Part shown: positions 1 through 60,977 of the stretch, piece after piece
How the letters are laid out: every line of letters begins with the position of its first letter
How positions within the stretch are numbered: position 1 is the stretch's first letter
From: Ylistrum balloti
Taxonomy: Eukaryota
Assembly (NCBI RefSeq): GCF_031769215.1
Contig: NW_026782835.1
Coordinates: 1-60,977, forward strand
Reading direction: 5' to 3'
Length of the DNA stretch: 60,977 nt
Translations under genes and position numbers: made by a program
The notes under the pieces: model-generated
What the model saw: only the letters and a program-made list of their open reading frames with translations
What the model was told of the DNA's origin: nothing
The model's database searches: none

Positions 1-19
1 GTCTGTGTGTATGTAGCAA

Positions 20-600
20 CTTGCTATAGTGCTGACATAGAAACCGTCAAACATAGTAGTACGTTTTCTTTCTTTCCCTACGTTCAGTCTTCAAGCTCCT
101 TATTACATTTGAGAGCTTCTTGAAATATGTACATTATGCTTGTCACATTGTCTGCTCTCCAAATACTTCTACTTGTATTACATTAAAAATGTAAACTCTA
201 AACATACTATTCTATATCCATTACCGTAAGCAATCTTATTTGCGTAAAGAATCCATTACATGATGCTTATTCTGAAATAACCCTCGATATCTATACATGC
301 TTGCTGGTATCTATATTGTTACGGTCTATCTCGTTACCATATGTTGTAATTTCTGTATCTCTTGCTTCTATAAACGCATCTTGTGTGCCAGAACACTCCT
401 TATGCGTTGCATGATGTATTTCTTCTTACTTATTGTGGTCTTTGTAGTATCTGTGTTATTCGTTACTGTAAGTATTATCTAGTAGTATGCAGTGTACATC
501 TAAGATAACTAATACATCAAAGGTAGAAGTGTTTCCTTTTGCTTCTTGTCTTAAATTGCTTTCGTTGTTGCATGCAATAAGTTGTAACTAATTTTTCTAT
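20..600 (-). pseudogene. Degraded BspA/DUF285-type repeat surface protein remnant
   Basis: Minus-strand frame fragments read ..ARDTEITTYGNEIDRNNIDTSK../..GLFQNK../..SMFR..FN../..SIWRADNVTSIMYIFQEALKCNKELED*../..TTMFDG. This resembles the DUF285 repeat pattern (W..SNVT.M..MF..A..FN..L..W) but is broken by stops and frameshifts. Boundaries approximate. Confidence 0.5.
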
Positions 601-788
601 AAAATACATGGGAATACAGGTATTGCGTATACTATCTCGCTACACATGTGCAAGTACTAGTGAGTGCTAGCGATCTTGTGTAGCGCTTACTGTAAGCTAC
701 GCTGTCATTATATGCTGCAGAATAAAAAGTGTACAACCTATACTATCAGTAAATATATGCTAGCACGTATCACTCTACACAGTAACAA

Positions 789-817
789 TTGAACAAAAAT
801 ATTCATTCTAGTATACT
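789..817 (+). promoter_or_regulatory. Putative sigma70 promoter for lysA-hisA operon
   Basis: TTGAAC (789-794), 17-nt spacer, TATACT (812-817); AGAAGG Shine-Dalgarno-like sequence just before ATG 832. Confidence 0.55.
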
Positions 818-831
818 GAATAAGAAGGCAG

Positions 832-2085
832 ATGGAAAATCCTAAGAAAGCAATCCCTTACTCAAGTGCGTTTATAAAAGAATTACTCAATACATATGGT
901 AGCCCATTGTATATATACGACAAAAAAAACATTACAGAAAATGCCCAGGAATTATACAATGCTTTTTCATGGCATACGAAATTTAAGAACTATTTTGCAG
1001 TAAAGGCAACGCCAACAGCAAAACTGCTTTCTCACCTACACAGCATTGGAATGAACATGGATTGCAGCTCCTATGCAGAACTTACCCTCGTCGAGAAATT
1101 GGGTTTCAAGGGCGACGCCCTCTTTTTTAGCTCTAATAATACCCCTCGCAAAGACATGAAAAAAGCTCTTGAGTTAGAAGCTATTATTAATTTAGATGAC
1201 ATAAGCCTGCTAGATTTTCTCATTGATACAGCAAAGGATAAAGAATTCCCCAAGACACTCAGCTTTCGTTTTAATCCTGGACCTCTTAAAGAAGGGAATG
1301 TATTTATAGGAAAACCCGAAGAAGCAAAATACGGGCTTACTTACGAACAGCTCTTCCCTGCATTTCAAAAAGCACAAACAATAGGCGTGCAGAAGTTTGG
1401 ACTACACACTATGGTAGCATCCAACGAACTAAACCCTTACTATTTTGTTGAAAATGCGAAACTACTTTTTAGTGTAGCCGTAGAAATACAAAAGAAACTC
1501 AATGTAAATATAGACATCATAAACTTGGGGGGCGGCATAGGTATACCTTATATGCCTGGACAAGAAAAAGTAGACTACAACATCATCTCTCAAGGCACAC
1601 AAAAAGCATACAAAGAACAACTAAGCCCAGCTGGGCTCAACCCAGCAATCTACATGGAAAACGGTAGGGTTATCACCGGCCCTTATGGATACCTGCTAAG
1701 TACTGTGCTGCACAAAAAAGCTATATATAAAGACTACGTGGGCTTAGATGCATGCATGTCTCAGCTTATGCGCCCAGGCATGTACGGAGCATATCACGAA
1801 ATAACTGTGCTAGAAAAAGAAGAGCTTCCTAAAGACAAAACCTATGATGTTGTGGGAGGCTTATGCGAAAACAATGATAAATTTGCCATAGATAGGGCGT
1901 TGCCAACTATTGAAGTAGGAGACATAGTAATAATACACGACGTAGGGGCACATGGTCATGCTATGGGGTTTAATTATAACGGAAAGCTTCGTTGCGCAGA
2001 GGTGCTTATACACGAAGATATGCAACATGAACTTATACGAAGAGCAGAAACAGTAGAAGACTATTTACGCACAAGTATATTCTAA
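832..2085 (+). CDS. lysA: Diaminopimelate decarboxylase
   Basis: YFAVKA PLP-lysine motif, NLGGGIG, ENGR, GMYGAYH, GGLCENND; 417 aa typical of group IV PLP decarboxylases. Confidence 0.92.
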   Translation: MENPKKAIPYSSAFIKELLNTYGSPLYIYDKKNITENAQELYNAFSWHTKFKNYFAVKATPTAKLLSHLHSIGMNMDCSSYAELTLVEKLGFKGDALFFSSNNTPRKDMKKALELEAIINLDDISLLDFLIDTAKDKEFPKTLSFRFNPGPLKEGNVFIGKPEEAKYGLTYEQLFPAFQKAQTIGVQKFGLHTMVASNELNPYYFVENAKLLFSVAVEIQKKLNVNIDIINLGGGIGIPYMPGQEKVDYNIISQGTQKAYKEQLSPAGLNPAIYMENGRVITGPYGYLLSTVLHKKAIYKDYVGLDACMSQLMRPGMYGAYHEITVLEKEELPKDKTYDVVGGLCENNDKFAIDRALPTIEVGDIVIIHDVGAHGHAMGFNYNGKLRCAEVLIHEDMQHELIRRAETVEDYLRTSIF

Positions 2086-2099
2086 GCAGGAGAACACAT

Positions 2100-2858
2100 A
2101 TGAACAATATACTAATTATTCCTGCCATTGACATTAGCAATGGACGCTGCGTTCGTTTAGTAAGAGGGCACTTCTCATCTAAGGTAGAATATGATGAAGA
2201 CCCTGTGGACATGGCGCAAAAATACTACGACTATGGAGCAAAGATGATACACGTAGTAGACCTAGACGCTAGTATAAACAACGGAAATAACAGAGATGTA
2301 ATAGAAAGAATATGCAATGCGGTACCTCATTGCATTGTCGAAGTTGGTGGGGGTATTAGACATAACACTGACGTGCAGCAACTAAGTAACATAGGTGTAC
2401 AGAGAATGGTACTGGGTACAATACTCATAAAAGACTATTTTGAAGCACTGTCTTGGATTCGTCACTTTGGCAACATATTCGTAGCCTCACTTGACCTACG
2501 AGATGAAAAACTACAGCTCGCTGGGTGGAAGGAAGAAAAAGACATAAACTACAAAGACTATCTACATATGATAAACAACAGTACATTTAAGACAGTAAAT
2601 TTTACAGACGTATCTAACGATGGCATGTTAACAGGCATAAACATACCGTTAGCAAACCATATAGCAACACAATCAAAGCACTCGCTGGTTATTGCGGGTG
2701 GCCTTGGAGAAGAATCACATATAGAAGAACTTGTGGAGCAAGGACACAGCAACATAGCAGGTATTATTATAGGAAAAGCAATTTACGAGGCAAAAATAGA
2801 TATACAAGCATTGCTGAAAAAATATTCCCGGGATATATCAACTTCCGTATTGCTATGA
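2100..2858 (+). CDS. hisA: ProFAR isomerase HisA
   Basis: IIPAIDISNGRCVRL, HVVDLD, EVGGGIR, DGMLTG, IAGG, IIGKAIY motifs of the HisA (beta/alpha)8 barrel. Confidence 0.9.
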   Translation: MNNILIIPAIDISNGRCVRLVRGHFSSKVEYDEDPVDMAQKYYDYGAKMIHVVDLDASINNGNNRDVIERICNAVPHCIVEVGGGIRHNTDVQQLSNIGVQRMVLGTILIKDYFEALSWIRHFGNIFVASLDLRDEKLQLAGWKEEKDINYKDYLHMINNSTFKTVNFTDVSNDGMLTGINIPLANHIATQSKHSLVIAGGLGEESHIEELVEQGHSNIAGIIIGKAIYEAKIDIQALLKKYSRDISTSVLL

Positions 2859-3455
2859 TAGAAACTACTATGATAGAAAAAAACAGCGACAACTTTCCTC
2901 TTATCATCAAACATGAACACACAATACTTATGGTTCTTACTGTAAACAAAAAAGCAGTAGATAAATCTATTGAAACCGGCATATGCTGGATTGTGCACCC
3001 AAGCACAAAAAAGGTTATCCCACATCATCCAGAAACACAACTACATACCATATACAAAAAAGACACATGGTACGAAGCTCAAGCAAGGATACACGCAAGC
3101 ACAGCGCAGACTCCCATAATACCCACAACACACAAAGACCAGCAAGACGTTGCTTCTTGTAGGGCATCCTACGATGTATTGAATACACTACACACCCTTA
3201 TACAAGAACGGAAAAAAAAACATGCCTGATGGCTCTTATACCACGTATCTTTACTCTAAAGGAATGGGGAAAATAAAGAAAAAATTAGGAGAGGAGCTTA
3301 TTGAGCTCTTGCTTGCCGAGAACGAAGAAGAAATCTGCAATGAGGCAGCGGATCTCTTCTATCATATGTGGGTCTACTTTGCTGGGAACAATATAGATCC
3401 TAAGCAAGTACTTGCTGTGCTATCAGAACGTCTTAACGGAGAGAAAGAACAATGA
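2855..3455 (+). CDS. hisE: HisI-like/HisE bifunctional gene split by a frameshift at an A9 tract; the HisE (PRA-PH) domain is 3222-3455
   Basis: The downstream ORF has SYTTYLY..G..KI.KKLGEE..E....NEAADLFYH (HisE). The upstream ORF ends L..L...IQERKK, the usual lead-in to HisE. Removing one A from 3212-3220 fuses them (ERKKNMPDGSYT). Confidence 0.8.
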
Positions 3456-4093
3456 ATTATTTCTTAAAGTACATACTAACCCCTCTTCCATACAAACTCT
3501 ACAGAAGGAGTGCAGTCATTGTGCTTATTATTATAAACATAGTACTATTTATTCTGTTGCAGCTCTTCCCACATATTATTGGCTTTTTAGCCATAAACCC
3601 AAGGTTGTTTATAAGTTATTTCTTTCTCTGGACTCCACTAAGCTATATGTTTACACATACCGGGTTTTCTCATATACTTTTTAATATGTTAGGCCTTTAT
3701 TTCTTTGGTACAATTATAGAACGACAGTGGGGAAGTGATGAATTTCTTGTGCTTTACCTTGGTTCTGGCATACTCTCAGGGTTACTCTCACTTATTGCTT
3801 TTTTTATAACAGGTTCGGTGAACGTTATGCTTATTGGGGCATCGGGGGCTATATATGCTGTACTGCTTGTATTCTCTGTGCTTTACCCCAACGCTCGCAT
3901 GTACATCTTTGGTATCTTCCCTATTACAGCAAAAGTTCTTATACTTATCTACATTGGAATACAAATTCTTTCCTTGCGTGGTGGTCTTTATTCAAATGTA
4001 GCATATCTCACTCATCTTTTTGGGCTCGCTATTGCATGGGTATATATGCTTGTAAGGCATAAAAAAAACCCCTTCAAACGACTCTTTCAATGA
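3452..4093 (+). CDS. Rhomboid family intramembrane serine protease
   Basis: HILFNML..YFFG..IE, GASGA catalytic Ser motif, THLFG catalytic His; multiple TM helices. Confidence 0.9.
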   Translation: MNYFLKYILTPLPYKLYRRSAVIVLIIINIVLFILLQLFPHIIGFLAINPRLFISYFFLWTPLSYMFTHTGFSHILFNMLGLYFFGTIIERQWGSDEFLVLYLGSGILSGLLSLIAFFITGSVNVMLIGASGAIYAVLLVFSVLYPNARMYIFGIFPITAKVLILIYIGIQILSLRGGLYSNVAYLTHLFGLAIAWVYMLVRHKKNPFKRLFQ

Positions 4094-4797
4094 AGCAACA
4101 GTCGCTAGTAAACACATTATACTATAGTATTAGTATTTGCCTTCTTTTGCTCGGCACTAACTGGTTTGCATCAAAAATACTAGTTGTAGAAAGTTGGGCA
4201 TATCCTGAATTGAATTTTGACTCTAGCAACACTATAGAAAGCATAGCGAATATAAGAAAGGAAAACATATTTGCTTCACTAGAACCAGAAATACGCAAAA
4301 CTGCATTGGAAATTATAAATGCATCGATTTATGGATACCGCTTTAGCTATACACCAGAAAAGCAAAGCAGGGGGGTAGAGGAAGAGTGGGGGCTCGAGGC
4401 TGTCGCTCGCATAAGCGATAACGATAGTAGCATTATCGAGCTAGAACGTAGTAATTATGCAGGTGCTTTTTACATTTTCTACCGCTACAACCTTCGTCCC
4501 GACCAAGTACAAAGACTTCGGGCATGGGAAGAGGACAGTACCATCGTACACAGCATGGGAGATGGATTTTCTCTCAAGAGGGATCAGGAGAATAGCAAAA
4601 CGCTGGCTTTATACGACGCCATACAAAGCGCGATACGTAATAGGCTAAAAAACAGTATTACAGAAGCAACAGATAAAATTACAGGAAATGTACTGCTTGA
4701 AAGTCAACCGTTTTTTGCAGATAATGGAGATCACTTTACTTCAAAGGTAAGTATAATGATACAAGTCGCTTCTATCAGTAATCTCAAAGTATACTGA
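4090..4797 (+). CDS. Hypothetical exported/membrane-anchored protein
   Basis: 235-aa ORF translationally coupled on both sides, with an N-terminal hydrophobic segment and no recognised motif. Confidence 0.7.
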   Translation: MKQQSLVNTLYYSISICLLLLGTNWFASKILVVESWAYPELNFDSSNTIESIANIRKENIFASLEPEIRKTALEIINASIYGYRFSYTPEKQSRGVEEEWGLEAVARISDNDSSIIELERSNYAGAFYIFYRYNLRPDQVQRLRAWEEDSTIVHSMGDGFSLKRDQENSKTLALYDAIQSAIRNRLKNSITEATDKITGNVLLESQPFFADNGDHFTSKVSIMIQVASISNLKVY

Positions 4798-5606
4798 TGC
4801 AAGGTTTAGTACTCGGTCGTTTTCTTCCTCCACATAGAGGGCATAGCTATCTTATAGATTTCGCTCGTTCTATGTGCTACGAAATACATATCTGCCTCTG
4901 CTCTAAACAAGAGGAGCCCATTAGCGGGATGTTGCGATATCAATGGCTACAAGAACAATACCCTACAGAGCAAATATATCACATTACAAAAGAAATACCC
5001 CACGCCCACAAAGACAACCCAAAGGCACCCCAGATATGGGCAAAGGAAATACAAACAATAATACAGAAGGACATAGACTACTTCTTTGCATCAGAGGAGT
5101 ATGGGTGGCACTTTGCAGAGTGCTTGGGAGCAAAGTTTATTCCTTTGGATTTTGAAAGAAATAATATACGTATTTCAGCGTCAGAAATACGTAAGGCGCC
5201 TCTTACGCACTGGCAGTACCTTATCCCCCCAGTGCAAGAATACGCACGTATTCTTATTGGAGTATATGGAAACACAGACTACGCCATAACACTAGCCCGC
5301 GAATTGAATACAAAACTAGTGTACCCATACCCTCAGAAAAATCTTAGTATATTAGCAAATACTGTTTCTGACACTGAAATACAGCAAATACTACAAGCAG
5401 AGGTCTCTGCCATACACGCGTTTCCCTACCCCATCGTCATTGTGGCGCTGGGACCCACACAAGAGCACGCAAGTAAAGAAGCAGAAGTGTGCAAAACCAT
5501 CTTTACTATACACAATACAGAAACATATTCACTCGCATTAAAATATTGCAAGACACTTTTTACTCAAACATGGAGCGAATTATATGCAGAAAAATATAGA
5601 ACATAA
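4797..5606 (+). CDS. NadR-like nucleotidyltransferase (NMN adenylyltransferase family) with degenerate C-terminal kinase region
   Basis: N-terminal GRFLPPHRGH (HxGH) and ISASEIR motifs; the NadR C-terminal Walker A is not recognisable. Confidence 0.7.
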   Translation: MQGLVLGRFLPPHRGHSYLIDFARSMCYEIHICLCSKQEEPISGMLRYQWLQEQYPTEQIYHITKEIPHAHKDNPKAPQIWAKEIQTIIQKDIDYFFASEEYGWHFAECLGAKFIPLDFERNNIRISASEIRKAPLTHWQYLIPPVQEYARILIGVYGNTDYAITLARELNTKLVYPYPQKNLSILANTVSDTEIQQILQAEVSAIHAFPYPIVIVALGPTQEHASKEAEVCKTIFTIHNTETYSLALKYCKTLFTQTWSELYAEKYRT

Positions 5607-6456
5607 CACAACAAAGCAAGTACTTAACTGTGGTTTTGTGCGCCTTATTAACTCTATGGGCAACGATACCAGCATTGTAAACGCCGCACGGGTTTCATAC
5701 GGCGATGGAACAAAGAAAAACAGGAAGGATGAAGCGCTCATTCGCTATCTACTTCAAAACGCACACACCTCGCCCTTCGAGCATGTAGTATTTACCTTTC
5801 ACCTAAAAATGCCACTGTTTATAGCACGCCAGGTACTAAGACATAGAACAGCACGATTAAATGAAATATCTGCAAGATACAGTATCATGAAAGACGAGTT
5901 CTACATCCCCGAACAGAAAGTTATTGCCGGTCAAGGCACAAACACAAAGCAAGGACGCTCTAGCACACCATTAGAAGCTACTCAACAAGAACAAGCGTGT
6001 GCAATACTTACACAGCAGTATCAAAACGCCTATGCAAACTACCAAGCCTTATTAGCCATGGGGGTCGCAAGAGAATTGGCACGTATAGTGCTTCCACTCG
6101 CTATGTACACAGAGTGCCACTGGCAAATAGACCTACACAATCTCTTTCACTTTCTTCAACTACGCCTTCACCCCCATGCCCAATACGAAATACAAGAATA
6201 CGCGCGCTGTATGTTTGAAATCGTAGAGAAGATATGCCCTATAGCCTCTCAGGCATTTAAGGATTTTGTACTAAGTACGCTACACCTACATTCTCATGAA
6301 ACAAAAATTATACAGGAGCTCATCGAAGCTAATGCAGTAAGCCTACCCTCTGCCATACAAAACATACAAGAAAACAAGACATTGCGCAAAAGTGAAAAAA
6401 AAATACTTATTGAAAAACTAGAAAAAATACTTGATACAAGTGATACAGAAAAATGA
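5584..6456 (+). CDS. thyX: FAD-dependent thymidylate synthase
   Basis: HTSPFEH, RHRTARLNEISARY (RHRx7SxR ThyX signature), DLHNLFHFLQLR, AQYEIQEYA. Confidence 0.95.
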   Translation: MQKNIEHNTTKQVLNCGFVRLINSMGNDTSIVNAARVSYGDGTKKNRKDEALIRYLLQNAHTSPFEHVVFTFHLKMPLFIARQVLRHRTARLNEISARYSIMKDEFYIPEQKVIAGQGTNTKQGRSSTPLEATQQEQACAILTQQYQNAYANYQALLAMGVARELARIVLPLAMYTECHWQIDLHNLFHFLQLRLHPHAQYEIQEYARCMFEIVEKICPIASQAFKDFVLSTLHLHSHETKIIQELIEANAVSLPSAIQNIQENKTLRKSEKKILIEKLEKILDTSDTEK

Positions 6457-6887
6457 ATAAAAATCTACAAAAACTATGGAAGCTTCTCTCCTTTATCCCC
6501 ACGCCAAAGACAGTGTTACGTTATTCCAAGATGTTAGATTATGTAGCATGTGCTGTGTACGTCATTATTATAGTAATCGCACTTATCCTTGTCTTACACA
6601 GAGGGTCGGGTGCTGCATATGTAGAAATAACTACATCGCAAGATGTATATATCTACCAACTGGAAGCTGTACACGAGCTACACTTAGACGGCCCCATAGG
6701 CACAACCCATGTAAGCATTAAAGATGCAATGGTAGCGGTAAAAGATTCGCCAGGACCATTAAAAATATGCGTGCATTCTAGCCCCATATCACAGGCGGGG
6801 CAGTGGTTAGCCTGTCTTCCAAATAAAATATTTATTCGCATAGCCCAAGATAGCAATGAAGTCTCTGTGGACGCTATAGTATACTAG
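6453..6887 (+). CDS. NusG domain II-containing (DUF1312-like) membrane-anchored protein
   Basis: One TM helix followed by V.V.DSPGP.KICVH..PIS..GQWLACLPNKIFI, the characteristic NusG-II pattern. Confidence 0.7.
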   Translation: MNKNLQKLWKLLSFIPTPKTVLRYSKMLDYVACAVYVIIIVIALILVLHRGSGAAYVEITTSQDVYIYQLEAVHELHLDGPIGTTHVSIKDAMVAVKDSPGPLKICVHSSPISQAGQWLACLPNKIFIRIAQDSNEVSVDAIVY

Positions 6888-6964
6888 TAAAATACTCATA
6901 GAAACTACTCTATGCAGATATCATACATATATACTATAATAAAAATACGTAGATAGAACTTAGT

Positions 6965-7954
6965 ATGAGTACTGTTTTTCTTTTTCCAGGACAAGGTGCA
7001 CAGAAACAGGGTATAGGATTATCGTTATATGAGCATTCCACCACAGTGCAACATTTCTTCTCTCGTTGCTCTGACATCATACAGCAAGACATTACAAAGC
7101 TCCTGTTTGAATCCTCTGAAGAAGAGCTACAAAAAACAGAAAACACACAGATAGCCATTACCGCTGTAAACATAGCCACAGCATTAGTTATAAAAGACAT
7201 GGGCATTGAGGCAACCTCACTCGCTGGTTTTAGCTTAGGAGAATACTCGGCCTTAGCTCTTGCAGGTGTAACAGGAGAAGAAGAGTTGTTTTCTATGGTG
7301 CTGCAGAGAAGTAAGATTATGGAAAGTTGTAGCAGGGAAGCAGAGAGAAAATTAGCAAAAGAAGAAGGTGGAGAACCACGCTTAGGCATGACTGCTATTG
7401 TGGGCATGCATCCGCACACAATAGAAACACTACTACATGAATGGGGTGACACTCATGTATATCTTTCCATGTATAATAGTCCCACGCAGGGTGTGTTAAG
7501 TGGTACACAAAAAGCACGAGAGGATGCTTCACAATTTCTACTACAGAAGGGGGCAAGAAAAGCCATTCCTCTTAAAGTAGGTGGTGCGTTCCACAGCTCC
7601 TTCATGCAAGAAGCACGCACTATCTTTGAAGCAAGCATAAAAAACATTGAGTTTAGAGACCCAAGCATCCCCATATATTCAAATGTAACAGCCGATAAGG
7701 TAGTGTCTGGGAGGACATTAAAATCTCTCTTCCTCGATCAAATAGTACAACCAGTACAATGGATACAAGAAGAAAATGCAGTGTGGGAACAAGAACATCC
7801 AACGCAGGTATTCGAAGTAGGTCCTGGCGGGGTACTAAGTGGTTTATGGAAGCAGTGGAAGCGTGATAAAACAGACCTACATATCCCAGACAGCATCTCG
7901 CTAGATTCATACGAAAAAATTCATGAGTGGATACAAAACAATAACAGTAATTGA
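6965..7954 (+). CDS. fabD: Malonyl-CoA:ACP transacylase
   Basis: FPGQGAQ, TQIAI, GFSLGEYSAL (GxSxG), GAFHS, EVGPG.VLSGL. Confidence 0.92.
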   Translation: MSTVFLFPGQGAQKQGIGLSLYEHSTTVQHFFSRCSDIIQQDITKLLFESSEEELQKTENTQIAITAVNIATALVIKDMGIEATSLAGFSLGEYSALALAGVTGEEELFSMVLQRSKIMESCSREAERKLAKEEGGEPRLGMTAIVGMHPHTIETLLHEWGDTHVYLSMYNSPTQGVLSGTQKAREDASQFLLQKGARKAIPLKVGGAFHSSFMQEARTIFEASIKNIEFRDPSIPIYSNVTADKVVSGRTLKSLFLDQIVQPVQWIQEENAVWEQEHPTQVFEVGPGGVLSGLWKQWKRDKTDLHIPDSISLDSYEKIHEWIQNNNSN

Positions 7955-7962
7955 TTATTTTT

Positions 7963-7971
7963 TGATATAAT
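7963..7971 (+). promoter_or_regulatory. Possible extended -10 promoter upstream of fabG
   Basis: TGATATAAT (TGn-TATAAT) about 30 nt upstream of the fabG ATG; AAAGGA SD-like sequence follows. Confidence 0.35.
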
Positions 7972-7999
7972 TATATATAGCTGTATAAAAGGAAGAACA

Positions 8000-8740
8000 A
8001 TGTTGCTAAAAGACAAACATGCATTTATTACTGGAGGTTCGAAGGGCATAGGTTTAGGAATATGCAAACGCTTTCTCGAACATGGACTGCGTTCTCTTGC
8101 TTATTTTTCAAGGACAGAAAGCCCAGAACACGCTGTGCTTTTAGAAACAGCAGAGCAATATCAATCCTCTGTCTACCACTATCAAGGAAGCGTCGATGAT
8201 GAGAAGGCCTTACAAAATTCCATTGCAGACTTTAGTACTAAATCAGGATCGTTAGACATACTTGTAAACAACGCAGGAATAACAAAAGATAAGCTTATTA
8301 TTGGTCTTAGCCTCGAAGACTGGGACTCAGTAATAAATACAAACCTAAAAAGTGTTTTTATCGCAAGTAAGTCTGCAACACAGATTATGCTAAAGCAACG
8401 GAGGGGAGTAATAGTAAATATAAGCTCAGTAGTAGCAATACACGGCAATGCGGGGCAATCAAACTACTGTGCCTCTAAGGCTGGTGTTATTGGTTTTACA
8501 AAGAGTCTAGCCCGCGAAACAGCTAAGCGCGGAGTACGCGTAAATGCAATAGCACCTGGATATATTAAAACTGAAATGACAGATAAAATACATGACACAT
8601 ATAAGGAAAAACTACAGGAGCTCATCCCTCTTGTAAGAATTGGGGAAGCAGAAGATATTGCAGATCCTTGCGTGTTTCTTTGCTCGGATATGTCGCGTTA
8701 TATTACAGGTGAAGTACTTGTAGTGTCGGGTGGTATGTAG
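8000..8740 (+). CDS. fabG: 3-oxoacyl-ACP reductase
   Basis: TGGSKGIG, LVNNAGITKD, GQSNYCASKAG (YxxxK), NAIAPGYI.TEMT. Confidence 0.93.
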   Translation: MLLKDKHAFITGGSKGIGLGICKRFLEHGLRSLAYFSRTESPEHAVLLETAEQYQSSVYHYQGSVDDEKALQNSIADFSTKSGSLDILVNNAGITKDKLIIGLSLEDWDSVINTNLKSVFIASKSATQIMLKQRRGVIVNISSVVAIHGNAGQSNYCASKAGVIGFTKSLARETAKRGVRVNAIAPGYIKTEMTDKIHDTYKEKLQELIPLVRIGEAEDIADPCVFLCSDMSRYITGEVLVVSGGM

Positions 8741-8752
8741 GGGGAATTAACC

Positions 8753-10012
8753 ATGAAAAGAAAACGGCTTGTAATCACGGGGCTTGGTGCAGTGTGTCCC
8801 TCTGGAAACTCTGTGCCAGAACTATGGAACTCTCTTAGCAATGGAAGAAGTGGTATAGATACATTACCTGAACCCCTGCTTTCAGAACTAAGCGACAACC
8901 CTACCAAATATGGGGGGGTAGTGAAAAACCTTCAACCTGAAACATTCCTAGAAAAAAAACTCTTGCGAAAAATGGACAAGCTATCTATCTATACCACAAA
9001 GGCAGCTATTGAATGCGTGGAATCCAGCTGTATGAAACTCAATCAATCTAAAAGATACAGATGCGGTTGCGTTATGGGTGTTGGTATTGGTGGGATGGAA
9101 AGCTACAACAACGGAGTAATTGCGTACAAAGACAGGGGGTGGAAAAGCATCCCTGTTATGACCATATCGAAAATTATACCAAATTCCACGAATTCTAATA
9201 TCGCATTACATTTTCCTTACTTAAATGGCATTAACTACTCTGTAAACACAGCTTGTTCCTCTAGCTCAGATGCAATAGCAGCAGCTGCACGGCATATATT
9301 ACTAGATGAGGCAGATTTTATGTTAGCAGGAGGTGCAGAAACATCGCTTACTGGCTTTGGTGTCTCTAGTTTTAATGTACTCCATGCCTTAAGCACAAAA
9401 TGGAGCCACGATCCCACGAAGGCTTCACGTCCCTTTGACAAAGATAGAGACGGCTTTGTCATGTCGGAAGGAGCTGCGGTTATAGCATTGGAATCACTAG
9501 AACATGCAGAACAAAGAAACGCCCCCATACTTGCTGAGCTCGTTGGTTTTGCAAACACAAACGACGGATACCACTACACAGCCCCCGATCCTGATGCACA
9601 TGGAATAGTACGTGCTATGCATTGCGCGCTCGAGCAAGCTGCAATAGACCCGTCTGCCATCGATTACATAAACGCACACGGCACTTCAACACCCACAAAC
9701 GACCCCCTTGAAACACAGGCAATCAAAAAAGTATTTAAGGAATATGCTTATACAGTAAAGATAAGCTCTACTAAATCTATGACAGGGCACTGTGTAGGTG
9801 CAACAGGGGCTATTGAAGCAATAGCGTGCATTAAAGCAATAGAAAAGCAATTCCTCCCCCCTACTATCAATTTAGATACTCCAGATACAGACTGCGACTT
9901 GGACTACATTCCACATAAAGGTATAGCACACAAGGTGGAATACGCCATGTCTAATACTTTAGGGTTTGGAGGACATAATAGTGTGCTTATCTTTAAGAGC
10001 TACCAGCAGTAG
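8753..10012 (+). CDS. fabF: 3-oxoacyl-ACP synthase II
   Basis: TACSSS (Cys), NAHGTST (His), KSMTGH (His), SNTLGFGGHN; SRPFDKDRDGFVMSEGA. Confidence 0.94.
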   Translation: MKRKRLVITGLGAVCPSGNSVPELWNSLSNGRSGIDTLPEPLLSELSDNPTKYGGVVKNLQPETFLEKKLLRKMDKLSIYTTKAAIECVESSCMKLNQSKRYRCGCVMGVGIGGMESYNNGVIAYKDRGWKSIPVMTISKIIPNSTNSNIALHFPYLNGINYSVNTACSSSSDAIAAAARHILLDEADFMLAGGAETSLTGFGVSSFNVLHALSTKWSHDPTKASRPFDKDRDGFVMSEGAAVIALESLEHAEQRNAPILAELVGFANTNDGYHYTAPDPDAHGIVRAMHCALEQAAIDPSAIDYINAHGTSTPTNDPLETQAIKKVFKEYAYTVKISSTKSMTGHCVGATGAIEAIACIKAIEKQFLPPTINLDTPDTDCDLDYIPHKGIAHKVEYAMSNTLGFGGHNSVLIFKSYQQ

Positions 10013-10127
10013 CCTTGTTTATAGAAAGAACATTGCATAGTAGCTGGAGCTGGCCATAGCTACTCACTGACCAACAACTATACTCTTTTATTTACTTTTA
10101 TTTTATACTCTTTGGTGTTTGTAGCTT

Positions 10128-12002
10128 TTATTTTCTTTGTCTTTGTGTTTTCTTTACCGTTGTGTTTTTTGTTTTACTGCTTGTTTTGCTATTTGAAGTA
10201 CTTGCTGGTCTTATTGGCTTTACTTCGTGGGTAAAGAATATATTATTCCGAACAGCAAAAATATTGCTTGGATCTAGTTTAGTTTTTACCGCTATAAGTG
10301 CTTCTTTTGTAACTGAATCGTATACAGAATCAACGAAGTCTGCCCTTAACTTTCCGATGCCGTGATGGTGGCTAATGGATCCACCAGCATTCAATATCTC
10401 CTGGCGGATAGTTTTTTCTAATAGAGAAAATTTATTCTCTGGATTTTTTACATGAGAAAAATTAAGTCCATGCGTAAAGTAAATGCACACACCTGTAGGA
10501 TAAATCTGCGTAATTCTTGTAGCAACAAAAGAAATGCCGGGGAACCTATTTCTTGTATGCAAATCTTGTGCTTTTCGCTTTACTGCATCACAGACTTTCT
10601 CTATATCATTCCACAGCACTGTGGTTTCATATGTTTCCCCAAGAATATAATAATCTAGAAAGAAATCACGTATATATGCAATAGCGTATGTAAGTGCGTA
10701 GCCGAGTTTACCGTTTGAACCCCCACCAAACACACCATTGTACTTCTTCGCTAACTTCTTCATCATCGTTTTCTGGTGTACTACCTCTTCTTTTGTTCCT
10801 TCAAACACAATAGTTGCTGCAGACATTTTCTTGAGATTAAATCGCTTAAGTACCTTAAGTATAAAAATCTGCAACGCACGAACTATCTTTTTCAAAAAAC
10901 CTGCTTCTGCCTTAAGTGCCTGCCCAAAGCGAAACTGTATATTGTCCATCAATCGTATGCTTGCGGGGTACGTCTGAAGATCTTTCATGTCTTTTAGAAA
11001 TTGTATGCCAGTGGAAAAGTCCTTAAAAATAATAGACTCGTATCCTTGTTGTTTTGGGACTTTGCGAATTTTTAACGTTGCTCTTGTTATTATCCCTACA
11101 TTTCCTTCGCTACCAAACAGTAAACGGGATATTTGCATGCCTGATGAGGTTCTTGGAAACATATGCTGAGATTCAATAATTCCTTTTGGGGTAACCATAG
11201 TAAATCTATCTACTATATCTTCTATATTTCCATATCTATTTTTTTTCATACCGCTTGCATTAGTAGCAATCCACCCTCCTACAGTGGAAAATTCTATACT
11301 ATCAGGTTCATGACCGGTTGTGTATCCGCTTTTCTTAAGAAATTGCTCTAGTGTTTCTCCCGTAATACCTGACTGGACTGTTACATAATGGTTATTGGTA
11401 TCTAGCGAGAGTATTTTTGTAAGCCTAGAAGTGTCTACAACGACTATCATACGTTTTTCATTTGTTGGAAGAGTAAGAGAAGAAGACACGCTCGTACCTC
11501 CTCCGTAGGGAACAAGGCATACATTGTACTTCTGTGCTAGTGTTACAATAGAAAATACCTCTTCCTCCTCAATGCAATAAAACACCGCATCAGCATACCT
11601 TTCCATACCACCGCAGTACAGCACCTTCATTACTTCATCGGCAGTAGTTTGCCCATGACTATGAATAAGCCTTTCCTTATCTTCAAAGCTTAGGCGATTC
11701 TTATGCTCTTTCTGCAGCTCAGATACAAAAAGCTTGTTTCTTTTTGGTGGGGGGAGCTGCACCTCCATTTCTGGTCTTTTTATATCAGAAAATGGATGTT
11801 GCAATACTTCATTCGCAAAGGGTATAAGCCGTGCCATCTCATAGCCTGACACAGGATAGCGCGAACCACTTACGGTTACCTTGCCGTTATCCTTAAGAAT
11901 AAACTTAGTATCTTTGTAACCCCATCTATGTTCTGCTTTTACATGAGGAAAGATTACATCTTCTCTTTGTAGTGATTTTTCTTTGAATGCTTTATCTTTC
12001 AT
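10128..12002 (-). CDS. Alkyldihydroxyacetonephosphate synthase-like FAD-linked oxidoreductase (eukaryotic AGPS type)
   Basis: WGYKDTKF, GGGTSVS, GYTTGHEPDSIEFSTVGGWIATNASGMKKNRYGNIED, GSEG..GIIT, PASIRLMDN, GET.ET, GGSISHHHGIGKLR follow the motif order of animal AGPS closely. Confidence 0.85.
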   Translation of the reverse strand: MKDKAFKEKSLQREDVIFPHVKAEHRWGYKDTKFILKDNGKVTVSGSRYPVSGYEMARLIPFANEVLQHPFSDIKRPEMEVQLPPPKRNKLFVSELQKEHKNRLSFEDKERLIHSHGQTTADEVMKVLYCGGMERYADAVFYCIEEEEVFSIVTLAQKYNVCLVPYGGGTSVSSSLTLPTNEKRMIVVVDTSRLTKILSLDTNNHYVTVQSGITGETLEQFLKKSGYTTGHEPDSIEFSTVGGWIATNASGMKKNRYGNIEDIVDRFTMVTPKGIIESQHMFPRTSSGMQISRLLFGSEGNVGIITRATLKIRKVPKQQGYESIIFKDFSTGIQFLKDMKDLQTYPASIRLMDNIQFRFGQALKAEAGFLKKIVRALQIFILKVLKRFNLKKMSAATIVFEGTKEEVVHQKTMMKKLAKKYNGVFGGGSNGKLGYALTYAIAYIRDFFLDYYILGETYETTVLWNDIEKVCDAVKRKAQDLHTRNRFPGISFVATRITQIYPTGVCIYFTHGLNFSHVKNPENKFSLLEKTIRQEILNAGGSISHHHGIGKLRADFVDSVYDSVTKEALIAVKTKLDPSNIFAVRNNIFFTHEVKPIRPASTSNSKTSSKTKNTTVKKTQRQRK

Positions 12003-13150
12003 TGTTTTCTCCCGTATCGCTTATGCGCATCTGAAAATGTATCGTCTATCACTGCGCAAAACAAGGAAAGTTCTAAGCACAGTGTTGTTGCGGCTATAAT
12101 CTCTGCTAGTTTCTTACTTGAATTCTCCCCACTGTCACATCCTATGACCCGTAGATTTCGTTTCTGAGACAGCAGCCGGGTACCTCCCCCTACCGTACCT
12201 ACCGTAAGAGATGGTAGGCGTACAATAATTTCTGCCCCCTCGCAGTCCTGTGCTTCTCCTATAAAGAGTGTGCCAAGTGCATTCTCTGCTGTGCATGCTA
12301 CATCCTGACCCATAGCTAAATATATTGCAGCTAAAGTGTTTGAAAAATGCAACTGCACCCCAAAAAGACCCGTAAGAGCATTAAAAGATGCCATACGTTG
12401 AAAGGATTGTACAAGTTTTTTGCTTGTGGCGTTAAGTAGTCGTACTATTGTTTCTTCTTTTATTACAGAACGTGCAATAACAAAATGTCCCCTTCCATGT
12501 AGTAGCGAGCGATAACTTGCTTTTTTGTCGCTGTTTAACCCAGACTCTACAAAGCATTCCCTTACATCAAAGTGCTTGGTCACGTAGTCCATTACACCTT
12601 TTGCAGCAATGGTTACCATATTCTGACCTGCTGCATCCCCTGTTGTAAAAAACAATTCGAGAACTACACTGCGGTAGAATATTATTTTTTTTATCTCAAT
12701 AAGCTTAGCATATGAAGAGGTAGCTTCTGCGCTTTTTTTTATTTCTTCATAATGTGCATCTACAAAGTCACAGAACTTCCTTGTGACCTCCATGTCCTCG
12801 AAGAAGAATGCCGGTGCTCTGCTAAGATGCTGGGAAATATAGTATGTATTAATACCCATTACAGAGGTTGCAAGCATACCTCGCGTAAGAGAGTACACAA
12901 GCGCGCCTTCAACTGTGCATACTGGTAGTTTGAACTCCCCATTCGCATAATCGCCATGTACCACCAGTGGTGATGCTACAGCTGTTGGTATAGAGGTATA
13001 CCCAATATGCTGTTCTATAATCCCCTCTAGCTCTTCTTCTGGATCAAAGAGATTTTTAGAGTAATCTACTCCAGTGCTTTCCTTTAACCACTGTACTCTT
13101 CTTTCTCTATCCTCTGCTTTCCACCCCCGCGGGGGTTTTCGCCTATTCAT
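11999..13150 (-). CDS. hmgA: Class I HMG-CoA reductase (NADPH type)
   Basis: EQHIG...P, TVEGALV (catalytic Glu), TGDAAGQNM, SDKK (catalytic Lys), GQDVA (catalytic Asp), LTVGTVGGGT, ELSL, C-terminal AH; ATGA overlap with the AGPS gene. Confidence 0.85.
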   Translation of the reverse strand: MNRRKPPRGWKAEDRERRVQWLKESTGVDYSKNLFDPEEELEGIIEQHIGYTSIPTAVASPLVVHGDYANGEFKLPVCTVEGALVYSLTRGMLATSVMGINTYYISQHLSRAPAFFFEDMEVTRKFCDFVDAHYEEIKKSAEATSSYAKLIEIKKIIFYRSVVLELFFTTGDAAGQNMVTIAAKGVMDYVTKHFDVRECFVESGLNSDKKASYRSLLHGRGHFVIARSVIKEETIVRLLNATSKKLVQSFQRMASFNALTGLFGVQLHFSNTLAAIYLAMGQDVACTAENALGTLFIGEAQDCEGAEIIVRLPSLTVGTVGGGTRLLSQKRNLRVIGCDSGENSSKKLAEIIAATTLCLELSLFCAVIDDTFSDAHKRYGRKQ

Positions 13151-13271
13151 ACATCATACTCCATTTTGCTTATATCGTTACGCTGTGTATTACTTCTCAT
13201 ATTACTTCTATATATGTATTATAGTATATTTTCGTTTACTGATTAATGCGCGTATCTATTACAATATACGT

Positions 13272-15566
13272 ATGGTAATATCACAGGAATATGCACGCGA
13301 TTTTTATGCAAAATTGCAAATGAAATACAAAAAACTGAGGGCAGAGTTCAAAAAACCTCTTACTCTTTCTGAAAAAATACTCTTTACACACCCCTTTTCT
13401 GAAATAAACTACAATGCTGTAGTTCGGGGTAAGGACCACATGTATTTTCGTCCAGACAGAGTAATAATGCAAGACGCTACAGCTCAGATGGCATTACTGC
13501 AGTTTATGCAATCAAAACTCTCTACCATCACCCTTCCTGCTAGCGTGCACTGCGACCATCTTATTCTTGCGAAAAGAAATGCGTTGCTAGACCTTAGCAA
13601 TGCAAAAACACAGAACAAGGAGATATACGATTTTCTTCTCAGTGCGTGTAGAAAATACGGCTTAGACTTTTGGGAACCGGGCGCTGGTATTATTCATCAG
13701 GTAACCTTAGAAAACTATGCCATTCCTGGTATGATGATTATTGGTACCGACTCGCACACTCCCAATGCTGGTGGTATCTGTTCCATAGCTGTGGGGGTGG
13801 GTGGTGCAGATGCAGTCGATGCACTTGTGGGTATGCCCTGGGAACTACTTATGCCAAAAATAATAGGGGTACACTTAAAGGGCACTGTCTCTCCATGGTG
13901 CTCGCCGAAAGACATCATATTAAAATTAGCTGGAGAGCTTACTGTAAAGGGGGGCACGGGGTATATCATAGAGTATTTTGGAGAGGGTGTCCATTCACTG
14001 TCCTGTACAGGAAGAGCAACGATAGGCAATATGGGGGCGGAAGTAGGAGCTACTACATCTATATTCCCTATGGATGACAATATCCTAGAATACATTACAC
14101 TTACCGAAAGAAAACATGTTGCTGACATAGCGGTTAAGCATGCTGAGATATGTAAAGCAGACGACGAAGTGCTACAGAACCCTCATTACTACTACGATAA
14201 AGTAATTAACATAGACCTTAGCACGCTAGAACCCTATATCAATGGGCCATATTCGCCAGATAGAGCCACCCCTCTTTCTGATTTTGCACGATTTATTCAA
14301 GCAGAGAAGTATCCAGAACACATAAGTGCTGCACTCATTGGGTCCTGCACCAACTCTTCCTATGAGGATTTAAGCAGAGTGTACTCTCTCCTTACCCAAG
14401 CAAAGAAGAAAAAATTAGCTCTTCGGACACCACTATGGCTCTCTCCCGGCTCTGAAAACATCTATCAGATCATAAAGCACAATGGCTATCTTACGCTGTT
14501 TGAGCAGTTTGGCACCCATGTACTAGCAAACGCCTGTGGTCCCTGCATTGGGCAATGGAAGCGCAGTGACATTAATGAAAATGATACAAATTCCATTATC
14601 AATTCATTTAATAGAAACTTTGCGAAGCGGGCTGATGGTAACCCCAATACACATTCCTTTGTAAGTTCACCAGAAATTGTAACTGCTATGGCATTGTCTG
14701 GTTCTCTACTCTTTAATCCCATGAAAGACAGTCTTATAAACAGCGACAAGGAACCTGTACAATTAAGCCCGCCTGATGCAGCGCCCCCTGCGCCTAGAGA
14801 ACTCCTACATACCATCTTTGGCAGTAAACCTAAGGGGCTTATTACAGCAAACGAAGATGAGATAGCACGGAAAAAACATATTGTATCCATTTCTCCCGAC
14901 TCTGAAAGACTACAAGAATTACAACCCTTCGAAGCATGGACACAAAAAAATTTCACACAGCTCTATCTACTTATAAAAGCAAAAGGAAAATGTACCACTG
15001 ATCATATTTCTATGGCTGGCCCATGGCTACGCTATCGTGGTCATCTTGAAAATATATCTAAAAACCTGCTTATAGGAGCGGTAAACGCTTTTAACGATAA
15101 AACAAACCACATATACAACCCCTTTACACACACATACCAGGAAATAGAACTCGTTGCACAGCACTACAAGATACAGAAGAGCAACCTTATTATTGTGGGA
15201 GACGAAAACTATGGAGAGGGCTCATCTCGAGAACATGCAGCATTGGAGCCGCGTTTTATGGGAGTAAAAGTTGTACTAGCAAAATCCTTTGCCCGCATCC
15301 ATGAAACAAACCTCAAAAAGCAGGGTATACTCCCCTTGTTGTTTATTGACCCAACAGACTACGATCGTATTCAAGAAAGAGATAGTATTGACGTACTTCG
15401 TGTAACAGAACTGCTTCCTCAATCTCGACTAGAACTTGTATTGCACCATGACAATGGAAGTACACACTCTTTTGAAGTAACACACACATTAAACGCAACT
15501 CAAACAGAATGGTTTAAGCAGGGTTCGGCTCTTAATATGATAAAAAATACACTGAGTTCTGCATAG
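13272..15566 (+). CDS. acn: Aconitate hydratase, mitochondrial/Bacteroidota type
   Basis: RPDRVIMQDATAQMALLQF, HCDHLI, GTDSHTPNAGG, GSCTNSSYED, NACGPCIGQW, SFNRNF, KCTTDHISMAGPWL, NYGEGSSREHAALEPR. Start moved from 13074 to in-frame ATG 13272 because the longer ORF overlaps hmgA. Confidence 0.93.
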   Translation: MVISQEYARDFYAKLQMKYKKLRAEFKKPLTLSEKILFTHPFSEINYNAVVRGKDHMYFRPDRVIMQDATAQMALLQFMQSKLSTITLPASVHCDHLILAKRNALLDLSNAKTQNKEIYDFLLSACRKYGLDFWEPGAGIIHQVTLENYAIPGMMIIGTDSHTPNAGGICSIAVGVGGADAVDALVGMPWELLMPKIIGVHLKGTVSPWCSPKDIILKLAGELTVKGGTGYIIEYFGEGVHSLSCTGRATIGNMGAEVGATTSIFPMDDNILEYITLTERKHVADIAVKHAEICKADDEVLQNPHYYYDKVINIDLSTLEPYINGPYSPDRATPLSDFARFIQAEKYPEHISAALIGSCTNSSYEDLSRVYSLLTQAKKKKLALRTPLWLSPGSENIYQIIKHNGYLTLFEQFGTHVLANACGPCIGQWKRSDINENDTNSIINSFNRNFAKRADGNPNTHSFVSSPEIVTAMALSGSLLFNPMKDSLINSDKEPVQLSPPDAAPPAPRELLHTIFGSKPKGLITANEDEIARKKHIVSISPDSERLQELQPFEAWTQKNFTQLYLLIKAKGKCTTDHISMAGPWLRYRGHLENISKNLLIGAVNAFNDKTNHIYNPFTHTYQEIELVAQHYKIQKSNLIIVGDENYGEGSSREHAALEPRFMGVKVVLAKSFARIHETNLKKQGILPLLFIDPTDYDRIQERDSIDVLRVTELLPQSRLELVLHHDNGSTHSFEVTHTLNATQTEWFKQGSALNMIKNTLSSA

Positions 15567-15589
15567 CAGGGGCTAGGATAATAAAAATC

Positions 15590-15618
15590 TTTACTGATTT
15601 GAAGAAATTATGTATACT
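15590..15618 (+). promoter_or_regulatory. Putative sigma70 promoter of tRNA-Ser/ffs/dnaX
   Basis: TTTACT, 17 nt, TATACT, 11 nt upstream of the mature tRNA 5' end. Confidence 0.5.
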
Positions 15619-15629
15619 TATAGTAGAGT

Positions 15630-15716
15630 GGAGAGGTGACCGAGTGGTTTAAGGGGCACGCTTGGAGAGCGTGTGTACTTGAGAAAGTACCGAGGGTTCG
15701 AATCCCTCTCTCTCCG
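15630..15716 (+). tRNA. tRNA-Ser (anticodon GGA), CCA not encoded
   Basis: Acceptor GGAGAGG/TCTCTCC+G, D-arm GAGTGGTTTAAGG, anticodon stem CACGC-TTGGAGA-GCGTG, long variable arm GTACTT-GAGA-AAGTAC, T-loop GGTTCGAATCC. Confidence 0.97.
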
Positions 15717-15717
15717 T

Positions 15718-15843
15718 GGACCCTTCAACAGTGATGTTCGGTGTGCTATTCATAGCATATATCTAACCCCGTCAGATCTGAGAGGAAGCAGCGGTACATA
15801 TATTTCATATGGTATAGTTCTTTCGTACTGAGTTGAAGGGTTC
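15718..15843 (+). ncRNA. ffs: Small bacterial signal recognition particle RNA (4.5S)
   Basis: Domain IV core GTCAGATCT-GAGA-GGAAGCAGC with GNRA loop; terminal helix GACCCTTCAAC/GTTGAAGGGTTC; sits directly upstream of dnaX, the usual position. Confidence 0.88.
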
Positions 15844-15852
15844 TTTGAAAAC

Positions 15853-17355
15853 ATGGATATACAATACGAAAACACAGCAAACAAACTAAGACCTCAGAAT
15901 TTTGATGCATTGGTTGGACAAGACTTTGTTATTACCTCTTTGCAAGGTGAGATAGAATCCAAGACCATCGCGCATGCGTATTTGCTCAGTGGTCCACGTG
16001 GTGTAGGAAAAACCTCACTTGCTCGACTTATTGCATTAGCGGTAAACAGGCCAGATGGGCAAGATTTTACCACATTGGAGTACGAAGGAAGTATGGAAAT
16101 ACGAGGGGGTTCTAGCTTAGATGTTATCGAAATAGATGGTGCATCATACACAAGCGTAGAAAATGTTCGTAAAATACGCGAAGAGGTGCTCTACGCTCCG
16201 GTAAAATGTAAGTACAAAATATATATTATAGACGAAGTGCACATGCTCTCTCATAGTGCCTTTAATGCATTACTTAAAACCATCGAGGAACCCCCACCGT
16301 ATATCATCTTTATCTTTGCTACCACAGAGCTCGACAAAGTTCCGCTTACAATACGATCGCGTTGTCAGCAGTTTACATTACATCTTATTCCTATAAATAT
16401 TATAGTAAGCAAATTACATATGATATGCAAAGAACGCAATATAACAGCAGACGATGAAGCTCTGCACTGGGTTGCAAAAGAGGCTCGGGGCTCACTAAGA
16501 GATGCGTATGTTCTCTTTGACCAGATAATAGCCTTCTCTGGAAGCAATATAACACTGCAGGCAATTGAAAAGAACTTAGGCCTTGCTGGTATTGATACAC
16601 TGAGTTCACTCTTCTTGCTCTGTATCGAAAAAAAACGCAGAGAAGTGCAGGAGCTACTAGCATCTATTTTTGAAAAAGGAACTCATTTTGAAAAACTGCT
16701 CTCTGAAGCGTGTGAGTACCTAAGAAATATCCTTCTTATAAAGAACGGCCTCTTCTCTAAGCAACTACTTGGGTACAGCATCGATCAATTTGATAAGATG
16801 GTATATACTCAACTAAGTGTAGAGCAAATAGAATACGCTCTACGACTACTGCTCGAATGCTACCGCAATTCCCGATACTCCATAGAGCCACGCTTTGAAA
16901 TTGAACTCGTTTTCAGTGTGCTCTGTACCATCACAGAGCACAAAAGCATCAATATGGTAATACAAGACCTACAAACAATACAATCAGATATTGCAAACAC
17001 CTTATCCGAAACAAAAACAGCTGGGTCTATCACGCAGGCACAGCAAGACACTCACACTACAGCAAACTCCCCAGCAACAGAGACTGCGCATACCACTCAC
17101 ACTACAGCACGTGCCCCAACTACAGAGACTACGCATGCTATACGTAGTAGCAACCACAGTGCAGTAGATGCTATGCATACTTCTCCCACACACAGCCACA
17201 ATCCCTCAGAACACGAAAACACTCAAAGCAACAGCACACCTCCAGATACCTCACAAGATGCCGTGCAAGCAAGAAAAAAAGAGAAGATTGCAAAAGCGTT
17301 ACATATATTTGGTGGACAGATAATCGAGGAAGAAAGCGATGAACATACTCAATGA
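15853..17355 (+). CDS. dnaX: DNA polymerase III subunit gamma/tau
   Basis: RPQNFDALVGQ, HAYLLSGPRGVGKTS, DVIEIDGAS, IIDEVHMLS..AFNALLKTIEEPP, TIRSRCQ, GSLRDA. Confidence 0.95.
   Translation: MDIQYENTANKLRPQNFDALVGQDFVITSLQGEIESKTIAHAYLLSGPRGVGKTSLARLIALAVNRPDGQDFTTLEYEGSMEIRGGSSLDVIEIDGASYTSVENVRKIREEVLYAPVKCKYKIYIIDEVHMLSHSAFNALLKTIEEPPPYIIFIFATTELDKVPLTIRSRCQQFTLHLIPINIIVSKLHMICKERNITADDEALHWVAKEARGSLRDAYVLFDQIIAFSGSNITLQAIEKNLGLAGIDTLSSLFLLCIEKKRREVQELLASIFEKGTHFEKLLSEACEYLRNILLIKNGLFSKQLLGYSIDQFDKMVYTQLSVEQIEYALRLLLECYRNSRYSIEPRFEIELVFSVLCTITEHKSINMVIQDLQTIQSDIANTLSETKTAGSITQAQQDTHTTANSPATETAHTTHTTARAPTTETTHAIRSSNHSAVDAMHTSPTHSHNPSEHENTQSNSTPPDTSQDAVQARKKEKIAKALHIFGGQIIEEESDEHTQ
17049..17140 (+). 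repeat. Imperfect 45-bp tandem repeat in the dnaX C-terminal linker
   Basis: CACTCACACTACAGCA starts at 17049 and 17094 and ACAGAGACT recurs; encodes THTTANSPATETAHT / THTTARAPTTETTHA. Confidence 0.75.
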
Positions 17356-17929
17356 ACTGGTAGCGCTGTTTGCTAAATTTCCTGGAATAGGAAGAAAAAC
17401 AGCTCAGCGTTTTGTGTTCTTTCTTCTTAAGAAAGAAAGAGGTTTCTCACAGCAACTTGCACAACGCCTAAGCGTAGTGCACGACAGCATTCGTTCTTGT
17501 TCTGAATGTGGGAATATAAGCGAAAACGACATTTGCGCAGTCTGTAGTGATGTACAGAGAAACCGTCAACTACTCTGCGTGGTAGCAAGTATACAAGATG
17601 TACTAGCCGTAGAGAGTTGTCAGAACTATCTTGGGCTATACCATGTGCTTGGGGGTCTCATCGATCCACTGGAGGGTGTAGGGCCAGAAGATCTGGCTAT
17701 TACCGCACTACAAAAACGTATAGAGGGGGGGATGTTTAAGGAAATTATACTCGCCACACCTCCTTCTATCAATGGGGAGGTAACTGCACGCTATATTATC
17801 AACATGAACGAAGATAAAAACTATGCATTTACACGCATAGCACAGGGCATTCCTCGCGGTGGAAACTTTGAATTTACAGATAAAACAACCCTTGCATACG
17901 CACTGGAAGCACGACGGCAATTCAAATAA
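17339..17929 (+). CDS. recR: Recombination mediator RecR
   Basis: FPGIGRKTAQRF, C4 zinc finger CSECGN..ENDICAVC, YHVLGGLIDPLEG.GPEDL Toprim region. Confidence 0.95.
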   Translation: MNILNELVALFAKFPGIGRKTAQRFVFFLLKKERGFSQQLAQRLSVVHDSIRSCSECGNISENDICAVCSDVQRNRQLLCVVASIQDVLAVESCQNYLGLYHVLGGLIDPLEGVGPEDLAITALQKRIEGGMFKEIILATPPSINGEVTARYIINMNEDKNYAFTRIAQGIPRGGNFEFTDKTTLAYALEARRQFK

Positions 17930-17995
17930 TGTATTCAGATAATTCTGGTGCTACAATCTATATAATCTATATGTCACATACTATATAGCTCATAA

Positions 17996-19321
17996 CTATG
18001 TAGTATCGCTGCTTTTCGTATTCTTCTTTGTGTGTTTTTCTAAATCAAAAGCTTTAGGGCGTTCAATGGGAATCTGCAGTATTCTATCAATAATATGCTG
18101 TGCCATAAGACCTATAATTCTCCCTGTTCCAAACAATACCGTATAGAAATCAAATTCAGTAATGCCTAAAGAGTAGAGAGCTGCTCCAGTTATTGCATCA
18201 ATATTTGGATTTGGGTTAGAAATTTTTCTTACATTGGAAAGTATACCAGGAGCAACATCATATACCATGTCTGCTACATGGACGTACTCCGATACTATGT
18301 TGTTGTCGTGTATAAAGTTCTTTACTAAAGTATAGCGTGGGTCTTCTACACGAAGCGCGGCATGTCCATAGCCTGGAATTTTCCTTCCTTGCTGCAACTC
18401 GTTTTCTATATAGTCACTTATAAAATCGTGGTTAAGTTCTTTCTTCTCCTCCCTCGCCTTTGCTTGTAGACGCAACAACCATTTGAATGTCTCTTCATTC
18501 GCATGTCCATGCAGTGGACCAGCAAGGGCTACCATACTTGCTACACACGTGTAGAAGGCGTTTACCAACGTCGATCCTACAAGGTGGCAGGTATGAGCCG
18601 AAGCATTGGCTGGTCCATGGTCGGCATGGGTAAAAATAAAAAGACGTATAAAATCCATAGCCTTTGCATCCTTAAACCCCATCATCCTGCTAAGATTACC
18701 TGCCCAATCTAATGTGTAATCGGGGGCTATGGTGTCGCTGTGCTTGCAGTATCGTGTATAAATATACGAAGTAATCTGATTAAGCCCAGCAATAAGTGTA
18801 AGCGCATCAGCATAGGAATACTCCCAATACTGTTCCTTAGGAATGCCGGCATCGTACTTTTCCATAAATGTTGATGTGGTGGTCCAGCAAAGCAAGGCAA
18901 CACAAAATCGAGATACTGGATCGCTCTTCTTGGGAAGATTATCAATAGCTGTAAAAATATGGTGGGGTATATACGTTCGGGTAAGCAGGTGTGCACGAAA
19001 ATCTTCCATTTGTGATTGGCTGGGTATTTCCCCACAAAGCAAAAACCAGAATAATGCTTCTGTAGAAGGCATGGTGGTGTTCTGAAACTTTGGTAAGCTC
19101 GTTAGTAGACTTGCAAGAGAATGCTGCCTATAGTACACCCCCTTATCAGCATGCACAATGGAAGTGGGAGAGTAGAGTAGGGGCAGATTTCTCATTCCAT
19201 AGAATATACTCCTTGGTGATATGTACTCTAACTGCTCCTCTCCCCGCTCTTGCACTAAGTAGACAATCTTGTCTCTAATCTCAATATTATTCTTATATGT
19301 AAGTGTTTTTAGTTCTTTCAC
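17996..19321 (-). CDS. gltA: Citrate synthase, eukaryotic (dimeric) type
   Basis: YGMRNL, EALFWFLLCGEIPS, HADHGPANASAHTCHLVGSTL, LAGPLHG.AN, IPGYGHAALR..DPRY, PNIDA, TVLFG, ERPK. Confidence 0.9.
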   Translation of the reverse strand: MKELKTLTYKNNIEIRDKIVYLVQERGEEQLEYISPRSIFYGMRNLPLLYSPTSIVHADKGVYYRQHSLASLLTSLPKFQNTTMPSTEALFWFLLCGEIPSQSQMEDFRAHLLTRTYIPHHIFTAIDNLPKKSDPVSRFCVALLCWTTTSTFMEKYDAGIPKEQYWEYSYADALTLIAGLNQITSYIYTRYCKHSDTIAPDYTLDWAGNLSRMMGFKDAKAMDFIRLFIFTHADHGPANASAHTCHLVGSTLVNAFYTCVASMVALAGPLHGHANEETFKWLLRLQAKAREEKKELNHDFISDYIENELQQGRKIPGYGHAALRVEDPRYTLVKNFIHDNNIVSEYVHVADMVYDVAPGILSNVRKISNPNPNIDAITGAALYSLGITEFDFYTVLFGTGRIIGLMAQHIIDRILQIPIERPKAFDLEKHTKKNTKSSDTT

Positions 19322-20394
19322 AGATTTTGTATTACCTCTTGAGCAAACACACTGGTGCTTACTGCTCTATGTTTTTCTGATGGGGGTAGTATGTCAACAG
19401 TTCGAGCATCCCCCTTTTCTAATACCGTAAACAATGCCCGTTCTAATGCATTGGCTGCTGTTTTTTCATTGATATCTCGTAAAAGCATAATACCACATTG
19501 AATTAAAGCTGTAGGGTTTAATGCATTCATGCCAGCAAATTCCGGTGCAGCACCATGTGTTGCCTCGTATATCACTGCTTTTTCACCTATATTTGAACCT
19601 GGGGCTACACCTAGCCCCCCTATCAACCCCGCACATAAGTCTGATACTATATCTCCATATAAATTAGGAAGCAAGAGAATATCGAAATTTTCTGGCGCCT
19701 GCACTAAGTTCATGCATAACGCATCGATAAGCATGTGCCTGCACTGAATATCACTGTGCTGGGTTAACTCTTCATGTGCTACTCTAAAAAAAAGTCCATC
19801 AGTATATTTCATAATATTAGACTTTGTTACTATAGTAATTTTCTTTCGTGCATGTGCGCGTGCATATTCCACTGCAAAACTACAAATACGTCTTGTAGCC
19901 GCCTCTGTTGCTGTTTTAATAGAAACACCAGCATCAGTTGCTACTTTTTTAGCACTGTGTGTGTTAAGATATTCAATAAGTTGCTTTGTTTCGTGCTTGC
20001 CAGATTCGAATTCTATCCCCGCATACAAATCCTCAGTGTTCTCACGAATAATCACCACATCAATGTGCTTATGGAGCGGTGATGCTATACCTTGCATGCT
20101 CTTACAAGGTCGCACACAGGCATACAGGTCTAGGGACTGTCTAAGCTGCACGTTTACACTACGGAACCCCGATGCTATAGGGGTAATAATGGGGCCCTTT
20201 AATGCTCGCCCAGTGTCTTGTATTGCCTCCAGTACATGTAGAGGGAGCAAAGCTTGTTCTGTCTCTATAGTTTTGGCGCCTGCTTCTTTCTCTATCCAAC
20301 GAATAGCTACCCCTGTGGCGTCTATACACTGCTTTGTGGCATGAATAAGCTCCGGTCCAACTCCGTCTCCTGGAATAAGCACTACATCTACCAT
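19318..20394 (-). CDS. icd: Isocitrate dehydrogenase (isocitrate/isopropylmalate dehydrogenase family)
   Basis: IPGDGVGPE, LKGPIITP..SGFRSVNV.LR..LDLYACVRP, RENTEDLYAG, KSNIMKYTDGLF, PNLYGDIVSDL, EATHG.AP; coupled to citrate synthase. ATG 20394 preferred over TTG 20412. Confidence 0.85.
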   Translation of the reverse strand: MVDVVLIPGDGVGPELIHATKQCIDATGVAIRWIEKEAGAKTIETEQALLPLHVLEAIQDTGRALKGPIITPIASGFRSVNVQLRQSLDLYACVRPCKSMQGIASPLHKHIDVVIIRENTEDLYAGIEFESGKHETKQLIEYLNTHSAKKVATDAGVSIKTATEAATRRICSFAVEYARAHARKKITIVTKSNIMKYTDGLFFRVAHEELTQHSDIQCRHMLIDALCMNLVQAPENFDILLLPNLYGDIVSDLCAGLIGGLGVAPGSNIGEKAVIYEATHGAAPEFAGMNALNPTALIQCGIMLLRDINEKTAANALERALFTVLEKGDARTVDILPPSEKHRAVSTSVFAQEVIQNL

Positions 20395-20633
20395 ACTACC
20401 AGTATAGTACAAGAGGTATATATATTCACATACTAGTACATATAGTATCTAAATGAAGCCTCTATGATTTCCTTCATTATTTCAAACATTTCGTCTATCT
20501 CTCACTCCACCCCTCTAAAAAACATAGAGGAAAGCAAGAAAAATTTATAGGTTTTGCTGTTGCAACTCTTTTATCATTAGTCCGGCCTCTTTGTCTCTTC
20601 TAGCAATAGTGCTTTTATAAAGCCTACATCATG

Positions 20634-20652
20634 TTTTTTTTTTTTTTTTTTT
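20634..20652 (+). repeat. T19 homopolymer (A19 on minus strand)
   Basis: 19 consecutive T counted in the sequence. Confidence 0.9.
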
Positions 20653-20771
20653 GATCTACTATACCACCACGAGGTTTAATAGTTCTCCACTGAAAGTATG
20701 TATCAAATTCTTTTTTAGGTTGTGTATTTTTGGTGTATGTTGTTTTTATTTTCTCTTAATTGCTCTTATAG

Positions 20772-21395
20772 CTACTCATGGCAGAAATAATGCCCCTTCA
20801 ATCCGTGAATATTAAATACCAGCACTTCGCTATGAAACAGTATACCTTCAAACAAGTTCTTAGGTAAACTCACAATACTTGTAATCTCGGGGTACGTACC
20901 GTCTACAAACTTTTTCCATCTTTTACTATCAAATGTTTGATTGAGACGAAAACCATAAGGGGTGAACATAACAATAGGTACGTCCTTCTCAAACAATTCT
21001 ATTGCCTTCATCAACCACACTTCAGGTAAAAGAGGTCTTCCTCCATAATGCTGCTTAATGTACGCTTTTGTTTTTGAGTCTATATTAAACGGGGGGTTCA
21101 TTATTACCAGACTTGGCCTTTCCTTGATATCTCCCTTTTTCATAGATAAATAATTCTTTATTTCTGTATGGGGGCAATCTGCATATTTTTTATCCACATC
21201 TACCCCTAACACTCTATATCCCGCCCTCATAAAAGGTTGTAAAAGAGACCCCATCCCTACACAAGGATCAAAAATAAGACCCCTTGCTATTTTTCCATCT
21301 AAGATTGAAAATAAATAATCGCTGGTCCTTTGTGGTGTATATATAGTTGCTTTCTTTTCGTTATTATAAAAATTATTTCTATCTACTCTATACAT
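20772..21395 (-). CDS. Small solitary N6-adenine DNA methyltransferase (gamma motif order)
   Basis: Motif X/I IYTP...FDPCVGMG..L, GVDVD, motif IV VIMNPPF, LPKNLF; AAGGGAG SD upstream. Confidence 0.8.
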   Translation of the reverse strand: MYRVDRNNFYNNEKKATIYTPQRTSDYLFSILDGKIARGLIFDPCVGMGSLLQPFMRAGYRVLGVDVDKKYADCPHTEIKNYLSMKKGDIKERPSLVIMNPPFNIDSKTKAYIKQHYGGRPLLPEVWLMKAIELFEKDVPIVMFTPYGFRLNQTFDSKRWKKFVDGTYPEITSIVSLPKNLFEGILFHSEVLVFNIHGLKGHYFCHE

Positions 21396-21717
21396 ACACT
21401 CCCTTGTTATGTTCAGTTATTTGTGGTTCCTTGCACCTCGCTTACGTTGTATCTTACATACTGCTTATAATAGCAATGTAAACATTGCATCCTAAGCACT
21501 GTACTTGCATTTTTTTCATCCAATACCCATATATTGCACTGTTGTTAGATTGTGAAGCTTGTTTCCTTACATTATCTATGTTTATTGTACCCTATCACAG
21601 CACTATTCATATATAGTAAAGAATTTCGGAAATCTATTTACATTATTTGCTCGGTAAGGTAGTAGGTTTCTGCTACGCTTACCCAATTCTCTTAATAAAG
21701 TAGTGTATACTATGAAC

Positions 21718-22941
21718 ATGACAAGCACAGTTTTCATTATAAGCATTATAGTAGTGGTTCTTATTACCTCTTTTATTGTATGGATACTCACAATGAGGTT
21801 TTACAGCAATGCTCTTACAAAAGAACGGAATAAAACATACGAGATACTAGGAAAGTTGCAAGAAAGCGAAGGAAAAGTACAGGCTTTGCAGGATATACAT
21901 CAAGACGCCCAGCGCTATGAGGAGCGTCTAAGCCAGCTCTTCGGTAGCCTCTCATCTAAGGCTCTTAAAGATAATTCGAGTCTATTCTTGCAACAGACAA
22001 GAGAACAGCTTAGTGGTATAGTATCTCCACTGCAGAAAGACATGGAACGACTGGATACCAGTATAGTAAACCTCGAGAAACAGCGCGAGGGGGCGTTTAC
22101 ATCTCTCAACAGTTCATTACTGCATCTTAATAAAGAAATTAAAGAGCTCTACACAGCAAACTCAGACCTTACAAAGAGCACGCTACAACTCAACAGCGCG
22201 CTTCGATCTGATGTTGCCACTCGTGGACACTGGGGAGAAATTCAACTTCGCAGAATAGTGGAAATATCGGGCATGAAACAACATATAGACTTTCTCGAGC
22301 AGGTAAGCACCAGCGCAGGAAGACCAGATATGATCATCAAGCTTCCAAGCGAGGGTATCATCCCAGTGGACGCTAAAACGCCTATGAGTGCGTATTTAGA
22401 GGCATGTCAGGCTAGCACCGAAGAACAGAAAAAAAACGCCCTTTATAGACACAAACAGTCTCTCCATAAGCATATTGCTACACTCAGTAAAAAAGAGTAC
22501 TGGACAGCCTTTGACCGCACCCCGCAGCTTGTTATTATGTTTGTTCCATACGAATCGGGTATTGAGGCATCCTTTTCCATAGACCCCGACCTTCTCGATA
22601 ATGCCTTGCTCAACAAAGTAATAGTAGCTGGCCCCTCCTCCCTCTACGCCTTGCTTAAGGTAATATCTTTTGGGTGGATGCAAATTGAATTAAGCAAGAA
22701 TGCAGAGGAGATACTCTCTGCAAGTCAGGAGCTCTTTAAGAGATTTTCTACATTCTTTGAACATTATAAAAAAATAGGAGTGCAACTTAAAAGTGCTGTC
22801 GATAGTTATAACAACGCAAACTCATCATGCAAGGCACGTTTGCTTCCCCAATTACAAAGGATAAAAGAAATGGGTGTTAAGCAATCTGAGGTATTAGATG
22901 ACGCAGATTTGCTACCATTAGAACATCCTCAATATGAATAG
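21718..22941 (+). CDS. rmuC: DNA recombination protein RmuC
   Basis: N-terminal TM plus coiled coil, RGHWGEIQL.RIVE..G, RPDMIIKLP....I.VDAK.P, VIMFVPYE. Start could be 21703, 21712 or 21718. Confidence 0.9.
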   Translation: MTSTVFIISIIVVVLITSFIVWILTMRFYSNALTKERNKTYEILGKLQESEGKVQALQDIHQDAQRYEERLSQLFGSLSSKALKDNSSLFLQQTREQLSGIVSPLQKDMERLDTSIVNLEKQREGAFTSLNSSLLHLNKEIKELYTANSDLTKSTLQLNSALRSDVATRGHWGEIQLRRIVEISGMKQHIDFLEQVSTSAGRPDMIIKLPSEGIIPVDAKTPMSAYLEACQASTEEQKKNALYRHKQSLHKHIATLSKKEYWTAFDRTPQLVIMFVPYESGIEASFSIDPDLLDNALLNKVIVAGPSSLYALLKVISFGWMQIELSKNAEEILSASQELFKRFSTFFEHYKKIGVQLKSAVDSYNNANSSCKARLLPQLQRIKEMGVKQSEVLDDADLLPLEHPQYE

Positions 22942-24388
22942 TAAGCACAGTACAGAACACCCAATTGCTGCTCTTGCTACTCCATTTCAGCCCAGTGCGC
23001 TTGCCATAGTGCGCGTATCAGGAAGGACTTGCATTTCTTTGCTTGCAAAAATCTGCTCGAATCCAAAAAAAATTCTTGAAGTTACAGCAAACCTTACTTA
23101 CCCCTACATGCTTGTTGATCCGAAGAACATGCAGAAACTTGATAGAGCAATGATAACGGTGTATCGAGGGGGAAAATCATATACAGGAGAAGAAAGCGCT
23201 GACATTACTATTCATGGGAGTATTGCGGGTATACAGCGCCTGCTCTCTACTTTGTACCACGTAGGTTTTGCTGCAGCAGAGCCAGGTGAATTCACAAAGA
23301 GGGCATTTCTTAACGGAAAACTTGACTTAACACAGGCAGAAGCAGTTCACGAAGTAATCCAAGCACAGAACAGCAGCAGTCACATCGAAGCCCTAGAAAA
23401 GCTAGCGGGTTCTGTGTTTTCTTATATTGATACTATAAAGCAAGATGTATTACAGCTTGTAGCTGCATGCCGCGTAAGCCTAGACTATCCTGAAGATGAG
23501 ATACAAGAGCGTATTGAATTTAAAACAGAAGACATACAGAATGCCATCAACAAAATTGATGCAATGCTTGCTGCGTATCAGATACATAAAACAAGGCAAT
23601 CAACTCTCAGAATAGTAATATGCGGTCAGACTAATGTGGGCAAAAGCTCGCTTTTTAATGCGCTTACACGAGAAGAACGGGCGATAGTAAGCAGTACACA
23701 TGGGACTACGCGAGATTTTCTTGAGTCTTCGTTTTCATTGCGGGATATACCCATTACGCTGTACGACACTGCGGGTATTCGTAGCCTGACGCCTCAAGAC
23801 AAAGACAGAAGCATTGAAGAGGCTGGTATCGAGCGAAGCAAAGAGCTTATTGCCCATGCTCAGCTCATACTCTTTATGGTAGATATGCACAGGGGGTGGA
23901 CAGAGAAAGACACAGTTCTTTTTCAGGACATGCTTGCCTTGCACGGCAAGGAAGACACTCCACCTGCAGTGCTTATTGTGTATAATAAATGTGATCTCCT
24001 TGCATCTCCCCCCTCCGAGGCAGTATACACCACAATACCGCATGCTCTTAGTGCATACAAGAACCCTAGTAGTACAGTGTGTATTAGTGCAAAACAGTAT
24101 CGTAACATAGACGTGCTACTTTCTAACATATATACAGTACTTTGCAAAGATATGCCCAGTTCCTACGAAGGGCTTCCCCAGCTCTCTTCAGAACGCCAGA
24201 AAACACTACTCGAAGAAAGTAAATCTGCGCTTGTAGAAGTAGCACGAGCACTAGAACACTCACTCCCGCTTGATATGATAAGTTTAGACCTAGACCAGGC
24301 ATTATCTAGTTTGGGTAAAATTACTGGCGAAGTACTGGACGATGATGTGTTAGATCTTGTTTTTTCGTCGTTCTGCGTTGGCAAATAG
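22934..24388 (+). CDS. mnmE: tRNA modification GTPase MnmE (TrmE)
   Basis: IAALATP, GEFTKRAFLNGKLDLTQAEA, G.TNVGKSSL, GTTRD, DTAG, NKCD, terminal FCVGK. Confidence 0.96.
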   Translation: MNSKHSTEHPIAALATPFQPSALAIVRVSGRTCISLLAKICSNPKKILEVTANLTYPYMLVDPKNMQKLDRAMITVYRGGKSYTGEESADITIHGSIAGIQRLLSTLYHVGFAAAEPGEFTKRAFLNGKLDLTQAEAVHEVIQAQNSSSHIEALEKLAGSVFSYIDTIKQDVLQLVAACRVSLDYPEDEIQERIEFKTEDIQNAINKIDAMLAAYQIHKTRQSTLRIVICGQTNVGKSSLFNALTREERAIVSSTHGTTRDFLESSFSLRDIPITLYDTAGIRSLTPQDKDRSIEEAGIERSKELIAHAQLILFMVDMHRGWTEKDTVLFQDMLALHGKEDTPPAVLIVYNKCDLLASPPSEAVYTTIPHALSAYKNPSSTVCISAKQYRNIDVLLSNIYTVLCKDMPSSYEGLPQLSSERQKTLLEESKSALVEVARALEHSLPLDMISLDLDQALSSLGKITGEVLDDDVLDLVFSSFCVGK

Positions 24389-24395
24389 CAGTATG

Positions 24396-26914
24396 CTATC
24401 TCACTCGTATATAGAGGTTTATTTCAAACTGACTCAGCCAATCTGCTGGATTAAAAATATACTCATAATTTCTATTATTAGGATCTTGATTTGTTGCTCC
24501 CTCATAGTCATCTTCTATTAACTCAGTATCCGTAAAATCAAACCAAGCTAAAAAATCACCTAAACTAAAACGATACCGAAACTCTACATTGCTGCTTTCA
24601 AAGAAATTGCCAGAAAAGGAGGGTACGAGCGACCAATCGGGGACATAGGAGCGCGCAGAATTTACTAAGCCGGTGGTTTTTGCAAGCACACCAGCAAAAG
24701 ATTGTACCTCGGTAGGAGTAAAGGGTATATCAATATAATAGGAATTAGTGAGAGAAAAATTAAGTGCTGGATGTATATTATACGTGTAATTAAATTTTAC
24801 TGTGTGCCTGTAATCATTAAGAGCTGGCAACCAACCATCTTCGGCGGTTTCAAAATAGGTAAACCCCAATGTATATGAGAGATCTAGTAGTTGATTATCA
24901 GAGATAAACTGCCAGCGCAATGTTCCCCCGGTCCCATATCCATGCTGCACAGGAAAAAACGAGTATCCACGTTCATTCTCTATGGTATCGTACCTGTACT
25001 GACTAAACACACCATTAAAATTATAGTACCACCCAAAGTATGGTGTTACAGAAAGTTGGTGCTCCCCTAATGTAACAAGGTACTTGTTAAAGAACATAAA
25101 CCCATAATTGGGGTCTGTATATATCGTATCTCCTGCATCATACTTTATAGTTTCTTCCAGTATTTTTCTATCAATGTACTGTAATTTTTCTAAGAACGCT
25201 GGGCTCCAGCTTGCAAAGAAAGATATAGTGTATATATCGCTAAATGTTGTGGAGAGCTCCCCTCGCACAGAGGGGTACAATTGCTCGGGCGACTGGTATA
25301 TCCATGCAAGACCGGGTGAAAGAGAGAGCTTAAATTCTCCTCCCAAGTAGCTAGTCTCATAATCATATTGAAGATAGGTGTAGCTATGGAAGTACTCTTC
25401 ATCCACTACATACAAGGGCAGCTCAACTTGAATAATATCTCCAGGAATGTTTATATTCTCGTAAGAGTAGAGATCTTGATACTCTGCATATAAATTCGAG
25501 TAGTGCAAAATAGCTCCTATACTTAGCAGATGCTCATCTCCTAGTGCAAGAGAGAAGTTGTTTTTATGCCAATATCCCATACTGTAGAAGCTCCCTTATA
25601 ATCGTAGCCTCTGAATATATTTCTATTTTCTCTTTGCGCTGCTTGACGCTCTCGCTCCGGCACCACCTTAATGTTAAATTCTGTATCGGCTGTTGTCGTA
25701 TAGTAGTAGCCAGTAAAATCCAAAGCGTTAAAGCCAAAGGAACCCACAGCTCTTGACCACTGTATGCCGGCTCCCAGAAAATAAGGGAAACTGATTGTGT
25801 CTAACTCTACATTATCAGTCTCAGAAAAGACATTTATTGTGTCATAAAATGCTAGCGTAATAAATTTTACTCTGTCAACATCCTTTTGGTAGTCTAAAGA
25901 CAAAAACCAGTCTCCATAGAGATACCGCGTAATATCTGTTGTGGTGCCTGGAACCGTCGCCTCTACAAGCTGTTCGATAAGAGGGAACAGTGTATACTGA
26001 GCAATAGATTGTCGTGCAATAGTGAATATACTACCATTCTCGTCAAATTTTGTACGAAATCCTAGATAGGGATCAGTAAGGCCTATCCCAATATCATACT
26101 GTGTATCTATTACGTTTTCGGGGAAAACTATTACTGTACCCCCCAAGGCTTGGCCATACTGTCCTGGTGGTGTTCCTTTTATTGTTTTAATAGTACTAAT
26201 TGCTTCCTTGCTAATTATTGGTTTTGTGCTATCTGCGAGGTGTGTATTAGAAGGAATAGGAAGAAAGTCAATAAACGCTAAGTTCCAAGCTGTATCTCCT
26301 CCAAATACAGAATAAGACGATCCTGGTGCAAAAAAATTGCCGCTTCTGGGGTTAAGTATAAAGGGGGGTCCCTCTGCTATTTCAGAGTTAAGCACAACGC
26401 CTGCCTCTGTGGTAATAATGTTAAATGGATCGTTGTTGGGCACGGGTATATTATCTACCAATTCTTCGGTATACTCAGTTACATTTGGCTCTTCTTGTAT
26501 CTCACGCTCTGCGGTAACCACTATCTCTTCTTCAACTGTCGTCTCGCCTAGTTCAGGGGATATTTCAAAGATTTCTGGATTCTCCTCGTTGGATGCGTTG
26601 ACTTCTATATTAAAATCAAACTCCTCATCAAACACAAAAATCTTAAGAAAGTAGTTCCCTGCCTCTATATCATAGAATACAAACTTCCCATCCTCTCCAC
26701 TCAATTCCACAGCGTCTATTTCTACAATAACTACTGTTGCATCAGAAACTGCCTCTCCTGCATCCAGCACATACCCGTGGTATTCTAAAGCAAAAAGAGG
26801 GCTACTATACAAAAATAATAATACGCATAGTATTTTAACGTTTGCACTCACTACTAAATAATAGTACACTTTTACTATAAATGAAAGCACTAATATGCGA
26901 ATGATGCAAGACAA
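24396..26914 (-). pseudogene. TonB-dependent-receptor-like outer-membrane protein split by a -1 frameshift (ORFs 25541-26914 and 24396-25580)
   Basis: Signal peptide, carboxypeptidase-regulatory-like domain (GYVLDAGEAV.DATV..E), EEIVVTAER plug entry, then aromatic beta-strand-rich sequence continuing across the overlap. One extra A in the A5 run (T5 at 25561-25565) joins ..WDIGIK to NNFSLALG... True start probably near 26851. Confidence 0.6.
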
Positions 26915-27312
26915 TAAAGACCCCCTATATCCTCTCGCAGCACAGGACCTAGTAAGCGCGAGTCTAAACCTTTTTCATCTAATGCAAATACAGGAAGAGA
27001 ATGTGGTAGTGTATTGTTTTGGAGAATATAACTGCGGGTGCTTTCGTATACCCTCTTAATAACATAATGCCCCCTCGCTTCCATCCTTGCTGCTATATGT
27101 GGATGCACCTTCTCCAGCCATCTAGGGTGTATGGCAACATATGCTTCCGTGCACATTATGTGAGCATAGTTATACTGGCGTATATAATACCCAATTGGCA
27201 CCGAAGCACTTGTGTTCCGTAGAATAAGCGGGGCTACTCTCTCTTGTAATACAAGCAATATGCAAAGCCCACATACTATAACAGAACACGTTATCCAACA
27301 GTAGCGCTTCAT
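26890..27312 (-). CDS. traF: TraF-like S26 family pilin-processing peptidase
   Basis: N-terminal TM, RNTSASVPIGYY (Ser), YVIKRV (Lys), LDSRLLGPV match IncP TraF/S26 motifs; compact and divergent. Confidence 0.7.
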   Translation of the reverse strand: MKRYCWITCSVIVCGLCILLVLQERVAPLILRNTSASVPIGYYIRQYNYAHIMCTEAYVAIHPRWLEKVHPHIAARMEARGHYVIKRVYESTRSYILQNNTLPHSLPVFALDEKGLDSRLLGPVLREDIGGLYCLASFAY

Positions 27313-27689
27313 TCTCTTGTAATAAAAAAATACTGCTGTCTTAGATCTAATGTTTCAAGATAATCATCGGTGGCACTCAGCCAGAGAGGAAAAGAAATTA
27401 TAAAACCCAGGAGCCCTGCACCAAGTATGGAGTATCCTGTAATCACGGTACTATCTTGATAGAGATCAAATTCTTCGTTATTTGCTAACAATGCATACGA
27501 AGCTACTCCTCCACCAATTATCGCAATGATAAGCCCTGCAATAGCAATACCCTTATGTACTGACATGTGGTACTTGTGCTCCTCAATGTAAGCATCAAAA
27601 CTGTGCAGATCTTCCATCACATCAGCATAAGAAGCAAAGGGAGTACAGATTATACATAACAACATAATGCACAAAATAGTTCTCTTCAT
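27309..27689 (-). CDS. Hypothetical membrane protein (signal peptide plus two TM helices)
   Basis: 126-aa ORF, ATGA-coupled to traF, with Gly-rich hydrophobic segments. Confidence 0.7.
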   Translation of the reverse strand: MKRTILCIMLLCIICTPFASYADVMEDLHSFDAYIEEHKYHMSVHKGIAIAGLIIAIIGGGVASYALLANNEEFDLYQDSTVITGYSILGAGLLGFIISFPLWLSATDDYLETLDLRQQYFFITRE

Positions 27690-27704
27690 ATCTTTGTGTT
27701 CCCC

Positions 27705-29078
27705 CTACATGGGATCCATCTCAATATCATAATGCACAAAAACATGAGAAAGCGTTCCGGGTTCCACAGTAAGAGTTGCTTGCCGATCCAAAAATTTATT
27801 CGCTAGTCTTTCTGCAGAAGAAATGGCATTACTGCCGGTTCGTTGTAGCACATCAGAAAGAATCGCGGCTTCATTACCACTAGACTGTAACGAAGCTGCC
27901 CCATAATCCACACCTAACTGAAAAAGTGAGGAGAGTAAGGACACCCCAATACTAGCTCCAATGTTTGTGCGTACCCTAGATGCCACCCCAGCAGATCCTT
28001 GCGTATCCACCCCTTGCATGCCTTGAAGAAAAAGCACCACTCCATCTGTTCGTGTTACACGTTCCCATACAACAAGCACCCTCACCTGCCCCCATGATAT
28101 CTCAGAATCATAGGTTCCTATTAATGTAGACCCCTTAGGGATAAGCAGGTTGTAGCCGTGAAATGAATCGTAGATGTTCTCCACAACTCGAGCGCTTATA
28201 CTACCTGGAAGATCACTGTTAATTTGGCTAAGCAGTACTATAGGAATAATAGAACCTGCTGCCAACACCGATTTTGTATTCCTTATGCTGCTCCTTTCCT
28301 GTTGTATGCTCTTCGGTTCTTTAGATTGCTGCAGATCAAGAAATCCCTTCTTAGCTTGCTGAGAATTTTGCACATTGTAGTTCGATTGTGTCTCGGAAAA
28401 GTGTATTGCCTTCGACAGTACATCTCCTGCCTCTGTAATAGATTCCAAGTGTGGGATGGTAACTCCTGCTTTAGATACAAAGATAGCAGATAACCTCCCT
28501 TTCTCGATATGTGAAGCACTGCTTTCGGCAACTTCTTTTTTCCCCGATAACAGATCGCCTAATTGCCCCAACCTCTTGCTAAAGTTTGAGGCAATGCTAG
28601 TATACGTAGTGGTAGTGTTGCTGTAATCGGAACTTTCTCTAAACTGCTGAGGTATACGTACGCTGGTATCAGTACCCACATCATCAGTTATCACACCGTC
28701 TTTAACGCGTGGCAGAACATCTGCTGAGGGAGAATCACTACTATCACTACTATACACATTTCCTGTGCTTGCATCCTCATACACTAAGGATTTCATGCGT
28801 AGTTTTTGTATCTCATCTATTTCTTGCGCCTGCTTGCTATTAGGAAATACAGTGCTACCTAGCTGTTCTTTTATACTAGTATTGTAGTCGCTAGCTATAA
28901 TCTCCAAGTCATGTGGAACAATAACGGTAAACACCCCCTTCTTCTCTTCAACACTCTTTCTTTTACTTGTATGCGTGCTTCCTAAACCTATGACAAGAGC
29001 AGTAATTACAAGTCCAATAAACAACAGGAAAAGCAAACGAATGAGTTTAAGTTTTAATGTAATATTTTTTGGCAGCAT
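27705..29078 (-). CDS. trbI: TrbI/VirB10 family T4SS core protein
   Basis: N-terminal TM; C-terminal LAAGSIIPIVLLSQINSDLPG.I.ARV..NIYDS....LLIP.GS.LIG.Y.S....GQ.RVLVVW, GVD..G.AG, LTVEPG. Confidence 0.93.
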   Translation of the reverse strand: MLPKNITLKLKLIRLLFLLFIGLVITALVIGLGSTHTSKRKSVEEKKGVFTVIVPHDLEIIASDYNTSIKEQLGSTVFPNSKQAQEIDEIQKLRMKSLVYEDASTGNVYSSDSSDSPSADVLPRVKDGVITDDVGTDTSVRIPQQFRESSDYSNTTTTYTSIASNFSKRLGQLGDLLSGKKEVAESSASHIEKGRLSAIFVSKAGVTIPHLESITEAGDVLSKAIHFSETQSNYNVQNSQQAKKGFLDLQQSKEPKSIQQERSSIRNTKSVLAAGSIIPIVLLSQINSDLPGSISARVVENIYDSFHGYNLLIPKGSTLIGTYDSEISWGQVRVLVVWERVTRTDGVVLFLQGMQGVDTQGSAGVASRVRTNIGASIGVSLLSSLFQLGVDYGAASLQSSGNEAAILSDVLQRTGSNAISSAERLANKFLDRQATLTVEPGTLSHVFVHYDIEMDPM

Positions 29079-29080
29079 AC

Positions 29081-30031
29081 TTACTTGCCCCTTACTATTC
29101 TTAGAGAATCACTTTTCTTGTTTCCTAAACGTAGCTCTGCTATATCAAATATTCTATCTACAATATAGTAGTCTCCTAGTACCCTATAGTTTACAAGAGT
29201 GGAGTTTCCAGCAGTATCTAAAATAAACAGGGCTGGCGCACGTGCTGCGTGATAGGTATTAGAAAACTGTATAAAAGTTCTCTCACCATTATCAAAAACC
29301 TTGCTTGGTGTCCATTCTGGCTTGCTTCCATAATGGATAATAGTGTATGTAAATCGCAAATCCTTAAGTGCAACAGGTGTTTCAATAAGTTCCTGTTTCT
29401 TATCCCTTGCTAGCTGTTTTTTCGGATATCTCCACTCCACTGCAACCATATATGTATCATCATAACTTTCTAAACTAAGAAAATAACTGCGGAAATTCGT
29501 GTTAATGACCATATTTGTTTGTAGGTCTGAGAGCAGGGGTTTTATATATATAAATTGTCTGTCTTGAACAAAATTAGATTCAATAATCCAGTTCGCTGAA
29601 TCTCCTACCACTAATTCTCCATGTAACTCTTCCCTTTTTTCCAACCTTAGCACGGTAATTCTTAGTGGAGCGGTAAATATACTATATATATACTCTTCAT
29701 TGAAAACGTCTTCTACCAAGCTGTTATGTATCATTGCCTGCTTAGGTTGCTGCAGTGATTCCTTGTTCGCGAAATCTATGGCTTCCAGTGGATTCTTACT
29801 GTTGTTTACGTCTTCTTCAAGATGAAACAATGGAACACGCACTGCGGCAAAAGCAAGATCCTCCTGCACCTCTTCGTGTACTTCTAGTGTTTGCTCTGCT
29901 GTACTATTCATCATAGCTGCATCTCGCAGTTGCTGTGGCTGCACTGCTTCCCCCACTCCTGCTGCTCCAACGCATGCATGAAAAGATACACAGCAAGCAC
30001 TCAGTACTACACATTGCACAAAGTGCCTCAT
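29081..30031 (-). CDS. trbG: TrbG/VirB9 family T4SS core protein
   Basis: Lipobox-like LSAC, GDSANW, IYIKP...L.TNMVINTN.RSY, W.YP, W.P..VFDNG.RTFIQF, P.LF, VNYRV; start 30031 overlaps the trbF stop (ATGA). Confidence 0.92.
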   Translation of the reverse strand: MRHFVQCVVLSACCVSFHACVGAAGVGEAVQPQQLRDAAMMNSTAEQTLEVHEEVQEDLAFAAVRVPLFHLEEDVNNSKNPLEAIDFANKESLQQPKQAMIHNSLVEDVFNEEYIYSIFTAPLRITVLRLEKREELHGELVVGDSANWIIESNFVQDRQFIYIKPLLSDLQTNMVINTNFRSYFLSLESYDDTYMVAVEWRYPKKQLARDKKQELIETPVALKDLRFTYTIIHYGSKPEWTPSKVFDNGERTFIQFSNTYHAARAPALFILDTAGNSTLVNYRVLGDYYIVDRIFDIAELRLGNKKSDSLRIVRGK

Positions 30032-30678
30032 TCCTCTACCTCTACCCAATGAAACGTATCAATAAAGATACCTAGGGGGTTATAACGAAGTATGTCAACA
30101 TCACGTATGTTCCGTAGCTCTAACTTAAATACCCCTCTCCATGGTTTTTGTCGTATGATAACACCGTTTTTATTCCATGTGGTTTCCATCCAGTTTACTT
30201 GCCTCGTAAACTGCGAGTGTTCTAACACTGAGTTTACTTTTATATCCACTCGCTCTCTTTTGTATCTGTCTAAGGGTTGTATATTTCGAGCATACGTATT
30301 GAGAATGTTCGCCCCTGTTGGAGTAAGATAGTGATATGCATGCGTCCAATTCCTTTTTACAACAACAATATCGCTAGATAAAGAGCGAACATACTCTAAG
30401 AACTGTAGTAAATGAAACTTAATATGCTTTTCAGATACCTCAAAGCTACGTTCGTAGACTGAGCCCTTATACACAGCGGAACCATCATTCAGCACTTCTA
30501 TAACATGAGGAACTACCCTTGGTGCATCGAGTAGGGAAAGTAAGGAAAACCCTAAAAGCACAGAAAGCACAACTAAGAACAAGGCGCAAACCCCTAGTAG
30601 TCTTGCATGCATTTGTGCCTTACCCAGGCGATAGTCCCACCTTTGCTTTGTCTGAATATACGGATGTTCTATCTCCAT
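30028..30678 (-). CDS. trbF: TrbF/VirB8 family T4SS protein
   Basis: PY....QRWD.RLG.A, VVPHVIEV, RNW..AY..LT..GA..LN.YAR, NPLGIFI..F.W. Confidence 0.92.
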   Translation of the reverse strand: MEIEHPYIQTKQRWDYRLGKAQMHARLLGVCALFLVVLSVLLGFSLLSLLDAPRVVPHVIEVLNDGSAVYKGSVYERSFEVSEKHIKFHLLQFLEYVRSLSSDIVVVKRNWTHAYHYLTPTGANILNTYARNIQPLDRYKRERVDIKVNSVLEHSQFTRQVNWMETTWNKNGVIIRQKPWRGVFKLELRNIRDVDILRYNPLGIFIDTFHWVEVEE

Positions 30679-30750
30679 TTCAATATATAATATCTATATA
30701 AGTGGTCTTTGATTGAAATATACACAACAGATATAACAAAAGAGGGTTAT

Positions 30751-31749
30751 ATGGAATACAAAACATTAGGAAATTCTGGTATTAAAGTAAGCATGCTTTC
30801 TATGGGAGCTATGACATTTGGAAGAGAAACATCTAAGGAAGATAGTTTTACCATGCTGGATATTTTTGAGGAACATGGTGGAAACTTTATTGACAGCGCT
30901 AATATCTATTCATTAGGAATATCTGAAAAAATAGTAGGTGAATGGGTACAGCGTACAAATAGAGAACAACACATTATTGCCACTAAAGTGCGGTTCCCTA
31001 TGGGAAATACAGTAAACGAGCGTGGCTTAGGACGCAAGCATATCATACACTCAGTGCATGCTAGCTTAAAGCGATTAAAGACAGATTACATTGATGTGTT
31101 ATATGCTCACTGCTGGGATTACAGTACTCCTCTCGAGGAAACCATGGACGCTTTCTCTCGTTTAGTAGAGGAGGGGAAGGTACGATACATTGCAGCGAGT
31201 AATTTCTCCCCAAGCCAACTACAACGTGCCTGTGACATGAGTGTATACGAGGGTTATCAGCCTTTTATCGCTCTGCAATCAAAATACAATCTCATGATAC
31301 GCTCTGTAGAGTGGGAACTACTCAATGTATGCGAAGAAAATGGTATTGGGTTTGTAGTATGGGGGCCCTTGTTTGGCGGATGGCTTAGTGGGAGATATCA
31401 ACGTGGTATGACAGAAGCCCCCGAGGGGAGAGTAAGGGAAGCAGAAAAACACGATTGGTTTGAGAAGTGGTCGAAGTACAACAACGAAACTACATGGAAC
31501 ATTGTTGACACTGTGGGAACTGTGGCAAAAAAGCATAGCAAAAGTTATGCCCAGGTTTCGCTTAACTGGCTTAGCAAGCAGAAAGCTATCTCTTCGATCA
31601 TTCTAGGTGCAAGTAAAATTGAACATTTGAAGGATAACCTTGCTTGCATAGGATGGGACATGGACAGTGAAGACGAGGAGCTTCTAGAAAAAGCATCGAG
31701 TATAGAACTGCCGTATCCGTATGATTTTCTCGAAAAAACAAAAGAATAA
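30751..31749 (+). CDS. Aldo/keto reductase
   Basis: LGNSGIKVS.LSMGAMTFG, GGNFIDSANIY (catalytic Asp/Tyr), IATK, SLKRLKTDYIDVLY.H, GKVRYI..SN, QSKYNL, WGPL.GG.LSG; AGAGGG SD before ATG 30751. Confidence 0.93.
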   Translation: MEYKTLGNSGIKVSMLSMGAMTFGRETSKEDSFTMLDIFEEHGGNFIDSANIYSLGISEKIVGEWVQRTNREQHIIATKVRFPMGNTVNERGLGRKHIIHSVHASLKRLKTDYIDVLYAHCWDYSTPLEETMDAFSRLVEEGKVRYIAASNFSPSQLQRACDMSVYEGYQPFIALQSKYNLMIRSVEWELLNVCEENGIGFVVWGPLFGGWLSGRYQRGMTEAPEGRVREAEKHDWFEKWSKYNNETTWNIVDTVGTVAKKHSKSYAQVSLNWLSKQKAISSIILGASKIEHLKDNLACIGWDMDSEDEELLEKASSIELPYPYDFLEKTKE

Positions 31750-31769
31750 CTACAGCACTACAAGCAGCC

Positions 31770-32903
31770 CTATACTGAATTTTTCTCTACTGAGTTTCGG
31801 GGAGTATCCTTAAAGGAATTTTTTGCAGACCGTTGAGTGGTATTCCTCTCATCGCTTTCGGATCTGCCATGTGCTTCCCTCGAAGAAAACGCATCAGAAT
31901 TACTGTGCTTTCTCGAGAGCGGTGGGATGTTGTTTTCTTCATAAGGAAGAGGGCTAGATGCATTAGAAGAATTGAGATCTGGTATATTTTCTTTTATAGA
32001 GTCTGCAAAAGCCCCTCCTTTTGTAATGGCGGTAGAAGAAGTAAGCACTGCCATAGTCAATGACGCCGCTCGTTGCATAGGGGAATTTCCTATATCACCC
32101 GCTGGCATAAATGCATTGATAATACTCCCCGATTGTAAGATCAAATACACTCCTATAGTCATGTGTAAGATCATAACTAGCTGTGACACAAAAGTAACAC
32201 CATCATCTGTATCCATGCGACGTACTATTTCCAAAAAGCTCTCTATCACAAAACCAGAGACAAGAGAAATACTCAATATTCGTATCCCCTGAAACATAAG
32301 AACAGACATTACATTAGAGCTTATAAATCGGGTGTGTTCATTTGCCTGAAAAGGCACAAGCAAAATAGCTAAGAGCAAAATAAAATAGAATTCAATCTGC
32401 ACCATACATAAAACAATTACAATTATGGCTATAATCACAATTAAGCCTATAAATATTATCATCGAAGTAAGCGCTGGTACAATTACCTTTACGATATTCC
32501 ATAAACTTACATCCAGCAATTCGCGTATCTTGTCTATGTACTGTTGGAAGATATGCTCGGTAGCATACGAAAACAACTCAAAGGGGTTGCTTAAATAATC
32601 AAGGGAATATCCATGTATGCGTAACCCCATGCTTTGTAGTGTTTCTGCAAATATAATACCTATGCTATCTATATTCCTAATAAGATATATCCACACCCCT
32701 ACATACAGTACCTTTTTTATTATTTCTTCTAGCGATGCAATTTCGCCTAGTATCATTTTAATACCAATGCATATTATTTCAAACAGCAGAACTGTCCATA
32801 GAATAATATCTGCTACTGCGTATGCAGACTGATAATACGATTGTATTTTCTCCACATAGAAATCAAAACTATTGTAGAGATCTTCTAAAGAATCTTCTGT
32901 CAT
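31770..32903 (-). CDS. trbL: TrbL/VirB6 family T4SS inner-membrane protein
   Basis: Polytopic membrane protein with IEFYFILLLAILLVPF...TRF.S..V TrbL pattern and low-complexity C-tail; located after trbJ. Confidence 0.85.
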   Translation of the reverse strand: MTEDSLEDLYNSFDFYVEKIQSYYQSAYAVADIILWTVLLFEIICIGIKMILGEIASLEEIIKKVLYVGVWIYLIRNIDSIGIIFAETLQSMGLRIHGYSLDYLSNPFELFSYATEHIFQQYIDKIRELLDVSLWNIVKVIVPALTSMIIFIGLIVIIAIIVIVLCMVQIEFYFILLLAILLVPFQANEHTRFISSNVMSVLMFQGIRILSISLVSGFVIESFLEIVRRMDTDDGVTFVSQLVMILHMTIGVYLILQSGSIINAFMPAGDIGNSPMQRAASLTMAVLTSSTAITKGGAFADSIKENIPDLNSSNASSPLPYEENNIPPLSRKHSNSDAFSSREAHGRSESDERNTTQRSAKNSFKDTPRNSVEKNSV

Positions 32904-32918
32904 GTAGTCTCCGCTCTG

Positions 32919-33578
32919 CTAATGAAGCTTCCAAAATGCATCTACTGTTTTCTGTATGAGTTTCTCTTCTTCTTCATGCACAAGGGATTCTAGCATTGTA
33001 ATATGAGATCCTATTTTTGTTTCTTCAATAAGTTGCATAAGTTGCCGGTTAGATGCTAGCACGTTAGTGTTAAGCAACTGTAATTGTTGAAGCACAGTAT
33101 GCTTGCTTTTTATCTGTTCTGTTACTGCTTCTGCAAAATTAAAACCCTTCACGATAGCGTTTTCTGTATTACTACCTAACAAAATCATTTCTTTTAGACT
33201 TTGTATAGACCTCTCTATATCATTTACTACAAACCCCTTGATACGATCCTCAAACCCCTCCCGAAGGAGCAGTTCTCTTTGGTGTAATAACTCCTGTATA
33301 AATTCTCCATACGCAAGCCCTTGCACAACGAAATTGTACAGAGCATCATTTTCTTCGTGAAGGATAGAATCTATTACTATATCTTCAAATTCCTGGTACA
33401 GTTGAAAGAAAAACTGAAGTTCTTCTTCGCTTTGTAGGAGCTGCTCTAGTTGCTGATACAAGATAGAAGTAAGGATGGGTATAACCCCTGCATCACCAAA
33501 TTGAGGATGTGCTATATCAAGCCCAAATACTCCAAAAAAACACAGCAGTAAGATAGTTCTTTGTATAGACTGCAACAT
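32919..33578 (-). CDS. trbJ: Divergent TrbJ/VirB5-like exported protein
   Basis: AAGGAGG SD before ATG 33578, signal peptide, Gln/Leu-rich helical body, position between trbE and trbL. Assignment rests mainly on synteny. Confidence 0.6.
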   Translation of the reverse strand: MLQSIQRTILLLCFFGVFGLDIAHPQFGDAGVIPILTSILYQQLEQLLQSEEELQFFFQLYQEFEDIVIDSILHEENDALYNFVVQGLAYGEFIQELLHQRELLLREGFEDRIKGFVVNDIERSIQSLKEMILLGSNTENAIVKGFNFAEAVTEQIKSKHTVLQQLQLLNTNVLASNRQLMQLIEETKIGSHITMLESLVHEEEEKLIQKTVDAFWKLH

Positions 33579-33600
33579 TCGTGCCCTCCTTTTTACTGTA

Positions 33601-35892
33601 TTATGTGTGTGCCTGCATAAGCATTCGTAGTATGTTTTCATTTAAATCTAAAGAAAATAGCGCACTTTTACTCTGCGCCCTTATATAATACTCGTGCTTT
33701 GGTGTAGCAGACGCAAGCAGTGCAACCTCCTCTGTATGCAGGCCGAATTTTGCATACATTGCTTGCATCTGTTCGTTCATAGCAGCTTTATTTGGAAGAA
33801 ATATTTGTACATGGCAAGCATTCATTATAGTATCTACAAGCGATGAATGCGCCAAATCCACTACATCTTGGGTAGCTAGCACTACAAATACATGTTTTTT
33901 TCGTAATGTTTTAAGCCATGCACGAAAGCGATCTGCAAAAAACTCATGTTTTAGAAAGAGCCACCCTTCATCTATAATTAAAAGCGTTGGCTTCCCTGTA
34001 AACATTTTCTCTACTTTGTGAAAGAGATACATCAATGCTGGAATAAGTACCTGCTCTCCCATATCCATTAAGTACCCCAACTCTACCATAAGCCAGTTTC
34101 TTTTGAAGATATTCTTTCCTTCACCATCAAACACAGAACCGTACATTCCTTCTTTGCTATATTTTCCAAATATACGTTTCGATGTTGTAAACTGTAGAAG
34201 CTCTACAAATGCAGCTACAGTTCTTTCGCTCTCATCCATGTCTGCAAGTAGCAAAAGACATCTTTTTATATCTTCTATCTCTTCTGGGCTACACCTATAA
34301 TTGTTAAGAAACAACAATTCTTCGCAAAATTGTAATGCCCAGTACCGCTCTTGTTCTGCACAGATATCGCTAAAAACCTGAAACGCTGCTTCGTTGGGAG
34401 CTCCAGGAACAAATACCTCTCCAGATACATTCTCGCTTAAGTGCTTCGAAGAAAAATCCTTATCGAAGATAATAACACGTGCCTTAGGATAGCGTAAAAA
34501 TTGCACAGCTAACATTGCTAGAAATGTAGATTTACCTGAACCTGTTGGCCCAACGACAAAACTATGCCCCACATCTTCCACATTGTTATTAAAATAAAAT
34601 ACATTGCTCTCAGAACTTGCTACCATAAGCGGATCTGCATTACCAGAAACTTCTTTCATAAACATATTCTGCTTCATACCATTCCAGGGGGTAGAAAGGG
34701 GAATAAGGTGAGATGCGTTTACTGTATGAATAAGGAATTTTCTTGCGTTAGCATACACATGCCCGGGGAGCGAAGAAAGCCAAGCTTCTACTGTGTTTAC
34801 TGTTTCTTCTTTTATGATAAACCCTCTATTGTGAAATATCTTTTTAATAACATCAACCTTTTTACCCAGCATATTTTTATCGGAATCCTTCAGTACTACT
34901 ACAGAAGTAAGTAAGCCAAAATTAACTCTTCCCTTACCTATCAACTGTAGCGCTGCATCAGCATCCATTGCTTTTACCAGCGATTCTGTATTCTCCAGCG
35001 CCTGTTCCTTATTCACCTGCTCCTGCATTACCTTAAAAGTATTTTTTCTTTTAGCGTAATGTTTTCTTCTTATCTGTTTTATCCGTGATAGTACATTCGC
35101 TTCATTCAAAAACAGAAAGCGTTGTTGAAAGCGAAAATCGATGTCGCAGCTCTGCAAATCCTTTAGAATATTTGCTCGTGTATGGTGCGGAAAATCGTTT
35201 ATAGACAAAACAGCACAGTAATCTTCACCAACAGTAAAATCTTGCTCTACGCACATGTTTTGATCTGCTATGTATTCGCTAATATCTACAGTTTCTGGAG
35301 GAGCAAGTACCTGCTGCTCCTTGCCAGAGACACAGAAATGAATATACGATAATGTCTGTGCATTATCCAGCTGCTCAACTCCCAAAAAACACTCTTCAAG
35401 CATGCCTTGTATGCTCCTCATGTTCTTTATGAACTCCTTTAGTGCATTATTCAAAGAATATTTGGCTGCATTAAAAAACATCGCAAGCTTTCCACCGCTC
35501 TTGCTCTGGTGGCAAAATGTTATGTAATACTCCATAGTATACAGTTTGCTCTGTGAATAGCACCTCTTCCTTTCATATTCTATGCACGCAGCAAGCTCCG
35601 AATCCCAGTGTTCTTGAAATTTCAGCTGTTCTTGTTTTCGAATTGACTCTACAAATACCGACCAACCACTTCCAAACCTCATCATCATATTGTTTACAGA
35701 CGCAACCACACTATCCACCTCCTCTGCTTTTGCGGTAGCAAGATATGCGGGTTGTACCTTAAACGTACTCTGAAACACACTATCTTTCTGAACAAGAACA
35801 GATGGTGCTACAAAGCAGCTCCACGGAAGAAAATCTGCTAATAAACGCCCTCTGTGCTTGTTAAAGTAACGTACATCTAGGTAATCTAACAC
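33601..35892 (-). CDS. trbE: TrbE/VirB4 family ATPase
   Basis: LADFLPW...AP.VLVQKD, DVGHSFVVGPTGSGKSTFL (Walker A), IIFDKD.S, IIDEGW (Walker B), WLKTLRKK...V.LATQ. Confidence 0.95.
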   Translation of the reverse strand: MLDYLDVRYFNKHRGRLLADFLPWSCFVAPSVLVQKDSVFQSTFKVQPAYLATAKAEEVDSVVASVNNMMMRFGSGWSVFVESIRKQEQLKFQEHWDSELAACIEYERKRCYSQSKLYTMEYYITFCHQSKSGGKLAMFFNAAKYSLNNALKEFIKNMRSIQGMLEECFLGVEQLDNAQTLSYIHFCVSGKEQQVLAPPETVDISEYIADQNMCVEQDFTVGEDYCAVLSINDFPHHTRANILKDLQSCDIDFRFQQRFLFLNEANVLSRIKQIRRKHYAKRKNTFKVMQEQVNKEQALENTESLVKAMDADAALQLIGKGRVNFGLLTSVVVLKDSDKNMLGKKVDVIKKIFHNRGFIIKEETVNTVEAWLSSLPGHVYANARKFLIHTVNASHLIPLSTPWNGMKQNMFMKEVSGNADPLMVASSESNVFYFNNNVEDVGHSFVVGPTGSGKSTFLAMLAVQFLRYPKARVIIFDKDFSSKHLSENVSGEVFVPGAPNEAAFQVFSDICAEQERYWALQFCEELLFLNNYRCSPEEIEDIKRCLLLLADMDESERTVAAFVELLQFTTSKRIFGKYSKEGMYGSVFDGEGKNIFKRNWLMVELGYLMDMGEQVLIPALMYLFHKVEKMFTGKPTLLIIDEGWLFLKHEFFADRFRAWLKTLRKKHVFVVLATQDVVDLAHSSLVDTIMNACHVQIFLPNKAAMNEQMQAMYAKFGLHTEEVALLASATPKHEYYIRAQSKSALFSLDLNENILRMLMQAHT

Positions 35893-36122
35893 AAAAAATA
35901 ACTTGGGTAGCGCATAGATCGAAGTGCTATATCAAAAAAGAACTCGTCAACTCTCATAATCAGCACTGAAACTATATGTAGAAGAAGACCGAACGGCAAT
36001 ATCCACCACTGCCTAGCTGCTAACACAGCTACCAAAACAGAAAACCACAGTAAGTAACAGACACGCTCATGCACCCCGGCAATGGTAATGGGATGCAATA
36101 ATGATTGATACACTCTTACCAT
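35886..36122 (-). CDS. trbD: TrbD/VirB3 family protein
   Basis: VYQSL.HP..IAGV.ER, two TM segments, D..FFDI..R; located between trbC and trbE. Confidence 0.85.
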   Translation of the reverse strand: MVRVYQSLLHPITIAGVHERVCYLLWFSVLVAVLAARQWWILPFGLLLHIVSVLIMRVDEFFFDIALRSMRYPSYFLC

Positions 36123-36125
36123 ACA

Positions 36126-36440
36126 TCATCCCACAGCAAACACACCCTCGCCAGAACCAAAGAGTAGGCTCAGTACACTTGGTGCATTCAAAGCAATTCC
36201 AATACCCATAACAACAAAAAATATTTTTTGTTTTGCATTTCCTCCGTCTGATGTTGCAAGCATAATACCTGCTCCTGCTATAAGTATGACTCCTATAATC
36301 ATTACAGTTCGCCCAGTAAGTGCTTTCTGTATTTTTTCTAACGCCGAATCCCATGGCATGGATTCTTCCGAATCAGATACTGCCCATGCAGATACAGACA
36401 AAATAAATAATAAAAAAGAAGTTGCACATAGTTTTTTCAT
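36126..36440 (-). CDS. trbC: TrbC/VirB2 family pilin
   Basis: Signal peptide ending AWA, MPWDSALEKI...LTG, two hydrophobic helices, Gly-rich C-terminus. Confidence 0.9.
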   Translation of the reverse strand: MKKLCATSFLLFILSVSAWAVSDSEESMPWDSALEKIQKALTGRTVMIIGVILIAGAGIMLATSDGGNAKQKIFFVVMGIGIALNAPSVLSLLFGSGEGVFAVG

Positions 36441-37387
36441 ATCATGTCCTCTGTTATAAATAAGTTGTTTTTATATTCTTTTACTTTTTTTATCTCAACT
36501 ACCTTTCGTAGCGAGGCTTCTCGTTTTACAAATACGCAGAGATCCACTACTTCAGCTATAAAATTGCGTGGTGCTGATTCTACCGCTTCTTCTGTAAGCT
36601 GAGCAAGTCGCTCTAAGGCAAGGGAGGCCGAGTTTGCATGTATAGTGGTCATACCTCCACCATGCCCTGTATTCCAAGCTTTCAGTAAATCGAGAGCTGC
36701 AGCATCGCGTAATTCACCTATAATTACTCTATCAGGTCTCATACGTAGCACATCTCGAATAGCCCGTGCATATGAATACGCAGCACTGGTTCGAAGTCGT
36801 GCGCCTTTTCGCGAATGTAGGTGGAGTTCTTCTGTATCTTCAATAATAATTAACCTCTCTGTGCTTACCTTCTTATCACGAAGCATTGCATTTAATACAG
36901 TTGTTTTCCCAGAGCCCGTTCCTCCGGCAATGATAATATTCCATCTTTCCTCTACTGCTTTTTCTAACACCTGCATCCCCTTACTGCTAAGAGTCTTCTG
37001 CTCCACTAGATCCTTTAAGCAGAGCAAGGAAGACTTGTTTTTCCGTATGCTAAATATAGGAAATTTCGTGATAGGGGGTATGACTCCTTGAAAGCGATAT
37101 AAATAGGATTGTAGTTCAGCAGAAAAAGAAGGGGACTGTGCATTGACTGTTATACCATTGCTACTTGCAACCACTCGTATTATTCTCTCTACCTGATTAC
37201 TGTCGAGACAGAGTTCTGTGTTAAAAATCGTGTTCCCTCTCTCTACCATAACATACCCTCCCTCGTTTACCATGATCTCATTTACTTCATTGTCAATAAG
37301 ATATGGAACTATAGGAGTAAGTATCTTTTGCTGTAACGTTCCTTGCTGTATCTTTGTCATTGTACAAAGAGATACGTTAAAAATCAC
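36437..37387 (-). CDS. trbB: TrbB/VirB11 family secretion ATPase
   Basis: NEIMVN, GGTGSGKTT, IEDTEEL, LRMRPDRVIIGELR, AWNTGH.GG.TTIHANSA. Start may be ATG 37360. Confidence 0.95.
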   Translation of the reverse strand: MIFNVSLCTMTKIQQGTLQQKILTPIVPYLIDNEVNEIMVNEGGYVMVERGNTIFNTELCLDSNQVERIIRVVASSNGITVNAQSPSFSAELQSYLYRFQGVIPPITKFPIFSIRKNKSSLLCLKDLVEQKTLSSKGMQVLEKAVEERWNIIIAGGTGSGKTTVLNAMLRDKKVSTERLIIIEDTEELHLHSRKGARLRTSAAYSYARAIRDVLRMRPDRVIIGELRDAAALDLLKAWNTGHGGGMTTIHANSASLALERLAQLTEEAVESAPRNFIAEVVDLCVFVKREASLRKVVEIKKVKEYKNNLFITEDMI

Positions 37388-37474
37388 TATTGAATTTAAT
37401 CAGATAGCTCTATGCCTATACAAGCATTTACAAGACAAGTAAGTAGTAGTAGATACGTCGTGGATGTATACTGC

Positions 37475-39127
37475 TTACTTACTGCGAAGGTAACGTTTCA
37501 TAAACACGTTAAATCTCAGTGCAGTATACAGCAGCACTGCTATATAGACAGCAACTGCTATAACAAGGTATAATTCAAAATACGAAACAGGAAGTATGGA
37601 GGCGCTTAGCACCGATACCCCTTCAAAACAGAGCTGAACTGCAATACACGCAAAAGCAATAATAACATTGTTCAGAAAACCTAGCATTTTTGTAGCTGGT
37701 TTTCTGTTTAGCACAATATTTGAAATATTATACATAAGAATGTTGTAGCCTCCTAACATCAATATAAGCCAGGGTAGTAGCATAAAAAACATATTCAAAT
37801 ATATGGTATTTAAGGGGAGTTTATGATCTCTCCAAAAGCGAAACATGCTCAGCAAACCCCATAATCCAGATCGATAGGGGTTTTCTATGAGGTTTATAAG
37901 AGACTCATGAGTATACGGTACTGTCATGTACCAATTTGGATTACTATACTCCCCCTCTAGAACTTTTGGTTCGTAACGTAAGTACCCTACATGTTTTTCT
38001 ATTGCATTCATGTATAATTTATTATTTCGCAATCGTGCATAGGGAATCCTTATATGCCACAATAAGGAGCCAGATGCATCGAGTTGGATAAGCTCTAGAT
38101 CTTTTAGGTATCCATCCTGCTCTGCTACTGATACACCCTTACTTACAGTTATCAATCTTCCTGCATCATTTTCTACAAGAAAATATACTATGGATTTTTG
38201 CTTACTATACACTAATGCCCTTCTGGCATCTCCTGCAAAGAAAGTAAATGTGTTTAATTGCTGTTCATATTGAGATATTAACCATTCATAATTAACATCC
38301 CCTTCTCTTGCCACATCAAAAGCTAATAAAGATCTGTACCCGGCGATGTAATCTAATTCTTTGCTATTGATATTTTCTAGCATTTCTCTCCAAAAGATAT
38401 ATTCAGTAAGAAAATCAAACTGCTTTCCGTTGTCTTCGAGTCTTGCTTTCTGTATATTTTGCTGGATTTTTTTATTCAGACCACTAACAACAGCTGAATC
38501 TCCAAAAATAACAATATACCGGTACAGTAGGTGTTGTGCAGAATAATACTTACCTAAATCTATGAGATTTCGCACGGCTTGTAACAATTCTAATTCTGAA
38601 AGATTATAGAACTGCTGAACATTCATTCTATCAACCTGGGAGGAAATACGGAGGTAGCTCGTTCTAAGGGAGCTCACTAACTCTTCTCTCGTGTTTAGGA
38701 GCTGAGATGCTTCTTCACCTTCTAGGGAAACATCCTTATCTGGGAATTCATCCCCTAAGAGAGCTTTGTAGTAGTCCGCCTCTTCATGTTCACCAATACT
38801 TCGTGTGTATACTAAGTTATCGTATAAAGAGATAAAAGAGTCCTCTCTTTCCTTTTTTTCTATTTCATGCTTGAAATTTGTAGGGGGGGATACATACACT
38901 AGTAGCATAAGGAGAGCGAACAGAAAATGAAATACAGCTAGAGATTGTAAAAGTACTTTATGCTTAAAAAAATAGAAACTGATATAGTTTAAACATAATA
39001 AGTAGGCTGGTGTTATGAAATACTTATATAATACAAAAACAACATCGCTACCGTAAGGACTCGTCCACACTATAACAAACCACAGTGCAGGTATACTTGT
39101 TGCGGCAAGTATAATCATAAATTTCAT
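37475..39127 (-). CDS. Hypothetical membrane protein (TM bundles at both ends, large central soluble domain)
   Basis: 550-aa ORF coupled to the upstream ORF; no family recognised. Confidence 0.7.
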   Translation of the reverse strand: MKFMIILAATSIPALWFVIVWTSPYGSDVVFVLYKYFITPAYLLCLNYISFYFFKHKVLLQSLAVFHFLFALLMLLVYVSPPTNFKHEIEKKEREDSFISLYDNLVYTRSIGEHEEADYYKALLGDEFPDKDVSLEGEEASQLLNTREELVSSLRTSYLRISSQVDRMNVQQFYNLSELELLQAVRNLIDLGKYYSAQHLLYRYIVIFGDSAVVSGLNKKIQQNIQKARLEDNGKQFDFLTEYIFWREMLENINSKELDYIAGYRSLLAFDVAREGDVNYEWLISQYEQQLNTFTFFAGDARRALVYSKQKSIVYFLVENDAGRLITVSKGVSVAEQDGYLKDLELIQLDASGSLLWHIRIPYARLRNNKLYMNAIEKHVGYLRYEPKVLEGEYSNPNWYMTVPYTHESLINLIENPYRSGLWGLLSMFRFWRDHKLPLNTIYLNMFFMLLPWLILMLGGYNILMYNISNIVLNRKPATKMLGFLNNVIIAFACIAVQLCFEGVSVLSASILPVSYFELYLVIAVAVYIAVLLYTALRFNVFMKRYLRSK

Positions 39128-40017
39128 GTCGTGTTTCCATCTACATCTATACTAAATCGATCTATACTAAATCGCTGTTTTTGGAGTATGATTATAACAA
39201 GGTACACCTCTAATACCAAAAAAATATAAAATATTATCTGAAGGCTGATGATGCTAAGAGAACTTATGTGCAACAGGTAGTATGTTATAGGAAGCCATTG
39301 TAGCAAGAGCAAAAAACGTATTATTTTGTGCGCAACAATGTAACCAAGAAGAAAGCCTAACATATACACAAGAACAACTAAGAAATAAAAAAGTATTTTC
39401 CATGAACTATCAGTATCCTTATCTTCTGAAAAAATAAAGCTGTGCTCTACATGGAATCTTTCATAGAAACGTTCTTGTTCCGGTCTAAATGCCATTACAT
39501 CAGTTCTCAGAATGTTAAAACGAACTTTAGGATCCAGTGCTACAAGACTAATGGTTTGTGTTGGATCATCCTCGTAAAAGAACATAACATTCATTTGTTC
39601 ACTATCTTCCCATATATATGATGGCACTGTTGGTTCATTTACTCTGAGTTTTGATGTAATATCTGCTGATATAAATTCAATGTAATCACTAGGATTCAGA
39701 GGTATAATAAGCACTCTATTTGTTCTTTTCTCCATTTCTTGAAAATAGCTTGTGCTGTCCATGTTTTCCCAAACAACAATAATAACGAAGATACACAGCG
39801 ATATTGCAAGGAAAGACCTCCACTGCTTGCGTAGCATATACACTTTAGATTTTGAAAAAAACACAGAAAGAGCAAGAGCGACACCCACTATATGCATAAG
39901 CCACTCCCAATAAAATACCCATACTAGCTCTGGAGATAGTATATTACTCATTCCAAACAACAAAAAGAGAAGGGAAATAACTGGTAGCATAATAAGGAAA
40001 AGGGTTGTTGCTTTCAT
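39124..40017 (-). CDS. Hypothetical polytopic membrane protein
   Basis: 297-aa ORF with three N-terminal and about three C-terminal TM segments around a soluble loop. Confidence 0.7.
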   Translation of the reverse strand: MKATTLFLIMLPVISLLFLLFGMSNILSPELVWVFYWEWLMHIVGVALALSVFFSKSKVYMLRKQWRSFLAISLCIFVIIVVWENMDSTSYFQEMEKRTNRVLIIPLNPSDYIEFISADITSKLRVNEPTVPSYIWEDSEQMNVMFFYEDDPTQTISLVALDPKVRFNILRTDVMAFRPEQERFYERFHVEHSFIFSEDKDTDSSWKILFYFLVVLVYMLGFLLGYIVAHKIIRFLLLLQWLPITYYLLHISSLSIISLQIIFYIFLVLEVYLVIIILQKQRFSIDRFSIDVDGNTT

Positions 40018-40201
40018 TTACTTCTCTACAGTCTTCATTATATCACTCATATAATACAAATCATACAAATAACTTACATTTTCCTACACATTGCATTGTA
40101 CAATATTATGCTAAATCATTGTATTACAAGTACTAAAAAATAGTATTTTGGGCTTGCTAAGTGTTTGCAAAAACAAATTACAATAAAGATACATAATTAA
40201 T

Positions 40202-40642
40202 ATGATGATAAAAAAAATACTCAATACCCATGCAATCATTGCGTTATTCCATGCATTGCTTATATGTGCTGTTCTTATCCTTTGCGATTACTATCTCTTT
40301 TGGCTTGCAACACATTATATCGATGTCGAATATCTTCTCTTAGGTTTCGTGCTTAGCTCTAGTATCAGTACTATATTTATCCTCAATAGTATTATTGACC
40401 TAGTGAAAAAAATACGTATAGGAATAATGAGCGGCAACAAGGAGTATAAGCGTTTTGCGTTACTGCTACTTACTATGTTCATAGGGTTCTTATCTGTGCT
40501 ACCGGGCATAATAAGCACAGCGCTAGCTGTGCTGATCTACCCTAGTTTTATACGAAACGCTCTAGCTACACTAATATTCAAGTTTCTTAAAACAAGGATT
40601 ATACTGCTGTTTTCTTTATTTCTGCACGAGCAATTAACATGA
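40202..40642 (+). CDS. Small hypothetical integral membrane protein
   Basis: 146-aa highly hydrophobic ORF filling the gap between two minus-strand genes. Confidence 0.5.
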   Translation: MMIKKILNTHAIIALFHALLICAVLILCDYYLFWLATHYIDVEYLLLGFVLSSSISTIFILNSIIDLVKKIRIGIMSGNKEYKRFALLLLTMFIGFLSVLPGIISTALAVLIYPSFIRNALATLIFKFLKTRIILLFSLFLHEQLT

Positions 40643-40660
40643 ACTGTGTATTATATTCCT

Positions 40661-42094
40661 TTACAACCTCCCACGATTAATTAAATTTACAGTCTCTTGC
40701 AAAACTGTATCTGTAGCGAGATTATACACAGGGTCTACGTTCTTAAACAAGGAAACTTGCCTCATAAGAAGTGCTTTAAGAAATGAAAAATCGTTAAATC
40801 TCATGCCCCTACTTTCTAGTCGTTGTTTGAATTCATCAATTTCTTTCTGGGTAATGTTTCCTCGTTTTTCTTCTACAAACTTCCTTATAAACTCTTCTTC
40901 AGCAATTTCCGATAACCATATTCGTTCCTTTGGATCTTCGCCAGGCCCCACATCACTTATCTCTATATCTGGAGATATCCCCACTCCGTTGATATACCTT
41001 CTCCCTGGTGTGTAGTATTCTGCAATAGTCAATGTCACAATACCATCAGCAAATGCTTGCACACTCTGGACTAAGCCTTTTCCAAATGTTGTAGAACCTA
41101 GCAGGGTAGCGTTGCTGTTGTGCTTTAGGGCGCCCGCTAGTATCTCCGCAGCAGAGGCAGTGCCCTTATTGATAAGCACGATAATATTCTTATCATCTGG
41201 TACTAAAGGTGTGTGCTGTGCAATATACGAGTAGCGGTTCTCGGGCACTCGTGAATCAGTTCCTACAATCAACTCTCCTTTTTCTAAAAAGAAATCTGCG
41301 ATTTCTAGCACAGAAGAAAGTGATCCTCCAGAATTATTTCTTAAATCTAGGATAAGGTGCTCATAGCCTCTTCTATTCAAATCATTCAATGCTTTAGAAA
41401 ACCTTTCTGGTGTATTATCATTAAAAGAAAGCAATGATAAATATGCAATGGTATCCGTTATTTTATCGTGTTTTATATACACAACTTTTATAATATCCCT
41501 CTGAATTCTTACAGGAAACAGACGTTTCCCTCGCTTTATCGTAAGCGTAATAGTTGTTCCGGGTTCGCCCCTCATAATAAGCACAGCATCATTTGCACTC
41601 ATTTCAGCTGTGCTCCTATCGTCCACAGAAACAATAAGATCTCCTGATTGCAGCCCCGCGAAGTACGCCGGAGTACTTTCGATGGGTGCTATCACTTTAA
41701 TATAATGTATACCAGTATCTACATCGAGCCCTTCATCGATGGTTATACCCAAGCCGCCAAATTCTCCTGAGACAGATTCTCTGTACTTTTCTGTGTCCTC
41801 TTGTGATACATATGTAGAGTACGGATCGCCGAGATTTTCTAACATCCCTTGCAATGCCCCATCTAATCCTTCTGCATATGTTGGATCTGTATAATAACTT
41901 CTTGAAATGTAATCGTAGAGTTGGGATAGCTTGTCCATGAATTGTCTTTTTTCTATTCTATCCTGATATCGGCTACTAGGAGTATTTCCAGACTGGGCAA
42001 AAACGCCCTTAGGAAATAATACTACATTGCCTGCCACTATACTGCATATCAGAAGATATAACACTATTTTTTTCGAAACATTAATTATAAACAT
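40661..42094 (-). CDS. ctpA: C-terminal processing protease, S41 family
   Basis: L.DPYSTY, GEFGGLGI PDZ start, SPA-like STPAY.AGL..GD.I, DLRNNSGG, GTASAAEI (Ser), TFGKGLVQ (Lys). Confidence 0.93.
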   Translation of the reverse strand: MFIINVSKKIVLYLLICSIVAGNVVLFPKGVFAQSGNTPSSRYQDRIEKRQFMDKLSQLYDYISRSYYTDPTYAEGLDGALQGMLENLGDPYSTYVSQEDTEKYRESVSGEFGGLGITIDEGLDVDTGIHYIKVIAPIESTPAYFAGLQSGDLIVSVDDRSTAEMSANDAVLIMRGEPGTTITLTIKRGKRLFPVRIQRDIIKVVYIKHDKITDTIAYLSLLSFNDNTPERFSKALNDLNRRGYEHLILDLRNNSGGSLSSVLEIADFFLEKGELIVGTDSRVPENRYSYIAQHTPLVPDDKNIIVLINKGTASAAEILAGALKHNSNATLLGSTTFGKGLVQSVQAFADGIVTLTIAEYYTPGRRYINGVGISPDIEISDVGPGEDPKERIWLSEIAEEEFIRKFVEEKRGNITQKEIDEFKQRLESRGMRFNDFSFLKALLMRQVSLFKNVDPVYNLATDTVLQETVNLINRGRL

Positions 42095-42126
42095 AGCACC
42101 CTCTTAAAGTATAGTATAATTATATC

Positions 42127-43149
42127 ATGTTATATTTTGAATACCCTAGCTGGATTTCTCCAGAAATAATACAAGGTATACCTCTACGGTGGTATAGCAT
42201 ATCATATCTTCTTGCATTTCTTATTACTTACTTGCTTGCTACACGCATAAGTAAATTATATTATAGGAAACTTGCCACTCATATTCCCAATATGATGATA
42301 TGGCTTATATTAGGAACTATGTTTGGAGCAAGAATATTCTCTAAATTAGTATACAGTCAGGAGTTTGATATTCTGCTACGACCTTGGGAGATACTTTGGC
42401 CGTTTTCCAATGGCCGTTATGTGGGAATACAAGGTTTAAGTTATCACGGAGGTTTTCTAGGGATAGTAACATGCATGCTTATCTACTGTAAGGTCTATGC
42501 GCTAGACGCAGGGCGTGTAGCAGACATATTTGCAGTAAGCGCTCCATTGGGATATACACTCGGTCGTATTGGAAATTTTACAAACGGAGAATTATTCGGT
42601 AGGGCTACTACTGTTGCGTGGGGCGTACGTTTTCCTCGTGCCCCATCTCTTCCATACGCAGATAGCAGGGTGCAGTCCATAGCGGACGAATTAGGTATTG
42701 AACCCGATGCACTTGGAAATGTAGATCTGCCCCGTCACCCTTCTCAGCTCTATGAGGCGTTCTTTGAGGGGGTAGTGTGCTTTGTTATACTCTTTACCTT
42801 ATACAGAATACTGGTAAGAAGCAAGTACTATGTTCCCTCCATCTTTTCATTTCTCTATGTAATACTCTACTCACTTGCCCGCTTTATTATAGAATACTTT
42901 AGACAACCCGACCAAGGAATAGACTTTCCTATTAGTTTTGCACGTAACACAGACGCTACTTGGTTACTGAGTAGCGCCTGGAATTTTAGTATGGGTCAAG
43001 TGATTTCTGCTATAGCAATAGCTTTGTCTATCATCTGTGCTGGCATTGTAGTTCTCCTTAAAAGATTCCCGCGATTATTCCTGCGTCACAAGACAAAAAA
43101 AATACATTACCCAGCGAGATCTCGTAGAAGAAGACATGGAAGGCTCTGA
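42127..43149 (+). CDS. lgt: Prolipoprotein diacylglyceryl transferase
   Basis: LRWYSISY, GLSYHGGFLG, GRIGNFTNGELFGR, RHPSQLYEA, RFIIEYFRQPD. Confidence 0.96.
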   Translation: MLYFEYPSWISPEIIQGIPLRWYSISYLLAFLITYLLATRISKLYYRKLATHIPNMMIWLILGTMFGARIFSKLVYSQEFDILLRPWEILWPFSNGRYVGIQGLSYHGGFLGIVTCMLIYCKVYALDAGRVADIFAVSAPLGYTLGRIGNFTNGELFGRATTVAWGVRFPRAPSLPYADSRVQSIADELGIEPDALGNVDLPRHPSQLYEAFFEGVVCFVILFTLYRILVRSKYYVPSIFSFLYVILYSLARFIIEYFRQPDQGIDFPISFARNTDATWLLSSAWNFSMGQVISAIAIALSIICAGIVVLLKRFPRLFLRHKTKKIHYPARSRRRRHGRL

Positions 43150-43891
43150 GAAAAAAACTTCTCATATAAACAAGAATACTCAGCACTCGCCCACTAAACA
43201 CAAAGCATTGCTTGACTTCTTAGTACAAGCATCTAAGAATGGAACGAGAAAAAATACTCATATCTCGTACCCCACTATGACTGAAGCACTAGAAACAGCG
43301 ATGCAGGACGCAGAACCCTTACGTCACTTCAAACATAACACGGCTCTTTCTTTACTTCATACATACCTCTTTGCGTGCCCCGCCTGCTGTGCTCTTAATA
43401 CTATTCGTATGAAATCTTGGTATGTATGCTGCACACATTGCATAACAACATGGAATATGGCGGAGTACCACGAAAAACAACTGTATACTGATACGGATGC
43501 TCTACTTTCATGCTGGATGTCTTGGCAACTTTCTTTTCTCGACGCATACACCACAAAGCACTTACAAAAGGATGCTACATTACTGTACACAGAAGATGTA
43601 ATCATGGGTTTTCGTTTGCAAAAAAAACAAAGGAGTGATCTCTTGCTGAGAAGCAATGGTTTATATTTTCTCGGCATACAGCAGAGACACAACGACATTA
43701 TACATGCCCACCATGCCCCAGACATACCCATGTCCCACATACATGGCATACAACTTCTCGACTCGCAGAGTATCTCAATACATACAAATGATGGAGTATA
43801 CTTTTTTTCCACTAAGGCATCTAACACAGGCATATTGCCGTACTGTCTTATCTTAGTACGTATCCTCCATAAGGACAAAAATAAAGAATAA
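43136..43891 (+). CDS. Hypothetical protein with a C4-type Cys cluster
   Basis: YLFACPAC....I.......CTHC...W; coupled to lgt. Confidence 0.6.
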   Translation: MEGSEKKTSHINKNTQHSPTKHKALLDFLVQASKNGTRKNTHISYPTMTEALETAMQDAEPLRHFKHNTALSLLHTYLFACPACCALNTIRMKSWYVCCTHCITTWNMAEYHEKQLYTDTDALLSCWMSWQLSFLDAYTTKHLQKDATLLYTEDVIMGFRLQKKQRSDLLLRSNGLYFLGIQQRHNDIIHAHHAPDIPMSHIHGIQLLDSQSISIHTNDGVYFFSTKASNTGILPYCLILVRILHKDKNKE

Positions 43892-44015
43892 TCGCTTATG
43901 CTACAGAATATAGGCAGCAGAATATAGGCAATTAAGTATAAAAAGAGTATAAAAAATAAAAACAAGCATGCTACTGCATGCTTGCGTAAATATTAAATAT
44001 GTAGAACGAGTTGTA

Positions 44016-44282
44016 TTATTTAATGATTGCTAATACATCCTTGTATGCAAGAACTAAATGCTCTTCAGAATCGATTTCGATTTGAGACCCTGAATACTTA
44101 TCGTAGAGCACCTTATCTCCTACTGAGATGTTTTTGATTTCATCACTATTACCTAACGCTACAACTGTTCCAGTCTGGGTTTTTTCCCTTGCTGTATCTG
44201 GAATAATAATACCGCTTTTTGTTTTGCTCTCCTCTTGAGCTATTTTTAACAGAACCCTATCTCCAAGGGGTGACACTTTCAT
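44016..44282 (-). CDS. groES: Co-chaperonin GroES
   Basis: MKVSPLGDRVL, TKSGIIIPDTAREK, G.VVA.G, VGDKVLYDKYSG; AGGAGG SD. Confidence 0.96.
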   Translation of the reverse strand: MKVSPLGDRVLLKIAQEESKTKSGIIIPDTAREKTQTGTVVALGNSDEIKNISVGDKVLYDKYSGSQIEIDSEEHLVLAYKDVLAIIK

Positions 44283-44417
44283 CTTTTCCTCCTAATATAT
44301 TTTTTGATTATTTATTAATTGCTCTTTACTTTATCATACAAGAAAACACCTATAGTGTCAATATCCATGTAGAAGAGAATTATGTATGAAAGTGTACTAA
44401 ATAATCGATAAAACCAA

Positions 44418-44446
44418 TTGACAATAAATATATAAAAGTGTACCAT
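44418..44446 (+). promoter_or_regulatory. Transposase promoter (probably leaderless transcript)
   Basis: TTGACA, 17 nt, TACCAT, then 6 nt to ATG 44453. Confidence 0.55.
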
Positions 44447-44452
44447 ATAAAT

Positions 44453-45339
44453 ATGGATACATCACTAATAGATTTTTTAGATACTTTCAAAGATGATAAA
44501 ACCTGTGAAGAATATTTTATTAATCGTAGATTCCCTGATGGCGTACACTGTGTTTATTGTAACAATAAAAATGTGTATAAAATAAATTCAAAAAAGAAAT
44601 GTCAGCAGTTTAAGTGCTCGGAATGTAAGCAAAGGTTTAGTGTTATCACAGGCACTATATTTGAAGGAACAAAGTTAGGATTACAAAAATGGTTTTTAGC
44701 ATTTCATCTTATATCTACTTCTGCTAAAGGTATTAGTAGCATTCAATTATCTAAATATTTGAAAACGACACAGCGTACAGCATGGTTTATATTACATAGA
44801 TTTAGAGAAATAGCACAAGATAATTTTAAGATAATGGGTAATGTAGAAATGGATGAGACCTTTATAGGTGGGAAAGAGAAGAACAAGCATGTAAGTAAAA
44901 AGAAGGGGTATCATGGTACAGAAGGGAAAACTGCAGTAATGGGAGCAATATCACAGGAAACGAAACAAGTAGTAGCATATCCTGTAAAGGAAGCTAGTTA
45001 TAGCAGTATAGAAACATTTAGAGAGCATCATATAGAAAAAGGAAGTATTATATAGCGATGATTGTAGCGCCTATAAAGGACAAGCATTATTTAGAGTAAA
45101 CCATAGTGCGAAAGAGCATGTCAGAGATGAGCATATACATACTAATACGATAGAGAGCTTTTGGGCTATTATAAAAAGAGGATATATAAGAGTACATCAC
45201 TGGTGGGGTAATAAACATGCAAAACGATATACAAATGAATTTACATATAGAGCTATAATAATAAAGGTGTTTCTATTGCAAATCTTTAATAAAAACCATT
45301 GGTAAACGGCCAAAATATAGAGTATTAACACATGGCTAA
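44453..45339 (+). pseudogene. IS1595-family transposase, frameshifted
   Basis: Zn ribbon CVYC..C.EC, VEMDETFIGG. A 2-bp loss in a TA run near 45050 gives a premature TAG; the other frame continues SDDCSAYKG..HTNTIESFWAIIKRG...HHW...H..RYTNEFTYR, with further shifts near the 3' end. Confidence 0.9.
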
Positions 45340-45448
45340 GAAGTCACAAAGATTTAAGATAAATATGTCTCTCGATAACTTTTTAGATAGTGTAAAAGAT
45401 AAGGCAAAGACAGAAGTAACTAACAAAACAAGAAATTATCACAGATAA
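45332..45448 (+). CDS. Small hypothetical ORF inside the IS1595 element
   Basis: 38-aa ORF MAKKSQRFKINMSLDNFLDSVKDKAK... overlapping the transposase end; not in the supplied ORF track. Confidence 0.3.
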   Translation: MAKKSQRFKINMSLDNFLDSVKDKAKTEVTNKTRNYHR

Positions 45449-45486
45449 GAATAATAACAAAATAACATTAAATAAAAGGTTATCAC

Positions 45487-46732
45487 ATGAAAATAGAGCA
45501 TCAGATAAACTCTCATGAATGGACTAATCATTATATAGAGCTGATTGTAAATACGCTCTTAAACATTTAATAGAAAACAATGTAAAAGTAGACCTTATTT
45601 ATTTAGATCCTCCTTTTAATTCAAATCGAAACTACAATATAATCTATGCAAAGAATAAAAATTCTGTAGGGGCTTCACAAAAAGCATTTTATGATATGTG
45701 GACAATGACTAATCAGACAAGACAATTATTATTAGATTTTATAGAACTGGAGGAAATAGTAAAAGTGGTTTGCAAAAAAACATGATATAATTTTATTTTA
45801 TGCAAAAAATCGTAAGCATTATTTCTTTACCCCCCACTCAAAAATCCTATTTAGACAACACATGCTATAAGCCTCATCAGAAAAGATCAAAAAAATTAAA
45901 TATAAAAGAAAATGATATGGGAATGTATAGAGAGATACGTAGGAGAGATGTATGGGATGATATAAATGCGTTGCATCCTAGAGCTAAAGAAAGAGAAGGA
46001 TTTCCTACACAAAAACCTACCAACTTACTTAACATAATAATAAAAACAAGTTGCCCTGAAAATGGAGTAATATTAGACCCCTATTGTGGATGTGGCACTA
46101 CCGTAGTAAGTGCCATTCTTAATAAAAGAGAATGGATAGGTATAGATATAAGCTCTAATGCTGTAGAGATAATGGAAAATAGAATAGAAAATATACATAC
46201 ATCAGCAGTTACTCCAAAAAAAATACCATTTGATACATGCAAACCCTGCAAATCTAACTGAATATAATAAGTGTGGTGCTTATCAAAAACAAGAGTGGCT
46301 TATAAACTCCGTAGGTGGTGCATGTAATTCTAGAAACAGTAATGATGATGGAATAGACGGCGAACTTACTGTACATGGTGGTTTTGATAGCAATGGTAGC
46401 GATATATGGCATAAAGTAATATTTAGTGTCAAAACTGGTAATCAAAGTAACCCTAATTTTATAAAAGAACTTGTGAGGACTATATCACTGACTGACGCTA
46501 CTTATGGAGCACTAATATTAGATAAAGACCCTAGTGAGAACATGTTAAAAGAAGCTCAAAAAAAGAGGCGGGTTATGTATCAATATACTAAAGAAATGCC
46601 CCCTCAATATTTTATACTGTTCAAATACTTACAAGTCAGCAAATTATAGATGGAGCTAGATTTGATTTTCCTCCTACAATAAATAAAATAAAAGAGGTTA
46701 GGAAACATCCTACTATTGATTTTGAATCCTAG
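45487..46732 (+). pseudogene. Beta-class amino-methyltransferase fused to a Mrr-like PD-(D/E)XK domain; frameshifted and internally deleted
   Basis: Fragments in several frames: VDLIYLDPPFNSNRNYN (motif IV), KKHDIILFYAK, DVW.DI, FPTQKP..LL..II, ILDPYCGCGTT (motif I), GIDIS, then DDGIDG...IFSVKTG and VQILT...I.G; the last stop falls in the right TIR. Confidence 0.8.
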
Positions 46733-46789
46733 TACACTTTCATACATAATTCCCATGTAGAAGTGCTCCATGCATGAAATATAATACTA

Positions 46790-47947
46790 CTATGTTTTCT
46801 GCCCAAGGTAATAATAAGAAAATTCTACGAATTCATTAAGAGCTACAAACAAATGATACAGAGTGCTAGATGGCGAATACGTGGACAGTACTCCCCCTTT
46901 TTCATCCACACAGTCATTCCATGCTACTTGATGGGTATTATTGCAAAAAACACGAAACAGCGTTTCAACAGAAGAGAGCAAGTCGGTAAGATAATTGGTG
47001 TTCTCTGTGCGCCTATACATAGTAATATTTGCCTTTATATACTCAGTCTGCGCCCACATACGGTGTGTGGTTTGTGTACGCTCGCCTGTCGGGGAACATA
47101 CTTGATAGGGAATTGCATTCTCACTGCACCCCTTGTGTCTTGCAAAGGTGTATATATTCTCTATAGAGCTTACTTTTTCTCCCGATAATCTCTCGTACTT
47201 ATCTAGGAGCCACACCCACTCAAAATGATGCCCTGGTTCCACAGCAGTCCATAACTTCTTATCGGGCATAAAATGCATATCAAAGTACTCGATAATTACC
47301 GAATGTGTTGAATGTAGGAAGTAGCGAGTGTAGAGAGCGTATATCTCCTTCGCTTGTTGCATCCAGTAGTCTTCTCCAGTAAGTCCATAAAGCTCCAACA
47401 AGACCTCAAACAAATGCATGTGTGGATTCTGTAGAAAGTATGGCGATTCTGTAATAATAGGATCACTTGTAATATACCCCCCACTGGAGTGTCGAAACGT
47501 TTTCTGCATGCATTGCCATATTTTTTGTAGCATATGCTTATAGTAATCCTCCTTGGTAACATGATGTAACCATATAGTTCCTAAAAGCGCAAAAGCCATG
47601 TCATAGGTAAAAACAGTGTTGTCGATAATTATAGCGTGTGCGTTGCTCAGGGTGGCAAACCCTCTTCCTTCCTGCCAGCATTTTGCCATAATAAAATCAA
47701 AGGCTTTCTCTGCGGTAGCTATATAGTTGCCGTAGCCCTTTGCTGTTGCTGCTGCATGTACAAAAATATTCCTTGGGTGTATGCGAAAGCGCTTGTCTTT
47801 CTCTTGTATGGGGTGCAGATTGATATCTATGCCTTCAAAGTAGCCCCCATGCGTATCATCGTAGCCAGTACTTGCCCAATACCCCACACTCTGCTGTATA
47901 TATTCTTTGCAAAGCGTGCTATATGATTGTATTTTTTCTCGCAACAC
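46790..47947 (-). CDS. AGE family epimerase/isomerase (N-acyl-glucosamine 2-epimerase / mannose isomerase-like)
   Basis: GGYFE, QNPHMHLFE, EPGHHFEWVWLL, RMWAQTEYIKA, STLYHL. Confidence 0.85.
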   Translation of the reverse strand: MLREKIQSYSTLCKEYIQQSVGYWASTGYDDTHGGYFEGIDINLHPIQEKDKRFRIHPRNIFVHAAATAKGYGNYIATAEKAFDFIMAKCWQEGRGFATLSNAHAIIIDNTVFTYDMAFALLGTIWLHHVTKEDYYKHMLQKIWQCMQKTFRHSSGGYITSDPIITESPYFLQNPHMHLFEVLLELYGLTGEDYWMQQAKEIYALYTRYFLHSTHSVIIEYFDMHFMPDKKLWTAVEPGHHFEWVWLLDKYERLSGEKVSSIENIYTFARHKGCSENAIPYQVCSPTGERTQTTHRMWAQTEYIKANITMYRRTENTNYLTDLLSSVETLFRVFCNNTHQVAWNDCVDEKGGVLSTYSPSSTLYHLFVALNEFVEFSYYYLGQKT

Positions 47948-47979
47948 CGCTGCTACCTCCTTTGCATATAAAGACTGTG

Positions 47980-48897
47980 TTATTGAAACATATCGGCATC
48001 TGAAAGATAACGTTCTCCTAGATCATAATTAATAGTAAGATATGTTTTTTGTGCTGCAGTGCTATATTTTCTTATAAATTTAGATACAGCATGTAAAGAT
48101 GCTCCAGTAGAAACACCTCCTAACACAGCTTCTTTCTTTGCTAATTGTGATGCAGCACTATATGCGTCAACTTCTTCTACATGTATTACCCCATCAATAT
48201 ACTGTAGCTTAAGGTTTTTTGGAATAAAACCTGGGCTTGCCCCTGCAATACGGTGAGCTCTTGCTTCTCCTCCCGCTATTACTGGGCTAATACTTGGTTC
48301 AACGGCATATACTTTGAGACGAGGAATATATTTTTTCAATTCAATGGCAAGACCACTTATATGCGCTCCCGTTCCAGAAGAAGTAATGAGATAATCAATA
48401 CCATGTGGAAAATCACGTAGTATTTCCTGGGCAGTATTACGCATGTGTGCAAGAATGGAGTCGTGATTTGAAAATTGATTGGGCATCCAGGCATTACGTA
48501 TACTCCGTTTCATATACAGCGCTCTTTCTAACGCTCCTTTTGTTCCTAAATGAGCTGGAGACAGCACTACTTTAGCCCCAAAGGCTTCCATAACTTTTAT
48601 TCTTTCTTTACTCATTTTTGCAGACATTACTATGATTACCTTGTACCCTTTTACTGCTCCAAACATAGCAATAGCTATCCCTGTATTACCTGATGTTGCT
48701 TCTATAATGGTGTCTCCGGGGTGTATATCCCCTCGCTTTTCTGCTTCTTCTAGCATATAGGCAACCGCTCTATCCTTTATGCTTCCTCCTGGATTTAATT
48801 TCTCTAATTTTAACCACACTTCTTGGTAAGGAAACAGTCGAGATAGTCGTACAACTGGGGTGTTCCCTATTGCATCAATAATGCTAGAAATTTTCAT
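47980..48897 (-). CDS. cysK: Cysteine synthase A
   Basis: IGNTPVVRL, KLEKLNPGGSIKDR (PLP Lys), EATSGNTGIA, NQFSN, GTGAHISG, G.STGA, DLGERYLS. Confidence 0.93.
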   Translation of the reverse strand: MKISSIIDAIGNTPVVRLSRLFPYQEVWLKLEKLNPGGSIKDRAVAYMLEEAEKRGDIHPGDTIIEATSGNTGIAIAMFGAVKGYKVIIVMSAKMSKERIKVMEAFGAKVVLSPAHLGTKGALERALYMKRSIRNAWMPNQFSNHDSILAHMRNTAQEILRDFPHGIDYLITSSGTGAHISGLAIELKKYIPRLKVYAVEPSISPVIAGGEARAHRIAGASPGFIPKNLKLQYIDGVIHVEEVDAYSAASQLAKKEAVLGGVSTGASLHAVSKFIRKYSTAAQKTYLTINYDLGERYLSDADMFQ

Positions 48898-48939
48898 GTT
48901 CTGTATTTAGCATATTCTACTTAATTGAAAATATCAAGC

Positions 48940-49920
48940 TTATGTGCATAAAGATACTATAACTTCTCTTACATCTTTTGTATCGCGTAATGCATCCGCT
49001 ACCACTAATGCCTGCTTACTATTGCCGCAAAAACAAACAAGAGCTCCACCTCCACCTGCGCCACTCATCTTTGCTGCAATAGCCCCAGCGCGTATAGCGC
49101 ATTGCAATGCATGTTCTAATACATCGCTACTTAATCCTATATCTCGTAAAGTAGTGTGTATGGACTCTACAAGTATGCTAAATTCTTCTGTGTGCTTTTC
49201 TTGTATGTCCTGCTTCGTAAGCAATGCTATAGCCCTATTACTATCCGCAATAAGTTTTGATATATACTCTACACGCTGCAGCGCTGATTGCGCTCGAGCA
49301 ATAAGTGCTGCTACTTGCGTACTGCGAGGATACGATGCAGCCACTACTGCTAGATGTATGTGTGACTGGTAGCAGTGAAAAGAGGGGAAGCGTCCCTGTG
49401 TATTTGTATCACGCACTCTTTCTAGTACAAGGGCGCTTTCTTGCATGCTTAATGCGGTATCAATACCCGAAGAGGGTGAGTGAAAAAAATCCTCAAAAAG
49501 TGTCGCGAGTCGCCATAGTGTTGCGTGCTCTTCTGCGACGTTCTTTGTTGAGCTGTCTATGGTATACTGCGTACAGTACTGAGCATGTCCGTTATACTGA
49601 AGTATGCAGCTAGCCAGCGCGGTCGATAATGCTGCTGAAGAACCAAAACCACTTTGCTTGGGAATACTACTTGTAAGCTCTATACTTGCTGTTGGCACCT
49701 TTAAGTGTTCAGTTCTGCATACCACAGAAATATGTTCTAGAAACTTACGTAGTACTACATCTCTTTTTTTGAAACGAAGCTGCTTTCCATCTACACATAC
49801 TACTGCTTTCAAAACATTGGGAAGTGGGAGACCCAATGCTGAGGCACCATGAAAAATCAGGTGCTCACCAAATAATAGCACTTTTCCTCTCATCTCTGCA
49901 TGGATGGGTGTTGTATGCAT
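48940..49920 (-). CDS. mvaK1: Mevalonate kinase
   Basis: GKVLLFGEH, IPKQSGFGSSAA (GHMP), H..SSGID, KMSGAGGGG; operon context. Confidence 0.85.
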   Translation of the reverse strand: MHTTPIHAEMRGKVLLFGEHLIFHGASALGLPLPNVLKAVVCVDGKQLRFKKRDVVLRKFLEHISVVCRTEHLKVPTASIELTSSIPKQSGFGSSAALSTALASCILQYNGHAQYCTQYTIDSSTKNVAEEHATLWRLATLFEDFFHSPSSGIDTALSMQESALVLERVRDTNTQGRFPSFHCYQSHIHLAVVAASYPRSTQVAALIARAQSALQRVEYISKLIADSNRAIALLTKQDIQEKHTEEFSILVESIHTTLRDIGLSSDVLEHALQCAIRAGAIAAKMSGAGGGGALVCFCGNSKQALVVADALRDTKDVREVIVSLCT

Positions 49921-49955
49921 GACTCTCTTTATTATACTAGTTATTATACTAGCAT

Positions 49956-50984
49956 CTAGTATTCTCTACGAAAGCCTCCAGAGAATCGTATGACTTCGTA
50001 CTTCGCCTTTGCGTCTTCTTTGTGTGGGTGCATATCGTGTTTTTTACTGCTATGAAGAATACCCACCCCGCACTCATTTCCAGCGCCACTTGCCTTCCAT
50101 GTCAGTACTTGGGTGGGAGGAGATATTTCTGCACATACTGAGATATACTCTCCTAAGCGTAGTCCTAGGTTCCTTAGCGCATCGATGCTACGCAGTAACG
50201 TACGCATCTCTCTTGCCGCAATGCATTGCTGTAGTGTGGCATCGTAGTCTCTGCGAAGTGTAGTGTAGCTGTGAAACGCTCTTTGCTTCCAGTGCTTATA
50301 ATGCGTAAGGGCATCTCTGCTAGAAACGCTGTTCTCTGTGTTATTCCAGCGTATCCATGTAAAATTCTGCAGGTATGAAACTGCTACCGTACTTAATACA
50401 TTTCTGTTTCCCTTGTCAGATGCTGTGCGAGAAATAAGATTGCTGCCTCCTGTTGCTGATGCGTATACATCGTAGCCACTTCCTTGCCCTCCCTGCCACA
50501 GATAGTGCACACATTGCGCGCCTTCTCGGAGTATGTCTGCTTCCGCAACTGGATCTAAACCGTGAAGTAACATATGTGCAGCTGACACGAGTATTGATGC
50601 ACATGCACTGGAGCCAAGTCCTAGTTTTTGATTACTTGTAGCAGAAAAAAGCGACGATGTATCTACTTCTAAAAAGAGGTATTCGTCCTCAGATAATATG
50701 TTTTTTGCATACTTATTCTGCTTATTATAGAGAGTAGGTAGTATGGTGTCAGCGCATCGCCAAAAATCGCAGTCGCTATGCCTGTGATATTGTATGCACA
50801 TTCCCTTATATCTGCTTTGCATGCATACAGGTGTTGTAGCATCTTTCTTTTTCCGTACTTGAACTGTAAGATACGAGCGTGGTTCTACTGCAAAGCACAG
50901 ACCAGCCCCATCGCTTTCTGTAAGAATGTATTCCCCACACAACAGCATATTAGAAGCTACGCTGTACTGGCGCTTATGAAACAT
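49956..50984 (-). CDS. mvaK2: Phosphomevalonate kinase
   Basis: ASNMLLCGEY, KLGLGSSA, GSGYDV, KASGAGNECG; operon context. Confidence 0.8.
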   Translation of the reverse strand: MFHKRQYSVASNMLLCGEYILTESDGAGLCFAVEPRSYLTVQVRKKKDATTPVCMQSRYKGMCIQYHRHSDCDFWRCADTILPTLYNKQNKYAKNILSEDEYLFLEVDTSSLFSATSNQKLGLGSSACASILVSAAHMLLHGLDPVAEADILREGAQCVHYLWQGGQGSGYDVYASATGGSNLISRTASDKGNRNVLSTVAVSYLQNFTWIRWNNTENSVSSRDALTHYKHWKQRAFHSYTTLRRDYDATLQQCIAAREMRTLLRSIDALRNLGLRLGEYISVCAEISPPTQVLTWKASGAGNECGVGILHSSKKHDMHPHKEDAKAKYEVIRFSGGFRREY

Positions 50985-51930
50985 CTACACTACTTGCGCC
51001 CTTTCCAAGTTTACATAGCGTATATTCAATATTGGGGAGCTGCTCCTTTACTTTTTGTAATATTGTGTTAACATCCTTCTCTTCTACCAAGTACTTTACC
51101 TGTGGTCCAGCATCCATAGTTTCCCATACTGATACTCCATGCATGCGGAGTTCGTTAGCTATCGAGATAAGTTGCAGGCTTGTCGGTTGCCAATACACTA
51201 CAGGTTTCATGCTTGCAATCATAACTGCATGCATTGCTCTGTAGCTCGCTCCGGCAAGAAATCCTAATTGCTCCAAATCTTTATTACGTATAGCATGGAG
51301 CATGTCGCGCGTTAACATCGTATTATAACGTAGCCATTCTGAATAATAAGGAGAATGTTTTTTGCAAATCTGCATAGCTTCTCGAGAGGTAATTTTTTTC
51401 TTCTCAGAACTTACAATAAAGACAATAACACGTAAATCTGGCCAGTACTGCTCATTCTCTATTTGAGAGGCATATTCCATGCCCTGCTTCCAAATAGTAA
51501 ACCCCGAAAAAATAGATCTGCATGCAGAACCAGAACCAAGACGTGCATACTGAGAAAGCTCAGTCTTAGGCACAGAAAGGCCAAAGATATTAACCAGTCC
51601 CACCGTGAGAGCAGCAATACCCGAAGCTGAACTCGCAAAGCCTGCTCCTGTAGGAAAAGAATTATACGATGTTATTTTTACATGCTCATATGTGCGGTTA
51701 CTGTTCCTTTTTATTTGATTGAGAGTTGGTGCAATAATATCCAAGGAATGCTGTTCCCCATTCAACATAAGGCTATCTTTATTTGACTTTTCTATTTCTA
51801 CCGAAGATTTAAGCGTATCGAGGGTTATTGCTATGTTTGTGCACGCTGGTATATTTATTCCATTATTTTCCTTTCCCCAGTATTTAATTAAAGCAAGAGA
51901 GGGGCCTGCGCTGGCTAGTATCTTCTTCAT
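50974..51930 (-). CDS. mvaD: Diphosphomevalonate decarboxylase
   Basis: LALIKYWGK, FPTGAGFASSASG, ARLGSGSACRS, SREAM, TMDAGPQVK. Confidence 0.93.
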   Translation of the reverse strand: MKKILASAGPSLALIKYWGKENNGINIPACTNIAITLDTLKSSVEIEKSNKDSLMLNGEQHSLDIIAPTLNQIKRNSNRTYEHVKITSYNSFPTGAGFASSASGIAALTVGLVNIFGLSVPKTELSQYARLGSGSACRSIFSGFTIWKQGMEYASQIENEQYWPDLRVIVFIVSSEKKKITSREAMQICKKHSPYYSEWLRYNTMLTRDMLHAIRNKDLEQLGFLAGASYRAMHAVMIASMKPVVYWQPTSLQLISIANELRMHGVSVWETMDAGPQVKYLVEEKDVNTILQKVKEQLPNIEYTLCKLGKGASSVDVS

Positions 51931-53111
51931 AGTTTTTTTTCTGTATGTATAGTTCTTTTGTTATGGAATTTTTTATGCCCATACTGTATACCTATATCCA
52001 CCAACGCCAATATGGCAGCTAGGTTTTGTGCAATCCCCAACGCCGCAGCGATGCAGTTGAGCTGCTGGGCATGAATATCTTTACCGTGGTTTATACTCAT
52101 GATGTGTCGACTCCATTCTGCAAGAGGGTGTGATGTCCCACCACCTACGGTAGCAAGTACCGAAGGCATCTGCAGTACCCCAGAAAGCATACCCTCACTA
52201 TAACTAAAACGCGAGAGTGGTTGGTAATGCGAGTGGTGTTGCGTGCCTTTGCGTATAGCCGAAGCAAACGCGTGGAACTGTGCAGCTAATGCCCGTGTAT
52301 CATTTCCGGTAACCAATGCTAACCCATTCACTGCATTCATAACCCCCTTATTATGCGTAACAGCTCTATAGACATCTTCCTCTGCCCACTTACTCATCAT
52401 CTCTATTCTCTTTGCTAATTCCTTGCCACTGTAACGTGAAGATCGAAGGCGTGAGCTTGGAATTGTAAACTCTGCCTCTGCTATTCTCTCAAGACTGTAA
52501 TTACTAAGAATAGATGCAAGACATGTTCCTCCACTTAACTCTTCTAGCAGTGGTGCTAGTGCTTCGGCTGCTGCGGTAACTATATTGGCCCCTAAAGCAT
52601 TACGTACATCTACACTAAAATAAAATACAAACATACCATTAGGTAAGCGTCTATACTCAGAAGACCTTAGGCCTCCTCCTCGCATATGCATGCGCAATAG
52701 TAACTCCATCAATCTATCCTGTATTTTTTTCCATTCTTTTCGTAAGACTTCTTCTCCTGCACTACTTACATCTAGTAGCGCTATTTGTGCGGTCTGTAGT
52801 GCTGGGCCACACTTCGCCTGTATTCCTTGTTCGGTATCCAGTATACTTGCAGTGTAATTCGCCGCCGATATTACTGACGCTTCTTCAGTGGCAACTGGAA
52901 CATGGACATACTCGCCGTTTACATACACATTCCGTACTATTCCTATGGGTACACCAAAGATACCCACAGGTATTTCTATCATAGTATCAGCTAGTGCAAT
53001 GAAATCATCGTGTGGGAGAAGGTAGTTCTTGATCTTCTCACTATACACCGATGTGTAGTCACTGTTTCCATTATGTACCATCTCGGTGAGGCATTCTATT
53101 CTCTCTTGCAT
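51927..53111 (-). CDS. mvaA: Class II HMG-CoA reductase
   Basis: VPVATEEASVI, RGGG, DVRNALGANIV, THNKGVMN, TGNDTRA, TVGG, QNLAA..AL...GIQ.GH. Confidence 0.9.
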   Translation of the reverse strand: MQERIECLTEMVHNGNSDYTSVYSEKIKNYLLPHDDFIALADTMIEIPVGIFGVPIGIVRNVYVNGEYVHVPVATEEASVISAANYTASILDTEQGIQAKCGPALQTAQIALLDVSSAGEEVLRKEWKKIQDRLMELLLRMHMRGGGLRSSEYRRLPNGMFVFYFSVDVRNALGANIVTAAAEALAPLLEELSGGTCLASILSNYSLERIAEAEFTIPSSRLRSSRYSGKELAKRIEMMSKWAEEDVYRAVTHNKGVMNAVNGLALVTGNDTRALAAQFHAFASAIRKGTQHHSHYQPLSRFSYSEGMLSGVLQMPSVLATVGGGTSHPLAEWSRHIMSINHGKDIHAQQLNCIAAALGIAQNLAAILALVDIGIQYGHKKFHNKRTIHTEKKL

Positions 53112-53186
53112 TGTCTTCCTACGAAATGAAGCTCTTAGTTTTTTTTGAGAATACTTGTTTCTATTATTAATATAGTACGTCCTTTA

Positions 53187-54305
53187 CTAATTCCAAGTAG
53201 TATTACTTCTTAGTACCTGCTTGTTTACTTTTTCTGGTAATACCAAACCCATTGCTCTGCTGTAAGAAAGAAGAGCGAACTGGAGATCAGCATTCATCCA
53301 AAAAGGAAGAGCGGATACTTCTTTTACATTTCTTGCCTTAGATAAGAGCATAAACTGTTTTAATTGCTGTGTGAGCATTGATATGTACTCGCGCAATACC
53401 TCTATGCTTTTTGCTGCCGCTCTTACTATGGGCAACGCAATCCCAACAGCTTTACTCCCTAGCACAAGACTGATAAGCACATCGCGGGCGTTGCGTATAC
53501 CACCCGATGCAAGGCGTCCTTCCATGCCATAACTCAAAAGTAGTAGCAGTACGCTGGGGTGCCCCCAGTGATCATAGCTTGCAAAGGCCTGCTCTTGCTG
53601 ATAATGGTATCCTTGTGCATTATTCATAAGCTCTATTTTTGCCCAATTACTCCCACCTGCACCCGCAATATCTACATACCGCGCTCCTATTCCTAACAAG
53701 TACTGCATTTCAGACGGATGCAGTCCCATGCCTGTCTCTTTTACAATAACAGGTACTGTACTCTTTGCTATGTATTCTCTTAGCGCTTCCTGTATCCCCT
53801 GAAAATTTCTTGCACCGTGCCTCTGACACAGTTCTTGTGCGGGGTTTAGATGAAACACTAGTGCATCCGCCTGCAGCTCTGAGAGCACAGAATCTAAGAC
53901 TGTAGTATTTTTCATATCAAGGAGTTGCACAGCCCCTAGGTTGGCAAGTAATGGCACGGATGGCGCTATCTTTTTTAACTGAAATTCAGCAAGTAAACGC
54001 GGGTTCTCTAACAGCACACGTATAGAACCAAGTCCTACAGGAATACCAAATTCCTCAGCTACCTTTGCAAATTTCTTATTCATACTATACGCTTCTTCAG
54101 AGCCTCCAGTCATGCAAGATATAAATATAGGATAACGTATCTTCTGTCCAAGAAATTCACTGCTAGTATCTATTGCTTCGTAGTCTAATTCGGGAAGAGA
54201 ATAGTGAGACAGAAAAATAGAAGAAAAAAAGCTCTTATTGCTTTCTACATCACTATTAATACAGATATCTAGGTGTGCTTTCTTTCTTGATATAATATCA
54301 TTCAT
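53187..54305 (-). CDS. fni: Type 2 isopentenyl-diphosphate isomerase (FMN-dependent)
   Basis: RKKAHL, ISCMTGG, GLGS, ANLGAVQL, HLNPAQE, IVKETG.G, DIAGAGGSNW, ASGGIR. Confidence 0.94.
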   Translation of the reverse strand: MNDIISRKKAHLDICINSDVESNKSFFSSIFLSHYSLPELDYEAIDTSSEFLGQKIRYPIFISCMTGGSEEAYSMNKKFAKVAEEFGIPVGLGSIRVLLENPRLLAEFQLKKIAPSVPLLANLGAVQLLDMKNTTVLDSVLSELQADALVFHLNPAQELCQRHGARNFQGIQEALREYIAKSTVPVIVKETGMGLHPSEMQYLLGIGARYVDIAGAGGSNWAKIELMNNAQGYHYQQEQAFASYDHWGHPSVLLLLLSYGMEGRLASGGIRNARDVLISLVLGSKAVGIALPIVRAAAKSIEVLREYISMLTQQLKQFMLLSKARNVKEVSALPFWMNADLQFALLSYSRAMGLVLPEKVNKQVLRSNTTWN

Positions 54306-55564
54306 GGTGACTGGCTATACACCCTGTACCCATCTTCTCGTATCCTCGAAAGGTAGAATGACTTTGATTGTATTGTATTGAGATCTTTTTCATTAGGGGG
54401 GATAGCATCGTGGTGCTGCATCCACGTACTATATACTTGGGTTTCAACATCGTTGCCAGTTTGTAATTGATCACACAAAGACCACGACTGGATAACTTCA
54501 GGCGCTTGTTGTGCAACGCGGCCAGGAATTACCATAGAAGTATTTCCCGACCCATAGCTCAGTACGAGCACTTTTTTGCCTACTATGCTTTCTTGTACTG
54601 CTTCGTACTGCTTACTAAGCAGATACCCCATAGAAAAAAAGAGAGAAGATGTATAGGTGTTACCAATCCATGATATTACCTCAGAGGCTTGCTGTATATG
54701 TTTATTATCTAGAAACTCTTCTATTTTTTGAAGAGACCACTTCAATTTTCGCTTAAAGATATATTCTAGTGCTATTGTCGACATAGTAGCAAAGGGAAGG
54801 TGGAAAAAGAAGTAGTGGGTCTCTTCGCATATCTCGGTAATACTTTTCCCTACACTTTCAGCGCAATCTAATAGTGCATTGTACACAGAATCAAGATAGC
54901 ATTTCATAGAATACTGACCACGCACCTTGGCAGTACTGCTGTTATTGGGGCGAAAAAAATCGTCTGTGTCTTCTGAGTACAGTCCCACATTGTGAATATC
55001 AAGAGAGAGTAGCCTTGGATGTTTTTTTAAGTATACAGAGACAGATCCAGCACCCTGTGTTATTTCTGCAGTGGTATTTGCTTCATAACGTGCAATATCA
55101 GTCATGCTTACCAGCGCAGTTGATGCCCTCTTGGCGCTTGAAATCATACCAAGACATTGCATAATGCTTATAACCCCTCCAGCACAGGCATGCTGTGTCT
55201 GATACGTACTTACATTAGAGGGAATACGTATACCCACCTTTTGTAATATTCCTATTATATATGCTGATATGGGTTTTGAAGCGTCTACTGATGTTTCTGT
55301 TGCGGATACTACAAAACGGAGTGCTTCCAATGATATATTCTGCAGTAGATCTAGTACGGATTCAGTTGCTAAGCAAACAGAATCCTGCCAACTTTGGGTA
55401 ATTCTTATGCATTTCTGCCCTGTAGTTTTTACCGCATTTTGCATCCTAGCAAACGTTTCCGGATACTCTTTGAAAGCTTTTTCTAGTAAAAGTTGAACTG
55501 GCACTCTGGGTTTGGGTATGTAGTACCCAATATTGTCAATCCCTACTGTCTCTTTACTGATCAT
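54302..55564 (-). CDS. mvaS: Hydroxymethylglutaryl-CoA synthase
   Basis: VGID.I.YY.P, TETSVD.SK, HACAGG (Cys), TQGAG.V, FHLPF, GNTYTSS, SYGSG. Confidence 0.92.
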   Translation of the reverse strand: MISKETVGIDNIGYYIPKPRVPVQLLLEKAFKEYPETFARMQNAVKTTGQKCIRITQSWQDSVCLATESVLDLLQNISLEALRFVVSATETSVDASKPISAYIIGILQKVGIRIPSNVSTYQTQHACAGGVISIMQCLGMISSAKRASTALVSMTDIARYEANTTAEITQGAGSVSVYLKKHPRLLSLDIHNVGLYSEDTDDFFRPNNSSTAKVRGQYSMKCYLDSVYNALLDCAESVGKSITEICEETHYFFFHLPFATMSTIALEYIFKRKLKWSLQKIEEFLDNKHIQQASEVISWIGNTYTSSLFFSMGYLLSKQYEAVQESIVGKKVLVLSYGSGNTSMVIPGRVAQQAPEVIQSWSLCDQLQTGNDVETQVYSTWMQHHDAIPPNEKDLNTIQSKSFYLSRIREDGYRVYSQSP

Positions 55565-55848
55565 TGCCTTTCTTAGTTATAGAAAAAGTAGAAATTATAT
55601 CTGTAACAATTTCTGATAATTGTTTTCTTATAATGTTTATAATACGTACTGTTTGTAATGATTGTGCAATACCTGGTGCTCCCCTTCTTTGCTCTAAAGG
55701 TGGTGATGCTTTTATTACCATAGGTGCATATACCATATACCATAATTATAGCATATAAGCAAATACCACACAAAGCTCGAAGCAACTAAGAAGCACCATA
55801 GGGCAAAATACACAGCCGTTGTGATATTCTATATAATTGCGTCTCAAT

Positions 55849-56709
55849 CTACAGTATACGCACTGATATCTCAGCCTTGACAATTCCAGTATAGTTATCA
55901 ACACCTTTTGCATACACTGTGTATATCATTTCAGTAGCAGGGGGGGCATGTGCGAGTACAGATACCACTCCAGTATTTTTATCAATAACAACGTTTGTGT
56001 TGCTTGGAGCAATACTATAAGTAATACCCTGCTCGGATGACTCACCCTCCCATATAGGTGCGCTGATTATTTCTTTCCCTTTGTCTTTATCTGCAACAAT
56101 GTGCGAATAACGTAGTATACCTAAAACAGGGAACGCTGTAACATCAATAACTACATGTGAAGATACGCTGCCGCCACATTGTCCTATTCCTTGTGCCACT
56201 ACCGTAAAACGAGCGCCTTGCATCACTTGCGCCTCGGAGGTAACAATTATATCTCCTGTAAACGAATCAATAAGCACGCCAGATCTTGTTGGCGAGAGAT
56301 TGTAATGAACTGTTTGGTATTTATTTTTTCGCTTTCTCCATATTGGTGGGCTTGTTGCAATAGAGCTGTATCTCATTTCTATTTTATTATATTCTAATGT
56401 TCCTGTAATGAGGGATACCAGCGCTTCCACTGTAATGCTTGTACGAGCAAGTTCAGTGTCTGCATCTTTAGAATGCAAAGATACTATATACGATGTTTTT
56501 TTTCTTACTTCTTTCACAAAGACAGATACAGCTCCTGTATCCTTATCAATGCTAATGCCTGCATCATTGTTTGTGTTAATTCTGTAGAATATAGTATTCA
56601 AGGGTTTTTCTGTGTTCCATTTTGGAACAGAAACAGCTAGTGAACCGACTTCAACATGTACACTGCGATACGAAAACGCATATTTTTGAGCGCTTTTTTT
56701 CTGCAACAT
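55849..56709 (-). CDS. Hypothetical protein with three Ig/cadherin-like repeats
   Basis: Three roughly 95-aa units with P.W, Y.I/L, I.ID..TG.V.V and closing beta strands; AAGGAG SD supports start ATG 56709. Confidence 0.65.
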   Translation of the reverse strand: MLQKKSAQKYAFSYRSVHVEVGSLAVSVPKWNTEKPLNTIFYRINTNNDAGISIDKDTGAVSVFVKEVRKKTSYIVSLHSKDADTELARTSITVEALVSLITGTLEYNKIEMRYSSIATSPPIWRKRKNKYQTVHYNLSPTRSGVLIDSFTGDIIVTSEAQVMQGARFTVVAQGIGQCGGSVSSHVVIDVTAFPVLGILRYSHIVADKDKGKEIISAPIWEGESSEQGITYSIAPSNTNVVIDKNTGVVSVLAHAPPATEMIYTVYAKGVDNYTGIVKAEISVRIL

Positions 56710-57146
56710 ACTTTTCTCCTTTTCTATATAAGTGCTAATATGCACTCACATAAAGTTTCTTATATATATATCATTGCTTGCTATAATAAAAACACAAGAT
56801 CACATTTTTCATGAGTAGACACAGCGGGAACAAAGAGAAACTGGGTGTATTACTTGTCTTTACATAGCTCACGTACCCACTATAAGTGAATAATTATAAA
56901 TAACAACTATTGTTTTTTTAATCTAATTTATTAATTATAATATAATTAATATTATGTATGTTTTTATATATAATATTTTATATAAATTATATTGTATATA
57001 AATATATAACAATATACAGGGTATGATTATTTATTGCATAGGTAGGGAATATCTACTTGAACACGACATTCTGTATGTACATTTGCTATACCATGTGTAT
57101 ATTTCTAATATACATAGCACTCTATATTATGAAATAAGCATAAGGC

Positions 57147-59039
57147 TTAGGGGTAGAGGGGGTGCCAACTTCTTTCTTGGGGTATCCACCATACAAATTC
57201 TGAATCATCGATATACTCTTGCTTCATAAGATACCAAAGTGGGATACGCTTTCGCTCTAGTCTTTGGAGTGAAGCACTCCATGTGTCAAGAAATGCATAT
57301 AGTTCGGTATGCTCTGTACCTTCTATTTCTAAAAATTCATTTCGGAACTGTATCATACCATCTTCTTCCTTCTGTGTCGTGGTATTTGCTTGCTGCCAGA
57401 GTAAAAAGAAATATGTAAGAGCTGTATCTGTCTGAGGAAAGAACGAGCGAAATATAACATCATACTCTTCATCGCTCAATCCTAGATCTATACTCAAAGA
57501 AGTGGAATTCTGAATACGTAGCAACTCTACCTCTATACCTATACGTTGCACAAGCAGATCTGCGAAAGATTTTGCTGCATCTCGTAAAAAATCCTCGTCG
57601 TAGCCTATGCGTAGTATACGTTGCTCCTGCTCTTGCGTACGTGCAGCATATGCTCGGAGCACATCTGTATACGAGCGTAGCTCCATAAGCTGAGCAAGAC
57701 GTATAATACCAATGCTGTTTTCTTCTTCTCCCAATACGATATCAAATGCATCAACGGTTTCGGGGTTGCCTTCAGTATAGTTTGTGTCCGAAAAATTGTA
57801 TCTAGAACGGAAATAAGGCATAAGGAACTGTGTTGCTTTTTGGGTTTCTGGGGATCCGTGAAGAGAGCGTAGCTCTTCTGTTATATGTGCTACCCCTCTT
57901 TCTACATATGCTTTGCGTACGTCCTCCAAGGGGTCGCCAAGCACGCTGTCTTCAGGGAGAGTATAGTCTTCCTCTGCGAATTGTGCATGAAAAAAAGAGT
58001 TTATGGGGATATCAAGAAACACCAGCCCTGCCATAGTGCGATGTAGCTGTGTAGCATACTCCTGCGTTACGGAGCTGTTTTCTGTGGTAGTAGCATTACG
58101 TCTTACCCAGTCCACGCGTCCTCTTCCTTTTTCTGCGTACAATTCCATTTGCTGCTGCTTAGGCACCCCAGTATATACCTGTAGCTGTTCCACCCAGGGC
58201 TGTACCCAAAAATCTTTGTTTGCCTGTAGTGTAAGTTCAGTACTAGTAATGCTATGCGGAAGAAATGCACCGGCACCTAACCATGTTTCAGAGGAGAGAA
58301 GCATGCTATTTGCTGGTGGACTGACACGAAAATCATATATAGGCAATACAGCTGATTGTGGGTGAGCAAGAAGCTGTAGCAATGGCGCTTCCTTGTTTCT
58401 TACTTGTATAGAAAGAGCATCTTCGTCTTTACTTGTAATACCAACGGTGTCTGCAGCATTACGTAGCTCTTCCTCTGTTGCGGTAGCGGGGAGCATAGCA
58501 AGCTCTTCTGCTCCTACAATACTATGCGCAAGCAGTAGGGAGAACTCTGTCTTGATCTTCGGCGTCATGCTACGTAATATACTTTGCATCACCTGTGTCG
58601 CAGTTATGCGGGTTCCATCTGTCCAATACGCTTCTCTTAGGGTAAATGTGTAGCGAAACATACTATCGTCCTCTTCAAAACTCCAGTATTGCGCTAATGC
58701 AGGGCTTGCTTGCAAACTTATAGGGTTGTAGTTGAGTAGGGTTGCAAAGAGACTATGGGTAATTTGTAGTAGCTCTGTTTCTAATACGGCGTGAGGGTCT
58801 ATTTCTGATACTTGAGACTCTATTGCAAAGCGAAACGTTCTATTCCTTCTCAGGGAGTCTAATTGAATATCATCGAATGCCTCACGTGATACTGATGGAG
58901 CTACGCGTTCTTGGGCTAACGTATGGGTATCTGCAACAGCTCTACTCTCTACACTCTGCTCGTTTACGCAGGAAGAAAGTATAACGAGAAGAAGATAAAA
59001 AACTAGATATAAATATCTATTTGGAAAAGAATTCCACAA
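57147..59039 (-). CDS. Peptide ABC transporter substrate-binding lipoprotein (OppA-like, family 5)
   Basis: Lipobox LSSC, IDPH, LF..LL.Y, PALA..W, YTFTLR..A.WTDG..ITA, GAG.F; divergent C-terminal half. Confidence 0.8.
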   Translation of the reverse strand: MWNSFPNRYLYLVFYLLLVILSSCVNEQSVESRAVADTHTLAQERVAPSVSREAFDDIQLDSLRRNRTFRFAIESQVSEIDPHAVLETELLQITHSLFATLLNYNPISLQASPALAQYWSFEEDDSMFRYTFTLREAYWTDGTRITATQVMQSILRSMTPKIKTEFSLLLAHSIVGAEELAMLPATATEEELRNAADTVGITSKDEDALSIQVRNKEAPLLQLLAHPQSAVLPIYDFRVSPPANSMLLSSETWLGAGAFLPHSITSTELTLQANKDFWVQPWVEQLQVYTGVPKQQQMELYAEKGRGRVDWVRRNATTTENSSVTQEYATQLHRTMAGLVFLDIPINSFFHAQFAEEDYTLPEDSVLGDPLEDVRKAYVERGVAHITEELRSLHGSPETQKATQFLMPYFRSRYNFSDTNYTEGNPETVDAFDIVLGEEENSIGIIRLAQLMELRSYTDVLRAYAARTQEQEQRILRIGYDEDFLRDAAKSFADLLVQRIGIEVELLRIQNSTSLSIDLGLSDEEYDVIFRSFFPQTDTALTYFFLLWQQANTTTQKEEDGMIQFRNEFLEIEGTEHTELYAFLDTWSASLQRLERKRIPLWYLMKQEYIDDSEFVWWIPQERSWHPLYP

Positions 59040-59625
59040 TTTGCTGCTCTTCTGCTACTGATGGTATCATATCACGTGTCGGGTACATAGTTACTTCTAC
59101 ATTTAATTCCTCACGTTTTAACCACTCTGGCACAGCTCGAGCGCTATTTTCAGTAAGCCAACGACGAATAAGGACTACGGAACCTTTCTTGTCTATTACC
59201 TCTATCTTATCTCCCACTTTCACATTTATGGAGGGTATGGTTACTCTTTTGTTGTTGTAGAGAATATGACCATGAGATACAAACTGCCGTGCCTGATTTC
59301 TACTGCTTGCAAACCCAGCTTTATATACAACGTTATCAAGCCTTCTCTCTAACAGTAAGAGTAGGTTATAGCCTGTTACACCCCCCATAACCTTTGCTTT
59401 TTTGAATATATTGCGTAACTGTCTCTCGGAAACACCATAGCTAAATTTAAGCTTTTGCTTTTCCAAAAGCTGGCGTCCAAATTCAGTCTGGCGTGGGCGT
59501 CTTTGACGTAATTCTCCTGGTGGAGCTGGTTTTCGTTTGAGTAATTTATCGTATTTTGGATTACCAAAGATATTGATACCAAACCTTCTTACTATTTTTC
59601 CTTTTGCTTGTAAAATTCTTGCCAT
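59017..59625 (-). CDS. rpsD: 30S ribosomal protein S4
   Basis: MAR..., QLLEKQKL...YG..ERQLR, LERRLDNVV...GFA.SR.QARQ.V.HGHI, EQQIVEFFSK. Confidence 0.97.
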   Translation of the reverse strand: MARILQAKGKIVRRFGINIFGNPKYDKLLKRKPAPPGELRQRRPRQTEFGRQLLEKQKLKFSYGVSERQLRNIFKKAKVMGGVTGYNLLLLLERRLDNVVYKAGFASSRNQARQFVSHGHILYNNKRVTIPSINVKVGDKIEVIDKKGSVVLIRRWLTENSARAVPEWLKREELNVEVTMYPTRDMIPSVAEEQQIVEFFSK

Positions 59626-59707
59626 TATCTATTACCTTTTACTATATTGCGTACCATTATTGCTTATCATTATAGCATATTTATATAAATATATCTATAT
59701 AAATAGA

Positions 59708-60977
59708 TCACACATCGCTTGTTGCGTCTTGCACTGCTACGGTTTCTGTGGCTTCTAAATCACGCTCGTTATGCTGCATATGCTGCTTCACCAAGCGATT
59801 AGCAAAAAAGTACATAAGTAGGGCGCATATCCACACATTTACTACAATAGCTGTAAAGACACCCAACATCCCCATATGGAAGGTGTAGACAAAAATCGGG
59901 AGAGAGATAAATGGAAGCACTAGCTGCCTAATAACAATAATAAGCATGGCTATTTTTGGTTTTTTCATACCGGTAAGCACACCCTGCGATAAGTTGAGTA
60001 CCTGGTACCCCATAAATGCTATAAGCGCAAAAAAGAGGTATGTTTCTGTTATTTGTATTACCTCTATGCGGGTAGTAAAAATACCTGTAAGGAGGCGCCC
60101 AAAAAGAGAGAGGGGTAACATAAAGTTGAGTAGTAGTAAGAATGCAAAAAGCAGTGCTATAGCAAAACTTTGCTTAATACGTTTATATTGCTTTGCTCCG
60201 TTATTCTGCCCCACCAATGCTGAGAGAGCCACACCAAAACCAAAGGAAGGGATGAGTGCCATCTGCTCTATACGAAGACCTATACCATACGCTGCCGTTG
60301 CATCGTTTCCTTGCAAGAGAAAGAGGAAAAAGGTAACTACAGAAAGCCCAATGGAGACAAGTAGTAATTGAAAAAACGAGGGGAGTCCGTAGTAGATAAT
60401 TTCTTTGAAACAGTTACTCTGCAATTTTACCTTACTTAATCTCTGTGGGAGCTGAGCGTCTCTTTTTATTTTTCTCAATACAAGTATGGCACCAAGCACC
60501 TGCACAAGCACTGTTGCAAGGGCTATCCCCTTAATACCCATGGCTGGTATAATAGTTACTCCTGCTATGGATGCACCATAAAGAAACAGAGGATCCAATA
60601 CCATATTAATAAGTACATTCATAATGTATATATTTCTAATAAATTTAGTATTCCCTCTACTCATAAGCCCTGCATTAAGAGTAAACAAGACCATAAGAAA
60701 GGGAAATCCTAACGAAAGAACACGTAAGTAATCTACGGCGTACGCTAACACTTCTGCTTTTGCACCTAGAAATATAAGTAAGTACTTCCCATAAAAGAAA
60801 ACTAACGCAGTTACTCCTATGCCAAAAAGAAAGCAGTATATTGTAGCCTGCGCAAGATACTGTTTTGCCTGATCCTCATCTTCTTTTCCTAAAGCATTGG
60901 AAATAAGCACCATAGCGCCCCCAGCAAAAAGCTGCCCCAGCGCAAGAGAGAGGAGAAACACAGGAAATGTAGCCGTA
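59708..60977 (-). CDS. MATE family efflux transporter, 5'-truncated by window edge
   Basis: NMVLDPLFL, MGIKGIALAT, AAYGIG, GQNNGAK, G..G.F; frame remains open to the window end, so the GTG at 60961 is internal. Confidence 0.9.
   Translation of the reverse strand, partial: TATFPVFLLSLALGQLFAGGAMVLISNALGKEDEDQAKQYLAQATIYCFLFGIGVTALVFFYGKYLLIFLGAKAEVLAYAVDYLRVLSLGFPFLMVLFTLNAGLMSRGNTKFIRNIYIMNVLINMVLDPLFLYGASIAGVTIIPAMGIKGIALATVLVQVLGAILVLRKIKRDAQLPQRLSKVKLQSNCFKEIIYYGLPSFFQLLLVSIGLSVVTFFLFLLQGNDATAAYGIGLRIEQMALIPSFGFGVALSALVGQNNGAKQYKRIKQSFAIALLFAFLLLLNFMLPLSLFGRLLTGIFTTRIEVIQITETYLFFALIAFMGYQVLNLSQGVLTGMKKPKIAMLIIVIRQLVLPFISLPIFVYTFHMGMLGVFTAIVVNVWICALLMYFFANRLVKQHMQHNERDLEATETVAVQDATSDV

Follow-up and report, generated by a model that had tools for sequence, protein, structure and literature searches.

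A conserved bacterial gene pair joining an HMG-CoA reductase homologue to alkyl-DHAP synthase is predicted to act in alkyl ether lipid synthesis

Two overlapping genes on a bacterial contig, one encoding a homologue of class I hydroxymethylglutaryl-CoA reductase (HMGR) and the other an alkyl-DHAP (alkylglycerone-phosphate) synthase (AGPS), probably form one operon, coupled in translation, whose products would carry out the committed steps in making non-isoprenoid alkyl ether lipids. Judging from its residues and gene context, the upstream product would be a reductase of the FcrA type and not a working HMGR. FcrA reduces fatty acyl-CoA and is a relative of class I HMGR (Grossi et al. 2025, ISME J, PMC11948995).

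The reductase homologue and AGPS genes overlap by four nucleotides

The window, that is, the whole stretch of 60,977 nt (61 kb) that was analysed, is a bacterial contig sitting in a scallop genome assembly, and its nearest relatives are Spirochaetia. The AGPS gene that it carries, listed in public databases as a scallop "peroxisomal-like AGPS", is bacterial as well. The unit and its context comprise the following features:

13159..13162, minus strand: Shine-Dalgarno-like GGAG, 8 nt before the ATG of the fcrA-like gene, from the sequence
11999..13150, minus strand: fcrA-like gene, 383 aa, class-I-type HMGR homologue, predicted NADPH-dependent fatty acyl-CoA reductase yielding fatty alcohol
12009..12013, minus strand: Shine-Dalgarno-like GGGAG, 6 nt before the agps ATG, from the sequence
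11999..12002, minus strand: ATGA stop/start overlap, the fcrA-like TGA (12001-11999) lying over the agps ATG (12002-12000), read from the sequence
10128..12002, minus strand: agps gene, 624 aa, alkyl-DHAP synthase homologue
48940..55564, minus strand: complete mevalonate operon (Pfam), given as context outside the unit
51927-53111, minus strand: class II HMGR of the mevalonate operon (NCBIfam TIGR00532, 227.7 bits, below the model cut-off of 259.95)

The first-pass annotation had described a class I hmgA gene overlapping the AGPS gene by ATGA and having its own Shine-Dalgarno sequence, an arrangement borne out by the open reading frame list and the sequence. The overlap implies translational coupling. 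Among relatives, locus L005 shows the same 4-nt overlap, while the two genes overlap by 11 nt in L001 and are separated by a 6-nt gap in L002. Scanning positions 9800-13600 for promoters and terminators returned counts near the shuffled expectation, and in that scan the minus strand showed no terminator-like site downstream of agps.

The same annotation had placed a second, class II HMGR at 48.9-55.6 kb as part of a complete mevalonate operon, and Pfam and TIGR00532 matches confirmed this. That operon contains genes for HMG-CoA synthase, an FMN-dependent (type 2 IDI-like) protein, HMGR, diphosphomevalonate decarboxylase and two GHMP kinases, and lies 36 kb from the fcrA-like gene. Also correct was the description of the pair as converging on fabD-fabG-fabF: Pfam matches and coordinates place these genes at positions 6965-10012 of the plus strand. 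Such convergence is shared with the closest relative only (L005) and does not occur in L001 or L002, and we rejected it as a functional link. Since other Spirochaetia loci with gene calls have no fab neighbours, it is probably an incidental case of local synteny.

The downstream protein is an AGPS homologue with a complete set of signature residues

The 624-aa protein contains the FAD_binding_4 (PF01565) and FAD-oxidase_C (PF02913) domains (Pfam) together with the N-terminal extension typical of AGPS. Residues 25-586 matched residues 94-656 of the guinea-pig AGPS chain (4bby) with an E-value of 2.7e-139 and about 50% identity, and the Dictyostelium protein 2uuu was matched at 1.6e-74. Arg419, Tyr578 and the His615-His617 loop (guinea-pig numbering), which we take to form the AGPS active site, correspond to R350, Y508 and HHH545-547 of the window protein and are kept in every AGPS partner of the relatives.

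The upstream protein has an HMGR core with FcrA-type substitutions

The 383-aa protein matched the whole PF00368 HMG-CoA_red profile (1.8e-81; Pfam), the domain starting at residue 16, and its top PDB match was the archaeal class I HMGR 6hr7 (4.7e-59). As the first-pass annotation had held, alignment confirmed that the catalytic Glu/Lys/Asp/His tetrad is retained: Glu81, Lys209, Asp283 and His376 are equivalent to human Glu559, Lys691, Asp767 and His866. Across a MAFFT alignment of 85 rows (the 80 loci of the scan described below, four other fetched loci and the window), Glu, Lys and Asp were invariant and His was present in 84.

According to the published work, Pb-FcrA uses NADPH to reduce acyl-CoA of C14 and longer to the alcohol, is inactive on HMG-CoA and is unaffected by statins; compared with HMGR, FcrA proteins have Glu in place of human Ser684 (N. 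pharaonis FcrA), a small residue in place of Lys735 and a bulky aromatic residue in place of Leu862 (PMC11948995). The window protein carries Glu202 at the Ser684 position, where 82 of the 85 aligned sequences also have Glu. At the Leu862 position, four residues before the catalytic His, it carries Phe372, the alignment being divided there between Phe (69) and Trp (16). The residue at the Lys735 position depends on the alignment, being Met253 according to MAFFT and Arg252 according to HMMER against 6hr7, so that the pocket may still have a basic residue nearby. In the family this column (81 of the 85 sequences) is occupied mostly by Gly, Ala, Phe or Cys, with 12% Lys/Arg, which indicates that the conserved Lys has been lost at the family level. 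The window protein also keeps a counterpart of human Arg590, namely Arg90. A Streptomyces HMGR encoded inside an mvk-mvaD-pmk-fni-hmgr-hmgs cluster has Ser, Lys and Leu at the three pocket positions, and 6hr7 has Leu at the Leu862 position.

The window protein scored 220 bits against NCBIfam TIGR00533, whose cut-off is 441.8. The genuine Streptomyces HMGR also fell below it (286 bits), so this cut-off does not discriminate and was discarded as a test for a true HMGR. The Lad alkyl-carrier domain, specific to certain FcrA proteins (PMC11948995), is absent from the N-terminus of the window protein. Elsewhere, related HMGR-like domains are fused to AMP-binding domains of the fatty-acyl-AMP-ligase type and to carrier (PP-binding) domains (Rosetta-stone fusions), suggesting that some lineages use carrier-bound substrates.

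In the phylogenetic tree the AGPS-linked proteins, including the window protein, formed one clade (SH-aLRT 100), separate from the Lad-type, Trp-bearing representatives; those of Lad length (about 500-550 aa) lay elsewhere. The window protein clustered apart from the Streptomyces HMGR. A topology setting all 100 FcrA-like rows apart from canonical HMGR and class II sequences was not rejected and had the higher likelihood (lnL +25.9, p-AU 0.84). As the tree comprised two canonical class I sequences and was built without Pb-FcrA, N. pharaonis FcrA and the archaeal and eukaryotic HMGRs, placement of the window protein in the published FcrA clade rests on residue signatures and not on a shared tree.

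The pairing recurs across bacterial phyla

The first-pass annotation had held that a pairing unique to this genome would speak against its reading; a search for the adjacency clearly gave the opposite result. Among 80 loci of GTDB species representatives, the homologue had a neighbouring AGPS gene in 60, spanning at least 11 phyla, and in 59 of these AGPS lay directly downstream on the same strand. Given this recurrence and fixed orientation, the association of the HMGR-like gene with AGPS is far beyond chance. The best database matches of both window proteins also fall on the same contigs. Among the 20 loci without AGPS, 11 have less than 2.3 kb of contig downstream, and the nine assessable ones (Planctomycetota, Chlamydiota and others) have no AGPS within 10 kb. 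A Parachlamydiales member of the clade that has no AGPS nevertheless presents a lipid context, with genes for LpxD, the FcrA-like protein, a fatty-acid-hydroxylase-family protein and FadL in this order.

A full cassette of reductase, PlsC-type acyltransferase, AGPS and SDR was present at 49 of the 80 loci, covering 10 named phyla and unclassified MAGs. The cassette acyltransferase belongs to PF01553 and has the HX4D motif, and the SDR is a full-length classical one. Spirochaetia carry the two-gene form, with reductase and AGPS. At cassette locus L003 there is an in-frame stop between AGPS and the SDR; because it is not consistent across loci, we rejected readthrough, and the stop probably reflects a start-codon or gene-calling issue. 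In looking for characterised FcrA proteins, we found no HMGR-like gene within reach on the contigs bearing the Promineifilum and Ardenticatenales AGPS genes, the clusters of Lad-length representatives bore no informative names, and a protein search seeded with the Legionellales protein gave no Coxiella-named match.

A predicted route to alkyl ether lipids

The first-pass annotation had proposed that the class I enzyme is a repurposed acyl-CoA reductase supplying the alcohol used by AGPS. The FcrA substitutions at two of the three pocket positions and the AGPS neighbour across phyla support this proposal. The FcrA-type enzyme would use the four-electron, NADPH-dependent mechanism of HMGR, with the retained Glu/Lys/Asp/His, to convert long-chain fatty acyl-CoA into fatty alcohol. 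The pathway would further need an acyltransferase to make acyl-DHAP and a ketoreductase to convert alkyl-DHAP into 1-alkyl-glycerol-3-phosphate. Most other phyla would encode these two steps inside the same cassette, by the PlsC-type protein and the SDR. Neither a DHAP acyltransferase nor an alkyl-DHAP reductase (SDR) was found in the 61-kb window, and in this spirochaete lineage both are presumably encoded elsewhere.

The annotation had also called the route undescribed, which was an overstatement: the 2025 paper on FcrA already speculated that the enzyme might feed AGPS, citing an AGPS gene nine genes away from Pb-FcrA (PMC11948995). What stands is the tight and conserved operon, since no described HMGR-AGPS operon was found in the literature searched.

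Alternative explanations

The upstream gene could instead encode a true, redundant class I HMGR making mevalonate, with an AGPS neighbour that is meaningless or that draws on a raised supply of isoprenoid alcohol to make isoprenoid ether lipids. The full-length PF00368 match, the intact tetrad, Arg90 and the possible Arg252 at the Lys735 position are compatible with such an enzyme, and public pipelines label all of the relatives hydroxymethylglutaryl-CoA reductase. However, the Ser684 and Leu862 equivalents have given way to FcrA-like residues, the family shows no conservation in the Lys735 column, and the gene is distant from a mevalonate operon that has its own HMGR. In more than 10 phyla it travels with AGPS, the acyltransferase and the SDR and not with mevalonate genes. 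In addition, AGPS accepts free long-chain alcohols, whereas the products of the mevalonate pathway are diphosphates. The tested member of the family does not reduce HMG-CoA, and bacteria that have the HMGR-like homologue alone have no mevalonate pathway (PMC11948995). We thus regard a true HMGR as very unlikely. The earlier suggestion of a boosted flux of isoprenoid alcohol, or of isoprenoid ether chains, found no support, given the replaced contacts to the HMG carboxylate and a mevalonate operon in the window that is already complete, class II HMGR included.

An unlikely, if less remote, explanation is that the enzyme does feed AGPS as a thioester reductase yet acts on a substrate other than that of the characterised FcrAs, such as acyl-ACP or branched, hydroxylated or shorter chains, or stops at the aldehyde. 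The missing Lad domain, Phe instead of Trp at the Leu862 position and the separation of the AGPS-linked clade from Lad-type, Trp-bearing representatives would fit a different substrate, as would the carrier-protein fusions of related domains and the fabD-fabG-fabF genes adjoining the pair here and in L005. Nonetheless, no fab neighbours are seen at the remaining Spirochaetia loci that have gene calls, the unit has neither a carrier domain nor a carrier gene, and full four-electron reduction is expected because AGPS needs an alcohol. Least probable, in our judgement, is that no membrane ether lipids result, either because the AGPS homologue is an ordinary FAD-linked oxidase or dehydrogenase acting on the reductase product or because signalling or storage lipids are made. 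AGPS does sit in the FAD-linked oxidase superfamily, the window has no acyltransferase or SDR and, according to a preprint, the Myxococcus AGPS gives only minor amounts of plasmalogen. Against this, all partners keep the AGPS-specific residues Arg419 and Tyr578 and the HHH loop, the window protein is about 50% identical across 560 residues to a mammalian AGPS of solved structure, and the acyltransferase and ketoreductase encoded in the usual cassette are exactly those that the AGPS route requires. The preferred reading remains an FcrA-type reductase that would supply fatty alcohol to AGPS.

Significance

The kind of enzyme has already been published as FcrA; new here are the operon with AGPS and the conservation of the four-gene cassette. 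Occurrence of the pairing in at least 11 phyla points to what may be a widespread bacterial route to alkyl ether lipids, and turns the FcrA-AGPS link from a speculation of Grossi et al. into one with strong genomic evidence. Metagenome screens look for ElbD, Agps and Ger homologues singly (PMC11868695; 2026 sponge preprint). The bacterial makers of non-isoprenoid alkyl glycerol ethers, and their routes, are still being worked out. We lean slightly towards the broader view that the cassette, cut down to the pair in Spirochaetia, makes up a complete bacterial pathway to 1-O-alkylglycerol lipids that can move horizontally and in which an HMGR-fold enzyme replaces the FAR-type one, that it is a major bacterial source of marine non-isoprenoid monoalkyl glycerol ethers and that the HMGR-like genes of the groups concerned, at present annotated as mevalonate enzymes, are all misannotated. 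If so, Marinimicrobia, Verrucomicrobiota, Planctomycetota, Ignavibacteriota and animal-associated spirochaetes would be sources of these lipids in marine water columns and sediments. The "hydroxymethylglutaryl-CoA reductase" labels of this clade are probably wrong, which matters when mevalonate synthesis is deduced from MAGs. The fixed operon also offers a four-gene unit that is compact and testable by heterologous reconstitution.

Comparison with known systems

The closest known relatives are the FcrA proteins, with which the window protein shares the class-I HMGR core, the tetrad, an acidic residue at Ser684, an aromatic one at Leu862 and the condition of being a second HMGR-like copy beside a real mevalonate pathway; its family as a whole has also lost the conserved Lys735. 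In contrast to the characterised FcrAs, which have an N-terminal Lad domain and are linked to wax-ester synthase, the window protein has no Lad domain and Phe instead of Trp at Leu862, and its gene is coupled in translation to that for AGPS and, in most phyla, stands first in an ether-lipid cassette of four genes. With canonical class I HMGRs (archaeal, eukaryotic and Streptomyces) it has in common the fold, the Pfam family, the tetrad and the NADPH-binding motifs, but it differs from them in having Glu, Met (or Arg) and Phe in place of Ser684, Lys735 and Leu862, and its gene is not linked to mevalonate genes.

Anaerobic plasmalogen/ether synthesis by PlsA-PlsR (Ger) yields the same class of product, bacterial ether-linked glycerolipids. 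Its proteins and chemistry, the conversion of an existing ester, are unrelated, and none of its genes is involved here. Myxobacterial ElbD, a single protein made up of FadD, ACP, a reductase domain of the FarA type and a PlsC-like domain, is a bacterial, oxygen-compatible alkyl glycerol ether route that likewise starts with reduction of an activated fatty acid, and some FcrA-like domains are also fused to AMP-binding and carrier domains. Unlike ElbD, the window unit consists of separate proteins and includes AGPS.

The AGPS route itself is known from the mammalian peroxisomal system of FAR1, GNPAT, AGPS and alkyl-DHAP reductase and from the Myxococcus xanthus operon MXAN_1676-1675-1674 (PMC13012113; Lorenzen et al. 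2014 as cited there). The window AGPS has the same catalytic residues as the mammalian enzyme, to whose guinea-pig form it is about 50% identical. For the mammalian pathway and the Myxococcus operons the alcohol step is listed as a FAR activity, whereas here it is assigned to an HMGR-fold enzyme. The window operon would account for two of the four steps of the route, and its relatives encode all four together, namely alcohol supply, acyl-DHAP formation, acyl-for-alkyl exchange and keto reduction.

A bacterial contig filed under a scallop

The gene content of the window is dense and bacterial, comprising thyX, fab genes, TCA-cycle genes, dnaX, recR and lgt, together with a type IV secretion ATPase, a bacterial tRNA-Ser and a mevalonate operon. 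The nearest genome relatives of its HMGR-like reductase, in a scan of GTDB species representatives, were Spirochaetia MAGs (52% identity). The window is an entirely bacterial contig within a scallop assembly. Public databases (NCBI, UniRef) hold a truncated 479-aa model of its AGPS (P0121) as 'alkyldihydroxyacetonephosphate synthase, peroxisomal-like [Ylistrum balloti]', that is, the agps of a symbiont or contaminant has been filed there as an animal gene. GC falls to 0.31 at 44000-46300, a stretch with an IS1595-family transposase fragment and a DNA methylase that is probably an insertion remnant.

The reductase and agps form a two-gene unit

The features concerned are the following:

11999-13150, minus strand: fcrA-like reductase ORF, 383 aa (ORF list)
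10128-12002, minus strand: agps ORF, 624 aa (ORF list)
48940-55564: complete mevalonate operon including a class II HMGR (Pfam/NCBIfam)

The first-pass annotation had described a class I HMGR gene with its own Shine-Dalgarno motif, overlapped with agps and converging on fabD-fabG-fabF, in a contig carrying a second, class II HMGR, and this description was accurate. Read from the sequence, the reductase stop and the agps start overlap as ATGA, a purine-rich Shine-Dalgarno-like motif precedes both starts, and the fab genes are convergent on the pair. The 383-aa protein matches PF00368 over its full length (1.8e-81), its closest solved structure being the archaeal class I HMGR 6hr7. The 624-aa protein contains FAD_binding_4 and FAD-oxidase_C domains, aligns through residues 25-586 with guinea-pig AGPS (2.7e-139, PDB search) and keeps Arg419, Tyr578 and the His615-617 loop (guinea-pig numbering).

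The window AGPS is not unusually eukaryote-like: hundreds of bacterial AGPS are at least as close to it, with 50-65% identity. At its C-terminus it has a tail of ~35 aa rich in Lys, Ser and Thr (10128-10235, minus strand) that is missing from its closest homologue (L005, a 592-aa metagenome protein) and from the guinea-pig enzyme. On the opposite strand, a mechanical aconitase ORF with a GTG start (13074-15566) runs over the first part of the fcrA-like gene (13074-13150). Because its Pfam match begins only at residue 115, aconitase translation probably starts at a more downstream codon, which would leave a divergent intergenic region beside the fcrA-like gene.

The HMGR-like protein carries FcrA-type residues at two of three pocket positions

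FcrA, a homologue of class I HMGR, uses NADPH to turn C14+ fatty acyl-CoA into the alcohol; it neither reduces HMG-CoA nor is inhibited by simvastatin, and it retains the HMGR catalytic residues (Grossi et al. 2025, PMC11948995). Relative to human HMGR, it has Glu for Ser684, small residues for Lys735 (printed as Lys795) and a bulky aromatic for Leu862 (PMC11948995). Alignment places Glu202 and Phe372 of the window protein at the Ser684 and Leu862 positions; the Lys735 position is ambiguous for this protein, being Met253 by MAFFT and Arg252 by HMMER. The alignment of 85 relatives covered the window, the 80 scan loci and four further fetched loci. Glu occupied the Ser684 column in 82; at Leu862, 69 had Phe and 16 had Trp; the Lys735 column, across 81 of them, was mostly Gly, Ala, Phe or Cys. 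As a control, the Streptomyces HMGR inside an mvk-mvaD-pmk-fni-hmgr-hmgs cluster showed Ser, Lys and Leu. An exhaustive representative search returned 2309 relatives, and nearly all of the best 150 had the FcrA-type pattern; several relatives were fused to AMP-binding and carrier (PP-binding) domains, an architecture for the activation and reduction of fatty acids.

Besides AMP-binding plus PP-binding, the fusion partners of FcrA-like domains include APH/EcKL-type kinase domains, PilZ and DUF3419 (all fusions: P0247, P0249, P0251-P0254, P0289, P0300). The kinase fusions are numerous, in proteins of ~800-1500 aa, and one conjecture is a kinase acting on fatty alcohols or lipids. In the Vibrio 'class I HMGR' (L091:4863-6125, Vibrio fluvialis plasmid; Vibrio second chromosomes) the three pocket positions are occupied by Asp, Thr and Phe; the gene stands alone adjoining molybdate-transport genes, and it too resembles FcrA more than an enzyme of the mevalonate pathway. 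On a Sinorhizobium medicae plasmid (L092:3546-8255), an HMGR-like gene that is divergent (31% identity) and has Phe at the Leu862 position lies between genes for acyl-CoA carboxylase beta, biotin carboxylase and BCCP, adjoining an MmgE/PrpD gene, with mevalonate genes absent nearby.

In a quick IQ-TREE phylogeny of 103 rows, rooted through a very long class II branch, AGPS-adjacent proteins formed one clade (SH-aLRT 100), apart from Streptomyces-type HMGR, from the Trp-bearing representatives of Lad length and from the groups fused to kinases or ligases. A constrained tree in which every FcrA-like row was kept apart from canonical HMGR and the class II outgroup had a likelihood above that of the free search (+25.9, p-AU 0.84); the rows include just two canonical class I sequences and no characterised FcrA.

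The linkage with AGPS is conserved across phyla

The family alignment was used to search a single genome for each GTDB species, and 80 loci were kept. The adjacency extends well beyond this contig: an AGPS homologue adjoined the reductase in 60 of the 80, directly downstream on the same strand in 59. Of the 20 loci without AGPS, 11 had less than 2.3 kb of contig downstream. The 60 loci span unclassified MAGs and 11 named phyla: Fidelibacterota (Marinimicrobia), Fibrobacterota, Lentisphaerota, Ignavibacteriota, Calditrichota, Bacteroidota, Planctomycetota, Verrucomicrobiota, Gemmatimonadota, Pseudomonadota (including Legionellales) and Spirochaetota. The usual form, present at 49 loci, is a tight four-gene cassette in which the reductase is followed by a PF01553 acyltransferase bearing an HX4D motif, then by AGPS and a classical full-length SDR. 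Reductase and AGPS only were found in the window, in its Spirochaetia relatives (L006, L007, L081) and in metagenome contigs among its closest matches (L001, L002, L005); in one Spirochaetota MAG (L056) the acyltransferase gene separates the two. AGPS occurred as two subtypes, 45-65% and 25-28% identical to that of the window, both keeping the catalytic residues.

In some Marinimicrobia (L003:9653-10471 and equivalents) the SDR frame opens right after the AGPS stop codon, with its Rossmann motif upstream of the first ATG/GTG/TTG; the pattern varies between loci, and either an atypical start codon or faulty gene calling may be the cause. A Parachlamydiales MAG without AGPS (L076:8792-13385) has LpxD, FcrA-like, fatty-acid-hydroxylase-family (PF04116) and FadL-type transporter genes in that order, the PF04116 gene overlapping the reductase stop; here a member of the same clade sits in another lipid setting.

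A candidate ether-lipid route

The mammalian and Myxococcus AGPS route to 1-alkyl-glycerol-3-phosphate has four established steps (PMC13012113), to which the four cassette functions would correspond. The analysis establishes the gene identities, the residues, the coupling and the conserved linkage; we infer substrates, products and the location of the two steps missing from the window. The reductase would use the HMGR mechanism to make fatty alcohol from long-chain acyl-CoA, AGPS would exchange this alcohol for the acyl group of acyl-DHAP, and an acyltransferase and a ketoreductase, presumably encoded elsewhere in the window's lineage, would complete the route. We consider it likely that the reductase supplies AGPS in this way. 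A related reductase acting on a different thioester is improbable. A true, redundant HMGR is considerably less probable still, and we give marginally less credit to a function of the pair other than membrane ether lipids. The isoprenoid-chain ether lipids suggested by the first-pass annotation found no support.

Comparison with known systems

The route had also been proposed as undescribed, which stands for the conserved operon, new within the searched literature, and fails for the kind of enzyme and its possible AGPS link. That link was published on the basis of co-occurrence, an AGPS located nine genes from fcrA in Ca. Promineifilum breve and a PlsC-like gene beside fcrA in Coxiella (PMC11948995). 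Bacterial agps screens (PMC11868695, a 2026 sponge preprint, PMC13012113) do not mention an HMGR-like neighbour, and the name FcrA is absent from the other papers of the searched literature. Since FcrA and its possible link to AGPS were already published, we regard the unit as a variant of the known AGPS pathway, from which it would differ in having an HMGR-fold reductase in place of the FAR-type reductase.

What the first reader, a model, noticed from the sequence alone, without database searches (positions are those of the whole stretch)
26890..37387. Intact orphan P-type (Trb) type IV secretion/pilus system in a spirochaete-like chromosome, with no DNA-transfer module
Seen: trbB, C, D, E, J, L, F, G, I and traF are all open, mostly stop/start-coupled ORFs with intact Walker and family motifs. 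Nearby mobile or accessory DNA (IS1595, DUF285) is visibly ruined. No relaxase, TraG/VirD4 coupling protein, oriT-like repeat, integrase, TrbK/TrbH or lytic transglycosylase is recognisable between 24.4 and 40.6 kb. Established: these genes form the IncP/Ti-type mating-pair apparatus, and T4SS are not a textbook feature of Borrelia, Treponema pallidum or Leptospira. Inference: this may be a domesticated T4SS used for host interaction, adhesion, protein export or DNA uptake rather than conjugation.
Basis: partly seen in the sequence, partly recalled or inferred. Interest (0 to 1): 0.87.

Follow-up and report, generated by a model that had tools for sequence, protein, structure and literature searches.

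The report
Domesticated Trb secretion system in spirochaete
A bacterial contig inside a scallop genome assembly carries a complete Trb-type type IV secretion machine that has lost the parts needed to transfer DNA by mating. It has nevertheless been kept intact in a small group of uncultured spirochaetes, so it now probably serves another purpose, most plausibly DNA uptake.

Summary
On the minus strand at 26890-37387 lie intact trbB-C-D-E-J-L, an inserted aldo-keto reductase on the plus strand, then trbF-G-I, a small membrane protein and a minimal TraF-like peptidase. The window is a whole 61-kb bacterial contig in a 648-Mb scallop assembly. Its nearest relatives are "Spirochaetia bacterium" MAGs.

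The same cluster sits among the same housekeeping neighbours in those relatives, including a closed 2.36-Mb chromosome. I found no coupling protein, no relaxase of the five families searched, no integrase and no att repeats there. The same searches do find coupling proteins in other Spirochaetia. The trb genes evolve under purifying selection (dN/dS about 0.06-0.28), like their neighbours, and their composition matches the chromosome. The sister Treponema Trb systems still carry a coupling protein, and three of the four also a relaxase.

So this is a vertically inherited, co-opted secretion system without a coupling protein, not a decaying mobile element. Its job is untested. A second spirochaete lineage couples trb-traF to the genome's only comEC. 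All five carrier genomes searched lack secretins and other pilus ATPases. This makes ComB-like DNA uptake the leading guess (about 0.35), ahead of an adhesive pilus or two-step secretion.

The only coupling protein and relaxase in the assembly lie on another contig (C601). It belongs to a self-sufficient conjugative element of different composition.

The parts
36437..37387 (-). trbB (VirB11-family ATPase)
   Evidence: PF00437 5.9e-38 and TIGR02782 TrbB_P 1.7e-86. Walker A GGTGSGKT, Asp box and His box present. 55% identical to the G001 orthologue.
36126..36440 (-). trbC (VirB2-type pilin)
   Evidence: PF04956 8.8e-15. It is the most conserved protein of the cluster: 74-76% identity to G001/L009, dN/dS 0.065.
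35886..36122 (-). trbD (VirB3-like)
   Evidence: PF05101 6.8e-4, below the cut-off. Lies between trbC and trbE. 55-58% identical to orthologues that also carry PF05101.
33601..35892 (-). trbE (VirB4 ATPase)
   Evidence: NF010447 TrbE 2.4e-198 and PF03135. Walker A and B are invariant in alignment A1. 54% identical to P0001/P0002.
32919..33578 (-). trbJ-like gene (VirB5 position); the ORF is open to 33641 but the likely start is Met22, which follows AAGGAGG
   Evidence: No family hit. Supported by position, a signal peptide and a coiled coil. 24-31% identical to the gene at the same place in relatives. Weak hhalign match to proteobacterial TrbJ (E 0.0011). Start codon.
31770..32903 (-). trbL (VirB6)
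   Evidence: PF04610 4.8e-17 and TIGR02783 3e-21.
30709..31749 (+). Aldo-keto reductase gene inserted between trbL and trbF; cargo, not a T4SS part
   Evidence: PF00248 3.8e-73. The same junction holds a 6-7 kb TRAP-transporter/dehydrogenase block in G001 and L009, and nothing in L010, G006 or G033.
30028..30678 (-). trbF (VirB8)
   Evidence: PF04335 1.5e-33. NF010446 TrbF 153.4 bits, above its 152-bit cut-off.
29081..30049 (-). trbG (VirB9), with a lipobox-like LSAC in its signal peptide
   Evidence: PF03524 7e-52 and TIGR02775 3.1e-46. N-terminus read.
27705..29078 (-). trbI (VirB10)
   Evidence: PF03743 1.8e-43 and NF010405 1e-40.
27309..27689 (-). Small membrane protein (126 aa: signal peptide plus two helices) conserved after trbI
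   Evidence: No family hit. 36-42% identical orthologues lie at the same position in G001, G002 and L010. G006 has a 132-aa membrane protein there.
26890..27312 (-). Minimal TraF-like S26 peptidase (candidate pilin-maturation enzyme)
   Evidence: Invariant N-x-S-x-S-V-P-x-G-x-Y, Lys86 and DS..G. The aligned G033 homologue hits TIGR02771 TraF at 2.7e-21. AlphaFold model pLDDT 81.7. Its seven best structural matches are all signal peptidase or LexA fold, Z 5.7-3.6. The direct HMM hit is only 0.14.

Best explanation
**Layer 1 (about 0.8, largely shown).** This is a chromosomally fixed, vertically inherited Trb-type (MPF-T) type IV secretion apparatus in an uncultured Spirochaetia lineage. It has lost the coupling protein (T4CP), the relaxase and every sign of mobility. 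Selection still keeps it intact, so it has been co-opted for a job other than conjugation. It still encodes the following:
- both remaining ATPases (TrbE/VirB4 and TrbB/VirB11);
- the inner-membrane parts (TrbD, TrbL, TrbF);
- the outer-membrane core (TrbG, TrbI);
- the pilin (TrbC);
- a VirB5-position protein and a probable pilin peptidase.

It should therefore assemble an envelope-spanning channel with a pilus or pseudopilus.

**Layer 2 (about 0.35, inferred).** The most likely job is uptake of external DNA across the outer membrane. The DNA would be handed to the ComEC inner-membrane channel, as in the Helicobacter pylori ComB system. The confidence figure given is for the whole statement, including layer 2.
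For: **Chromosomal fixation and descent**
- The same cluster lies beside lgt-ctpA-fxsA in G001 (a closed 2.36-Mb chromosome), G002 and L009. It lies beside AGPS/rmuC/mnmE in G006. The window shares one flank with each.
- In the MnmE tree the window falls with G001/G002 (99*), inside a starred clade of 7. The TrbE tree repeats the window-G001/G002 grouping.
- The cluster's tetranucleotide profile matches the rest of the contig (r 0.965).
- There is no tRNA or att repeat, and no integrase hit in the ORFs scanned.

**Loss of the transfer module**
- PF02534 was not found in any of the five TrbE-carrying genomes. PF10412 (G001 and G002 only) hit nothing but the TrbB P-loop and a HerA helicase.
- PF03432 was found in none of 61 relatives. 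PF08751, PF03389 and PF07514 were found in none of G000, G001, G002, G006 and G033.
- Positive controls: the same search finds T4CPs in 20 of 401 Spirochaetia genomes. The sister Treponema Trb loci carry a T4CP, and three of the four a relaxase, 2-5 kb upstream of trbE.

**Selection**
- dN/dS is 0.06-0.28 for trb genes against 0.10-0.16 for lgt and ctpA, at dS 0.6-1.1.
- The pooled trb value is 0.108 at dS about 0.12.
- All genes are full length, with ATPase motifs present.

**DNA uptake**
- A second T4CP-less Trb lineage in relatives of G001 has trbBCDEJLFGI-traF-comEC, kept down to 61% TrbE identity. In G033 comEC overlaps traF by ATGA and is the genome's only comEC.
- G001, G002, G006 and G009 each have a single comEC. 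TrbB is their only PilB/GspE/VirB11-family ATPase, and they have no secretin, so no conventional uptake pilus is visible.
- H. pylori ComB is now known to need a VirB11 ATPase as well (PMC13395361). The presence of TrbB is therefore no objection.
Against: - In the window's own clade comEC is not linked to trb (in G001 it lies 1.2 Mb away).
- The comEC-linked lineage falls elsewhere in the TrbE tree and is probably an independent acquisition. A single clade was not rejected (AU p 0.16).
- comEC is nearly universal (59 of 61 relatives). Forty relatives have comEC with neither Trb nor a secretin, so the disjoint distribution is not significant.
- No comEC was found in the scallop assembly itself. 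The symbiont genome there is incomplete.
- ComB has no known VirB5 or pilin peptidase. Here the pilin is the most conserved protein and the VirB5-position protein the fastest-evolving, which fits an adhesive pilus equally well.
- There is no expression evidence: no sequencing run was listed.
- G001 is one chromosome of a MAG, so an unbinned plasmid carrying a T4CP cannot be excluded.
Confidence: 0.35

Rival explanations
1. Adhesive or contact pilus, as in Bartonella Trw. The machine keeps only its pilus-building function, and the pilus binds host tissue, other cells or particles. Nothing is translocated.
For: - No T4CP and no candidate substrate genes lie next to the cluster in any relative.
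- The pilin TrbC is the most conserved protein (74-76% identity, dN/dS 0.065; no amino-acid change between G001 and G002).
- A pilin-peptidase-like gene is retained.
- The VirB5-position protein, the usual pilus-tip adhesin, is the fastest-evolving component (24-31% identity, dN/dS 0.28).
Against: - Trw shows amplified, variable pilin and VirB5 copies (PMC12857230). Here each gene is single copy.
- Host association of the relatives is unknown.
- This reading does not explain the trb-traF-comEC operon in the parallel lineage.
Confidence: 0.2
2. T4CP-independent protein export, as in Bordetella Ptl or Brucella VirB. Substrates would reach the periplasm by Sec and be pushed out, or into host cells, through the TrbG/TrbI core.
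For: - T4CP-less T4SS that secrete proteins exist, so the architecture allows this (PMC12857230, section 'Systems lacking VirD4 homologs'; PMC3548315).
- Both ATPases and the whole core are kept under purifying selection.
- The organism may be associated with an animal host.
Against: - No toxin or effector candidate is linked to the cluster in any of the syntenic loci. The neighbours are housekeeping genes.
- The two membrane proteins upstream belong to the lgt-ctpA-fxsA block. They also occur in relatives without Trb.
Confidence: 0.15
3. Still a conjugation or mobilisation apparatus. It would use a T4CP and relaxase that are too divergent to recognise, or that are supplied in trans by a plasmid or ICE such as the element on contig C601.
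For: - The scallop assembly does hold a T4CP and a MOBP relaxase on C601.
- MAG chromosomes can miss plasmids.
- Only five relaxase families were searched. MOBV, MOBT, MOBC and MOBB were not.
Against: - C601 carries its own VirB4 (two copies) and VirB8, 9, 10 and 11. Their closest matches among the loci held are proteobacterial Trb proteins (about 31% identity for VirB4).
- Its tetranucleotide correlation with the window is 0.75, against 0.98 within the window.
- No PF02534 T4CP was found in any of five carrier genomes, while the same search finds T4CPs elsewhere in the class.
- The locus has stayed at one chromosomal place, without integrase or att, across TrbE divergence down to 32% identity.
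Confidence: 0.1
4. A decaying remnant of an old integrative conjugative element that has not yet accumulated disruptions and has no function.
For: - The transfer module is gone.
- A foreign gene or gene block interrupts the cluster between trbL and trbF.
- Nearby DNA holds IS and methylase fragments.
- Three of the seven genomes in the closest MnmE clade lack the cluster.
Against: - All eleven genes are full length in the window and have full-length counterparts in G001 and G002 (L009 and L010 for the genes covered).
- dN/dS is 0.06-0.28, equal to that of the housekeeping neighbours, at two time depths.
- ATPase motifs are present.
- Window and G001 proteins are as similar as their housekeeping neighbours: TrbE 54%, TrbF 61%, CtpA 63%, Lgt 58%, MnmE 54%.
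Confidence: 0.05

Closest known systems
IncP (RP4) / Ti-plasmid Trb mating-pair-formation system (MPF-T, P-type)
   Same: Gene content and order match: trbB-C-D-E-J-L-F-G-I. For every recognisable component the best NCBIfam hits are the P-type Trb models. A TraF-like peptidase is present.
   Different: - There is no TraG coupling protein, relaxase, oriT region, TrbK, TrbH or lytic transglycosylase.
- Scores fall below the equivalog cut-offs for all but TrbF. TrbE is at most 38% identical to ordinary TrbE and about 55 residues shorter.
- The cluster is chromosomal, fixed in place and split by a metabolic gene.
Helicobacter pylori ComB competence T4SS
   Same: - A MOB-less, T4CP-less T4SS made only of core VirB homologues and embedded in the chromosome.
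- It needs VirB4 and, as shown in 2026, a VirB11 ATPase (PMC13395361).
- It works with ComEC in a bacterium that has no type IV pilus. The carrier genomes here likewise have ComEC but no secretin and no other PilB-family ATPase.
   Different: - It arose from a different branch of MPF-T and in a different phylum.
- ComB has no known VirB5 or pilin peptidase, and it has the ComH DNA receptor.
- In the window's clade comEC is unlinked. The physical trb-comEC link is seen only in a parallel spirochaete lineage.
- DNA uptake is untested here.
Bartonella Trw T4SS
   Same: It derives from a conjugative MPF-T system, has lost the T4CP, is chromosomal and is retained by selection. Its proposed function is an adhesive pilus rather than translocation (PMC12857230).
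   Different: Trw has tandemly amplified variable pilin and VirB5 genes and comes from the R388/IncW branch. Here every gene is single copy and of the Trb branch.
Bordetella pertussis Ptl and Brucella VirB systems
   Same: Both are T4CP-less T4SS that retain VirB11 and the full core (PMC3548315, PMC12857230).
   Different: Ptl is linked to its toxin operon and Brucella VirB has known effectors. No substrate genes are linked here.
Chromosomal relaxase-less T4SS of Patescibacteria
   Same: A lineage-wide, chromosomal, vertically kept T4SS without a relaxase, interpreted as co-opted for a non-conjugative role (PMC12102498).
   Different: That system is of the monoderm MPF-FATA class. This one is a diderm MPF-T Trb system, and it is confined to a small clade rather than a whole phylum.

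Membership tests
P-type Trb (MPF-T) type IV secretion apparatus | VirB4/TrbE ATPase with Walker A and B motifs | tested here: met
   NF010447 TrbE 2.4e-198 and PF03135 4e-21. GPTGSGKS and LLIIDE are present and invariant among relatives.
P-type Trb (MPF-T) type IV secretion apparatus | VirB11/TrbB hexameric ATPase | tested here: met
   TIGR02782 TrbB_P 290 bits (cut-off 304.6) and PF00437 5.9e-38. Walker A, Asp box and His box present.
P-type Trb (MPF-T) type IV secretion apparatus | VirB2-type pilin (TrbC) and VirB3 (TrbD) | tested here: met
   PF04956 8.8e-15 for TrbC. PF05101 6.8e-4 for TrbD is below the cut-off, but the gene has the right size and position and conserved orthologues.
P-type Trb (MPF-T) type IV secretion apparatus | Core channel: VirB6 (TrbL), VirB8 (TrbF), VirB9 (TrbG), VirB10 (TrbI) | tested here: met
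   PF04610 4.8e-17, PF04335 1.5e-33, PF03524 7e-52 and PF03743 1.8e-43.
P-type Trb (MPF-T) type IV secretion apparatus | VirB5-type protein (TrbJ) | tested here: inconclusive
   No Pfam or NCBIfam hit. hhalign against six proteobacterial TrbJ gives E 0.0011, probability 20%, over the C-terminal Q-L-Q..N region. Position and signal peptide fit.
P-type Trb (MPF-T) type IV secretion apparatus | TraF pilin-maturation peptidase (S26 family) | tested here: inconclusive
   Direct HMM hit is only 0.14. The Ser/Lys/DS..G motifs are invariant. hhalign to the TraF of G033 gives E 3.8e-4, probability 36%. The seven best structural matches are all S24/S26 fold, Z 5.7-3.6. Orthologues in the parallel lineage carry PF10502.
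P-type Trb (MPF-T) type IV secretion apparatus | VirB7-type lipoprotein (TrbH), entry exclusion (TrbK), VirB1 transglycosylase | tested here: not met
   No ORF with such a hit lies in 24.4-40.6 kb. TrbG has a lipobox-like LSAC that might replace TrbH. These are accessory features, not defining for the MPF core.
Self-transmissible conjugative element (ICE or plasmid) | Type IV coupling protein (VirD4/TraG) | tested here: not met
   PF02534 was found in none of G001, G002, G006, G009 and G033. PF10412 (run on G001, G002 and G000) hit only the TrbB P-loop and a HerA helicase in the two relatives. In G000 the only hit is on C601. Positive control: 20 of 401 Spirochaetia genomes have a T4CP.
Self-transmissible conjugative element (ICE or plasmid) | Relaxase | tested here: not met
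   PF03432 was found in none of 61 relatives. PF08751, PF03389 and PF07514 were found in none of G000, G001, G002, G006 and G033. MOBV, MOBT, MOBC and MOBB were not searched.
Self-transmissible conjugative element (ICE or plasmid) | Integrase, att repeats or tRNA target; variable location | tested here: not met
   No integrase hit in the flanks. The only tRNA is 8.7 kb beyond the flanking genes. No bracketing direct repeats. The location among housekeeping genes is conserved in relatives.
ComB-type competence T4SS | Core VirB set with VirB4 and VirB11 but without T4CP and relaxase | tested here: met
   See the rows above. The need for VirB11 in ComB is from PMC13395361.
ComB-type competence T4SS | ComEC present, and no type IV pilus or secretin route for uptake | tested here: inconclusive
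   There is a single comEC in G001, G002, G006, G009 and G033. Those genomes have no secretin and no second PF00437 ATPase. However, 40 relatives have comEC with neither system, and no comEC was found in the incomplete G000 set.
ComB-type competence T4SS | Genetic coupling to competence genes | tested here: not met
   comEC is unlinked in the window and in G001. A trb-traF-comEC operon is present only in the parallel G033 lineage.
ComB-type competence T4SS | Demonstrated uptake of DNA into the periplasm | not testable with these tools
   This needs labelled-DNA uptake and transformation assays in a carrier organism or a reconstituted system.

The most novel reading that the evidence does not exclude
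Spirochaetes have recruited a conjugative Trb machine as their natural-transformation uptake device, independently of Helicobacter. They have done so at least once and possibly twice. In one lineage the T4SS operon is translationally coupled to the cell's only comEC. In the window's lineage the same kind of stripped-down machine is kept at a fixed chromosomal site. This would be the second known origin of T4SS-driven competence, and the first from the Trb branch.
Probability: 0.3. Interest if true: 0.8.

Novelty: new variant of a known kind. Interest (0 to 1): 0.6.

Why it matters
- **A rare class gains a candidate.** Only four kinds of T4SS that work without a coupling protein are described: Ptl, Brucella VirB, Bartonella Trw and Helicobacter ComB. 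Each taught something about how the machine can be re-used. This would be a fifth lineage, from the Trb branch, in a phylum where VirB4-type systems are rare (6 of 401 Spirochaetia genomes sampled).
- **An evolutionary series.** The data give conjugative Treponema relatives that still have a T4CP (three of four also a relaxase). They also give a stripped-down, chromosomally fixed clade under purifying selection, and a parallel lineage welded to comEC. That series makes the question of what a T4SS does once it stops conjugating directly testable.
- **Gene flow in symbionts.** If DNA uptake is confirmed, it would explain how gene flow can occur in uncultured, possibly animal-associated spirochaetes that have no visible uptake pilus.

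Tried and rejected
- **Close-relative scan.** A single-protein scan of genome contigs with TrbE found nothing. It succeeded only with an alignment.
- **16S search.** The search of the assembly failed on a tool error and was not repeated.
- **Sequencing runs.** None was listed for the trbB-trbL stretch, so I have no expression evidence.
- **C601 as the missing transfer module.** Rejected: it has its own complete T4SS and a different composition.
- **The two membrane proteins upstream (37475-40017) as T4SS accessories or effectors.** Rejected: the 550-aa protein's homologue sits next to lgt-ctpA-fxsA in relatives that have no Trb, and in G006 on a contig away from its trb cluster. Atlas neighbours are spirochaete membrane proteins, some LptF/LptG-like.
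- **The TonB-receptor-like ORFs (24396-26914) as the tail of the system.** Not conserved next to trb in any relative.
- **TraF-like searches.** The profile search of the big protein database returned only its own clade. The PDB sequence search gave a spurious phage Gp33 hit. Foldseek gave no significant hit.
- **Complementary distribution of Trb and secretin/GspE.** The sets are disjoint (0 of 5 against 16-17 of 56), but this is expected by chance about one time in five.
- **Promoter and terminator scan.** Fewer matches than in shuffled sequence, so uninformative.
- **One origin for all T4CP-less spirochaete TrbE.** Neither shown nor rejected (AU p 0.16). The better-sampled tree separates the two lineages.
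- **G315 and G230.** These are the other VirB4 carriers in the class sample. They are not members of this clade: one is VirB-type, the other has a T4CP.

Full report
**What the window is.** The window is the whole of contig C978 (60,977 bp, no N) of an assembly of 648.5 Mb in 1,372 contigs. Earlier notes of this scan identify that assembly as a scallop genome (s1-246931, s1-232029). The contig is bacterial and densely coding. It carries ordinary chromosomal genes around the finding: dnaX, citrate synthase, isocitrate dehydrogenase, rmuC and mnmE on one side; fxsA, a CtpA-type protease and lgt on the other. GC is about 0.40 throughout, apart from a low-GC patch at 44-47 kb.

**The observation.** Family searches confirm an uninterrupted set of Trb genes on the minus strand:
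- trbB, 36437-37387
- trbC, 36126-36440
- trbD, 35886-36122
- trbE, 33601-35892
- a TrbJ-position gene, 32919-33641
- trbL, 31770-32903
- trbF, 30028-30678
- trbG, 29081-30049
- trbI, 27705-29078

For every recognisable component the best NCBIfam model is the P-type Trb one. All but TrbF score below the equivalog cut-off, so this is a divergent branch. The ATPase motifs are present. Junctions are overlaps or gaps of a few bases.

Two small genes follow trbI. One encodes a 126-aa membrane protein. Direct HMM support for it is poor (0.14). It does keep the Ser, Lys and DS..G motifs of S26 peptidases across five homologues. One aligned homologue is a clear TraF (2.7e-21). An AlphaFold model (pLDDT 81.7) has signal peptidases, SipA, LexA and UmuD' as its seven best structural matches (Z 5.7-3.6). 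I accept it as a minimal TraF-like peptidase with moderate confidence.

The TrbJ name rests on position, a signal peptide and a weak profile match. Its real start is probably Met22, which follows a strong AAGGAGG.

Nothing resembling a coupling protein, relaxase, integrase, TrbK, TrbH or transglycosylase lies between 24.4 and 40.6 kb. No tRNA or att-like repeat brackets the cluster.

**Whose genome it is.** TrbE has only three close relatives among 5.8 billion proteins: 54%, 54% and 46% identity. The next hits drop to 38%. The two best lie on a 2,360,799-bp record titled 'MAG: Spirochaetia bacterium ... chromosome: 1' (G001; its ENA contig name ends in _c, which I take to mean circular) and on another Spirochaetia MAG. 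The neighbouring housekeeping proteins are as similar as the Trb proteins: CtpA 63%, Lgt 58%, MnmE 54%, against TrbE 54%, TrbB 55%, TrbF 61% and TrbC 74%. A MnmE tree puts the window with G001/G002 (99*), inside a starred clade of seven genomes.

**Synteny.**
- In G001, G002 and a third genome (L009) the order is lgt, ctpA, fxsA, two membrane proteins, trbBCDEJL, a 6-7 kb block of TRAP-transporter and dehydrogenase genes, then trbFGI, the small membrane protein and the TraF-like gene.
- In G006 the cluster lies next to rmuC, mnmE and the AGPS pair, which is the window's other flank.
- The window thus shares one flank with each relative. This is what a long-resident chromosomal locus looks like.
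- The trbL-trbF junction holds different cargo in different genomes and none in L010, G006 or G033. It is an insertion hot spot, and the cluster must be transcribed as at least two units there.
- The two membrane proteins upstream of trbB are not part of the system. The homologue of the larger one sits beside lgt-ctpA-fxsA in G003, G004 and G005, which lack Trb. In G006 it lies on a contig away from the trb genes.

**Is the transfer module really missing?** In the scallop assembly the only T4CP and the only MOBP relaxase lie on contig C601. C601 also encodes two VirB4 proteins and VirB8, 9, 10 and 11. Its VirB4s are closest (about 31%) to proteobacterial TrbE among the loci held. Its tetranucleotide profile correlates 0.75 with the window, against 0.98 between the two halves of the window and 0.965 between the trb region and the rest. 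It is a separate, self-sufficient conjugative element, probably of another bacterium.

The symbiont's genome is incomplete in this assembly: no comEC was found at all. I therefore relied on relatives.
- In G001 and G002, PF02534 gave nothing. PF10412 hit only the P-loop of TrbB and a HerA helicase.
- Among 61 relatives of G001, TrbE occurs in five (G001, G002, G006, G009, G033), and none of the five has PF02534.
- PF03432 was found in none of the 61.
- PF08751, PF03389 and PF07514 were found in none of G000, G001, G002, G006 and G033.
- The negative result is meaningful, because the same search finds T4CPs in 20 of 401 Spirochaetia genomes.
- A local iterative search finds a T4CP in all four Treponema Trb loci, and a relaxase in three of them, 2-5 kb upstream of trbE. 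It finds none in the loci of the window's clade.
- Caveats: MOBV, MOBT, MOBC and MOBB were not searched, and MAGs can miss plasmids.

**Descent and selection.** In TrbE trees the groupings window + G001/G002 (100*), then L010 (99*), G006 (96*) and G009 (96*) form one clade. The conjugative Treponema clade lies next to it. Where it can be compared, this agrees with the MnmE tree.

| Comparison | Gene(s) | dN/dS | dS |
|---|---|---|---|
| G001 vs L009 | trbF | 0.064 | 0.6-1.1 |
| G001 vs L009 | trbC | 0.065 | 0.6-1.1 |
| G001 vs L009 | trbE | 0.116 | 0.6-1.1 |
| G001 vs L009 | trbD | 0.13 | 0.6-1.1 |
| G001 vs L009 | trbL | 0.14 | 0.6-1.1 |
| G001 vs L009 | trbB | 0.18 | 0.6-1.1 |
| G001 vs L009 | trbJ | 0.28 | 0.6-1.1 |
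| G001 vs L009 | ctpA (neighbour) | 0.10 | 0.6-1.1 |
| G001 vs L009 | lgt (neighbour) | 0.16 | 0.6-1.1 |
| G001 vs G002 | trb genes pooled | 0.108 (195 synonymous, 84 non-synonymous differences) | about 0.12 |

In the G001-G002 comparison the pilin has no amino-acid change. The ctpA value in that run is an alignment artefact and should be ignored.

All eleven genes are full length in the window and have full-length counterparts in G001 and G002. Three of the seven genomes in the closest MnmE clade lack the cluster, so there have been losses or later gains. The 'decaying ICE' reading is nevertheless not tenable.

**What it may do.** Four kinds of T4CP-less T4SS are known: Ptl (toxin release), Brucella VirB (effectors), Bartonella Trw (adhesive pili) and Helicobacter ComB (DNA uptake) (PMC12857230; PMC3548315). 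In every syntenic locus here the cluster is bare. The neighbours are housekeeping genes such as pntAB, NAPRTase, radA and argG, with no linked candidate substrate.

The most informative lead comes from a second T4CP-less Trb lineage found among the relatives. In G033 the operon trbBCDEJLFGI-traF runs straight into comEC with an ATGA overlap, and that is the genome's only comEC. The same trb-traF-comEC arrangement, between lplA and argG, is kept in contigs whose TrbE is only 83% and 61% identical. That lineage falls elsewhere in the better-sampled TrbE tree, near ordinary Trb systems. It is therefore probably an independent co-option, although a single origin was not rejected (AU p 0.16).

All five carrier genomes have one comEC and no secretin, and TrbB is their only PilB/GspE/VirB11-family ATPase. 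If they take up DNA, the Trb machine is the only visible route across the outer membrane. This is the situation in H. pylori, whose ComB is now known to require a VirB11 ATPase too (PMC13395361).

Several points count against this reading.
- comEC is unlinked in the window's own clade.
- comEC is nearly universal, and most relatives have it with no visible uptake machine.
- The disjoint distribution of Trb and secretin systems is not significant.
- The combination of a highly conserved pilin, a retained pilin peptidase and a fast-evolving VirB5-position protein fits an adhesive pilus equally well.

My estimates are: DNA uptake about 0.35; adhesive pilus 0.2; two-step protein export 0.15; cryptic conjugation 0.1; a remnant with no function 0.05.

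**Novelty.** MOB-less T4SS and their repeated co-option are established ideas (PMC3548315). A lineage-wide chromosomal relaxase-less T4SS has been described in Patescibacteria (PMC12102498). My paper searches found no description of this spirochaete system. A 2026 survey states that no Cristispira genome is public. Cristispira is mentioned only because it is the classical bivalve spirochaete; I have no evidence that this contig is Cristispira. VirB4-type systems are rare in the class: 6 of 401 genomes sampled, four of them from this clade. I class the finding as a new variant of a known kind: a Trb-branch T4SS without a T4CP or relaxase, fixed in a spirochaete chromosome, with a parallel comEC-coupled lineage that makes a function testable.

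**Limits.**
- There is no expression evidence.
- The window organism's genome is incomplete.
- The relatives are MAGs of unknown habitat.
- The trees are quick-search trees with long branches (G006, G009).
- The function is inferred, not shown.

Noticed in passing
G000 contig C601 (loci L001-L007), 40,229 bp: A separate conjugative element sits in the same scallop assembly. It carries a MOBP relaxase (27057-28856), a T4CP (29159-31075), VirB11 (31463-32410), two VirB4 genes (9302-11740 on the minus strand, 34541-37000 on the plus strand) and VirB8/9/10 (4567-7411). A purD gene sits in the middle of the transfer genes. Its composition differs from the window (tetranucleotide r 0.75).
   Followed up: partly
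L059:2985-13923 (G033); L101:8471-19475; L102:621-12213; L103: A second T4CP-less Trb lineage has its operon ending in an S26 TraF and the genome's only comEC (ATGA overlap in G033). The arrangement lies between lplA and argG and is kept down to 61% TrbE identity. Three of the contigs come from very large assemblies (GCA_040777145.1, GCA_040777385.1, GCA_040777565.1).
   Followed up: partly
window:24396-26914: Two overlapping minus-strand ORFs (457 and 394 aa) lie here. The first has a CarboxypepD_reg-like N-terminus. Together they look like one outer-membrane receptor or barrel gene split by a frameshift. They overlap the end of the TraF-like gene but are not found next to trb in any relative.
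   Followed up: partly
window:37475-40017: Two coupled multi-pass membrane proteins (297 and 550 aa) show a pattern of three helices, a large loop and three helices, with no Pfam hit. Atlas neighbours are spirochaete membrane proteins, some LptF/LptG-like. The 550-aa protein's homologue travels with lgt-ctpA-fxsA across the clade, whether or not Trb is present.
   Followed up: partly
window:44000-47000 and window:20772-21395: A low-GC island (0.31) holds an IS1595 transposase fragment (44438-45055) and a truncated N6_N4 DNA methylase (45800-46261). Another N6 methylase fragment lies at 20772-21395.
   Followed up: partly
window:30709-31749; L008:14042-21045; L009:14253-19976: The trbL-trbF junction is an insertion hot spot. 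It holds an aldo-keto reductase in the window and a TRAP transporter with dehydrogenase and isomerase genes in G001 and L009. It holds nothing in L010, G006 and G033.
   Followed up: partly
L058:15202-19308 (G009): A 1,368-aa ORF with no Pfam hit follows the TrbJ-position gene where trbL is expected. No trbF, trbG or trbI was found in the 20 kb fetched.
   Followed up: no
G007, G008, G009, G027: These relatives (1.4-2.2 Mb) gave no MnmE orthologue, only weak hits to paralogous GTPases. This may reflect genome reduction or incompleteness.
   Followed up: no
L060 (G006:C52:1-19999): In G006, rmuC, mnmE and trbB each appear split across frames. Housekeeping genes are affected too, so this looks like indel errors in the assembly rather than decay of the T4SS.
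   Followed up: no
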